Assembly: GCF_963921235.1 (NCBI RefSeq)
Contig: NC_086097.1
Location: 155,002,001 to 155,066,000 of the forward strand
Reading direction: 5' to 3'
Source: Mobula hypostoma
Lineage: Eukaryota
Length of the DNA stretch: 64,000 bases
In this document: positions 1 through 64,000 of the stretch, piece by piece
Position numbering within the stretch: position 1 is the stretch's first letter
How the letters are laid out: each line of letters starts with the position of its first letter
The notes under the pieces: generated by a model
Told to the model about the DNA's origin: nothing
The model's input: the letters and a program-made list of their open reading frames with translations, nothing else
The model's database searches: none
Position numbers and translations under genes: made by a program

Positions 1-700
1 CTAAGGTATATTACAAAAATTAACCAGAAAACTAACAAGAGCTCAGACAATATTCATACTCTCTCTCGTTGGAATTTCTATGAACTGATTAAGGAAAGCT
101 TCCTGTACACGTTTGACAAGCTCTATCCCATTTAGCCCTTTTACAGTTTCAGAGTCTCAGTCAATATGTGTAAAGTTAAAACAATCTTATGTTTCTTGCA
201 ATAGTCTGCATTCTCTATTGAAGTTTGCTGTCTAAACCCTCCTGACTATTGGGTGGTCTATAATATGAGCCCATTAATGTGGCCATCCTTTTCTTATTTC
301 TTAGTTCCACCCGTGTAGCTTCAGTAGATGAACTCTGCAGCCCGTACTATCTGAGCACTGCCATGATATTTTCCCTGACTAGTAATGCCACTCCACCTCC
401 TTTAATCCCCCTTGCTCTATGATATCTAAAATAACAGAATCCGGAATTCTGAGCTGCCATTCCTGTCCGTCCTGCAATCAAGTCTCACTAATGGCTACAC
501 AGTCATAATTCCATGTATTGATCTATGCTCTAAATTCATTTGCCCTTCCTTCAATACTCCTTGCATTGAAATATACTCAACTCAGAACCTTAGTACACCA
601 TGCTCAACCTTTTGATTCCTGGCTTTGTAGGTAAGCTTAACAACAGCTTTCCCCACAATTGCTTCACTATCTGCTCTATTACTCTGGCACCCATCCTCCT
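1..700 (-). mobile_element. CR1 LINE fragment, ORF2 N-terminal APE endonuclease, degraded
   Basis: Minus strand reads YFNARSI...WNYDCVAISET...GGGVALLV...YYRPPNS with stops. Confidence 0.8.
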
Positions 701-984
701 GCAACTTTGCTTTTGTCCTTGGCATTTTATCCCTTTGATATATTTAGCAGTTTATATCAATATGTGTAGACAAAAGAAAACTTTACTGTCGACCAGGTCA
801 CATACCTGTCAGTGCACAACATGGAGAAGCCTGTAATATAGTACTGCAGCCCACCCAGTGATTCACTAAACTGTCCGTTCCACAAATGTAGACACCAAAT
901 TGCCTCTAACTATAGCAAAGAATGCAAGTGTGATAATTTGTTAAAAATATCTGTCGTTAATGACTTGTTGCCTGGCCCATAACA

Positions 985-1109
985 TGTGTTTTAACTAAGA
1001 AGAGAATCACAGCTATTTTCTCAAATTAGTTTTTGTTTTTTTAAGAGCTATACCAAATAAAACAGCTGTCTTGATTAACCGATAGCCCAATTAACTGGAA
1101 TCCACTGTA
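985..1109 (-). mobile_element. Terminal fragment of a Tigger/pogo-like DNA transposon
   Basis: Ends cccaattaactggaatccactg followed by TA. Its reverse complement matches the left end of the element at ~29004. Confidence 0.55.
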
Positions 1110-2379
1110 TATTATTATTTAGTTGTTTCTCCTAGCAGAAGGGGAAGTTTAGCTCTTGCTGTTCCATTGAACATTATAAAAATCCTTACACAGATATCTT
1201 GGATTTTGTACTGGATTCTTAACACGGACTTTTCCAAAATATTTGAACTTTTCAGCAGCCTGAACTATAACGCCAAGCATGGATTTAAGTACCTTGAACA
1301 AGAAATCTGCATCAGAACAAATGTGATTCCAGTTCAATTCCTTGAAGTCATAAGGCACATCAAACTCCCTCATAATACCACAGAACTAATTGCTAGATAA
1401 TTTGAAGGTGACATCAAATTCTTGCTCAATTTTTATGGCCTAGTCAATCATGAACTAACTATTTCAATTATTTTAATATATGGTGAGTGTAGTTTGCCTT
1501 CTTTAAGTATTGGATGTGTGTTACCCCAAAATTTGACTTTACTTCCTAGTCTTTCATTAGTCAGTGATAGAGACAGTCAATGCAGCTGCACTGGCTCGGA
1601 AAGACAAAAGTTAAACTGTTGCAAAGCTGGAGATCAGGTAAGTAATGCAAGAACATTTGCAAATGTGCCATTGATATGTACTTATAAAATAGCTCATTTT
1701 GCATTTTATTATTTTGCTCCCTTCAAATCATTTTCCTCTTGTCCTAGAGGAAGTGGCACATGCTGGATCTTGAAAGGTGGTTCTACATAAACTAAGTGGA
1801 TTTGTTATAGTTCTAGTCTAAAACTTAATGTTGACTTCAGAAGTAAAGAATATAAGAGGTAGGAGGAGGAAAAAGCGGTTGTAACCCTTGCAACCCCTCC
1901 ATATTTCATGGTGGATCTTTTACCTCAGTGCTGTATTCTAAATGCACTATTCCTTTAACTCCTTCAAATGCAAAAGTTACATTTGTAAGCTTATGCAGCT
2001 GTAAGCTATTTTTCGTATTACCTGTATTTCACAGATGTTAGTGATGGAAAACACCATATTTCTGTTTTCCTCCTCCCGAAAATGGGGATACTTGTGCAAT
2101 TCTGGATTGTTCTAGCTCATACGCTTTGGTTCATTGAGATAAACTGCAACTTTCACATACATCTTACTGTCTGAAAATTTCTTGCCTGGAGGCATTAACT
2201 AGTAGCACTATGTATCCTGGAGAAATTGTTGGCAATCAGGAAAAGCAGGAAACAGTAAAGGAAAGCTGAAAGATGTGGTCAACAGAAGAGATAAATGGGT
2301 TAAACATTTGTTCAAAGAACTCCAAATTACAATGCTATGAGTTGAAAATCATGTTAATTCTGAATGCAGTAATGTCTTG

Positions 2380-2800
2380 AGTGCCTTATGCATATATCAC
2401 TATATATAACTTGAGATTCATTTTCTTGTAGGCATTCACACTATATACAAGAAACACAATAGATTCAATTAAAGACTACACCTGATAGGACGGACAAGCA
2501 ATCAACATGTAAAAGACACAAACCCTAAATACAAAATGAAAAAAAATTTTTAAATAAGCAATAAAATCGAAAACATAAATGAATAGTCCTTGAAAGTGAG
2601 TTGATGGGTTGTGGGAACAGTTCGGTGAAGGGGGAAATTAAGTTGAGTGAAGATATCCTCTCTGGTTCAAGTGTTGAGTTTAAGTTGACAGTTGAGTGTT
2701 AATAACTATTCCTGAGCCTGGTGATGTGGGTTCTAAGGCTCCTGCACCTTCTTCCTGATGGCAGAGAGAATGGCCTGGATGGTAGGAGTCAAATTATTGA
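2380..2800 (-). mobile_element. Rex1/Babar LINE 3' end fragment
   Basis: Same 3' UTR and ORF end as the copies at 31670-32200 and 37065-37330. Confidence 0.65.
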
Positions 2801-3099
2801 AGAGGCAACATTCAGCAGTTTGTTGTCATCACTGAGAACTGTGACCTCCTACATGTGTGCTTAGATTATAATGCCCTCGGTGGTCAGATCATAATCAAAC
2901 TCTGCTGCAGCTCATAGTTTCTCAGCACTGTCAGCCAAACTCCATGCTCAAAAACAGGAGACCGCAGGGTTAAGCAGAGTGTGCAGATATAATTATCTGA
3001 ATGGCAGATTTCCCAAAATGCGGGCATTGAGAAACCTCATCCATGTCCTGACAAAGAACACCTGGTACAGTCCTGGAGGCCTCTGTAGCCAGCCTCAAA

Positions 3100-4990
3100 C
3101 AAAGGACATAGACAATCAGTGCAGGAGTAGGCCATTTAGCCCTTCGAGCCAGCACCGCCATTCACTGTGATCATGGCTGATCATCCACTATCAGTATCCA
3201 GTTCCTGCCTTATCCCTATAACCTTTGATTCTGCTATCTTTAAGAGCTCTATTAATCTCTTTCTTGAAAGCATCCAGAGGGTTGGCCTCCACAGCCTTCT
3301 GGGGCAGAGCGTTCCATATATCCACCACTCTCTGGGTGAAAAAGTTTTTCCTCAACTCTGTTCTAAATGGCCTAACCCAATTTCTTTAACTGTGGCCTCT
3401 GGCTCTGGACTCACCCATCAGCGGGAACATGCTTCCTGCCTCCAGAGTGTCCAATCCCTTAATAATCTTATATGTTTCAATAAGATCCCCTCTCAGCCTT
3501 CTAAATTAAAGAGTATACAAGCCCAGTCGCTCCAATCTTTCGACATATGACAGCCCCGCCATCCCGGGAATTAACCTTGTGAACCTACGCTGCACTCCCT
3601 CAATAGCAAGAATGTCCTTCCTCAAATTTGGAGACCAAAACTGCACACAGTATTCCAGGTGTGGTCTCACCAGGGCCCTGTACAGCTGCAGAAGGACCTC
3701 TTTGCTCTTATACTCAATTCCCCTTGTTATGAAGGCCAGCATGCCATTAGCTTTCTTCACTGCCTGCTGTACTTGCATGCTTGCTTTCAGTGATTGATGT
3801 ACAAGAACACCTAGATCTCGTTGTACTTCCTCTTTTCCTAACTTAACTCCATTTAGATAATAATCTGCCTTCCGGTTCTTACCACCAAAAGTGGATAACC
3901 TCACATTTATCCACGTTAAACTGCATCTGCCATGCATCTACCCACTCACCCAGCCTGTCCATGTCGCCCTGCATTCTCATGACATCCTCCTCACATTTCA
4001 CACTGCCACCCAGCTTTGTGTCATTGGCAAATTTGCTAATGTTACTTTTAATTCCCTCAACTAAATCATCAATCTATATTTTAAACAGCTGCAGTCCCAG
4101 CACTGAACCCTGCGGTACCCCACTGGTCACCACCTGCCATTCCGAAAGGGACCCATTAATCGCAACTCTGTTTTCTGTCAGCCAGTCAATTTTCAATCCA
4201 TGTCAGTATTCTGCCCCCAATACCATGTGCCCTAATTTTGCCCACTAATCTCCTATGTGGGACTTTATCAAAGGCTTTCTGAAAGTCCAGGTACACTGCA
4301 TCCACTGGCTCTCCCTTGTCCATTTTCATAGTTACATCCTCAAAAAATTCCAGAAGGTAAGTCAAGCACGATTTCCCCTTCGTAAATCCATGCTGACTCG
4401 GACCAATCCTGTTACTGCTATCTAGATGTGTCGTAATTTCATCTTTTATAATTGACTCCAGCATCTTTCCCACCACCAACATCAGGCTAAACGGTCTATA
4501 ATTCCCTATTTTCTCTCTTCCTCCCTTCTTGAAGAGAGGGACAACATTAGCCACCCTCCAATCCACAGGAACTGATCATGAATCTATAGAACATTGGAAA
4601 ATGATTACCAATGCGTCCCCGATTTCTAAAGCCACCTCCTTAAGTACCCTGGGATGCAGACCATCAGTTCCCGGGGACTGCCTTCAGACCCAACAGCCTA
4701 TCCAACACCATTTCCTGCCTGATATAAATTTCATTCGATTCATCCATTACCCTACGTCCTTTGGCCACTATTACATCTGGGAAATTGTTTGTGTCTTCCC
4801 CACTGAAGACAGATCAAAAGTACCTGTTCAACTCGTCTGCTATTTCCTTGTTCCCCATAATAACTTCACCCGCTTCTGTCTTCAAGGGCCCAATTTTGGT
4901 CTTAACTATTTTTTTCCTTTTCACATACCTAAAGAAGCTTTGACTATCCTCCTTTATTGGCTAGTTTATCTTCGTACCTCATTTTCGCTC
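3100..4990 (-). mobile_element. CR1 LINE, relatively young 5'-truncated copy (RT and 3' UTR)
   Basis: ORFs 4186-4566 ([44 protein letters not shown]) and 3506-3937 (LYRALVRPHLEYCVQFWSP) are CR1 ORF2 motifs. Confidence 0.93.
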
Positions 4991-5319
4991 CTAGAGGAGA
5001 AAAAATGCTTCCTCGAGGACTGTTCCTCATTTGCTTGCCCACCTGAATCTTTATGAGTGCCATCATTGCTGGACCTACTCATTCGGCAATAACACACTCT
5101 ATTAGCTGGAAGAGTTTTGTTCATTTTGCCCTTGACAAGCTGCATTGCATTGATTAGACCTGCCATGCTTCATGCAAAATATGATCATATTTTAGCACAA
5201 GAGAAACCAATGCTGTGCTGAGGGCAACAATTTCAGTTTCAATGTAGTGTTAATTCTAGCAAAGCCTCATGAACCTTGCACGTGAAATTCTCTCTCTTTC
5301 TGTCAAATTCCAAAAAGCT

Positions 5320-6920
5320 TAGGGTGACTAGTACTGCAAAAGGAATGGATGGGATAGAGTTTGCCAAATGTGTTCAGGAAAGTTTTCTTAATCAGTAGGT
5401 AGTAGTCTCAACCAGAGAGTGTGGGTTACTATTAAGGAATGGGATAGAGCAGGGGAAACCTTTGCATCTAGTGATCATAATGCCACTAATTTCAAATAAA
5501 TATTGAAAAAGATCAGTCTGGTTCTCAGGTTGAGATTCTAAATTAGAGAAAGGCCAATTTTGATGGTATCAGAAAGGATCTGGCAAGTGTAGATTGGGAT
5601 AGGCTGTTTTCTGGTAAAGGTGTACTTAGCAGCAAGTGGGAGGCCATCAAAAGTGAAATCCTGAGAGTACAAAACTTGTTTGTTCCTAGCAGAATAAAGG
5701 GTAAAGATAACAGGTTTAAGGAACCTTGGTTATTAAGGGATATTGAGGCTCTGGTCAAGAAAAAAAGGAGTGCATAGCAGGTATAGGCAGTTAGAAAAAA
5801 ATTGAAGTACTTATGGAGTATAAGAGCTGCAAGAGAACACTTAAGAAAGAAATTAAGAGGGCTTAAAGAAGGCATGAGATTTCCCTAGCTGACAGGGTAA
5901 GGAAAATCCCAAGGAAATCTACGGATATGTTAAGAGCAAAAAGATAGTGAAAGACAAAACTGGTCCTCTGGAAGAACAGAATGGTAATCCATGCAGGGAG
6001 CCAAAAGAGATGGGGGAGAACTTAAATGATTTTTTTTTTGAATCTGTATTCACTCAGGAGATGGACACAGAGTCGATAAAAGTGAGGCAAAGCAGTATCG
6101 ACTTCATGGTCCCTATACAGTTTACAGAGGAGGGAGCGTTTGCTATCTTGAAGCAAATTAGGTTCAATAAATACCCAGGACTTGACAATGTGTTCGCTTG
6201 GACCTAGCAGGGATAGTTAAATCATCCTTAGTGACAGGCGAGATACTGGACATTGGAAGATAGCTAATATTGTTCCGCTGTTTAAGAAAGGCTCTAAATA
6301 TAAACCAGAAAATTATGGACCGGTGATCTTTATATCTGTAGTGGGAAAGATATTGTAAGAGACCAGATATATGAGTATTTAGGTAAACACGGGCTAATTA
6401 GGAATAGTCAGCATGGCTTCATGTGTGGCTTCATGTAATAGTGCTTTTCAAGGAAGTTACTCAGAAAGTTGATGAAGAAAAGCAGTGAATGTTGTTTACG
6501 TGGACATTAGCAAGACATTTGACAGGGTCCCTCATGAAAGGTTGGTCAAGAAGGTTGTCACTCAGCATTCAAGATGAGATAGTAAGTTGGATTAGACATT
6601 GGCTTTGTAGTAGAAGCCAGAGAGTGGTAGTAGATGTTTGCCTCTCTGAGTGGAGGCCTGTAACTAGTGGAGTGCCACAGAGATTGGGGTGTTGTTGTTT
6701 GTCATCTATATCAATGAGATGGATGATAATGTGGTTAACTGGATCATCAAATTTGCAGATGACACCAAGATTGCGGGTGTAGTGGATACAAGAAAGACTA
6801 TCAGAACTTGCAGTGGGATCTGAACCAACTGGAGAAATGGGCTGGAAAATGGCAGATGGAATCTAATGCACACAAGTGTGAGATGTTGCACTTTGGGAGA
6901 TCAACCAGAGTACTTTTTAT
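5320..6920 (+). mobile_element. Older CR1 LINE, 5' part; interrupted by a younger CR1 and resumes at ~8413
   Basis: Degraded ORF2 ([29 protein letters not shown]). Breaks off at HFGRST. Confidence 0.85.
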
Positions 6921-8412
6921 TTTAATATTTAAAATATTTAAAATATCGGTGTCTGCAGGTGAGGTGCCGGAGGATTGGAGAGTGGCTCATGTTGCTCCGT
7001 TGTTTAAAAAAGGATTGAAAAGTAATCCGGGAAATTATAGGCCGGTAAGTTTAATGTCGGTAGTAGGTAAATTATTGGAGGGAGTACTAAGAGACAGAAT
7101 CTACAAGCATTTGGATAGACAGGGACTTATTAGGGAGTGTCAACATGGCTTTGTGCGTGGTAGGTCATGTTTGACCAATCTATTGGAGTTTTTCGACGAG
7201 GTTACCAGGAAAGTGGATGAAAGGAAGGCAGTGGATATTGTCTACATGGACTTCAGTAAGGCCTTTGACAAGGTCCCGCATGGGAGGTTAGTTAGGAAAA
7301 TTCAGTCGCTAGGTATACATGGAGAGGTGGTAAATTGGATTAGACATTGGCTCAATGGTAGAAAACAAAGAGTGGTAGTGGAGGATTGCTTCTCTGAGTG
7401 GAGGCCTGTGACTAGTGGTGTGCCACAGGGATCAGTGCTGGGTCCATTGTTATTTGTCATCTATATCAACGACCTGGATGACAATGTGGTAAATTAGATC
7501 AGCAAATTTCCTGATGATACAAAGATTGGAGGTGTAGTAGACAGTGAGGAAGGTTTTCAGAGCCTGCAGAGGGACTTGGACCAGCTGGAAAAATGGGCTG
7601 AAAAATGGCAGATGGAGTTTAATACTGACAAGTGTGAGGTATTGCACGTTGGAAGGACAAACCAAGGTAGAACATACAGAGTTAATGGTAAGGCACTGAG
7701 GAGTGCAGTAGAACAGAGGGATCTGGGAATACAGATACAAAATTCCCTAAAAGTGGCGTCACAGGTAGATAGGGTTGTAAAGAGAGCTTTTGGTACATTG
7801 GCCTTTATTAATCAAAGTATTGAGTATAAAAGCTGGAATGTTATGATGAGGTTGTGAGGCCGAATCTGGAGTATTGTGTTCAGTTTTGGTCACCAAATTA
7901 CAGGAAGGATATAAATAAGGTTGAAAGACTGCAGAGAAGGTTTACCAGGATGTTGCCGGGACTTGAGAAACTCAGTTACAAAGAAAGGTTGAATAGGGGT
8001 TAGGACTTTATTTCCTGGAGCATAGAAGAATGAGGGGAGATTTAATAGAGGTATATAAAATTATGATGGGTATAGATAGAGTGAATGCAAGCAGGCTTTT
8101 TCCACTGAGGCAAGGGGAGAAAAAAACCAGAGGACATGGGTTAAGGGTGAGGGGGAAAAAGTTTAAAGGGAACATTAGGGGGCTTCTTCACACAGAGAGT
8201 GGTGGGAGTATGGAATGAGCTGCCAGAGGAGGTGGTAAATGCGGGTTCTTTTTTAACATTTAAGAATAAGTTGGACAGATTGGAAGGGAGGTGTATGGAG
8301 GGATATGGTCCGTGTACAGGTCAGTGGGACTAGGCAGTAAATGGTTCGGCACAGCCAAGAAGGGCCAAAAGGCCTGTTTTTGTGCTGTAGTTTGGTTTCT
8401 ATGGTTTCTTTC
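6921..8412 (+). mobile_element. Younger CR1 LINE nested in the older CR1
   Basis: ORF 6808-7497 carries [32 protein letters not shown] and [21 protein letters not shown]. 3' tail ggtttctatggtttct. Flanked by tactttttat (6911-6920) and tacttcttat (8413-8422). Confidence 0.92.
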
Positions 8413-9125
8413 TACTTCTTATACAGTGAATGGTAGGGCATTGAAGAGTGCTGCAGAGCAAAGACATCTGGTAAGACAGGTCTATAATTCATTGGAAGTG
8501 GCAAAACATGTAGATAGGGTTGTAAAGACACCTTTTGGTACATTGGCCTACATAAATCAAATTATTGAATACAGGAGACGGGAAGTTAAGTTGAAAACGT
8601 TGGTGAGACCTAATTTGGAGTATTGTCCACTGTTTTGGTTACTGACCCAAAGAAAGATGTAATAAGGTTGAAAGAGTACAGAGAAAATTTACAATTATGT
8701 TTCCGTGACTGGAGTATCTGAGTTATAAGGAAATATCGAATAGGTTAGGATTTTATTCTTTGGAACATGAGGGGAGATTTGATAGAGGTATACAAAATTA
8801 TGAGGGCTAAAAATAGGGTACATGCAAGCAGGTTTTTTCCACTGAGGTTGGGTGAGACTACAACTAGAGTTCATTGGTTAAGGGTGAAAAGGGGAAACTT
8901 CTTCACTTAGAGGGTCATGAGAGTGTGGAAAGAGCTGCCAGTACAAGTGATGCCTGTGAGCTTGATTTCAACGCTTAAGAGAGGTTTGGATGGACATGGA
9001 TGGTAGGGGTATGGAGGGCTATGGTCCTGGTGCACATCGAAGGAGTGGGCATTTTAAATAGTTGGGCACAGACTAGAAGGGCTGAAGGGCCTGTTTTGGT
9101 GTGGGTACTTTTCCACGACTCTGAC
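8413..9125 (+). mobile_element. Older CR1 LINE, 3' part
   Basis: Resumes YTVNGRALKSAAEQRHL...LVRPNLEYC and ends with the CR1 3' UTR (gaagggcctgtttt...gactct). Confidence 0.85.
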
Positions 9126-10549
9126 TCACAATGTTGTTTTAACATCAAAGAGTAGGGAGCAAGTTCAAGGACTGGATCATTAAAGAGGCTTCAAAATCCA
9201 GTTATGGTTTGAAAAATAAAAGGAGAAAATTGCAAAATGAAGGACAAACTATCCTTCCCCTCAGTGGAAGAGGGTAAGATACTATATTATGAAGTTAAAG
9301 GAGTGGATTATACAGGATCAAATATCTCACTGTTTGATATTACCTAAGAGAGGTGCGAATGAGATTGTCAATTGATTTTTGAGGCATCAGCCAGGATCTT
9401 GAATTTCCTTCATGGAATTAAAAGGCAGTGAAATCATGAAGAAAATGGAATTAACTGAAGATTGCAGATATAGGGCTCAAAAAGTTTGCTTTAGAAATCA
9501 ATTCAGGCATTAGGAAGCAGCTTTAAAACAGGAAGATAACACACACAGCCAAAGACTCATGTGAAAACATAACCTTGACAATAATTGAATATAATTTTAA
9601 AAAGTCTGACTTAGAAATGAATAAGTGCTGTTGTGCAGTTCACGATGCTTTCTGGGGGAAAAGACCAAGTAGCTGATAGAATCAGGGTCAAGGGCACGTG
9701 AGAATCAAAGCTCCTTCTTGCAGCTCAACAGTGATGTTATTGAAGCAGAAATGACACTTTTATTTAAATAACTGACAACTCAGTGACCAAAGCATATAAC
9801 CTCCTGTTTGAAAGTCGAATGGCATTTTATTGATGTGTTAAATAACTTTAGTAAATACTACGACACTTCAGATACAGTATGCTTGACCTTCAGTCCAATT
9901 TAAACGGCTTCTGTCTCCTAACAGAGGAACTCACTGTTGAACTGGAAATCATACCAAGCATATCTTTCAATGTGACATCAAATGGTTTCCGTTGAGGAGT
10001 TAAAATCTCACATGAATGTGATTGATGGAGTTGTTCCTCAGGGCGTAGCAACGGGAAAATTTCAGTTCCCACATTATTAATGGCTAGCAGAAAGACTGCA
10101 CCCCTACAAAACCATATATCTGTGCCTATGATACAGTTGTTTCCAAACTAAATGTATATATACACATAATTAAAAATGTTTTAACCAATTCAGACCAGAC
10201 ATAAATAAAGAATGGGAAGCAATCTTGCCTACTTAAAGTTATTTCTTCTTTTAGATGAGCTCTTTTGAAAGGATAAACTGGATTACTGTACCCCTGAGCA
10301 TAATCTAACATTAACCTAGATCATGGTTAATGGGCAGATTATCAATTCCATCTACTGGCCTTGTTTCCATGACTCTTACTTCAAAAGCTTTACCACTGAG
10401 TAATTCAACCAATGTTTGGGGGTGAAAGTTCTAGATTTCAGCTACACACTGTATATCAAGAAGTACTACACACTGTGTGAGGAAGTATTTCTTGAATCAA
10501 GCCCATGAGTGATTGAGCTCTAAGTTTTAAGATCATGCCCTTTTGTTAG

Positions 10550-10880
10550 CATGACCATCATTGTTCTTGGCAAATTTTTCTACTGAAGTGGTTTGCCATT
10601 TCCTTCTTCTGGGCAGTGTCTTTACAAGACAAGTGACCCCAGCCATTATTACTCTTCAGAGATTGTCTGCCTGGCGTCAGCATAAACAGGACTTGTGATA
10701 TGCACTAGCTGCTCATACGACCATCCAACACCTGCTCCCTTGGCTTCATGTGACACTGACTGGGGTTGGGGGATGGCAGCGAAGCAGGTGCCACACCTTG
10801 CCCAAGGGTGACCTCAGGCTCATGGAGGGAAGGAGCACCTTACACCCCGACTGGTAGAGACGTAACTTCACCCTGCCAGA
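10550..10880 (-). mobile_element. RTE-related SINE or short retroelement
   Basis: Minus strand contains AGAAGAAGGAAATGGCAAACCACTTC, resembling the motif of RTE/BovB-associated SINEs. Family assignment is from memory. Confidence 0.45.
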
Positions 10881-11879
10881 GCAGGACTTCGGAAAAATAT
10901 GGACAACTTCCCTCTATCTTGGTGAAGGAAGATAATGATGATTAAAATCATTATCATTATATCAGCACTGCCTTTGGCCGATTAAAGAATAGGCTATTAG
11001 AAAAACAAAACCTCTCACCTGGCATAAAACTCATAATCTACTGGGCAGCATTAACCCTTTCCCTCTTCTGAGTACTGGGCACCTATAATAGACACTTCAA
11101 GGCAATTGAGATATGATACATCTCCAATTTTGTCTTTGCAAAATCCTTCAGATACACTGGAAGATAAATGAACCAACATCTATATCCTCTCCTGAGCTAA
11201 TATCCCCAGCACTGTTACACTCATCAGTTACGTTGGGCAGACAACATCATTCATGTCTGACACTAGATTCCTGAAAGAGGCATTTCTATTCTGAGCCCTT
11301 GTCACAGGATGGCATTAGCAGGCAGGCAGGCAGAGTAAAAGTTTCAAGGAGTATGCTCAAGATGTCCTTGAAAAACATGCTATATCCCCACTGACTCCTG
11401 GAATCTCTAGTTCACTACTGCTTAAAGTAAGAAGAAGCATTCATAAAATTGTACAGCACAAAAAAAAGGCAGGCCATTTGGCCCAACTTATCCATACTGG
11501 TCAAGATGTCTGTCTGAGTTGATTCCATTTGCTTGTGTTTGGCCCATAATCCTCCAAACCTTTTCTATCCATATACCTGTCAGAATGGTTTTGTGAACCT
11601 CAAGGTAATTTATGGGGAGCACATACAACCCATGTTTGAATGATGGAAAAAGTGCACCACTTTTCAAACTATCTATTCCCTGCCATTTTATCCTTAGGCA
11701 CAATCTGTAGTTCCCACAGTAGCCTCATCACCCTCTTCAAACCCCACAGAAGTGGAGGGAACACTGAAGAAGAATTCAATCTGTCTTCACAATTTAAAGG
11801 TTTAAAATATTGAGTGCACAGTAATCCAGAGAACGTGTTCAAATCTGCCACCCCAATCGGGGGTGAAGGGTAGACATAC

Positions 11880-14060
11880 CAAAGTTCAGGGAACTACGGT
11901 TGATGAGAGATATCGAGGTTCTGATAAGCAGAAGGAAGGAACATGAGGTAAGGAACATTGCAATTAGGCAACTGGGAAAAAATGAATCCCTTGACAAATC
12001 TAAAAAGTTTAAGACCAGACTTAGGAGGGAAACCAGGAGGGCAAAAAGAGAGTATAAATAGAGATGGGAGGCAGGATTAAAGATAATCCCAACAGTTTCC
12101 TCAGTTATATTGATAGTACAGGTTTGACTAGGAAGAGACTAGATATGCCTAGGGACCATTATATGTGAGACCGCAGGAGATGGTTGGGATTCTTAACGTC
12201 TGTTTCTCCTCGATGTTTACTAAGGAGAATATCATGGATGCTAAAGAAATGTAGGTAATAAGTTTCTATGCTGTATTGCTTTATGACTCTATCTGCAAGA
12301 GGTGATTGATAAGTTCGTGGCCTAAGGTAGAAGGAGATGAGTTGACCTGCATGTGCATGTAACGAGAGCTGTAGCATCTCCTTCTACCTAAGGCCACAAA
12401 CTTATCAATCACCCATCTGTGGGCACTTTCTGGAGGTCCAAGATCTGTATGCTCCACAACCGCTGGACTAAGTGTGTAAATGTAGGAGGAGAATATGTTG
12501 AAAAATAAATGTGCTAGGTTTTCTAAAATTGACTCCTTCTACCTTAGACCACGGACATATCAATCACCCTGTGTAAGAGTTCGTATAGTAAGCACATTAC
12601 GAAGAAGGAGGTATTTGCAGCCTTAGTGAATGACCAAGTGCACACCTAGACCTTATGAGAGGTCAGGAAAAAAATTGTGGAGGTCCTTTTAAAGGTATTT
12701 GCTTCTCTGTTAGTCACTAGCAAATATCCAGAAGACTGGTGAGTGGCTAATGTTTTTCTGTTGTTAAAGAAGGACAAGAAGGACAAGAAGGACAGGCCAG
12801 AGAATTGCAGGCCAGTGATCCAGACTTCAGATATTGGGACATTACTGGAGGGAATTCTGAGGGACAAGATCCACCATGACTTGGATAGTTGAGGCCAGAC
12901 CTGGAACAGTCAGTACAACTTTGGCATGCAAGGTCATGTCTGATAAATCTTTCAGAGGTTCTCAAAGAGGAAATGGAGGTGATAGATGAAGGTAGGGATA
13001 TCATCTATGTGGACTTTAGTGAGACCTCTGGCGAGTGTTGCATAGGAGACCGATCTAGCAGATTACGTTGCAAGGGATTCGGGAAGAGCTAGAGAAGGAG
13101 ATCCAGAATTGACCCAATGATGGAAGCAGAGAATGATGGTTGGAGGCTTGTTAATAGCAGAGTGCTCCAGGGATCAGAATTGGGACTCCTTATTCATTAT
13201 TCACATAAATTATTTGAATATGAATGTACATGGCATGATTAGCAAGTTTGCTAATGACACTAGATTAGAAGGTTTTGGGTATAGTGAATCAGATTACAAT
13301 GAATTACAGGGATCTCGATCAGTTAAGGAGATGAGCTGAGGAATGGCAAATGGATTTCATCTTGGATAAGTGTGAGTTGACATATTTTGGGCATTCAAAC
13401 CAGGGCAGGAGCTGTACAATGGATAGCAGGGTACTGACAAAAGTGTTGTGGAACAGAGGGACTTGGGAGTATAAGTACACAGTTCACTGAGAACGGCTGT
13501 GCAAGTAGACGGGGTGGTGAAGAGGACATTTAACATGCTGGCTTCCATCGATTAGGGCATCAAGCTTAGGAATAGGGACATGTGGCAGTTACACAAGTCA
13601 TTTGTGAGAATGCACTTGGAGTATTGTGCACAGCTTTTTTCACCCTGTTATAGGAAAGACGTTGTCAAGCTGGAAAGGGTGCAGAAGATATTTACGAGGA
13701 TGCTGCCTAGATTAGAGGCCCTGAGTTTTAGGGAAAGGTTTATTCCCTGGAGAATCAGAGAATGAAGGGTGACCTCACAGAAGCTTCTAAATTCAAGAAG
13801 GATATAAATAATGTGGAGAAACCCAGAGCAGGTGAGTCCAAAAATTAATGGGCACAGATAAAAGATAAGAAGAGAGATTTGAAAGAGACCTGAGAGGTAA
13901 TTTCTTTACACAGAGGGTAGTAAATACTTGGAATAGGCTGACGGAGAAAGTAATCAAGGTAGGTCCAACTGCAAAATTTAAGAAGTATTTTGATAGTTAG
14001 TTGGAGGGTAGGGACTTGGACGGTTATGGGCTGAATGTGGGCAACTGGGACCAGCAAAAA
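11880..14060 (+). mobile_element. Old degraded CR1 LINE hosting a mariner insertion
   Basis: Remnants ISKFANDT and RMHLEYCAQLFSPCYRKDVVKLERVQKIFTRMLP; 3' UTR near 14050. Confidence 0.8.
12297..12575 (+). mobile_element. Mariner-family non-autonomous derivative with three TIR copies
   Basis: TIR ggtgattgataagttcgtggcctaaggtagaaggag at 12301, with inverted copies at 12375-12413 and 12533-12569. Internal sequence encodes RWTKCVNVGGEYVEK*, a typical mariner transposase C-terminus. Confidence 0.8.
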
Positions 14061-14249
14061 AAGCCATTTGAATGGAAAAAAAGCTGGTAATAAAACAAAA
14101 TATGACTTGCAATTTTCACCTTACCTTGAAAATTTACAGACGTCCTTTAAGAAAAGAATCCATCTGTCTCCAGTCTAATACGAGCTGGTTTAAAATTCTA
14201 TTCCTACACCAACCTGTATGGCTCTAAGTGGGACTAAATACTCATAAAC

Positions 14250-14660
14250 AGTGGTTCAGGGACTTCTGATTCTGCCACACAGCTCCAGTGACGCAGGTTT
14301 AAGCCTGACTACTGGTGCTGTCTGTATGGAGCTTGTACATTCTCTCAGTGTCTGCATTGTTTTTCTCTTGGTGCTCTACTCCCAAGTTAGAGTCAGCCAT
14401 TTCACTGGTTACATTGCTGTTGCAAATTGCACCTGGTGTATGTGGGGGAAAGGTTAATCAGTATGTAATTGATCATCATACAAGAGAGAATAGGAAAAAT
14501 GTTGGGAAAACAGGATTAGTGAGATCACTCTGAAAGCTGACATAATATTAGGGGTGGGTGGAGGAGAAATGGGATTTGTGTAGGTGAGTGTTTGATCGTT
14601 AGCACAGACATGGTGGGCCAAAAGGTCTCTTTCAATGCTGTATGACTGTAGGACTCTATC
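14250..14660 (+). mobile_element. V-SINE/HE1-like SINE with CR1-type tail
   Basis: Core tgtctgtatggagcttgtacattctc; tail tgctgtatgactgtaggactcta. Confidence 0.6.
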
Positions 14661-15819
14661 ACTAGGAATGCACCAGCAGTGTGCTTAGCACCAAGTTCAT
14701 GGATAAATCATGTTAATAAACAGGTGGCACAAAACCTAAATCAGGTTAAATGAGTGCCAGCTAATTGCACATCACAAACCTAGGCCTAACTTTGTGTATT
14801 ATCCAAATTTAGTTTCTTGTGTATGTATGAAATCTTGAGTCCGGCCAAGAAAGCACAACAGATCTGTCAATTTAATAATGAGACTTCAATTTAAATACAT
14901 GCCCCAGCTGACTTTGGTAAAACCTTGCTTAGATTAAATCTTCAAAGTCTGAATCCAACTGAGCGCAGTTTGTTGGGTAATTTATCCCTTTAAGCAAAAT
15001 GTTGGTATGCACACAGAGAGAGACATGCCTCACTGAGCACAGGCTGTCAGAACTAATAGCTCTTTTTCTCTTACAGCGTATAATGAGAGGTCATTCTTTA
15101 ACATAATCTCTTCTCATCTGATGGACAGGTGTGGGATAAGGATGGGGAGGGGGTGAAGGAAAGGGCAGGTGGAGAGAAACTAGCTAATTACCTGAACTTC
15201 CCTCTGCTGTAAAGCCTACATCTTGGGGAAATGAGGGTACAATTTAAATAGCAGTTGCCTAAGTGCATGAAATGATTTATTGCTGTTAAAGGGAAAAAGG
15301 TGTGCCAGAATACCAAAGGTAAACGGAATATCTAACAATATAATTGTCAATCTTTCCATTATGAGTGACTGCACCAAGTACAGTCAGGCCTAGCTGACTG
15401 GTCAAATGCTTAGAAGTGACTGGCTGCTGGCAGCTGTTGAATTTACAGATGTTACTCAGTTGCACTGATTAGAGTAGGCAAGGTTGCATGAGTAATTTCA
15501 AAGTATGTTAACGTACGTAAAAGAATCAAAAAGAATCACCTGGGGTGAGTTGTGAATGGCTGAGCTATATTCTTATTCATATTGAGCCTTTAGATTGAAA
15601 CAATTAGCAATATCTTATAAACAAAAAGTTAACATCTGCATTCAAGCTAATGACTGAAGAGTTTCAGAGCTACAACATTTCACAATCAAATGCTTGAAAA
15701 TTTGCTTCCAATCTTGCTCTCCCTTTTGTTACTTTTCCTATTGCAAATAGCAATACCTGGCAAAAAATACAGTACTATGGACTGTGGGATTAATTATAAA
15801 CATAAGAGATTCAGTGGAT

Positions 15820-16478
15820 ACTAACATTTTGACAAACTTGTATAGATGAGTATATTGACTGGCTGCATCACAGCCTGGTATGGAAACATCAATGCCCTTG
15901 AACGGAAAATCCTACAGAAAGTAATTGGATATGGCCCAGTCCATCACAGGTCGAGTCTTCCCCACCATTGAGCACATCTACACAAAACATTGACAGAGGA
16001 AAGCAGCATCCATCATCAGGGACCCCCACCACTCAGGACATGCTGTCTTCTCACTGCATCCATCAGGAAGAAGATATAGGTGCCTCAGGACTCACACCAC
16101 CAGGTTCAGGAACAGTTACTACCCGCAACGATGAAGCTCTTGAACCAAAGAGGATAACTTAACTCAACTTCATTTTGGCATTGAAATTCCCACAACCTAT
16201 GGACTCACTTTCAAGGACTCTTCATCTCATGTTCTCGATATTTATTGCTTATTTGCTGTATTTATTATTATTATTATTATTTCTTTCTTTTTGTATTTGC
16301 ACAGTTTGTATCTTGCACACCAATTGAACACCCAAGTTGGTGTTGGCCTTCAATGATTCTATTGTGGTTATTATTCTATTATGGATGTATTGTGTATGCC
16401 TGCAAGAAAATGAATCTCATTGTTGTATATAGTGGTATATATATACTTTGGTAATAAATTTACTTTGAACTTTGAACT
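15820..16478 (+). mobile_element. Rex1/Babar LINE 3' fragment
   Basis: Encodes ILTGCITAWYGN...; tail aataaatttactttgaactttgaac. Confidence 0.8.
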
Positions 16479-16560
16479 TCAAAATGCTGGAGGAACTTAG
16501 CAGGTCAGCAACATCTATGGAGAGGAATGAACAGTCAATGTTTTGGGTTGAGAAAGGTCT
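16479..16560 (-). repeat. Penelope-type terminal repeat fragment (hammerhead-bearing family)
   Basis: aaaatgctggaggaacttagcaggtcagcaacatctatggagagg...cagtcaatgttttggg matches the family at 36876 and 40686. Confidence 0.7.
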
Positions 16561-17231
16561 TTTTTATCTAATACATCCTCACTTTTGTAAAGATAATGTA
16601 CAGATATTATTCTTCATTCTTCAGTTGTTTTAGTTTCAGGATCAATGACAGACAAAATGTTTATCATACTAATGATCTCATAAAGATGGCATTTAAATTT
16701 TAAAATAGGATTTTAATGGTAAGTTTCCTAACAGTTTAACAAATGCAAAATAACTCTGCATCAGTATTGCATAATTATCATCTCAAATGCACTAGGCACC
16801 ACCTGTTTACAGAGATCAGGTTATGCTATTCTAATATCATCTTCTAGAATAATAAAAATTATAACGTAAAAGGAGATAATCTCCTGATGAGTTTGCTTTG
16901 GTGTAAATTTAAACAATGAAGCATCCTAACTTTACTTTCCTTCACCTCATCCTGTAGTTTTTATTAGATCTACTGTCCAATTTTTGAATACTTTAAAGTG
17001 AAGGTATATTTAAAGTAGAGGTTGATGGCTTCTTTATTAGTAAGGGTAATGATAGAATGGTACAACAGACTCAAAGGGCTGAATGGCCTAATTCTGCTCC
17101 TATGTTTTATGGTCCAACGGTCTTAATTCTTTGTAAGAAAAAAAAATGTGGTAGTTCTACACTTTAAAATGATTGGTGACTCGGATAGCTGAATTCCCTG
17201 TTTGAACCTTTCTATGTTTAAAAAAAAGTGT

Positions 17232-17311
17232 GCCCTGAAACGTCCACTGTACCTCTTCCTAGAGATGCTGCCTGACCTGCTGCGTTCACCAGCAACTTTT
17301 ATGTGTGGTGC
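17232..17311 (+). repeat. Penelope-type terminal repeat fragment
   Basis: ccctGAAACGTCcactgtacctcttcctagagatgctgcctgacctgctgcgttcaccagcaac; 5' half of the ribozyme core is missing. Confidence 0.7.
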
Positions 17312-19065
17312 CCTTTCTTAAGTTTAGCAATAATCCTTTGTCTTCTCCTTCTTCACATGTGGGTGGGGAGTGGAGGTAGCTGAATATGGATGGATAATTG
17401 AAGTATGTTTATCTTCATTGCATATTTTCTTCACTTGTATATGGTGATGTGGAATTGGATAGAAGAAACGCCGGCACGTAATTATGATTTAAACCAGGGC
17501 TGGAATTTCAAAAAGTCTTCAAGTGAACAGACTTGTATACAAAGGCACAAACAATTTATGGTGAAGACATATGATTTTATATTTGGGAAGAATTTAAAGC
17601 CATATAGACTAAAGCTATTGAGTGGTATGGATAGGCAAAGGGACTGAGAAGTTCAAATGTAAATGTGTGAGATAGCTGCATTATCTAAACTAAAAGAATA
17701 CCAGGTGTATGGTATAGAACTTGTGTGGGTTTGATACCAAAGAGGCTGTTTCTAGCCTTCTATATTACCACCTTCTAAAACAGTATAGAACAAAGAGCAC
17801 ACTTAAAGTCGAAATAACTTGTAAAATTTTGAAGTAATTAAAGGAGACAGCCATGAACAAAATAGAGCTGGCAAACTATTTTACTCCCTTTTCCAAATAT
17901 CCTACGGGTGAGACAATCCACATAAAAAAACAGATCGTGGAAACGTCACACTCCATGTTTTTGACATCATTGAGACAAAATGATTTCTAACTGTCCAAAA
18001 TCTACTGTTGCCTTGGAAGTTAATGCAGTGCCTTTTAATTGTTTATTTTAAATAATTTGTTCGTTTCTCTAGTAGTTAGATGCTCTCATGCATTGAAAAT
18101 GGAAAGAACAGTCATTAGCTTTCATTTGACTATGTGGCACTTAAAATAAATCATAGACAGAAATAGTTTTGATTACCCTACTCATTTTTGGCCAAGAATG
18201 ACAAATGGTTAGTACATCTGCAATCCAAATTTGAGCTCCAACATAACTCCAACAACATGGTATAGAAGAGAGTTCATTTTTTTCGTCTTTTCCAGCTTTA
18301 GGTAGAGTAACTCAGCATGAAACTTTGTTTGTGCACATAAAAAGGACCAATCATTCAGCTAAACAGAAAATGAGCAGCAGGAACTCCAAGCAAATTTTGA
18401 AATGAAGATAAAATAGAGTATTTGTTTCTAGTGCCCATTCACTGCATAAAAATAATAGGCTAGTCAATGAATTGCTTGGAATGCACATCAGAACAACAGT
18501 AAGTGTATACACTTACTCAAAAATATACAGTGAATTTGTAAGCCATTCCAGTGTACAAGCTGCACTTCACATGGCTCTCATTCCATCATCAAAGTTCTAA
18601 GTACAAAGTATATTTAAATATGCATACTATATGCAACCTTGAAATTCATCTCCTTGTTCTGCAAATGCTTTTACATTTACAACATCTTTTGTGAGTCGAG
18701 GAAGAGCCTCCAGAATTCACAGCCCCTTTCATCCACCCTTCCAGCTGTCAGCTCATGTACCACACCCCAATCCCTGCAACAGTAGCCTAATCTGTCAGCA
18801 AGCTTTGAGCAGCATTGCTTTAAATTAGACAAGTAGTTTTAAACCTGGAACTCAGGACCCTCCATCAAGGATAATCTTTGTTTTTTTGCTCTCTTATATT
18901 TCCTTGCTTTGGGCAATTTGACAACAGTTAACCAATGGATAATGGCAGGTTCTTATATCAGAAAATGAATGCTCAAACATTGTAAGTATGCACATGCTTC
19001 TTCAAAACCTCCAGGTAACATCTTGCCTGATGTGCCCCAGCAAGTAACAAACAGCAACCACTTAC

Positions 19066-19632
19066 TTTGACATAATCTCTGCCGTAGTATTCCTCGGATC
19101 TTGTCTATGGCATTGAAATCAGTAACATGGAACATGTGAGCAGATTTGGGTTCGGAAGCAATCTCTTCCAGTTCCTCCTCAAGGGCATCACCAACTCCCA
19201 CAGCGAAGAGCCTGATGCCAGCAGAGTGAGCCAAAGTGGCATTTGGCAAGACTTCATCTTGGCTTCTGCCATCAGTCAGGAGGATTGCTACTTTCTGGAT
19301 GTTCGGATTATTGGGTCTTCCGCCTTCCCATTGTGAGAAGCTATTCAAAGTGATGTAGCCAATGGCTTCCCCAGTTATGGTGTTCCCACGTCGATACCTG
19401 ATGCTTGCTGCAGCCTGCTTGATATCTTCTGTGTTTTCATAGGCACCTAAGTTGAACTCAGTGTGTGGCTTGTCACTGTAACTTACAACCGCTACCCTGG
19501 TTTTATCAGGACCGATGTCAAAAGTGTCCACCAAGTTGGCCACCCACTGCCTGACCTTTTCAAAATTCTCCTTGCCCACACTATAGGAAGTGTCCAGCAG
19601 AAAGACCAAGTCATAGTGGACATTCTTGCAGC
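19066..19632 (-). CDS. col22a1: Collagen XXII alpha-1, exon encoding the N-terminal von Willebrand A (VWA) domain (567 nt, phase 1-1)
   Basis: Translation GCKNVHYDLVFLLDTSYSVGKENFEKVRQWVANLVDTFDIGPDKTRVAVVSYSD...LLTDGRSQD...EIASEPKSAHMFHVTDFNAIDKIRGILRQRLCQ closely matches the vertebrate COL22A1 VWA sequence as I recall it. MIDAS DxSxS, T and TDG are present. Minus-strand acceptor TTTTACAG|GC (exon starts 19632) and donor CAAA|GTAAG (exon ends 19066). Length is 189 codons. Confidence 0.96.
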
Positions 19633-21169
19633 CTGTAAAAGAATCAGAGTCAACAGGTAATACATGGTACACATTGAAAAGCATAAGCACTGCACCCCAA
19701 CGCATTTCACTGCAACATGCTGCCTTGAAACAGTGACAGCCAGAAACATAAAAGAAAGCCCAGCTCTTTCACTTAGCTCCTTTGTGCTCCTTTTGAGCAG
19801 AGATCCACTTGAAGTGATGTACGACACAATTGAAGGCTGTTATTATGTGCAGTTCCATAGTTCCAGCCTCCCACAAGAGTTTGCTGAAACCTGCCCTCAT
19901 CAGACTGAATATATTACAGAAGTTGTTTTTCTGTTAATACTCACAGAAAAAATTCAAAATTGTAAAATTGTTTTCACGTTTAAAGTTTAAAATGTTCAAT
20001 TTAAAAATATAAATGCTTTGCTGTGTCAGTAACTGAAATTCCTTACTTCATGATTGTAGATATATTGTACATAATTTGCTTTTAACAGGCTTCTTCATGT
20101 TGGATCTTTTTATTATCTTGAGGGCAGCATTGCAGCAACAAATTCAGGAGTAACACCCCTTCTCATCCACTGAAAATTTATTCCTTTAGCTAAGTATTAG
20201 ATGAAATGTTGTAGATAATGTGGCAAACTGTATATTACAACAGTTATGCTCCAAAAATAAAAGTTACATTCTTATAGCATCGCTCATTGATCTGTCATTC
20301 ATTGAAAGTACAATGAAATTATTTTCAAAGTGTGCTGTAGGAAAATGAAGTAGAAAATTTGTGTGCAGACAGTTCCTAAGATAGTCTCAATCATGTCATC
20401 TGAGGTTGGAATATTTCACTTTGTTCAAAGAAAACAATGAAAAATTTAATTTCAATTTATCGTCATACACTTCTTCCAGTTGTACTGCGCTCTTCGTATT
20501 GAACTAGAAAGTCGGTTGAAATTAAATACAATCCCTGAAGTGCTATTTTCCCCAAACAAAAGATACTGATTCCTTCTATCGGTGTCAGAGTAGTCAGTGT
20601 CAACGCTGGACTATTAAGGTAATCCTATTTTCAACCAAAGGTATAGCTCACGCCAAAGTGACTTCATAGTGATAAACAGGTATAAATACAGTTTCCCCTG
20701 TACTTCAAAGAAACTGTGCTTGTAATATTTCCATTGTAAGCTCAAGTTCAAGATTAATTGTCATTCTTCCACACATGAATGCCCATGAATACAGCCAAAT
20801 GAAACAGTGTTACTCTGGTGTAAAACTGAGTACCAACAGTCATACACAGCACAAGGCACATATAGAAAATATAAGATAGCAGTAAAGTACAGTCACACAA
20901 AAAATATATAGCCTAAGAACCTGAGACCATAAATGTTGGAGCAGTCTGCAGTCAAACACAATATGGTTTAGATGAGGAATACACACACTTGGAATTAATT
21001 TGCATCACTAGTGCATCTACCAAGAAATGTATTAATGAGGTTTTGATCACAATCTCTCAATAACTAAACAGTGAAGTGATTTAACTTCTAGCCATTTCTA
21101 TCCCTTAGCCTGTGACTTAGTTGATGCTGTCATTACATGTAAAGTATTAAAAATACTCAGACCTGTGGC

Positions 21170-21297
21170 ATACTAGACAGGTATATGGAGGAATTTAAGG
21201 TGGGGGGTTATATGGGAGGCAGGGTTTGAGGGTCGGCACAACAATGTGGGCCGAAGGGCCTGTACTGTGCTGTGCTATTCTATGTTCTATGTTCTAT
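21170..21297 (+). mobile_element. Short CR1 3' tail insertion
   Basis: gggccgaagggcctgtactgtgctgtgctattctatgttctatgttcta tail. Confidence 0.75.
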
Positions 21298-21659
21298 ATT
21301 GAGCACAGCTATAATTTTTAAAAAGAATAGCATTTAACATATGCCATATTTTTTGTTAATTAATTGTTACTTTAAAAGAATTAAGTTACAACCAGAACTT
21401 ATGTTCGCAACTGATTGGAATCTAGGGTCGGGCTGGTTGCCAAGGTGCAGCTGAACATAGATAAACTGATCGGTGACAGATGCATCCTGGTGGTGCTTTC
21501 ACAAAAAGCTTCAGCAGAGTCGCTGATGATTTTATTTTCAAAAAACCAATTTAAATGGCTACCACTGGATCCGATTAGATTAAACAAATAAATGAAATTC
21601 ATCTTTTGATTTCTTGGTTAATACCCAGAACTATTAGCTATCCATGGGGATTCAGAGAG

Positions 21660-21995
21660 GCACATTGCATGGAAACAGGTCTTTCATCCCGACTCATCCA
21701 TATCAGATGCCTGTCTACACTAATCAGATTTGCCTGAGTTTGGCCTCTAGACCTTTGCTACCAATGGAGTTGACTAAATGTCTTTCATATGTTATAATTC
21801 TATCCCCTCCTTGGGCAGCTCAGTCCATATAACTGCCACACTGTGTAGAAAACTTACCCCTCAGGTTCCATTTAAATCTGTCCCCTCTCAACTTAAATTT
21901 ATGCTTACTAGTTTTAGACACCCCAGCCCTGGGAAAAAGACTGTGACTCTCTACTCTATCTATGCTCCCCATAATTTTATAAACCTTTAGAAGCT
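21660..21995 (-). mobile_element. CR1 3' fragment
   Basis: KVYKIMGSIDRVESHSLFPR...KFKLRG in ORF 21820-22062. Confidence 0.7.
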
Positions 21996-22879
21996 CGCAG
22001 TAAGTGAGAGTACAATGGGCAGGATGAGAACTCAGAGAATAAGTGGTCTTTCGCCACCTCACTTTCTATATATTGGAAAATAGGAAGTAGTGTTCAGAAT
22101 GTGAGAAGGCCAAACAACATTAGTAAACCATTTTTGGCCAACTGATTGTGGAAAGGAGATGCCAAGTATAATCCCGGGGACAGAATGGTAAAACCAGAGG
22201 TGCCTTGAAATGGACCCCAGCCATCATTAAAGTCATGGTATGATGGCACAATGAACCAACTGGTGAGGATGCCATGCAGATCTGCCTGTGGTAGGTGCAT
22301 TGTACCATCTGCAGCCTCAATCAGCAAGACAGCCAGGTGTAGGGAACCCACCAACTGCATGGTTCTCACCAAGGCATATGCTATTCCCATACTGTAATAG
22401 AGTGATGCTCCTTACTATCATTTGACCTAAATGCTGGTATTGCCCATGTATCTCTGGGATCATACTTGGCATCTCCATTCTCAGAATAATTTCAATGGCA
22501 TTGGTTCAAGAATGTGTCTCATCATCGCAGGTATTGTCAGTGACATCGACATCACAAAAAGTTCAATCATCCCTTGGTCAAATTTGATCTAGGGTGGGAG
22601 GAAAGTGAAATCATGTGGAAAATCAGATAGTAGGAATGGAGGGAGAGTGAGGGTTGGGCCCTGTGCAGTGGTAGCATATTTGCAATGGACTGCTGTGAGA
22701 TGGGAGTAGTTACAGGCAGAGACAGCCATTATTGTTTAATCTCTCCAGTTCACCACAGTGAATGGAAAAGAGCAATAACCCAGAAGAAAAAGGCTAAAAA
22801 TGCTACACATTTATTCATTGCACCATTGTAAAATAACCTCATCCCCTACCATATTCCCTGGACACCCATGGCTGACTTT

Positions 22880-23795
22880 CCAGATTCCTCACTAACTTCA
22901 TCTACACGTTTGCAGTTGAAACCACCGTAGTGGATTGTATCTCAAGTAACGATGAGTTGGAGTAGAGGAAGGAGTTAGGGGGCATAGTGAGCTGATGCCA
23001 TGACAACAACCTTCCCCTCAATGTCACAAAACAAAAGAGCTGGTCATTGACTACACACAGGGACAGTGCACTTTCAGTGGTGCTGAGGTTGAGAGGGTGA
23101 AGAGCTTCAGGTTCTCAGGAGTGAACATCACCGATAGCCTGTCCTGGACCAACCATGTTGAGGTCATGGTCAAAAAAAACCTTAGCAAATGCCTCCACTT
23201 CCTCAGAGGATAAAGACATTTGGCATGGTCCCATTGATGTTTATCAGTTCTTATCAATACACCATGGAAAGCATTCTGTCTGGATGCATTAAGGCTTGGT
23301 ACAGTAACTGCTCTGCATGTGACCTCAAGAAACTACAGGGGGTTGTGGACACAGCTCAGCTCCTCACAGAAACCAACATCCCCTCCATGGACTCTATCTA
23401 TACTTCTCATTGCGTTAGTAAAGCAGCCAGTATAATCGAAGACTCCACACATCTCAGACATTCTTTCTTCTCACCTCTCCCATCACGAAGATAATACAAA
23501 AGTCAGCAAGCACATACCCCTAGGCTCAAGGAGAGTTTCTATCCCGCTGTTACTAGATTATTGAACAGACAAGACCTCTTGTATGATAGGATGGACTGTT
23601 GACCTCACAATCTACCTCGTGATCCCGCACTTTGTTTCCCTGCATTGCACTTTCTCTGTAGATCTTACACTTTGTTCTGCATTGTCATTGTTTTACCTTG
23701 TTCTACCTCAATACACTGTGTAATGATTTGATTGTTATGCAAGAATAGCTTTCCACTGTATTTTGGTACATGCAAATATAACAAATCAATACAAG
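22880..23795 (+). mobile_element. Rex1/Babar LINE 3' fragment
   Basis: ESILSGCIKAWYSNCS...HSFFSPLPS in ORF 23189-23494. Confidence 0.8.
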
Positions 23796-25004
23796 TAACT
23801 TCCCATCCAGGTACAAGGAGCACTTGTACCTTGCATGGAACTAAATGGTGAAGACATCACTTGACTTTTTAACTTCAATCCTCATCTTTACCAATCGCTC
23901 TGAAAAAAAATCACCGTGAAGTTGGAATATGTTACAAATTCATTTTGATTGACAATGCATCATTAAATAATGTATCAGCGGGCTGGAAGGAAGGTGATCA
24001 AGGTGGATGTATTAATGTCAGATAAAACATGAGTTTTTAACATTGTGAGCAGAATTAAGGTATGAAAGTTTTTAAACAATTTGCTTGTATCAATAAATTG
24101 ATTGTTCAAATCCATAAGGGACAAGAATTAATTATGTTCTGATATATTCTCCCACCACCAGCAGAGTTATGCAACTTAACTTCTCTGTGATGATGGAGGA
24201 AAGCATATTGGATCACTCCATTTTAGTATATACCTGAAACAATTTTTCCTTATGCAAGCTACACAAAGCAAGGTAAAACAAATTATTGTTCTTGCAATGG
24301 TGCTCACCAATGGTTGCGCTCTATCAGAACACATTGAAAGATCTCTTGCCCGATACCAAATATTTTGCATTTACAATTAACTGCCACAGGCTTCTGATCA
24401 GTCTGAAGTAGGCTAAATTTATGGACCAGCTGGCACCTTGCTGAAAATAAGTACCATTTTTGCTTTTTTATTGAATGAACACAGCTGAGTTCACAGCTGA
24501 GCTGAATCAACTGACCTGCACATGAAGCACCCTGTTATTAGGCGCAGTTCTAAGCAAAAAGCTGTGCCCAATAAAAGGTACAACCTGTTTTGTGATAATC
24601 TCTTTATATTAAATGAAAATGGACTGAAAATAGTACTCACAGTTAAAGTGAATGCAGCGCATTGAGCTTTCAGTTAAAGACAGGATTTACATAATGTATA
24701 TACTCAGTATTAGCACATGAACAGAAAGAAAAAAAACAAAAGAGAATGAGATCAAGAAAGAAAGAGAAAGAAAAGGGAATTATGTTTGCTTCAATGACCT
24801 CAGGCATGTAATATTACAGCTAAAGAAACGCTTTGGAGTATGGCTATAGTTGTAGTGCGAGAAACAGAACAACACATTTGTCCATGGCAAGGTCCACAAT
24901 GAAAGCGTGATCATTATCAGATAATTTGTCTCCCTGATTTTGGGGTGAACTTTCTGGCTTTTCTTCAAAATAGCACCATGAGACTGCAAATATGAGCACT
25001 TTGT

Positions 25005-25390
25005 AGAAAGTGCAAATGCTGGAATCTGGAGCAACAATCTGCTGAAGGAATTCAGTGGGTCAAGCAGCATAGAGGGATGATAGGAATTGTCCACATTTTG
25101 GGTTGAAACCCTGCATCGGTCCTGAGAGAAGAGAGGCATAATGGTCAGTATAAAGAGGGGCTGGGGAGTAGTGAAACACCAGTCCCAGGTCATTAGTGGA
25201 TGTGGAGGGATATAAGATGATAGACAGGGAAAGGGTGCAGGGGTGGAGCTGGCATACTGTGGCAGGTGAATGATTGATGAAGACAGGCAAAGATACAAAG
25301 GGAAAAATATAGAGGAGAGGGATCTAGGCTAGGGAAAGAAAGTGTGAAGACTGAAGACAGCTGCTGGAGGAGATAAGCAGGAACACAAAG
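25005..25390 (-). mobile_element. Penelope-like element 3' end: pyrimidine-rich tract plus degenerate hammerhead-bearing terminal repeat
   Basis: Minus strand CCGATGCAGGGTTTCAACCCAAAATGTGGAC followed by the family 3' segment. The adjacent tract resembles 61890-61970 of the PLE in composition. Confidence 0.6.
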
Positions 25391-25442
25391 AGCTACCACC
25401 TCATCTGAAAAAACACAGTCACTGACAAGATAGCACTCTCTC

Positions 25443-27366
25443 TGTCAGTATGTTCAGATATGGCCCAAGTGCAAAGGGAGAGATACTGAAGCGGGTCAAT
25501 AGTTCACAGATTTTAAAGCAAACAGGATTTTAAAGGGGAAAAAAAACCATAACACTCAGCCAAACAGGGCCAATAACTAAAACTCTCATGAAAACTGGAT
25601 GCCAACACTCCGGCTGAAAGTAATTTCTAAATATAAAATGAATACTGCTAGTCTTCAGCATCATTCGACTCGATAGTCCACTTTCTCAGGCAAGGCCGAA
25701 TGCAAGCAGGCAGTGTAATGTTACTGTGCTTTGCTCAAGTCTCAACAAGAGCTACAACGAAAGAAGGGAGTTAAATACCGCCATAGTAATTAGCTGACAC
25801 GTGAATATTCAAAAGCACAATTAACCAGTCTGCTGCTCACCCCGCCTGCAGGGGCCTGTACACCCTGCAGCCCAGTTCATGGTTGTGACAGGGCCCTCCT
25901 CCCTTGGTGCAGCTCCTGAGGTACCACAGACCTGGGTCTTCTGGAAGTCCTGGATGAGCGACTTGTCCAAGATGTCCTTTGCAGGGATCCAAGAGCTTTC
26001 CTCTGGACTATACCCTTCTCACTCCATAAGGTACTGGACCGTACCCCAGACCCGGTGAGATAGGAGGCACCACATAGTATAGACTAGGGAACCATCTACC
26101 AAGCGGGGAGGAGGGGGAAGTGGGGTGACTGGGTCTAGGGGAGAGGCAATAACCAGCTTGAGCTGGGAAACATGAAATACTGGGTGGATCTTCATTGATG
26201 CAGGCAGACACAATCTATATGATACCTTGTCGATGGCCTTTTCCACTACAAATGGTCCACATAGCACAGAGCCAATCTGCAGCTCTCAACTTTCAGGGGA
26301 AGATCCCTTGATGTCAACCAGACTTCCACTCCTGGCTTGAAAGCCTCACATGTCAGCGGAGATGATCAGCCTGCCAGGCACGTTGTTTCTGGGCGTGCAG
26401 CAGAGAAGTCCCAGCTCATCTCCATGTGCGCTTGTAGTGCTGGATCAGCTGTACAGCAGCAGGAACTCCTACATCAATCTCCTGGTCAGGGAAGAGCAGT
26501 GGATAGAATGTCTTCTAGCATTCAAAGGGAAGCATACTAATGGAGAACAAATGGAGATTATTATGTTCAATCTCTACCCAAACCAGTTGGGAGCTCCAGG
26601 ACATGGTGTTGGAAGAGGCAAGGCAGCGCAGGGTTGTCTCCAACTCCTGATTCACTCTCTCAGTCTGGCCTTTGGATTGGGGGTGGAAACCAAATGAGAG
26701 GCTGGCCATGGCTCCTACAAGAAAACAAAGTCTTCAAAAAGCGAGAAGTAAACTGTGGTCCACAATCAGACACTATCTGAGGGAAGACATGGAGCCTGTA
26801 CACATGTTGAACCATGAGGGTGGCAGTCTCATGAGCCAGTGGGAGTTTAGAGAGGGCAATGAAATGGGCAGCCTTGGAGAACTGATCCACAATGACCAAA
26901 ATGGTAGTGTTTCCATTAGATGAGGGAAGCCCAGTGATGAAATCCACTGAGAGGTGGGACCAGGGGAGGTGGGGCACAGGCAGCAGACATAGCAGACCCA
27001 CAGGATGCTGGCATGATGTCTTGTTCTGAGCACGGGTGGGGCAGGCAGATATGAAATCATGGACATCCTGGAACGTAGATGGACACCAAAATCGATCTTA
27101 ATAAACTCCAAGATCTGTTGAGTTTGCGGATGGCCAGCCAGAAGGGAGGAGTGGCCCCATTCCAACACTTTGGAGGTCACCGTAGCAGGGACAAATAGCC
27201 TGTTGGGAAGTCCCCCACGCGGTCATGGTTCCAATAGTTGGGTGACTTCGCCTCTGCCTCTGTTCCGCAGATCACCGGAGCAGCAATGCACAAGCAAGGA
27301 ATGATGGGCTTTGGGTCGGCATTGTCCTCAGATCCAGGCCCTGTAGCCGAGCCTGTGGTTGTGACA
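25443..27366 (-). mobile_element. Ty3/Gypsy chromovirus-type LTR retrotransposon, internally deleted (integrase and chromodomain remnant, 3' LTR, stub of 5' LTR)
   Basis: Integrase motifs HSSLLAGHP, PWSHLSVDFITGLP, IVSDCGPQFTSRF, FHPQSKGQTERVNQELE, GPF...IHPVFHVSQLK and chromodomain [36 protein letters not shown] precedes the 3' LTR (25890 to 25443, TG...CA). 5-bp TSD ctctc at 25438-25442 and 27367-27371. Confidence 0.92.
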
Positions 27367-27789
27367 CTCTCAATACTATATTATGTATCAGCTTGGATAG
27401 TGCACTGATATCTTTGGAAAGGGGAATTGAACCACAAGCTTCTAGTTAATATGAATGATGACACCAACCTAGAGCAAGGCGAAACTCCATGCACTGAAGT
27501 TATTGCAAGTAGCAGCTGCCAAGTATCAGCTTACAATCTCTATGCATTTTTTAAGATATCTGATAAGGAGACATCCATGATTGTCTTCTGTTCCAAATAA
27601 AAGAGTTTGAAGATTCCTGAATAAATATTGAATCACTTCAGAAAAGTGTGGCATCATTGGAGAAAAATGAGATCACTGCAGGTGATAATAGTACCACAGG
27701 GAAGAGACCAGTACTGGTTTTGGCTGGTGTCTCAGCTTTGCAGAGAGCAAACCAAGAGCCACAAGGATTTGTCTTCAGGTCTCACTTAT

Positions 27790-28110
27790 TACTGTAGGAG
27801 AGGTTGAATAAGTTGTAGAGAAGTATTTAAAATGAAGGGGTAAAAGTACAAAGGAGATGTGAGAGGCAAGTCTTCTACACAGAGAGTGGCAAGGACTAGG
27901 ACTGCACTGTTGGGGTGTTGGTAGAGGCAAATAGTAGAGGAGTCCATGAGTGACTCTTAGAAAGACACAGGGATATGAGGAGCAGGGAGGGATATAATCA
28001 ATGTGCAGGGAAGAGGGATTAGATTAATCCGGATTCATCAGTTTAATTACTTCGGCAGAACACTTAGAGCAAAGGCCCCGGCCTGTTCTGCACTGTTCTA
28101 TGTTCTATAA
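27790..28110 (+). mobile_element. CR1 3' fragment
   Basis: Tail ggcctgttctgcactgttctatgttcta. Confidence 0.65.
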
Positions 28111-28639
28111 GCTAGGTGCTGGTAGGAGGTTGGATTAGGATGTATTCTGCTCTCTTTAGTTCAACAAGAAAAGCCATGTAATGAAAATGTGAAACTAGCT
28201 GTAATCAGAGGTCTTAGGCTGTTAGAAATACTGAACTTAAGCAGACTGGAGCCTGACTGGCTATTGACTAACCATAAGACAGAGGAGCAGAAATAGGCCT
28301 TTCGAACCATTAAACCTCCTCCACTGTGACTGATTTATTTTTCCTCTCAACCCATTTTTCTGCCTTCTCCCTAAAACCTTTAACGTCACTCCTAAACAAG
28401 AACATATCAACCTCTGCTTTAATAATGGCATTCACAGCCATCTGTGGCAATGTTACACATATTCATCTCCCACTGGTTAAAGAAATATTTCTTCATCTCT
28501 GTTTATTGGTAGTTAATATAACAGAGTCCTTAAGTACTGACTAGGCATGATGTTAACTGGGGAATTAATATCTGGCTTGTGTGAACCCAGAGAACACCTC
28601 AAAATGAACACAATTTAATGGTGAGCCTTGGTAATTTGT

Positions 28640-30020
28640 TAAAGCTTTCCCATTGTTATGCCCTATATCGAAGAAAGGCCATACTAGTGTTGGAGAGGGT
28701 CCACAGGAGGTTTACAAAAGGGTTAATGTATAAGGATTGTTTAAAGGCCTGGGTTTGTACTTGCTTGAGTTTAGACGAATAAGGGGGATCTCATTGTAAC
28801 CTACCAAATATTAAAAGCCTATGTAGAGGAGATGAGGGGAGAATGTTTCCATTTGTGTGAGAGTCCAGGATCAGAGGATACAGTCTCAAAATAGAAGGAT
28901 GCCCCTCTCGAACAGAGATGAGGAAAAATTTCTTTCTCCAGATGGTGAAGGATCTGTGAAATTTATTGCCACAGGTGGCTGTGGAGGTCAGATCTTTGGG
29001 CATACAGTTAATTGGGCCATCAGTTGATCAGGAATTATTTGCGACAATTCCTAACGAAAAAAACCAAATCAAGAAAATGTCCAGGATTCCTTTTATTTAT
29101 TTTGGACACTTTGCCACTTAATTGGGAGAAGAGATTGTCGCAGAACACTTTCTAACTAGCATCAGTCACATGTATATTGTGTGGTCATTAGATAATACAC
29201 CGTGCTTAGAGCGAACAGCTTTTAAATAACATCAGTTGTGTGCACTTATGTTCAAAAAGCAATAGCTGATCTTGTCACTGATAGTTGGTCAGTAATGAAC
29301 AGTAAGGCAATTCAGAACTGTTTTGTTTAGTGTGTCTCAGTGGCTTGAAGATGCTAGAAATGGCCAGGAGTGAAAATTAAATGATTTCACCACTTCAGCA
29401 TTAGGAATTATGAAGAATTTGAATGTATTGATTGATAATTATCTTGAATGTTACAGTGAAATTGAAGATTTGGCGGATGAAATCATTGGAAGCATTGTTT
29501 TAAGGCAGTCCACTATCTGCAGTAGGTGTCTGTGTTGATTTTGTTCATTTGCAGTCAATCAAAAGAACACATCAGTATTCACTGACTGATTCCTCTGTAG
29601 ATAACTATTAGAAACTAATACACAGATTTCTTGTATTGTGATAGTTTTGGTAATGTTCTAATTTGTTCCGTATTTCATTAAAGTACAAGATTTGTTACTC
29701 AGTTAAGTGGTAGTTTATCTTTTTCATTCCTTTTTAACTATTTCCATGAAACTTCAGTTAATTAGGGCAGCCGTTTAATTGGGCCAAACTGTGCTGGCCC
29801 CATTGTGTCCCAATTAACCGGAATCTACTAACTGAAATTCCATAAACCAGAAATTAAAGCGGAGGTTGCTCTTGATTGAAATGGGCAAATGCTACAGGCA
29901 GAAGGCAGGAGAATGGAGTTGACAGAGAAAAAAAATCAGACATGATTGAATGATGGAGCAGACTTGATGGGCTGCAGAGCTTAATTCTGCTCCTATGTTT
30001 GATGGTCTCATTGTCTTAAT
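28640..30020 (+). mobile_element. CR1 3' fragment split by a DNA transposon at ~29004-29835
   Basis: CR1 sequence ...gctgtggaggtcagatctttgggcata stops at 29004 and resumes as ttaaagcggaggttg at ~29854. Tail aattctgctcctatgtttgatggtc. Confidence 0.7.
29004..29835 (+). mobile_element. Tigger/pogo-like non-autonomous DNA transposon (~830 bp)
   Basis: Inverted ends ta|cagttaattggg ... cccaattaaccggaatctact, repeated subterminal ttaattggg motifs, inserted after TA. Confidence 0.65.
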
Positions 30021-30104
30021 TTTGTCTTTGTGCCATGCCTAAAAAGAGGCTCAATTGATATCAATGGACTTCAAATTCAAACTTCACTATGAAAGGGAAA
30101 AACC

Positions 30105-30495
30105 AAAATCAAAGTTCAAAACAAAATTTATTATCAGAGTACATATATGTCATCACACACAACACTGAGATTCTTTGTCCTGCGGGCATACCTAGCAAAT
30201 CTATAGAACAGTAACTGTAAACAGGATCAATGCACAACAAACTGTGCAAAAGGAAAATATAAATAAATGTCAATAAATAATAAGTATGAAATGAAAGAGC
30301 ATGAAATAGCAAGAGAAAGAGTCCTTAAAGTGAGACCATTAATTGTGAAAAAAACAGAAATAGAATGATCGTAGTTATCCCCTTTTGTTTAAGAGCCTGA
30401 TGGTTAAGGAGTAGTAACTGTTCTTGAACCTGTTGGTACAAGTCCTGAGGCTCTTGTACCTTCTACCTGATAGCAGCAGCAACAAAAGAGAAAAA
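30105..30495 (-). mobile_element. Rex1/Babar 3' end fragment
   Basis: Tail tcaaagttcaaaacaaaatttattatcagagtac and shared 3' UTR. Confidence 0.7.
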
Positions 30496-31664
30496 AACTG
30501 GAAGACAATTTTTGCATTCACTGTTACTAAAGTGGATTATGCCTCCTACTGGTGTATCAGCCTAGTGAATAACAAAAGAATAAGTGGGCAGGGAATTATG
30601 CTACCAGATGTAACACCCAGATTGTGGGCCAAACAGGGGTGTTGTAGTTGGCTTCAGTGTCACCTTTATAAGGAAATGTATAAACTGGCCAATAGTGAAA
30701 CACCACACTACCCTCCAATGCTGAGCAACCTGCATTGGAAAGGAATCTGTCAGGGTTAGGGTTTGGTAGTCCATTTCCTCAACCACAGTCTATTAGTTAC
30801 CATGATTAAAAAGCATGCCACTAAGCGTACATTCGAATAATATTCACATGACTGAAGTTAAAAAGAAGAGTAGAACCTGTCGAACAGGGCCGAGCAGAAT
30901 TCAATTCACCAAGGAATAATTAGTCATAGAACTTTAAACTAATACAGCATAGAAACAAGCCTTTCAACCCAACTCATCTTTGCAATCTCCTGATTTTTCC
31001 TCATTTGGCACAAGTCAATCTTATTGCTGCCTTATTGAGACAATACCTTTTGAAGATGTCCTTAATGGTGAGCAAACTGGTGCCCATGATAGACCTAGCT
31101 GAGTCCACAACACTCTATGGCGTTTTTTTTAATCTTGTGCATCAGAGCTAGGTGGTAATGCAACCAGTCAGAATGCTCTCCACGGTATATCTGTGGAAAT
31201 TGGCGAAATTCTTTGGTGATGTACCAAATCTCCTCACACTGCTAATAATATGTAGCTAATTAACCAGGCCTAATTAAAACGTAAGCATTTTTTTTTCTTA
31301 GAGGTCAACAAAGAATATGTTGACTCTGAAGAATCTCTCATGGAAGGTTCCTCACTTATGGACATAACCTTGTCTCCTGTCTGAAAACGTGAAGGTTACC
31401 AACACATCCTGAATGGTTATAGTAATGGAGTAGTTCCAGAAGTGTCTCCACTGGCATGTCCGTAGAAGGAAAAAAAACCTACAGCTGAATTCTGCTGGAA
31501 CTATTTGATCTATGAACATAGAATGCATCTGAGGAACCTACAGCTAGTTCTGAATCAGCTCAGTCTTTTCTTCCCTGTTAGGAATGTAAATAATGTGTAA
31601 AGCACCTTGGTATCGTGTGAAATTCTCCATGTTCTACTGGGAATGTTCAATGACAGCTTTGGTT

Positions 31665-32200
31665 TCAAAGTTTGAAGTAACTCTATTATCGAAGTACGTA
31701 TAAGTCACCATATACAATCCTGAGATTTATTTTCTTAGGGGCATACCAGGTAAATCCAAGAAACACAATAGAATCGATGAAAATCTTCATCCAACAGGAT
31801 GGACAAACAACCAATATGCAAAAGACAACAAGTTGAGCAAACAGAAAAGAAAAATAAGTAAATAAGCAATAAATATTGAGAACATGAAATGCAGAGTCCC
31901 TGAAAGTAACTTCATAGGTTGTAAGAACATTTTAGTGATATGGTGGGTGAAGTTGAGTAAAATTGAACCCACTGATTCAGCAGACTGATGGTTAAGGGAT
32001 AATAACTGTTCCTGAACCTAGTGGCATGGACCCTGAGGCTCCTGTACCTTTTTCCTGTTGGCAGCAGTGAGAAGATAGCATGTCTTGGTCCTGGGTGTCC
32101 TTGATGATAGATGCCATTTTCTTGCAACAGCACTCCATGTAGATGTGCTCAATGATGGGGAGGGCTTTACTCGTGGTAGACTTTTTGTAGGATTTGGATA
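31665..32200 (-). mobile_element. Rex1/Babar 3' end fragment
   Basis: HAIFSLLPTGKRYRSLRVHATRFRNSYYP in ORF 31912-32133. Confidence 0.78.
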
Positions 32201-32499
32201 CTTTGAGGTTTTGAGCTCCAATTTACATGGATATGAATGGGGAAAGGGAGTTACATGAATTATGACATTAGATGTGTGCCTGACCCCAGCAAACAAATCA
32301 GGTGTACTAATGTGCATAATGTGATTCACACACAGAAGTGTACAATTTAATTTGGTAATTGATAATTGGTTTATTATTGCACCAAGATTCACTAAAAAGC
32401 TTTGGATTGCATAAGTACATTGAGGTACACAGAAGGAAAAATAAAAACAGAATTTAGTGTACAGTTTTTTTAGTTACAGAGAAAGTACAGTGCAGATTG

Positions 32500-32504
<5 letters not shown>

Positions 32505-32544
<40 letters not shown>
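32505..32544. repeat. (AT)20 microsatellite
   Basis: Perfect AT dinucleotide run. Confidence 0.97.
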
Positions 32545-32546
<2 letters not shown>

Positions 32547-32869
32547 GCTATTCCCCCTGATAATTAAGGTCTAGCCTGAAGACCAGTTTGATGTTATCTA
32601 TGGACTTAACGTTGTTGAATGCCTATAATTTACATGGTACATGGTTCAAACACAAAAATTAACAGTAACCTTAACAATAACCTATCCATCTTCCCTGCAT
32701 GGGACAGTTATCCTGGAGAGTTTCTCTCATCCTAATGGTGAGAGGTCACCTGGAAATGTTAACAAATCAATTGCGGTAAAGACTGTAAATATTGTTGCCA
32801 TGGTAGAGATCAGCCAGCTCAACACAGACCAGATCAAACCATATGTTTACCAGCCCTGTACTTTTTGGT

Positions 32870-33008
32870 AAACACAAGAGATTCTGCAGATGCTGGAAAT
32901 AGAGGAACACACTCTAAATGCTGGAAGAACTCTGCAGGTCAGAAAGCATCTATGCAAAAGAAAAATAAGTTGGCACTTTGGGCTGAGACTCTTCATCAGA
33001 AGTGAAGG
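32870..33008 (-). repeat. Penelope-type terminal repeat with partial hammerhead core
   Basis: Minus strand CTGATGA (32999-32993) AGAGTCTCAGCCC AAAGTG; the GAAA box is damaged. Confidence 0.7.
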
Positions 33009-33999
33009 AATTTCTTTAGCCAGAGGGAGTGAATCTGTGAAATTCATTGCAACAAATGGCTGTGAAGACCGTCATCGGGTAAAATTGGATCAGCTGTGAT
33101 GAAATGGTGGAGAACTCAATCGGCCAAATGGCCTAATTCTGCTCCTATGTCTTATGGTGTTATGGTATATTTAAAGTGTGGGTTGATGGGGTTTTTAAAT
33201 TAGTAAGGGTGATGAAGGTTACGGGAGGAAGACAGGAAAATGAGCCTGAGAGGGATAATAAATCAGTCATGCTGGCAAGGTGCAGCAGTCTCAATATGCC
33301 GAATATCTTAATTCTGCTCCTATGTCTTATGGTCTTATACTAGACTTAAATTCAACAGTGGGATATTAAAAAGAAGGCAACAATTGAAAACCAACCAAGA
33401 CAGCTGTGGAAGATAAATTCAAATACTGAAAAAATTGGGAATAAAATTCTGGTGTTAGGAATGGCAACCTTGAATATTTGAAAGACTCATTTAGTTTGTT
33501 ACTGCTATTCAAGGAAGGAAATCTGGTGTTCTTACCTGATCAGTTCTATACTCCAGACTCACAAACGCCATTGCTGCTAAATTGCCTTCTGAAATGCCAA
33601 GCTATTCAGGGGCAATTTATGGAATTAAAGAAGTAACCCACAACCAATACTCTACAGTCCCTAGTCAAGAGAGACAACATTTTTCAGTTTTGTCTTCAAG
33701 TTATTTTCTTTCTTTATGATAAGTACACAAACCATTCTTCAGCTGCATGATAATTTTCTATACTACATTCAAAAGACTGTCAAGCAGTAATTCCTTATAT
33801 ATTGTCACTCATGTTTATAGATCTGTCCTTGCAGTATTTTTCCACAATATGCAAAACAGACAGAACATACAGTAGATGTTATGAATACAGATTTCTATGA
33901 TCCAGCCTCAAGCATCCGTAATCAGTATCAAGAATTTAGATGCATTAAGCTATAAAATATCCATTCATTGGAAGCACGAGGTAGAAGTGCAATTTCCTG

Positions 34000-35537
34000 A
34001 GGGGACCTATGTAACATCTTCAACATCTCTTGAGCAGCGCTGAGATTCCTATATGCTTCAAGGCCGTGACCATCGTCCCTGTGCCGAAGAAGTCTTCAGT
34101 GTCCTGCCTCAACGACTACCATCCTGTTGCACTCACATCCCTCATCATGAAGTGTTTCAAGAGGCTCGTTATGAGGCACATCCAGATCCTGCTGCCCCCC
34201 TCACTGGACCCCCTGAGGTTCGCGTACCATCCCAACCGTTCAACAGACGATGCCATTGCCATCACCCTCCACCTGGCCCTAACCCACCTGGACAAAAAAG
34301 GCATGTATGTTTGAATGCTGTTCATAGAATGCTGTTCAGCATTCAATACAGTCATTCCTCAGAAGCTGACTGGAAAGCTGAGCCTGCTGGGCCTGAACAC
34401 TTCCCTCTGCAACTGGATCCTTGGCTTCCTGACTGGGAGACCTCAGTCAGTCCGGATTGGAAGCAGCCTCTCCAACACCATCACACTGAGCACGGGGGCC
34501 CCCCAGGGCTGTGTGCTCAGTCCACTGCTGTTCACTCTGCTGACCCACGACTGTGCTGCAACACACAGCTCAAACCACATCATCAAGTTCGCCGATGACA
34601 TGGCCGTGGTGGGTCTCATCAGCAAGAACAATGAGTCAGCATACAGAGAGGAGGTGCAGCGGCTAACGGACTGGTGCAGAGCCAACAACCTGTCTCTGAA
34701 TGTAAACAAAACTAAAGAGATTGTTGTTGACTTCAGGAGGACACAGAGCAACCACTCTCTGCTGAACATCGACGACTCCTCCATAGAGATCGTTAAGAGC
34801 ACCAAATTTCTTGGTGTTCACCTGGCAGAGAATCTCACCTGGTCCCTCAACACCAGCTCCATAACAAAGAAAGCCCAGCAGCATCTCTACTTTCTGCGAA
34901 AACTGAGGAAAGTCCATCTCTCACGCCCCATCCTCACCACATTCTACAGAGGTTGTATTGAGAGCATCCTGAGCAGCTGCATCACTGCCTGGTTTGGAAA
35001 ATGCACCATCTCGGATCGCAAGACCCTGCAACGAATAGTGAGGTCAGCTGAGAAGATCATTGGGGTCTCTCTTCCCACCATTACAGACATTTACAACACA
35101 CACTGCATCTGTAGTGCGAACAGCATTATGAAGGACCCCACGCACCCCTCATACAAACTCTTCTCCCTCCTACCATCTGGCAAAAGGCACCAAAGCATTC
35201 AGGCTCTCACAACCAGACTATGTAACAGTTTCTTCCCCCAAACCATCAGACTCCTCAATACCCAGAGCCTGGACTGACACCAATCTACTGCCCTCTACTG
35301 TGCCTATTGTCTTGTTTATTATTTATTGTAATGCCTGCACTGTTTTGTGCACTTTATGCAGTCCTGGGTAGGTCTGTAGTCTATTATAGTTTTTGTGTTG
35401 TTTTACGTAGTTCAGTGTAGTTTTTGTATTGTTTCATGTAGCACCATGGTCCTGAAAAATGTTGTTTCGTTTTTACTGTGTACTGTACCAGCAGTTATGG
35501 TCGAAATGACAATAAAAAAGTGACTTGACTTGACTTG
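34000..35537 (+). mobile_element. Rex1/Babar-clade LINE, young 5'-truncated copy with a largely intact RT
   Basis: 320-aa ORF 34315-35277 ([26 protein letters not shown]) plus upstream ORF 34030-34314 ([17 protein letters not shown]). Tail aataaa...(gactt)n. 9-bp TSD aatttcctg at 33991-33999 and 35538-35546. Confidence 0.95.
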
Positions 35538-36591
35538 AATTTCCTGGAACATCCATCTCACAGAAAACCCAGATCAGGGACCCTCTTAGTTTGATGTGTT
35601 CTCTGGCACTGTGCTTTATGTCAGACATGCAACTCTGAATCATTGAAGATTTGGACTTCTAAAATGCAGGACATCCTAAACTGCACATAAATGTTTAAGT
35701 GCAGCAATTACTTTGGGCAAAACAAGATCATCTGGCAGCAACTCTGTGAAAATAATGAACAGAATAAGAGTTTCTCCAATGTTCAGCAAGAAAATAATAT
35801 TTCATAGCTTCTATTTCATTCTTTGTGAAACCATAAGACTCTGAAAAATTAGATGGAGTCTTGGTTTAATACGTCATCCCATATCCAGCATTTCCAGTCG
35901 AGGAGGAAACTCAGCAGCATATTTAGTAGTATCCTCAAGTCTCTAAGCACTTTAGACTCTGGATCTAGACTTCAACATTATAACCTTCTAACCCAGAATA
36001 TACAGCAAATGTGGAATATAAATATGGTTAAGGAATGGATTTTCTGATATGCAGGTTTTGAGCATCTCACAAGCATAAACTGCATTGAATTCATTAGTTC
36101 AATAATTTATAAAATTGAGATAATAATTTCTTCAGGATTGGGATATCACTAGAAATGATAACATTTTCTATTTTCCCTAACTGTCATTAAGCATCTTCAT
36201 GAATCCTTCCAGTCCTCTGGTAAAGATACTCCCAAACTGTTGTTGGGCAAGATCTCCAGGAACTATACCTACTGTAGCAACAATGAAGGGATGATGATAT
36301 ATTTCCAGGTCAGGATGGCAGGTGACCTGGAAAGAAACCTAGAGATGGTGGTCTTCTCATGAATTTGCTGCCCTTGTCTTTCTTGTAAAGTGTTGTCAAT
36401 GCCTAAGCAACTGTGGGGAATTTATAAGTGGCACATGCTGCAGACACTGTGTACAAGTGGTGCAGGGAATTAATACTTAGAGCGGTTGATAAAGTGGGCT
36501 ATTTTGTCTTGGATGGTATTGGGTTGTTTAAGCTGCATTCATCCAGGCAAGTGGAGTGTATATCTGGTGCAAGGTATGACTCCTTTGGTGA

Positions 36592-36800
36592 CGCAAGAGA
36601 CTGCAGATGCTGAAATCTGGAGAACATAAAATCTGGAGATCCTGAAATCTGGATGTACTCTGAGGCAGCATCTATAGTTGAAGTTCCAGTCCTGATTAAG
36701 TGTCTCAACCTAAAATATGGACTGTTTATTTCTCTCCATTGGTGCTGCCTGACTCACTGAGTTTCTCCAGTGCTGTTCTGTGTTGCTCCATGATTCCATC
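36592..36800. repeat. Inverted pair of Penelope-type terminal repeats, old and degenerate
   Basis: Minus-orientation copy 36592-36676 followed by plus-orientation copy cagtcCTGATTAagtgtctcaacctaaaatatgGACTG... to ~36800. Confidence 0.6.
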
Positions 36801-36873
36801 AGTGTGTTTTCCCTTAGTGCCTATTGTCAACATCATTACCAGAGCTCTTCAGTGGCACACTCAGTTAAGTACG

Positions 36874-36994
36874 CAAACAAGAGAAAAACTGCAGATGCTG
36901 GAAATCCAAAGCAATGCACACAAAATGCTGGAAGAACTCAGCAGGCCAGGCAGCATATATGGAAAAGAGTAAACAGTCAACTTTTTGGGTTGAG
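36874..36994 (-). repeat. Penelope-type terminal repeat fragment
   Basis: aacaagagaaaaactgcagatgctggaaatcc...ggaaaagagtaaacagtc. Confidence 0.75.
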
Positions 36995-37062
36995 TGCGTG
37001 TTTTTTGTATGTGTTGTTTCCAAATACATATCTGATGTCAAGGGCAGTCAATATCACACACA

Positions 37063-39620
37063 ATTCAAAGTTCAAAGAAAAATTTATTATTAGAGTACAT
37101 ACACATCACAACATACAACCTTTTACATCTCCTTGTGAAGGAGATTCTTTTACAGCAGGCATACCTAGCAATAAATAACAAGCATGAAATAATAAGAGAA
37201 AAGAATCCTTAAATGACTGTGGTTATCTCCTTTTGTTCAAGAGCGTGATGGTTGAGGGGTAGTAACTGTTCTGGAGCCTGGTGGTGTGAGTCCTGAGGCA
37301 TCTGAACCTTCTACCTGATGGCAGCAGCAAGAAAAGAGCACGGCCTGGGTGATGAGGATCTTTGATGATGAATACTACTTTCCTACGGCAACATTTCATG
37401 TAGGTGTGCTCAATGGCTGGGAGGGTTTTACCCATAATGTACTGGGCTGAATCCACTACCTTTTGTAGGATTTTCCATTCAAAGACGTTGGTGTTTCTAT
37501 ACCAGGCCGTAATGCAGCCACCCGGCACAGTTTCCACCACACTTCTATAGAAGTTTGCCAAGGTTTTTGATGACATGCCAAATCTCCACAGACTCCTGAG
37601 GAAGTAGAGGTGTTGTTGTGCTTTCTTCACAATTATATTTACATGACGGGTCCAGGACAGGTTCTCTGAGATAGAGACACCCAGGAATTGAAAGTTACCG
37701 ACCCTCTCCACCTCTGATCCTCCGATGATTACTGGCTCATGGACTTCTGGTTTCCCTCTTCTGAAGTCTACTATCAATTCCTTGGTCATATTGATATTGA
37801 GTGAGAGGTTGTTGGTATTACACCACTTAGCCAAATTTTCATTCTCCCTCCTGTATGCAGATTCATCACCATCTTTGACACAGCCCATAACAGTGGAGTC
37901 ATCATCAAACATACTGTATATGGTGTTGGAGCTGTACTTAGCCACACAGTCTGGGTTAAAACGAGTAGAGCAGGGGGCTATGTGTACATCCCTGTGGTGC
38001 TCCTGCGCTGATGGAGATTGTGAAGGAGATATTTTTGCAAATCCAAACTGAGTGGGGCCTACAAGTGAGGAAATCCAGGATCCAATTGCACAAGGGGGTA
38101 TTGAGGCCTATGTCTTAGAGTTTACTGATTAGTTTTGAGGAGATGATGGTGTTAAATGCTGAGCTGTAATTGATAAAGAACATCCTGATATATGCACCTT
38201 TGCTGTCCAGATGTTCCAGGGTGGTGTGAAAAGCCAACGAGCTGGCATCTATTGTAGACCTGTTGCTTCGATAGGCGAATTGGAGTGGATCCAAGTTGCC
38301 ATTCAGACAAGAGCTTCAACACCAGCATCTCAAGTCACTTCATCACTGTGGATGTAAGTGTCACTAGGCAACAGGTGTTTAGACAGGTTACTACACCCTT
38401 CGTGGGCACAGGTACAATTGAAGCCTGCTTGATGCAGGTGGGTACCACACACTACAGGAGCAAGAGATTGAATACACAGCCAGCGGGTTGGCACAGGTTT
38501 TCGGTGTTCAGCCAGGTACTCCATCCGGACCAGCTGCTTTCCTTGGATTCACTCTCTTGAAGGCAATGCACGTCATCCTCAGATAAGGAGACCAAAGGAT
38601 CTTTGGGAGACATGGGTGTACGCGATGGTTGCTCCCTGTTCTGGAGGTCAAAGCAAGCATAGAGGCATCGGGTTCATCTGGAAGCAAAGCTCTGTTGTCC
38701 CCTATGTCACAAGTTTTAACTTTGTAGGAGGCTATGGCATTCGAACCCTGCCACGGTTGTCGAGCTTCCCTCGTTGACTCCAGTCCACTCCAGAATCTCC
38801 ACTTTGCGAAAGAGATGGCTTTCCGGAGATCATACCTGCACCTCTTGTGGCATTCTTGATCTCCAGAGCTGAATGCCTCTGATTTGGATCTCAGCAGGTT
38901 CCGGATTTCATTGTTTATCCAGGGCTTCTGACTGGGGAAAACTGTGAATGATTCTGTGGGGAATACATTCATCCACAGCTGTTTTAATAAAGCCTGTTAT
39001 GACCCCGGTGTACTCATTCAGGTCCTCAGATTAGTTCTTGAACAAGGCCCAGTCCAGTGACTCAAGGTAATCCTGAAACCATCCTCCACCTCCTACAACC
39101 ACCTCTTGGTTGTCTTGATCTCTGGAGCCTTGCTCTTTAGGCTCTGTCTGTATACAGGTAGCAGGAATACAGCCAAATGATCCAACTTACCAAAATGGGG
39201 TCTCAGGAAGGAACAATAAGCATTCCTTGTTGTGGTGTAGCAGTGGTCTAGTGTGTTGGGACTTCTGGTGCAACAGGTTATGTGCTGGTGATAACTGGGC
39301 AGAGTTTTCTTCAGACAGACCTGGTTAAAGTCAACAACTATAATTTGAAATGCATTGGGATGAGCTGTTTCTTGTTTACAGACAACATTGTGCAGTTTTA
39401 TGGGAGTGCTTGCTTATAATTAGCTACTGGTGCTATATAAATTGTGGTCAGGATCACAGATGAAAGCTCCTGAAGCAAATAGAATGGTCTACATTTAATC
39501 ATCAGTTGATCGAGTCAGGGGAACAAGAAGTTGATGTAACCCCAACGTCCGTACACCTATGAGAATTGACATAAAAGCATAGGCTGCCACCTCTTTCCCT
39601 ATCAGAGATCACAGTATGAT
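37063..39620 (-). mobile_element. Rex1/Babar LINE, long degraded copy (endonuclease to 3' tail)
   Basis: ORFs 37223-37945 (RT C-terminus) and 38508-38972 (FPSQKPWINNEIR...VNPRKAAGPDGVPG); endonuclease remnants up to ~39600. Confidence 0.9.
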
Positions 39621-39804
39621 CTATTCTGAGAATCGTAAAACATTCCAGTCATATCCCTTCATCTGGTGTATCCACACTTAACCAAGTTTCAGTACAACAA
39701 ACAATTGAGATCTAACTCATCTGTCACTGATACAGCAGCCTAGCTCTGAGATAGTCAATCTTATTTTCCAGTGACTGTACATTCACCTCATTTCTCTATG
39801 CTTC

Positions 39805-39920
39805 ACAGACAAGAGGAAATCTGCAGATGCTGGAAATCCAAGCGACACAGACAATGTGATGGAGGAACTGCCAACATCTATGGAAAAGAGTACAGTCGAT
39901 GTTTCGGGCCAAGACCTTTC
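39805..39920 (-). repeat. Penelope-type terminal repeat fragment
   Basis: Minus strand GGCCC GAAAC ATC GACTG; the CTGATGA box is absent. Confidence 0.72.
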
Positions 39921-40685
39921 TACACTTCAGCATGGTTTGAATTCTGCCCCTCCTACCGTGTTGTCAGCCATGGCATTGACTCTTAAATGTGCTGCACTTA
40001 ACTACTCTGCATTTAACCATCGATCATTGTCATAATTTCATTGTCTGTTGTTAAGAGGAAACTTATGTGGGCAGATTGCAGCAAAAGTAGTTCAAAAGGA
40101 GTATATTTAAGAGGAAAACTGATTCAATCTCCTACAGCCCACAGAGAGTTGTCAATGTACACCAGCACCATCTTTCAATCCATCTCTCAATCCATGTTTT
40201 TGGCCAAACCTTGGCACATTGGTCCTCTCATTACACAAGCTGATAAGTATTCTAATTGAATAGATAAGGCATTACTTAGATGAATTGAATTTTTCCCACT
40301 TTTTCTGAACAAGATATCCTTTGCAGTTTTCCAAGTATTTGGGTAGACGCCAGTGTTGCAACTGAATTTGAATTGCTTAGGCTGGAGATACGGTGATTTT
40401 TGTACATGGTTTTCAGCACTGCATTTGGGATGTTTCTGGTTCCATACCCCTTGGAGTACTCAATGGTCTTAGCCATTTGTTAACAGCAAATGGCTAAGAT
40501 CACTGAATACACCAAAGTGATGGTGGGGATTTCAGAAGGAAGGGAAAAAAGATTTTCCACTTGTACTGAAAATGGCTGTCTAAACATTACTCTTGCCTGT
40601 ATGCTGGGCCTTGCTACGGTTTAGGATGGGGATAATTTTTCAGAATTTCTAAATCGTCCCAAATCCAACAGGATTTCTATACCCA

Positions 40686-40908
40686 AACAAGAGAAAATCT
40701 GCAGAGCTGGAAATCCAAGCAACACACACAAAATTCTGGAGGAACTCAGCAGACCAGACAGCATCTATGGAAAAGAGTAAACACACAATGTTTTGGGCTG
40801 AGACCTGATGAGGGTCTCAGCCTGAAACATCAACTGTTTACTCTTTTCCATAGATGCTGTCTGGCCTGCTGAGTTCCTCCAGAATCTTGCATGTGTTGCT
40901 AAGATTTC
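40686..40908. repeat. Palindromic Penelope-type terminal repeat, ~88-bp arms
   Basis: Arms 40718-40805 and 40813-40900 are reverse complements with few mismatches. Confidence 0.88.
40805..40836 (+). ncRNA. Minimal type I hammerhead ribozyme-like core, probably inactive copy
   Basis: CTGATGA-GGG-tctcag-CCT-GAAAC-ATC: both conserved boxes and stem II are present. The 5' strand of stem I is lost and GTC has become ATC. Confidence 0.55.
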
Positions 40909-41659
40909 TATATCTCAGGACTCTGTTTTATTTTCCCATTTTCATTGCTCCTCCATTGGTGGCTGTGTCTTAATCTGCCTAGGTTGGATTTCAGAAAATT
41001 GCTTCTGAAATCTTTTTTTTAAACTTCCTGCCTCTCGTTTCTCCTTGAGGTTATTTCTCGAAACCAGTACTAATATCACCTTTTAAAATTATCTTGAAAT
41101 GCTTTAGCTTGTTAAAAGTGCTATATAAATGCAGGTTCTTGTTCTGCATTCAATTATACATGAAAATAATTTTATCTGGCTTATTCAGCCCAAAATTTGT
41201 ACAGTTACACATTTTTTCTTTGTTGATTATTACAAATAATAAATGAGATAATTAATTCCTGTGGTTGCAAAATCCAGGCCTTAAGGGGAAAGAGGCCAGC
41301 AGTTGTACAGTAAGTCCAGTTGGGCCCAGCAAAGGGTTGGTGATAAAGTGGCCAAACCTTGGAATCCTGAGCAAAGCCTCCAGTGGAGCCATATTGGAGG
41401 AGACAATGAATTGAATGTGGAGATTGAAAGTTTGGAAAGAAAATTGAAGGCTAGGGATTTAGCAAGGCCCAAGACTAATTGTTTGTTTAATGTTGAAAAG
41501 GTTTTAGAGCAAAGGGTAAATTTGTTTATCATTGTTGCATAAACCAAGTTACAGCGAAAAGCTTGTTTGCATACCACTCATCCAGATCAATTTATTACAA
41601 CAGTGTATTGTGGTAGTGCAAGGTAAAACAAATGAATGCAGAATAAAGTGTTGATGGGA

Positions 41660-42455
41660 GAGATCAGTGATTGCTAAAGCACCTGGAGGAGGAATCATTA
41701 GTTTAATCTTAGAGGCCAGTGAAGAAATTGTGAAGGCCCTTGTAGAGATATTTGCTTTGACATTAGCCACTGGAAAGCTTGAGAGGACTGGATGGAGGCT
41801 AATGTTGTTCTATTGTTCAAGAAAAGTACCAAGGACAGGTCAAGATCTACAGGCTGGTGAGCCTAACTTTAGTTGTAGAGAAGTTACTGGAGGGAATTTT
41901 GAGGTCAATATCAATCAACACTTGGATACTTAAGGTCTAAATATGAATAGTTTTGCATAGTTTTGTACATGAAAGGTCATAACTGACAAACCTTTTGGAG
42001 TTTCTTAAAGTGGTACCTAGGGATATAAATATAGGTAGGGCAGAAGATGTTATTTATATGGACTTTAGTAAGGTCTTTGTCCAGGTCCAAGTGGCAGGCA
42101 GATCTGAATAATTAGGTTGTTGGGATTCAAGGGGATCTAGTGAAGTGGATTCATAATTGGCTCAATGATAAGAAGCAGTACGTGATTGTTGCAGGTCATT
42201 TCTCCAGCTGGAGGCCTGTGACGAGTGGGGTGCCCCAGGGGCAGTGTTGTGTCCTCTGTTATTTGTTATTTATGTAAATGTTTTGGACATGATTGTACAT
42301 GATACAATTACCAGCTTGCTAAATTAAGGGGTCTTGTTCATAGGGACGCAGACTACAATGAATTACAAAGAAAACATGATCAGTTTTGAAGGTGGACTGA
42401 GGAATAGCTAATGGATTTCAATTCTGATAGGTGTAAGTAGATGCATTTTGCACCA
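41660..42455 (+). mobile_element. Degraded CR1 RT fragment
   Basis: Remnants of YMDFSK, GVPQG and WANV motifs. Confidence 0.75.
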
Positions 42456-42714
42456 ATTCCATTTTACACCAATCAAGATATGTTATGCTTATAGTCATCT
42501 GTGAGTTTAAAAACAGTAGCTTTTCTTCTATGAGTTATGAATAGTGGACAGCTGGTAAAGGTAGAATTTACAGCTCGTTCCAATCTCCCATGATAATACG
42601 GCCTGCTAAACCTTTTCCAAGGAAATTAATTAAGGGTCAACCATACTGCTGAATGGCTGGATCACAGTCATAGAATTATATTGAATAAAAGCAGGAAGTA
42701 CAACACAGGACAAA

Positions 42715-43260
42715 TTGTACAGTACAGAAACAGGCATTTCAGTCCACCATGATGCAACACTTAACTAATCCTGTTGTCCCCAAACATGATCCATATTCCT
42801 CTATTCCCTGTCTGTTCATGACTTTGTGCAAATATCTGTAAAACACTGATATCAAATCTGCTTCAAACACCTCTCCAGAAAAGTATTCCAGGCATCTGCA
42901 ATTCCCTACACAGAAAACTTGCCTCATACATCTCCTTTCAACTTTCCCAATCTAATCTGAAATCTATTTTCTCAAGTATTTATACTTCTCCTCTGGGGAA
43001 AAGACTCCAACTACCTTTCCCATCTGTGCCTCTCATCATTTTATGTACTTCTGTTAGGCCACCCCTCAGCCTTTGATGCTCGAGAAAGCATAATCTAAGT
43101 TCATCGACCTCTCCTTATATCCTTATAAATAATACACTCCAATCCAGGCAACATTCCGGTGACCTCTTCTGAACCCTTTCCAAAGCTTCCATATCCTTTC
43201 TGTAGTGTAATGATCAGAATTTCACACAATACTCCCAAATGTACAGAGTTGCAACAGGAC
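42715..43260 (-). mobile_element. CR1 3' fragment
   Basis: Minus-strand ORF2 end and 3' UTR similar to other CR1 copies. Confidence 0.7.
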
Positions 43261-43619
43261 TTTCCAGGAATAGCAACTTGCTGGAGAAATAGTGAATCAG
43301 GTGAGTTTCTTGGATATAAACCTTTCACTGTGAAGGATCTCTGCTTTTGGCTATAGAGGTACTTTTTTTTATTCTGGACACAATGCACAATGTAAACTCC
43401 AACTTTACAGTAGAAATCTTAAACATTGTAACAGTGAAATCTATTACACCCTGAATCTTTCAGAAGTCTGCAATACTGATATATCCTGCTAAATCCTTTG
43501 GCTTTAACGGAAGGAGATGGGCACACCTCCTTGAGCAGAAACATTAATAATGTTGTTTAATTAGCAAATTGCTGCTAATTGTTCCACACTGTAAATAGTT
43601 CTAACCTCAGCATTAAACT

Positions 43620-43946
43620 GGCTGAATGACAGGGCCAGCAGACTGATTGTCTCCCACTTCAGTTATTCGGGTTTAATCCTGGCCTCAGGTGCTGTCTGTA
43701 TGAAGCATGTACATTCTCCCTGTGATTGTGTGGATTCCTCTGGTTGCTCCAGTTTACTGCCACATCCCTTAAATGTGTGGATTGTTTTTGTAAACTGCCC
43801 CTAATGTGCAAGTGAGCGGTAGTATCTGAGGCAAATTGATGGGAATGTGGAGAAAATAGAATGGAATTAGTGTAGGATTAATGTAAATGGGAGCTTGGTG
43901 ATTGGCATGCATTCAATCGGCCTCTTTTCATGTTGTTCGACTCTGA
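43620..43946 (+). mobile_element. V-SINE/HE1-like SINE
   Basis: B-box-like gggtttaatcctg, core gtacattctccctgtgattgtgtggattcctctggttgctccagttt, CR1-type tail. Confidence 0.65.
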
Positions 43947-44613
43947 TTTTTGTGTCTTTATTACTATCCCCCACTGCTGATTTCATAATGTCTCCATACT
44001 GACCATGTTCTATTCCTTTTATAACCTTTCTGTAACTGGATAGTTAAACTATACATAAATTGCTAACGACAGCTTAACTCAGCATAACTGTCTAAATTAA
44101 TTATTTGCTTTTAAATTTCTACAGAGATAAAACTAATAACGCAGCTTGTCTTTTCTATGATTTCCTTTGCTTTGGCTACCTAATATCATTATTCTGCATC
44201 TGCTAAGTTCTCTCTGTTCCTTTCAATTCAGACTATTTATGGTGCATTCCTTTCCTTATTTTTAACTTGCAAGATGTATTGCTTTACAACTGGGACACTA
44301 CAACGACAATTTTGATGTCTGGTCTTGAGGAAACAAGACCACAAGCAATGAACCACAACTATTGCTCCCAACCACACTATAAACTTAGCCTAATTTAAGA
44401 AAGGACAATATTTATTTTGTGCCCTTCATGATTTCAGGATGCGGAAAGACCTTCATAGACAATTAAGTACCTATTAAGGTTTCTGTAACACTACTGAATT
44501 AGCTATATCATATTCTCACAAACCGAGAAAGGAATGGATAATTTATTTTGATAAGGATGGAAGATAAGTGGAAGCTAAAGATTGGGCAGCATGTAGGGTA
44601 GCTGGCACTTCTT

Positions 44614-44987
44614 TGTTTCTTTTTTAATCTTTTTATTAGTTTTCAAGTTCATAAACATAATAACAATAGTGATACAAAGAGACTGGAATTACATTATTGG
44701 TAATAAACATATACAAGAGAAACTACAAATAGTACAAGTGTAATAGACTTTCAAACTCTTGAGATAATTAATCATGAAGAAAAAAGTAAAAAGAAAAGGA
44801 TATCACAAAGAAAACCCCTAAAAAACAAAAAAACTAAGAAAAAGAACTAAATTACTAGACCCAAAAAAAACAAACAGAACAAAACAAGACTGAACCAATG
44901 TATTAGATCGAATACATTCATTAATGTCGTCAACTCTGCTGCTCTATTCATATATTCTAAATTAATAAAAAGGATTTGGAAAAGGTC
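44614..44987 (-). mobile_element. L1/Tx1-like LINE 3' UTR insertion
   Basis: Minus-strand AATAAA plus A-rich tail. Perfect 14-bp TSD agctggcacttctt at 44600-44613 and 44988-45001. Clade assignment is inferred. Confidence 0.7.
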
Positions 44988-45187
44988 AGCTGGCACTTCT
45001 TCCAGTGCCTGTGATTAGTAATTAAGGTTCAATTCCCACCACTGCCTGTAAGAAGTTTGTACATTCTCCCTGTGATTGTGTGGATTTCCTTTGGGTGCTG
45101 CAGCTTCCACCTACGTGCCAAAGAGGTCCGGGTTAAAGTTAGGGAGTTGTGGGCATGCTATGTTGATCCTAAAAACATGGCGGCACT

Positions 45188-45303
45188 AGGAATTCTGCAG
45201 ATGCTGGAAATTCAAGCAACACACATCAAAGTTGCTGGTGAACACAGCAGGCCAGGCAGCATCTCTAGTGCCTGGCCTGCTGCATTCACCAGCAACTTTG
45301 ATG
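45188..45303. repeat. Palindromic Penelope-type terminal repeat, 35-bp arms
   Basis: Arms 45224-45258 and 45269-45303 with 2 mismatches at one decayed CpG and a 10-nt loop. Confidence 0.85.
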
Positions 45304-46547
45304 GTGACACTTGCAGGCTGCACAGCTCAATCCTCACTGATTTCATTTGATGCATAACAATGTATTTTACTATGTGTTTCAATGCACATGTGACAAATAA
45401 AGCTAATCTTTAAATAACAGTTATTACATTAGTTGGTGAATTCCTTTGTTTTCTTCAAGTAGTATGACAAAGATCCTTTTAAATCACCAGAAAGTGTCTC
45501 GGGGAAGGTGATAAGGTGGTTCAATTCTGAAGGATTTGCAGGAACAGAGGGATACCTGGGTGTATGTATGTATAACCAAGTGTGAATCTTCGGCTTCACA
45601 GAGGCGAAACACAAATCAAGTTATGGTGAAACTTTATACAATGATGACTTGACCACACCAGTGACTTGCAACCAGTTCTTGTAATCATATGGACAAGGTT
45701 TGGAAAGGATTTGCTGAAATTATTCCGTGAGTGAGGAAGCAACATTGCAAGGAAAGATTGGAAAAGTTGTGATAGCTGTCCTTAGAATAGCTAAAATCGG
45801 AAGAGGAGATTTTGAATGAGCTGTTCAAAATAATGACGTGCAGACAGAGAGAAAATATTTCCATTCAAAAACCAAAGATTATAGTTTATGTTAATTGGCA
45901 AACAAACCAATTTTAGCATAAGGCAAAAGGATTTTATACAGTGATAGTTACCATACTGAAGCATTTCCTGGTAGAATTGTGGAGGCAGTGGTATTTCAAG
46001 TACAGCTTTGGATATGAAGGCTGCAGTAAGCTACACAAGAATTGCTCTATGTTTATTCATAATATCTGGGCACCCATATTTGGTGACAGGACAGTGTGAT
46101 CATTCGAAGTCCCTCACTAAAGATCTACCATCGCTGCAGACTTCATAGTTTGGATAAGAGGAACAGTGAGGAGGTCAGTGAAACTAACTCACACAATAGA
46201 TAGGGCAGTAAAAAAGGAGAATATAACAAATGAGCCTAGATAGGTGCTGATAATAAAGAGGGCAATGTGGAAACTTGGGAAACTTTAGACATAGGCATTT
46301 TTATAATCACCAGCATTTGTTGGGACAGAATAACAGTTAAAAATTGAATTCAGTTGGTATTTAAAATGCAGAGCAAAACAATGAGGAAATGAACAAAGAG
46401 ATCACACTAAGTTTTAAACAGAATGAAGTTGCTCCATTCTGTAATTTCTACACCTCCATGGACAACTGAGCCAAAGGCTACTTGGAATTAAAATGATTTT
46501 AATCATATCTGACCAGACGTACTTTTAGTAAACAACTGGTACCATAC

Positions 46548-46635
46548 CTGCTCGCTCTGCGATCGTCTCCTCTCCAAACCATAATGACAGAACTATGACG
46601 AAATATAAAGCTCGAGACATAGCTCGAAGCACCAT
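46548..46635 (-). CDS. col22a1: col22a1 first coding exon: start codon and signal peptide MVLRAMSRALYFVIVLSLWFGEETIAERA(G)
   Basis: ATG at 46635 in strong context (GAG ATG G) with an in-frame TAA four codons upstream. Hydrophobic core LYFVIVLSLWF. Ends GCA G|GTATGG in phase 1 and joins the VWA exon as ...ERA-G-CKNVHYD, like human ...QRA-G-CKSVHYD. Too short to appear in the ORF track. Confidence 0.93.
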
Positions 46636-46671
46636 CTCTTCTTCTTAGTAAGAAGTATTAGGACATTTAAC
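46636..46671 (-). other. col22a1: 5' UTR portion of the col22a1 start-codon exon
   Basis: Minus-strand polypyrimidine tract and acceptor TCTTTTATTTTGCCACAG|GTTAAATG at 46672/46671, which implies an upstream non-coding exon. Confidence 0.8.
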
Positions 46672-46894
46672 CTGTGGCAAAATAAAAGAAGATTAATTGT
46701 TAAGTCATACAATGGTTCTGGATTGCTATTAAACAAGCAAAAGTCCAACCAGATGTCTTCCTGCAAGTTCCTACTCTTCTGTAAACCACAATTATACATT
46801 TTGATGCTTGAGCTACTAGAAAGCTTAAAATTCCTATTATAACTATCTTTTTTTTCCATTTTGCATCAATTTGCTGAAGAATTAAGCTATATCT

Positions 46895-47160
46895 TTTATT
46901 TATTTATTGAGATACAGCATGAAATGGGCTCTTCCAGCCCTTCAAGTGACACAGCCCAGCAACCCCTTAACCCTAGCTGAATGATGGGACAATTTACAAT
47001 GAACAATTAACCTACCAACCGGTACATCTGTGGTTTGTGGCAGGAAAATGAAGCAACCAGAGAAAACACACACATTCCATGGGGAGGACGTGCAGACAGA
47101 TGACACTGGAATTGAACTACAATGCCCTAAGCTGTAATAACCACTATGCTACCATGGTCC
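46895..47160 (-). mobile_element. V-SINE-like SINE
   Basis: Reverse-complement V core (tgtggcaggaaaatgaagcaaccagagaaaacacac...ggggaggacgtgcagac). Confidence 0.55.
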
Positions 47161-49544
47161 TTATTCCCTGGAAGAAGAGAAACACAGAGATTTTTTCCTC
47201 AACAAGACCAAATCATATGACTTGGGACAGTGATCACACATGCAGCGATAAACACTTCCATCCTTTTAGCTAAACTGGTAAACAGATCAAAGTTAATATT
47301 GGAATGTATAATCATTTAAAAAATGCTTTATATACTTAGCAGGTCAAGCAGCTCTCACAGAGCTAGAATCAGTGCTTATATTTTAGACCAATAACTTTTT
47401 GTTAGGGCTGTAAATAGTTGGAAGAAAAGGCTTTAAAATGCAGAGAAGGTAGAGGAGAGAAGGAACAATTTGAATGAGTGAACGAAAGGAGAGATTAAAT
47501 AACAAAATGTGTGATACTGCAAGGTAATGAAGGCCTAAAGAAGGTACAATTGAAGAATCATTATCTAACAATGCCAAAGAAAGGCTAAATGCTGAAAAAT
47601 CTCTTTGAAATGATTTGATCCCCAGACAAGGTCCCTGTAGCCATATTAACTTCATGGTGTACTGGAACTATGCGGCCAAACTGTTTGCATGCGGCCAGTA
47701 GGCCTTAGAACATTCCACCCCAGGTCCCCCATATGGATTAAGCTACCATGGCCTTTCCACTCTCTTCAGATGTTTGTGATGATCAAGATATTTTGGCTAA
47801 TCGATGAAAATCCTGAAATTATACATTTAAAATACCCCTTTTCATGGAAATTAATTGAAATGCTAATATTACGTTTAAAATAGAAGACAAAATCAAGTCT
47901 ACTTATCTTTTTAATGATGCTATTGGATCTTTTACTTCCAGCTAAAAGAACGGGCAGAAATTTGGTTTAAACCTCATCCTAAACATGGAAGTTTTCATGA
48001 ATACTGCAATGTAATTCAGCTGCAGAGATACGTTCATCTTCTGTGAGTAAGGTCTGAATGACCAACTCCCTGACCCAGAACTGCGATGGTATTCAGGTAC
48101 GAAATTGTAAATTAGTCTGTGTAAAAATCTTAATAGATTTCTCTCCTAAATATTCAAACTACAGGTATATGGGCATGCCCAGATGAGAAATTGATTGCAT
48201 AGATCAATCTGTTAGATCTTTTCTTCAGCCATTGTCATTTTGTTACTTCTGTATCAGATAACTTATTATTATTAAACAAACATGGTAATGCTCAAAGACT
48301 CAAATGGTTAATGTGGTTTCCAAGATAATGTAGATAATGGCTCCCACTCAACAACCAAAATAAAAAACAGGGTCTCTGATTATATACTACTGCAAAATTT
48401 ATTTTTACTAGAAAGATTTCTTTAATAAGATGTTACAATATGTAGAGGGATTTGGAAGCTTGAAGAAAAAGATCAACCAACACTTGCTTCTCTAAGATCC
48501 TTCAAAAAGACCAACAACGTCTCACTAAAACTTTATGGCCCATTTTAGTGGAATAATTCAATAGGAATGAAAGTGGGTATTTTCTGAGGAAGTGCACTCC
48601 TTCTGTTTGTGCTGGTCTTTTATATGGTCATGGACTTTTCATTCCATGGTCCTTCTCACTTTGAGCAATCATGAGCCAGGGAGATGTTGGATTTTTTCGT
48701 GGCATTTGGATATATCATTGAACCTTTTTCTTTATCTTCCCAGTGATCTTTTCCAGAACTCAGAATAGATTGTTTTACGAGCTGCACAAAGGAACAGCAT
48801 CACCCACCCAACAGAGCTGATTGAGTGAAATTAAGAATTCTATGTTGGGCTGTTGTCCTGGGAGAGGGCATTGATATTGGTTTTCTTACCCTTTTAGTGA
48901 AGAGCATTTTACTGACACCAGAAACATACAGCACAGTACAGACCCATCTGCTCATGATGTTGTGCCAATCTTTTAACCTACTCTAAGATCAACCTTCCCT
49001 CCTACACAGTCCATAATATTTCATTCTTCCTTCTTCAGTGTGCTATCTAATTCTCTTCAGTGTCAAAAATATATTAGCCTTTAACTCCATCCCTGGCAGT
49101 GCATTTCACACACTTAGCACTCACTGTGTTAAAAAAAACTCATTCATCTCCCCTAAGCTTTCCTCCAGTCATCTTATCATCTTATACACCTCTATCAAGT
49201 CACTCCTCATCCTCCATCGCTCCACAGAGAAAGGCCCCTGGTGATATTTCTCTAAAGTCCAAATTGTAGAAGAATATATGAGGGCAGGAATCACTGCTGC
49301 CCAGTAGCCATCATTAGAGCATTGGTTTTGAGATTTTGTTCTTCAAATACTCTTTTCTTCATTCAGCTAGTGGCTCTGCCAACTGCATTTAGTATAGAAT
49401 ATCTTCTGCATAACTTTCCAAGATGTATCTGGAACCAAATACATTACACTACATTTGATCAGACTAGGTTTTGTGCAGTTGGAGCATCATTTTGAAACCC
49501 TTGAATTCTGTTCCTCTGGATAAGATGACCACATCATTGACTGA

Positions 49545-49775
49545 GGTACAAACCTGACCCCCTGTTCTTCCTGTGTGGAGTTTGTACAGTATATTCGCCC
49601 TGTGACTGTGTGATTTCTCCTGGGTGATGCAGTTTTTCCCAATATCACAGGAACAACATGTTAGTAGGTTAATTTGTCGCAGTAAATTGCCCCTAGTCCA
49701 AGGAAGTGGCAGCGGAATTAGGGAAAGGGGCAAGTTGATGGGAATGTATGAGAGAATAAATTATAGAGAATCTGG
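49545..49775 (+). mobile_element. V-SINE fragment
   Basis: tgtgtggagtttgtac...gtgactgtgtgatttctcctgggtgatgcagtttttccc. Confidence 0.6.
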
Positions 49776-50139
49776 GACCTCAGTTGTCTTGCATTCCATG
49801 CCACTTGACCGTAACCCTGATCTGTCAAGAACCACATGATAGCTACCATGCATCAGACGCCCCACATTAAACTAAGTGGTGCACAGGTGTCCTCCATTAA
49901 GGGATCCACCTGAACATCCCAGATTGGCCTCTACAGCCACCCTAGGACCTACCAATAGACAACCTCTTAAGAGAACATCGTACTCAGCTCAAGAGATTGC
50001 ACTACTAGAGAAATAGGTGGAGGACTGGGATTGTTATCAAACCCAGTGAAAACTTGATGGCCCAAATAACCTCCTTCTACATCATGAAGAAATATATGAA
50101 ATATGAGATAATAATTTCTTTCATTACTTATTGCATTAG

Positions 50140-50935
50140 TAGTGAGCAACCTACAGAGCCTGTAGGGAGCCTACAGGGAAGAAGTCATCACCCTAACACA
50201 GTGATGTCAAGAAAACAACCTCTCCCTCAATGTTGCAAAAACAAAGGAGCTGGTTGTGGACTACAGAAGGAATGGAGACAGGCTAACCCCTATTGTCATC
50301 AATGCAGTGGGGTTGAGAAGGTGACCAGCTTTAAGTTCTTCAGCATAGACATCACCAAGGATATTGGCTATTTGGTGAAAAAAGTACAACAGCACTTCTT
50401 TCACCTTGAAGAAGTTTGGCATAAGTTCCCAAATCCTAAGGACTTTGTACAAGGGCACAATTGAGAGCATCCTAACTGGTTGCATCACTGCCTGGTATGG
50501 AAACTGTACTTCCCTTAATCACAGAGCACTGCAGAGATTGGTGTGGACAGCCCAGCACATCTGTAGATGTAAACTTCCCACTTTTCAGGACATTTACAGA
50601 GACAGGTACATAAAAAGGGCCCATAGGATCATTGGGGACCTGAGTCACTCCAACCACAAACTGTTCCAGCTGCTACCATACATGAAATGATACTGCAGCA
50701 TAAAAGCCAGGACCAACAGACTCTGAGACAGTTTTTACCAGCAGGCCATCAGACTGTTTAATTCATGCTGATACAGTTGTATTTCTATGCTATATTGATT
50801 ATCCTGTTGTACATACTATTTATTACAAATTACTATAAATTGTATATTGCACATTTAGACAGAGACGTAACATAAGGATTTTTACTCATGTATGTGAAGG
50901 ATGTAAGTAATAAATAAAGTCAATTCAATTCATTC
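50140..50935 (+). mobile_element. Rex1/Babar 3' fragment
   Basis: TIESILTGCITAWYGNCT; tail aataaagtcaattcaattca. Confidence 0.82.
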
Positions 50936-51519
50936 ATTCTTTCAACCATCAAAGCACCATGACTGCAACATTTCCCATGATAAATTGCATTGCTATTACT
51001 TACCTAATGTACTCCAACAAGACCAACAGCACTTCCCATCATTACTACATCAAAGGAAAATGGCATCAGGTGCATAGTAACATAACTCCTTGGAAAATCT
51101 CCTCCAGGCCACAGACTATCCTGACTTAGAAGTGTATTGTTGCTCATTCTCATCACTGACTTCACATTCTGGTTTGTTCCCTACCCAACCACATGGTAAC
51201 AGTACCTTCATGGGAAGCACCACGCTAATCCAGGAAAACATTGCAGGTGTTAGCCACGGTAGCAACGTCCCATAAATGAATGAAAAAACACTTTATTCGT
51301 TTCAAAGCTGTCTATGCTGTTCAATGATATCTGAACATGCTGTCTTAAGTTTCATTGGGCCTCCAACACTGTTTTTCCAGACATGTTAAAGCAACATCGG
51401 AAACCAGGAAAGTGATGGACAGTCAGACTATCTGGTTTTCTGTACCTCATACTGGTGGAATCCAGTAACATTTGTAAACTCCCCTTTATATATATAGTAT
51501 GGGTCTATGGTATGGCTAG

Positions 51520-52165
51520 AAGGCATAGGTCTGAGGTGAGATGAAGGTATTTAAAAAGGCATTTGAGAGGAAAGTTTTCTTGTACAGAGAGTAGTTGTTA
51601 CCTTGAGTTCACTATAGGAAAAGGTGATGGAGTTCATATCTCCCTGAATATGGCAACAAAAGTTGAAAAGGTTGTAAAGAAGGCTTGTGGCATGCTTCCC
51701 TTCATCGATTGGGACACGGAGTACATACAGTCAGGAAGTCATTTTGCAGCTACCGTATATAATCCTTTGGTTAGACCACATGTGGAATATTGTTTGCAAT
51801 TCTGGTCATCGATTACAGGAAGGATGTGGAGGCTTTGGAGATGGTACAGAGAAGGTTCACCAGGATTCTGTCTGGGTTACAGAGCCTTAGCTGTAAGGAG
51901 AAGTTATACAAACTTAGATTTCTTTCAGAACCTGAGGGTGGATCTGACAGAGGTTTATAAAATTATAAGAACCCTACATAAGAGATAGTCAGAAATGTCA
52001 AATACATGAGAAGATAGCTTTCAGGTTAGAGGGTGAAAGTTTAAAGGCAGTGTTGAGGGTAAGTTTTTTTTTACACAGAAAGTGGTAGATAGGGAAATGC
52101 ACTGAAAGGGGTAGTGATGGAAGCAAACATTATAGTGAAATATAAGAGGCATTTTGGCACATAAA
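51520..52165 (+). mobile_element. CR1 3' fragments
   Basis: YNPLVRPHVEYCLQFWS and LRVDLTEVYKII. Confidence 0.7.
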
Positions 52166-52184
52166 TTTTCAGGGATGAAGCAAC

Positions 52185-52583
52185 TCCCATTCATCTTAAT
52201 GGAACGGTACCTTAGGAAGGCAAAATCCTTCATTAAGGACCCCCACCACCCAGAACATGCCTTTTTCTCACTGTTACTGTCGGGAAGGAGGTACAGAAGC
52301 CTGAAGGCCTACACTCAGCTATTCAGCCACAGCTTCTTCCCCTCTGCCATCCAATTTCTAAATGGACATTGAACTCATGAACACAATCTCACTACTTTTT
52401 TTATTTCTTTTTTTTGCACTACTTATTTTAAAATATAACCTATTTAAGATAAATATACACATATTTATTGTAATACAGTTTTTTTTTCTCTAATCTATTT
52501 ATCATGTATTTCATTGTACTGCTGCCATAAATTTAACGAATTTCAGGACTAATGCCAGTGATATTAAACCTGATTCTGATTCA
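52185..52583 (+). mobile_element. Rex1/Babar 3' end
   Basis: IKDPHHPEHAFFSLLLSGRRYRSLK; tail attaaacctgattctgattc. Confidence 0.75.
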
Positions 52584-52619
52584 TAGAGCAAGGCACCAGA
52601 AGTAAGAGCAACAACAAGG

Positions 52620-55220
52620 TAGTTGCAGAAGGCAGTGATTTGGGTTGGTGGGCTGGTCTATATTCAAGGAATCATCAATGATGATTCCTTGAACAGTGAG
52701 TGGCATCCAACTCTTCACTGATGATTGAGTTCATTTATGTGAAGTGAAGACTATTTTATATACCAAAGGAGTTCACTACAGTTGTGCTGGTAGCTGTATA
52801 TATCCTCCGCACGCCACCCCCCACCCTGCTAACGCTGGTGAGGCACTGTGAGCTCTACGGCACCGTCAGTGACTTTCAAACCAGACACCCTGATGTTACC
52901 TTCATTGTCGCTAGCGATTTTAACCATTTAAATTTTTTTTTTTTAAAAGTCCTGATTAAATTCCACCAGCATGTTGCTTTTGCTACCACAGTTGAAAATA
53001 CACGAGACCTGGTTTATACTAACCTGGCTGCTGATCAAGGGGGCCAAACCAGTTCTAAAAGTGGTGAAAACCTGGCCTGAGGGAGCAATCTCAGCACTGG
53101 AGGACTGCTTTGAGAGCACAAACTGGAGAATGTTCAGAGAGACTGCTACCTATGGCAGCCACATCAACATCAAGGAATATGTAGATTCTGTGACCAGCCA
53201 CATAGAGAAATATAATGAGGATGTTACCATCAGGAAACACATCCGGCTGAGGGCAGATCAGAAGCCATTTCTTACTTCAGAGGTCCATGCATAGTTGAGG
53301 GATCGTGATGCTGCCTTCAGATTAGAGGATGTGACAGCTCTCTGGGAAGTAAGAACTGTGGTATCCCACTCCATCAGGAAGGCAAAATGGGAGCATTCTC
53401 AGAGAATATGCAACCACTTCTGTGATACCAAGGACACGATGTGCATGTGGCAGGATTCAGAGGTTTACAGACTCTAAGTCTACCCAGCGTGTCAGTGACC
53501 AGGATCCCTCACACCCCGAGAGGCTGAATGTCTTTCATACCTAGTGTGATGTGCAGAACAAAGTGCTGGTGAGGAAGGCACCCCTCCCCCCAGGGGAGCA
53601 GACACACCATCTGACTGAAGCTGTGAGGAAGCCCTTGGCCTGAGTCAACCCACACAAAGCTGCAGGGCCCGATAATATACCAGGTCAGGTTCTGAAAGGC
53701 TGCGCAGCCCAGCTAACTAAGGTTCTGATGGATATATTCAGCTTCTCTCTGGAACAGGCTTGCCCCTTTGTTTTTAAGGTGGCAACCAGTGCCAAAAAAG
53801 GTGACAGTAATTTGCCTAAATGGCTATCGTCTGGTGGCATTAACATCAACCATTATGAAATGCTTTGAGTGGCTGGTCATGGAGCTCATTACAGCCTTTT
53901 TCCTGGCTACATTGTACTCTTTCCAGTTTGCTTACTGCTCGAATTGATCCACCAACAATGCAATAGACTCTGCCCTCCACTCTGTCCTGTCCCACCTGTC
54001 CTGAAAGATAGGGTCTTGTATGCCAACCTGCAGCTTATAAACTTCAGTTTGGCATTCAACACCATCATACCTCAGAAAATGGTGAGAAAACTGTCCTCAC
54101 TGAGTCTCAACACCTCCCTCTGCAACTGGATCCCCGATTTCTTAACAGAAAGGCCACAGTCAGTCTGTGTTGGGGCAGCAGCGGTTCTAGTCCTATTACG
54201 CTGAGCACAGGTGCTCTCCAGGGCTGCTTGTTCAGCCTGTTGCTGTTGACACTGTTGACACGTGACTGTGTCGCAGGATCCAGCTCAAACCGTGTCATCA
54301 AGTTTGCAGATGACACAACAGTGACTGGCTTCATCAACAGCAATGAGACAGAGGACAGCAAGGAAGTGGAGTGGCCGGTGGATTGGTGAGAGAAGAACGA
54401 CCCAATTGTGAATGTGGAGAAGACCAAGGAAATCATTGTCGACTTCAGGAAGGTGCAGTTGACCCATTCCCTTCAGCGAATAAATAGCTCCTCCATAGAG
54501 AGAGTTAACCACACCAAGTTCCTGGGAGTTCACGTCACGGATGACCTCATCTGGTCCCTTATTATCACCTCCCTGAAAAGGAAGACACAGCAGCACCTGC
54601 AGCTCCTAAGCAGACTAAGGCAAGAGAGGCTCCCCCTCCCATATATTAACCACATTTTATCGGAACAGCATTTTGAGCGTCTTGACAAGTTGCATCTCCA
54701 TCTGGTACGGGAGCAGCCAAGCATCAGACCAGAAGTCCCTACAAAGGACTGTAACAATGGCTGAGAGGATCACAGGGGCCTCCCTACCATCCAGCAGGGA
54801 CATTTATCAAAAGTGTTGTATACGCAGGGCCCTTAGTATTATTAAGGTTCCCACCTATCCATCTACCCTCCTCTTTGACTTTCTACCACCGGGCAGGACA
54901 ATCCGATGCATAAAAACAAGAACAGTCAGGATGGGAAACTTTCTTCCCTCAGGCCATTAGGCTTCTGACTCCTTGACACATTGCATTCAAAGTGTCACTT
55001 GTTAATCTGTTCTGTACTTTACAATATTTAATGTATGCACTTTAGTTTGTTTATTTATACGTAATTCATCCGTAGATTTTACCCGTGCTTCCATAAGTTA
55101 TTGGGTGTTATGTGCGTTATGTGTACTACTGTGCTTTACACCCTGGTTCAAAGAGACATTGTCTCGTTTATACAGTATACCCGTATATAGTAAAATGACA
55201 ATAAGTTTGACCTGACTTGA
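52620..55220 (+). mobile_element. Rex1/Babar LINE, long degraded copy
   Basis: Endonuclease (VAVYI, ASDFNH), RT ([17 protein letters not shown]) and tail ataagtttgacctgacttga. Confidence 0.88.
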
Positions 55221-56860
55221 CAAATACACCACAGTTGTCATTGACTTTATTAAAACACTTGTGGATGAGTGTGTCCCCACAAAATCATTCAGTCTTCCCC
55301 AATCAGAAGCTCTGGATGAACCATGAGAAGCACAACCTGTTATGGGCTTGGTCTATTGACCGAGTATAACATTAAAAATCCAGGTATGATCTCTGGAAAG
55401 CCAACTCGTGCAATGTGGCAATTCCAGACCAAACTTGAATCACAGAAGGATGCTCAATTTCTGCTATCACCTCCCTCAAAGTAAAACAAATGACATACTG
55501 TACGTGACAACAAGGTTTCATTCCCAGATGAGCTCAATGCCTTTTTGTTCGTTTTCACTGACAGAAAAAGTAAGACAACTTCATGATCTCCCACAACCCC
55601 TGAAGACCCTATGATTTCAGACTCTAAGGTCTATGGAAGAACATCCTTCAGGAGGATGAACCCAGTGAAAGCATCTGACCCAAACGGCGTACCTGGCTGA
55701 GTACTGAATAACCATGCTAATCGACTGGCCGTAGTGTTTTATCCTCTTGTTTCAGCACTCTGAAGTGCCCTTTGCTTCAATTTTTCTGGTGCCCAAAAGA
55801 ACATGGTAACGTGCCTCAATGACTTTCATCTAATTATGTGAAGAAGTGCCTTGAGAAGTTGGTGATGAAATATATTAACTCGTGCCTAAGGAGTGACTTG
55901 GATCAGCTCCAATTTGCCTACATTCTGATGATGTATACATCAAGATGTTCTTTATTAACTGCAGCTCTGCATTCAACATTATCATCCTCCCTAATCCAAT
56001 CAATAGACTCCAAATCCCAAGCCTCAATACCTCCTTGTGCAACTGGATCCGTGAGTTTCTCACTTGCAGACCTCGTCAATTTGGATTGGCGACCACATCT
56101 CCTCCACAATCTCTATCCGCACAGGTGCACCACAAAGCTGTGTGCTTAGCCCATGGCTTTACTTGCATTATACTTATGACTGTGAGGCTAAGTACAGGTC
56201 CAATACCATATTTATGTTTACACATGGGGCACCACTATTGTAGGATAAATCAAAGGTGGTGATGAATCAGCATGTAGGAGGGAGATTGAAAATCTGGCTG
56301 AAAGATGCCATAGCAACAACCTCTCACTCAATGTCAGCAAAACCAATGAACTGATTATTGGCTTCAGGAGGAGGAAACCAGAGGTCTATGAGCCAGTCCT
56401 GATTGGGGAATCACAGGTGGAGAGGGTCAGCAACTTTAATTTCCTCAGAGTTATAATTTCAGAGGATCTGTCCTGGATCCACCACACAAGTGCCATCACA
56501 AGGAAAGCATGGCAGCGCCTCTTCTTACTCAGAGGTTTGCAAAGATTCGGCATGTCATCTAAAACTTTGACAAACTTCTATAGATACTTGGTGGAGACAA
56601 TACTGACAGGTTGCATCATGGACTGGTATGGAAACCCTCAGCCAGATCTTCAATCTCCCTCCTATCTGCTGATTCATCACCACCTTTGTTTCTGCTAATG
56701 ACAGTTCAGGAAGTTATTAGCCCTCAACCATCAGGCTCCTGAATCAGAGAGGATAACTTCACTCATCCCAACACTGAAATGATTCTACAACCCATGGACT
56801 CACTTTCAGGAATTCCTCAACTTGTGTTCTCATTTATTAGTTATTTATTTATAATGTAAT
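55221..56860 (+). mobile_element. Rex1/Babar LINE, degraded; similar subfamily to 37063-39620
   Basis: MKKCLEKLVMKYINSCLRSDLDQLQFAY, SSAFNII, and FGMSSKTLTNFYR. Confidence 0.85.
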
Positions 56861-58009
56861 TAACCTCTCTCTCTGTTGGCTCTCAATGAGTTAGCTTTTA
56901 CTGTGAATTCAACCGAACTGTAAAATAACTCTACAATGCCTGGGAATAACAATGAAAGATGTCATTTCCATTAAATGAACATGTCTAAGGTAAATGTGAT
57001 TTCAGGCACACACAAACATAAAAGTCTGAATGTTCCTTCTAAGGGAAAACGAAGGCAGTTACTGTATGAACACTGACACACCCACATAGATTTACCATTC
57101 GCCAAGAAACTATAATTTACAGCAGTATAAACTTGTATAAAAATGTATAAAAATGTATTGACAAAGATTTTTAAGCTGTAACAAACAATAATACCATATA
57201 ACACGAAATAAAGAAAATACCCATCATATATATAAATAATAGTCTATATTGTGCATGTAATCATTGGTGCTTATTGTTAGGTAATCAATCCAGTTTGCTT
57301 CACTTTGTTTAATCATGGTACTGAACCGGCTTTTTATTGAAGAACCCATCCCAGGGAAAAATTACTTACACAAGGTCCAAGAGAAAAAAACATCAAACTT
57401 TCTCCAAGGTCATGTGCTAACTAACTAAAAGTTAACTGTACATTCTCCAAAAGATCACTGTCAGCATAAGAGTTCTCCTGCAGTGGTCTCTGTCCTTCCA
57501 AGTAGGTCCTGTGAGCTTTTCAGCATGTTTCTCTGCTATATTCATTGCCTGTTTCCATTCTCCTTCTTTCTCCTTCTTCAATCTCACGTTCTCCCTGGAA
57601 AATGGCTTCCTGTTCTTTTGCCCGTGCTGCCTCTAGCATTTTCCCAAGGCAAATCCTAGTGGCTAATTCAACACCCCTAACTTATCAATCAACTGAACTT
57701 TTATTGTAAATAGCAAAAATGAAATACTTGATTGTATAATGGAATTAAAGGAACACCTACTGCATTTTGAGAAAATCTGCAGAAAATGAAATACCCAACA
57801 GCATAGCTGCATAAATAAAACAATGTTTTAAACTGGGGTATTACAATTATTATTTTGTTTATTTTTCTTATTGTATTTGCAAAATGTGCTGTTGTTTGCA
57901 CATTGGTTGTTGGGTTGTTGGTCTGTCTTTGTGTGCAGCTTTTCTTTGATTACATTATTATTTTTACTGTGAATGCCCACAAGAAAAAGAGAGCGCATAT
58001 AATAGAGCA

Positions 58010-58610
58010 AAAATTAGTGGAAGTTAGAGGTTTGGGAAGTTTATAAAACCAACAGAAGTCAGGTAAAAAAAGTCATAAAGAATGAACAGATGGAATACAA
58101 AAGGAAGCTACCCAATGTTATTAAAGAGGATACGAAAGTTTCTTTAGATACATAAAGTGTAAAAGAGAGACAAGAATGGATATTGGACTGCTGGAGAGAG
58201 GGACAAAGAAATGATGGACAAAAAGAATTTTGCATCTGTCTTCACTGTCGAAGACACAAGTAATATGGTGTAAGGGTCATGAATTATGTGAAGTTACCGT
58301 GACTAGAGAGAAAGCTCTTTGGAAACTGAAAGGTCTGGAGGTAGATAAGACACATGGACCAGACAATATACACACCAGGGTTTTGAAAGAGGTGGCTGAA
58401 GAGATTGTGGAGATATTAGTAATAATCTTTCAAAGATCACTCGATTCTGGAATAGTTCTGGAGGAAGGGAAAATTGCAAATGTCACTCCACTCTTTAAGA
58501 AGAAAGGAAATTATAGGCCAATTAGTCTGACCTCAGTGGTTAGGAAGATGGTGGTTGATTGTTAAGAATGTGGTTGGAGGTACATAGGAGCACATGATAA
58601 AGTAGACTGT
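58010..58610 (+). mobile_element. CR1 ORF2 fragment
   Basis: GPDNIHTRVLKEVAEEIV...ANVTPLFKKKGNYRPISLTSVV. Confidence 0.8.
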
Positions 58611-58667
58611 AATTGGCATATATGTACGTTGATTATAAATTTACTCTGATCATATGGATCTCTTGCA

Positions 58668-59420
58668 AAGGTTCAAAGTTTCACAGGTTCATTTTATTAT
58701 CAAAGTATATATGCAGGATACAACTCTGAGATTTGTCTTCTCCAGTTAACCATAAAATACAGAAAAAACATGGAAATTGTTGAGGACCCCTCCCGAACGA
58801 AAAGGATAAAGAAATAAAACTCACAAACCCAAACACCCCAACCTTTCCCTCACACAAAAACTAACAGATCACCCACCAGGACATGGCAGCTAAAACATCA
58901 AACTCCAAACCTTCCCAAACTTTCCCCTCGCACAAAAACTAACAGATCACCCACCCAGACACGGCAGCGAAAACATCACACTCCAAACCTCCAAGCTCCT
59001 TCCACACAAAAAATCAGCAACAACAACATCAAATGCCCAACCTCTCCCTCACCCAAAAAGAGTAACATCTCACCCATCTGCCAATCGGAAGCAAGAAAGA
59101 AAACACAGATTTAATTGAAGGAGAGGAATATAAGCAATAATCACATAATGGTCCACACCAATAATCACACGTCTCAGAATTTCAAAATTATCATCGAGGC
59201 AAGTAACAGCTTGAACCCGATCCTTCCGTGAGGTCTTCATCCATCAAGAAGGCATGATACAGCCTGCTGTGGGAAACGACCTCGAGCCCGACACGGCCTC
59301 CCGTAGGGAGCGACTTACAACCCAATGCAGCCCCCTGTGGGAAGCGACCCCCACCCCCGCCCCGGCATGACACTGCCTCTCATGGGGAGTGATCTGCAGC
59401 CCATTACGGCCTGCTGTGGG
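58668..59420 (-). mobile_element. Non-coding retroelement with Rex1-type tail and internal tandem repeats
   Basis: Rex1-like tail at ~58670-58745. ~78-bp unit (cacaaaaactaacagatcacccacc...aaaacatca.actccaaacc) twice plus partial copies at 58840-59080. ~33-40-bp GC-rich unit (cc.gtggg.agcgac) 4-5 times at 59262-59420. Confidence 0.5.
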
Positions 59421-60876
59421 CCATGCAGGCAGATAGATTTAGTTTAATTTGTCATCATGGTGACAGCACACATCATGGGCAAAATAGACTGTTCCTGTGC
59501 CCTACTGTCCTATGCTCCATGAGTCCGAAATGATCACTACACTGAACAATTAGACAGGCACTTAAAAAGGCAGATCAGTAAAAGATTAGGGTGAAGTGTG
59601 GATCTATTATCCACAGAAGGATATGGATTCAGTAAAGGCATATGGGAGACGGACAGAAAAAAAAAAATCAGCATATATGCACTGGGCCAAAGATTCTTTT
59701 CTGTACAATTCTATCACTCTGAGATGCTAAGCAATGGAATATGCTGGATTCAGAATGAATATGAAAGTTAATTTAAAAGTAATGAAAATAACATTTAAAG
59801 CAGACTGACAAAGATTAGAACCTATTTAACAACCTTTTTAACAAGGTTGCACACTGAAATACAAATCTCGCCATCTCTTCACTGCCTGTGAGAGTTACAA
59901 TGATTTGAAATTTTCCCCATTACGTTGTACCACCAAACTCTATCCAGGCTTTTGTAACAGCACTTTAACAACACCCTGGGAGCTAATCTGCACCATGACC
60001 ACTCTGATATAACATAAAAGAACACATCCTTCAACATGCTTCGTTCACATTTACCTGAATTTGAAAAAAATACCATCTCCAACATCAGACCCAACATGTT
60101 GTAGAGTCATGAGGTAAGCCCTGAGTGATATACCATGACCTTTGACACAGGACCTTGCAGACAATTGAAGCAGAAGACGGGTTACTATAGAAACCGTCAT
60201 TTGGGAACAGAAATGTTATCTTAATGAGGAATGACTATTCTTTCTAAGGTTATGTATGTTCTGCCTTTGACTTGCACTGACAACTGGGCACCCAAAAGAG
60301 AAAACTCTGCCTTCAGAAAGGCACTTGCAAGTGTTAAACCTACAAAAAAATAGATCCAGATCATTCTAAAAACAGCTTACAACATATTTTGACAGTCATA
60401 TTGGCCTTTCAGTTAGATACAGCTAAAATAGCACTCTACAGTCTGTCGAGTTACTGGAGACAGTGACTCAAAGTGTCCTTGAGATTAACAGTAAACTTGG
60501 TGTCACAGCCATGAGGAATGAAATACTGCTTTCAACTGATGCTGACAATATTCTCTTCACAGAAGCTAACAGGTCACTGAGTAAGAAGAAACTTAATTCT
60601 AAACAGAATTCCTGAACTTTTACTGTATTGAGCATTCTCGATTCTCACAGGGAAATGTAACATTAGATCATGTGGGAATGTAAAGCAGAAATACTTAATT
60701 TAAAACAAATGGTTACACAAACAATACTATACAGTTACTGAAATACTTATTCAAAAAATAGACTTGTTGCACTCGATATTAAAAAAAATAAACCACCAAC
60801 CTGTAAGGAAATCTCATTAAAAGAACATTCTTTGACACAAAGAATTTTAAAAATCGCTTCCGTTTCAGATTCTTAC

Positions 60877-61245
60877 CCTGTAGCAGTTTCCTTTGGAAAG
60901 AAGTCTCCACATCAAGTTTTAATGATAACAAGGAAAAAAATTACAAATGAAAAGGAAATAAATAAACTACTGTACCCTATTTAATTTTGTTGAAGTTGCA
61001 CTTCTTCCAGCACGAATCCAAACGGCAAAACTTCTCCAAGAGACCAGGTCGCACTCAGTTTTGTACATAAAAGGCAACAATCTGTGAAAAATGAATATTG
61101 CCTTTTCACTGTTTTATTTTCTTCCCTCACTAAACCCCTCATCTCTTGATCATTTTCAGTCCTACTAGAGAGGGGCAGTGTCAATGCATTAAGTTTCAGC
61201 GGCAGGGCATGGACTAACCAGACCGTCAGCCCATCCAATTATAGC
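60877..61245 (-). promoter_or_regulatory. Candidate non-coding exon 1 and proximal promoter of col22a1
   Basis: Strong minus-strand donor CAGG|GTAAGA (exon end 60877) inside a repeat-free block with several CpGs. CCAAT/CArG-like ccaattatag at 61235-61244. Inference only; the true exon 1 may lie outside the window. Confidence 0.3.
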
Positions 61246-61541
61246 AAACTTTAGAGTATTTTGGTCCATGTGTATCTGAAACCATCCCATATCTAATCCA
61301 TTGAACAGAGAGTGCAATTACCCTCCTTAGTTTGTTAATGAGCTTGCTTCATTTCACTGCTTGCATCTTTTGAAGCTTAATAACATTTTAATGACATGTC
61401 AGCAATGGTTGGAAACTGTTAATTTAATTCAGAACTGACAATTTCTACAAGCGCTAATCTTGCCTTTGAACGACAATGCAGAGAAAATGTGCCACCTTGT
61501 GTTACAGGTTGAAAATTACAACAAAACTGATCTGGTTTGAG

Positions 61542-61883
61542 GAACATAGAACATATAAAATTACAGCACATTACAGGCCCTTTGGCCCACAGTATTGTGC
61601 CGACCATGTAACCTACTCTAGAAACTGCCTATAATTTCCCTTGGGCACAGCCCTCAGTTTTTCTAAGCTCCATGTACCCATCTAAGAGGCTCTTAAAACA
61701 CCCTATTGTATCCACTTCCACCACTGCCACCAGCAGTGCATTCCAAGCACCCACCACTCTTTGTGTGAAAAACTTAACCCTGACATCCCCTCTGTACCCA
61801 TTTCCAGGCACCTTAAAACTATGCCCCCTCGTGTTAGCCATTGCAGCCCTGGAAAAAAGCTTCTGGCTATCCACATGATCAAT
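61542..61883 (-). mobile_element. CR1 3' end
   Basis: TRGHSFKV...FFTQRVVGAWNAL; tail aacatagaacata. Confidence 0.85.
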
Positions 61884-61884
61884 A

Positions 61885-63422
61885 CTCCAGAAGGAGGTGA
61901 TGGGCAGGGAGGGAGATAAGGTGAGAGAGGGAAAAGGGAATGGGGAATGCTGAAGGGGGTGGGGGTGGCATTACCAGAAAGTCAAGAAATTAATGTTCAT
62001 GCCATAATGTTGGAGACTACCCAGACAGAATATAAGGTGTTGCTCCTCCTACCTGAGTGTGGCTTCATCGCAACAGTAGAAGAGTCCATGGACTGACATG
62101 TCAGAATGGGAATGGGAAGTGGATTTAAAAGGGGCTTCCACTGGGAGATCCTGCTTTTTCTGGCAGACAGAGCATAAGTGCTAGGCGAAGCAGTCTCCCA
62201 ATCAACATCAGGTCTCACCAATATACAGGGGACCCCACTGGGATCACTGAATACAATAGATGACCCCAACAGACTTACAGGTGAAGTGTTGCCTCACCTG
62301 GAAGGACTGTTTGGGGCCCTGAATGGTAGTTAGGGAGAAGGTGAATTGGCAGGGGTGGCACTTGTTCCGTTTGCAAGCTAGTGCAAATCAGTAGAGTGGG
62401 ACGAATGGACAAGGGAGTCACGTAGGGACCGATCCCTACGGAAAGCAGAAAGTGGGGGGAGGGACAGATGTGTTTGCTGGTGGGATCCCATTGGAAATGG
62501 CGGAATTTAAGGAGCATTATATACTGGTGGGGTGGTAGGTGAGGACAAGAGGAACCATATAACTAGTGGGGTGACGGGAGGATGGGGTGAGGGCAGATGT
62601 GCACGAAATGGAAGAGATGTGGTTGAGGGTAGCATTAATGGTGGAGGAAGGGATGCCCTTTCATTGAAGAAGGAGAACCTCTCCTTCGTTCTGGAATGAA
62701 AAGCCTCATCCTGAGAGCAGATACAGCAGAGATGGAGAACTGAGAGAAGGGGGTGGCAAGTAACAGGGTGGGAAGAGGTATAGTTGATGAAGTTGACGAG
62801 CTCCATGTGGGTGCAGGAGGCAGCAGCGACGCAGTCATCAATGTAACGAAGGAAAAATTGGGGAGTGACACCAGTGTAGGTTTGGAACATAGACTGTTCC
62901 ACATAGCCGACAAAAAGGCAGCTTAGCCAAGATCCACAAGAGTATCCATGGCTACACCTTTTATTTAAAGGAAGTGGGAGGAGCCAAAGAAAAAATTATT
63001 GAGAGTGAGGACCAGATCTGCCAGACAGAGGAGAGAGGTGAAGGGGAACTGGTTGGGTCTGGTGTCCAGAAAGAAGCAGAGAGCATTGAGGCTTTCTTGC
63101 TGAGGGATGGAGGTGAATAGGGTCTGGACATCCATAGTGCAAATGAGATGACCAGGGCCAAGAAACCTGAAGTCATTGAAAAGATCAAGAGCGTGTTAAG
63201 TGTCACAGATGTAGGTAAGAAGGGGCTGAACTAGGGGGAATAAAACAGTCAAGGTATGCAGATATAAGTTCATGGGGGCCAGAACAATCCGAAACAATGG
63301 GTCTACCTGCACAGGCAGGATTATAGATCTTGCGAAAGAGGAAAAAACGGGAGGTGCAGTGTAAGGAAGCTATGAGGTTGTTGGTAGTGGATAGGAGATC
63401 CCCAAAGTTAATAAGGCCAGTG
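61885..63422 (-). mobile_element. Penelope-like retroelement (PLE) remnant: reverse transcriptase and GIY-YIG endonuclease
   Basis: Minus-strand motifs TMDVQTLFTSIP, LVLTLNNF, KGVAM and FLRYIDD, then GVIYCI...LYIGET...HL...EEQHLIF. Frameshifted, with stops. Confidence 0.88.
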
Positions 63423-64000
63423 TGTCACGGTCCCGACTGTTAATTCCCCATTTTCTCCTAATTTCCTTTGATTGTGTGACGTTCTCGACCATTAATTCCC
63501 CATTTTCTCCTAATTCCCTCTGATGGCGGCACACCTGGTTCTCAACAAGACCTGCAGCATAAAAACCCCAGCTTTGCATCCACTTGTTGCCAGCTCATTG
63601 TTTAGCCAGTGTGATAATTAATCTTCCCAGCTGCTTAGGATTGTGTATTCTAAGTTTTACTTCAGTACCGAGGTTTACCTGGGTAACTCCATTTCTCCGT
63701 GTCAAGATAAGGATTCTAAGTTTTATTTCAGCACCAAGGTTTACCTGTGTAACTCAGTATCTCCGTATCAAGAAAAGTATTGTCTACCGCTTGCCTTTCT
63801 ACGCTCCGTATCAAGATAAGTTTTGCCTGCCACCTGTTTTCCGTTCAGTGCCAGCAACGCCCTATGTCAAGATAAGTTCTGCCTGCCTCCTGCTTTCCCA
63901 TTCACCCTCCGGTTTGCTGTTCAGCTCCAGCCACTCTCACACCCTCGTCTGCATCTTAACTCAATCTCCATGCCAGTGTCCTGTGTTTGGGTTCACCCTG
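63423..64000 (+). mobile_element. LTR (probably Gypsy-type) inserted into the PLE, running off the window
   Basis: Starts TGTCACGG, TATA-like cataaaaacccc at ~63558, internal ~51-bp and ~65-bp tandem duplications. Abruptly interrupts the PLE RT. Confidence 0.65.

Follow-up and report, generated by a model that had tools for sequence, protein, structure and literature searches.

Minimal hammerhead ribozymes (min-HHRs) have been described in the pseudo-LTRs (pLTRs) of metazoan Penelope-like elements (PLEs), and their traits, including all of those parsed here, were listed by Cervera and de la Pena 2014 (PMC4209133). These motifs share with the family reported below the same core boxes, an extra base between positions 9 and 10.1, a G10.1-C11.1 pair, a palindromic 15.2-16.2 segment without loop III and a helix I of 5 bp; they too occur mostly as solitary copies from truncated elements, with some opposite-strand pairs. 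Insertions of EN+ PLEs are known to carry inverted pLTRs, target-site duplications of 8-10 bp, an optional tail of ~31 bp and palindromes at their junctions (Arkhipova et al. 2013, PMC3846280; in agreement, Craig et al. 2021, PMC8557442). The biochemistry is known for one element alone, PAc of Anolis, a member of the Poseidon clade (Frangieh et al. 2024, PMC11167929). The PAc protein nicks and extends both target strands and was modelled as a dimer, reverse transcription begins from two neighbouring internal sites that define the tail, and uncut RNA serves as template, the hammerhead cutting only with the protein present. Finally, non-LTR animal retrozymes are likewise PLE-derived, non-coding and equipped with a type I hammerhead (Li, Clavereau and Pollet 2026 preprint). 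They form head-to-tail tandem units with a hammerhead in each, whereas the copies described here are solitary or head-to-head and have ragged 5' ends. A search of the literature and supplements, with most subscription journals and repeat databases outside its scope, returned no paper on the cartilaginous-fish PLE hammerhead family presented here.

The window is a stretch of 64,000 nucleotides from Mobula hypostoma. Pairwise blastn and a profile search identified in it one repeat family of ~130 nt, comprising 12 arms at 9 loci (Table 1). Arm-versus-arm blastn E-values within the window reach 5e-30; the nhmmer E-values of the arms are circular, as the model was trained on the same copies. The count of 12 omits two weak candidates (57740-57844 and 5074-5157, both in the profile training set) and three weaker matches. 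An initial annotation of this DNA had listed about 11 copies, and all 11 were recovered, with the entry at 45188 resolved into an inverted pair. The six motif positions it cited proved exact (CAGTC at 36687; CTGATGA at 40805 and, on the minus strand, 32999; GAAACGTC at 17237; GACTG at 36720 and, on the minus strand, 39897), and what it missed was the head-to-head pairing at three loci and the target-site duplication at the 40686 pair. Around the 17232 arm, a direct repeat of 7 bp (17230-17236 and 17308-17314) is a possible target-site duplication. At the 45188 pair, the 8 bases outside the left arm (45182-45189) are the reverse complement of 8 at the inversion junction (45265-45272), which may be chance.

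Table 1. Positions of repeat arms and associated features in the window
Feature	Position	Strand	Remarks
Single arm	16474..16559	-	Begins near loop II; 3' end short
Single arm, second sequence type (common to 45188)	17232..17312	+	Sole copy with GAAA and GUC intact; lacks CUGAUGA
Host VWA-domain exon	19066..19632	-	567 nt; AG and GT flanks
Divergent arm (24998-25123) preceded by ~200 nt rich in pyrimidines, a candidate PLE 3' UTR	24998..25330	-	Motif whole but mutated
Single arm	32870..33005	-	CUGAUGA intact; G12 changed to A; triplet broken
Second inverted pair, left arm	36591..36682	-	Begins downstream of cut site; long tail
Second inverted pair, right arm	36686..36790	+	Both strands of stem I intact, as in no other copy; mutations in core
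Single arm	36875..36997	-	Begins near loop II; tail full
Single arm	39807..39917	-	Stem II near-intact; GAAA; internal deletion; tail full; lacks CUGAUGA
Target-site duplication, left copy	40672..40681	+	10 bp
Flagged pair, left arm	40686..40805	-	Remnant of stem II; GAAA box and triplet both decayed; downstream segment complete, with extra tail of ~23 nt (40686-40708)
Flagged pair, right arm	40804..40908	+	CUGAUGA 40805-40811; stem II; GAAA 40824-40827; AUC triplet; no tail; no 5' stem I strand
Target-site duplication, right copy	40903..40912	+	Its initial six bases match the end of the element as well
Third inverted pair	45188..45303	45188-45269 minus; ~45265-45303 plus	Both arms begin downstream of hammerhead
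Broken PLE reading frame and start of 3' UTR	61885..63422	-	RT with YIDD, Cys linker, GIY-YIG-type C-terminus (frame ~61990-63420)

The family is not confined to the window. Contigs from public runs that fit 40560-41050 at 80% likeness number 95,009 in run X1, 84,115 in X5, 68,541 in X9 and 5,567 in X20; these totals show a high abundance of the repeat in three organisms and are not a copy number. The contig evidence is drawn from these four runs, with seven others of small share (X10-X19 group) left out. Run X20 is taken as RNA by guess only, and with no depth on the flanks of the 40686 locus (15 of 29 bins covered) it carries no claim of expression. One X20 contig of 1,066 nt, at a depth of 1,040 and aligned to 40724-40843, spans the centre of another palindromic copy and retains the extra base after CUGAUGA; if X20 is RNA, a palindromic copy is abundantly transcribed elsewhere. 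The repeat has also entered protein annotation. The last 31 residues of P0007, a Mobula hypostoma gene model, are repeat-derived, with 83% identity of their letters to the 36874 arm; ray gene annotations are thus contaminated by the family.

Nine of the 12 arms cover part of the hammerhead motif when aligned by coordinates. Among these nine, CUGAUGA is kept in two, GAAA in three and GUC in one, and the complete motif in none, in line with the earlier statement that no single copy is intact. The plain majority consensus fails the min-HHR descriptor, since 6 of the 9 arms have A at G12. Four motif columns are mixed TG/CA, the pattern of CpG decay. When CG is restored at these four columns, the resulting consensus (38 nt) satisfies the minimal type I hammerhead descriptor, and only then does the overlay of copies in the initial annotation match, at 38 of 38 positions. 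That annotation would have been refuted by a consensus lacking CUGAUGA, GAAA or stem I pairing; all are present in the CpG-restored form, whereas the plain majority form fails the descriptor. Its parse of the motif, with CUGAUGA, GAAA, a GUC triplet, a stem I of 5 bp and a loop-less palindromic helix III, is correct for the ancestral sequence. The family, its ancestral motif and the decay pattern are shown by these data.

The ancestral motif has type I topology, with a helix I of 5 bp and a helix II of 4 bp, a single additional base ahead of stem II, between positions 9 and 10.1, a G10.1-C11.1 pair and a palindrome at 15.2-16.2. Pair probabilities in the restored consensus are 0.93-1.0 for stem I and 0.9-1.0 for stem II. 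Position 11.4 is G in 4 of the 9 arms and A in another 4, and both pair with U. The extra base is missing in the 40805 arm and is seen as an insertion at 40810 in the run contigs. Two features set this motif apart from those in PMC4209133: helix II has 4 bp and a loop of 4 nt, against 7-8 bp in the Schistosoma motifs, and its four CpG sites expose it to fast decay. The ancestral motif may have been catalytic. The dimer co-fold of the motif pairs across the palindrome but differs from the catalytic fold and is given no weight as evidence.

A descriptor scan of both strands of the window gave no match, and an Rfam scan of the window gave 19 matches up to E 10 without a hammerhead, the best being hairpin look-alikes on palindromes, all below the gathering score. 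The location of G12 and of the helix III palindrome within CpG sites explains why Rfam and family-consensus searches miss such motifs. Pattern scans for the motif DNA returned 0 and 1 matches in viral contigs, 2 in metagenome contigs and 8 in prokaryote genomes. Both metagenome matches were rejected as hammerheads, their loci being unrelated coding DNA, and the other nine are presumed to be chance.

The upstream consensus columns rest on just 3-4 copies, which is why the run contigs matter. Loose ends before 40811 finish in the stem I strand and CUGAUGA in 1,727 contigs of X1, 1,580 of X5, 1,206 of X9 and 122 of X20, so that the run contigs supply the missing stem I strand and CUGAUGA independently of the window copies. 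The letters ahead of that strand are pyrimidine-rich, with an agreement of about 0.5. Behind 40771, the loose ends in X1 (472 contigs) are intact over the palindrome (ACGU), triplet and 3' strand of stem I but have A at G12, and the consensus of those in X5 has G12 and a decayed palindrome. At four right-arm CpG positions in X1 the ancestral letter is the depth-weighted minority (26, 28, 33 and 41%), a measure biased toward contigs resembling the decayed copy that was used as reference. G12 itself is retained in 90% of right-arm depth. The hammerhead might be an artefact of stitching mutated copies together, the family then being a SINE- or MITE-like repeat without a ribozyme. The lack of an intact copy, the failure of the majority consensus and the silence of Rfam would fit, yet every one of the four restored columns is a TG/CA-mixed CpG site, the missing pieces are given independently by loose ends genome-wide, and the descriptor was matched by none of 300,000 shuffles of the 133-nt consensus-plus-tail string, a chance below 1 in 300,000 for a string of this size. 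An artefact is thus extremely improbable.

The locus at 40686-40908 is a head-to-head pair of arms identical at 84 of 97 positions. Two C bases at 40804-40805 can be assigned to either arm and form a junction microhomology. A flanking duplication of 10 bp arose by chance in 4 of 5,000 draws; it is 12 bp long in organisms B and C (runs X5 and X9), through one base change at 40671. Contigs of both organisms bridge flank and element on both sides of the insertion, indicating that it predates the split of B and C. The insertion with its flanks (40672-40912) is common to organisms A, B and C with few changes. As a fixed and old insertion it is usable as a phylogenetic marker. Either strand folds as a single, very stable hairpin (-147.7 and -159.4 kcal/mol; z -18 and -21), and the loop of this hairpin holds the CUGAUGA box. 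Judged from its letters, the right arm cannot form a ribozyme, because the 5' stem I strand is absent and AUC stands in place of GUC. The proposal that the repeat has seeded self-cleaving RNA motifs is overstated as far as the window goes, since mutations affect each copy in it and the hairpin traps the one at 40686.

Across the window, head-to-head pairs occupy 3 of the 9 loci and single arms the other 6, and in all three pairs the longer 3' end is found on one arm only. The 5' ends of the 12 arms are ragged, ranging from the UTR to beyond the motif. Nine arms run through the cut site, three begin downstream and none begins at it, indicating that uncut RNA was copied; this distribution fits the mechanism described in PMC11167929. 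In five of the nine through-running arms the end lies within or beside stem II, suggestive of stalling at that point. Direct repeats of at least 10 bp flank the insertion at one locus of nine, the 40686 pair, and were found at none of the other eight. The inversion points differ among the three pairs, and the joints of other inverted copies in the run contigs fall at several different junctions, some palindromes sharing one near stem II; the inversion point is therefore variable. No head-to-tail tandem units occur among the nine loci. A MITE, with fixed terminal inverted repeats and length, was considered and rejected, given single arms at 6 of 9 loci and the differing pair junctions. The palindromes, the duplication, the tail asymmetry and the lack of starts at the cut site are features of the window itself, and the architecture of 40686-40908 is that published for PLE insertions. 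It shares with the EN+ PLEs of PMC3846280 and PMC8557442 the head-to-head inverted truncated repeat, the tail at one end and a duplication that is 8-10 bp in those papers, and differs in that its arms are too short to leave a reading frame between them, the whole insertion being about 220 bp. With PAc it shares a hammerhead shortly upstream of the insertion ends, an optional tail and run-through of an uncut site; PAc belongs to a different clade, and an overlap of hammerhead and start codon was not found here.

The PLE remnant reported earlier at 61885-63422 is real and contains a broken PLE reading frame. It matches full-length proteins with RVT_1 and GIY-YIG domains over both domains (tblastn; P0032, E 3e-30), and a Cys motif precedes the nuclease in its translation. 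Among named sequences it is closest to fragments from sharks, at 59-65%, the top ones being models of whale shark and bamboo shark. Searches of the broken PLE frames gave no Pfam match and no significant PDB match. The element is probably a Neptune-type PLE, the clade being read from the Cys linker before GIY-YIG that it has in common with the elements in PMC3846280 and PMC8557442. Near 61880 a LINE fragment truncates its 3' UTR. This LINE fragment belongs to clustered pieces of another LINE type (3140-8900 and 61540-61880), partly tandem with a spacing of ~740 nt. Directly at the 5' end of the remnant begins another, distinct repeat (63423-64000), which has short tandem duplications inside it and is possibly an LTR-element end.

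Within the window no PLE reading frame continues into, or adjoins, a repeat arm. The one sequence link is a weak alignment of 64 columns between two pyrimidine-rich stretches, that ahead of the 25005 arm and the UTR of the remnant (12 of 2,000 shuffles as good; blastn E 0.06). Compared with two sets of proteins (153 and 132), the arm had no match below E 0.027 save P0007, which had been found with the repeat peptide as query, and these comparisons lend no support to a pLTR that extends into the beginning of the reading frame. P0007, with its repeat-derived end, is not a PLE protein; it was the only match among the 13 candidates obtained with the repeat-encoded peptide. The identification of the repeat as a PLE terminal repeat thus stands on the type of motif and the insertion architecture, by which a PLE origin is strongly supported, and the physical join to a PLE reading frame is presumed.

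Taken together, the repeat is best explained as the 3' terminal stub (pseudo-LTR and optional tail) of a Neptune-type PLE, the ancestral stub containing a dimer-type minimal type I hammerhead, and we consider the following scenario as a whole highly probable. The RT/GIY-YIG protein of the element would nick the target DNA, and reverse transcription would begin about 70-95 nt downstream of the hammerhead, at either of two neighbouring start points. Uncut RNA would serve as template, and copying would mostly stop early, often in or near the stem II hairpin, to give insertions of 50-130 nt. Where both target strands are primed, two stubs would join head to head and produce a palindrome with a one-sided tail and a target-site duplication. 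The 40686 palindrome would thus consist of two truncated copies from the two target strands, joined at the microhomology of 2 bases. The four motif CpG sites, including C11.1-G12 and the helix III palindrome, would then decay with loss of the core, and the flagged copy, folding as one long hairpin, would form no hammerhead. The two start points, the nicking and extension of both strands and the uncut template are taken from the literature on related elements and may hold here by analogy. Likewise, the stubs and the local reading frame presumably belong to the same element, and we infer priming from two ends.

Other readings concern the autonomy of the element and the origin of the palindromes. 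The stubs may instead represent a non-autonomous element in its own right, of a retrozyme-like or fold-back kind, whose transcripts would be cut by the hammerhead and then copied by a PLE protein acting in trans. Non-autonomous retrozymes that derive from PLEs have been described, as have solo monomers, one chondrichthyan genome included (bioRxiv 10.64898/2026.07.22.740005), and both the very many contigs on the repeat (95,009 in X1) and the palindromes with a common junction near stem II would agree with this. Such an element is nevertheless unlikely in view of the ragged 5' ends, from UTR to beyond the motif, with 0 of 12 at the cut site, the variable inversion points among the three pairs and the run-contig joints, and the lack of head-to-tail tandem units in the window. 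The initial annotation had offered a terminal repeat or a non-autonomous derivative; the former is retained, the copies being better understood as PLE insertions truncated at the 5' end and dead on arrival than as a separate element.

More weight attaches to the possibility that the PLE origin holds while the palindromes arose without priming on two strands, either by self-priming of a single folded-back template or by gene conversion between the arms at a later time. At 40686 the two arms agree in a pair of non-CpG variants (40735/40883 and 40758/40860), the other letter being present in about 89-90% of the aligned depth; this points to one source locus, fold-back or later conversion, and self-priming on an antisense template has been proposed in PMC3846280. 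However, two RNAs from one source locus would also carry identical variants, the arms differ in their 3' end points and are framed by a target-site duplication, and the Anolis protein, modelled as a dimer, extends both strands (PMC11167929). Fold-back or conversion is accordingly regarded as possible but doubtful, and priming on both strands is kept in the preferred scenario of truncated PLE insertions.

The window contains a single VWA exon (Table 1), presumably of col22a1 in view of a likeness to collagen XXII; domain searches assigned it to VWA and to nothing more specific. A search of the window for Gly-X-Y runs gave none. The placement of the copies in col22a1 introns can thus be kept in part: the 16480 and 17232 copies lie downstream of the donor site of the exon, while those above 19.7 kb are either intronic or upstream. 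On the strand of the host gene, the 40686 locus presents the arm without CUGAUGA. The exon has a strong acceptor at 19633, yet beyond it the frame (19066-19699, minus strand) continues without a stop as far as an ATG at 19699 and includes a hydrophobic stretch resembling a signal peptide; either start is possible. Other mobile sequences in the window include an LTR-retrotransposon integrase fragment at 26660-27222 on the minus strand (rve and zinc-binding matches) and copies of one LINE type at 34315-35277 (plus), 37223-38107 (minus), 50009-50690, 54012-54960 and 55823-56698. The copy at 34315 has an intact-looking RT frame of 320 aa that also matches Pfam ALKBH8_N.

Every repeat copy in the window is a mutated fossil of the known association between PLEs and hammerheads. 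The family adds a cartilaginous fish, a host not found in the examined text and supplementary files of PMC4209133, to an association already described, and as it stands this matters little. It is conceivable, though very unlikely, that intact young copies in transcribed genes complete helix III in trans, through the ACGU palindrome and another transcript, or with the PLE protein, and so constitute a genome-wide, dose-dependent RNA-cutting system switched off by CpG methylation and decay; the window shows no intact copy and no cut that would bear on this, and contigs cannot show RNA ends. The repeat family is, in addition, a large natural record for two open points in PLE biology, the origin of the inverted pseudo-LTRs and the role of the hammerhead cut in transposition. 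Its copies are numerous enough for both points to be addressed through their 5' ends, their inversion points and the variants that separate one arm from the other.
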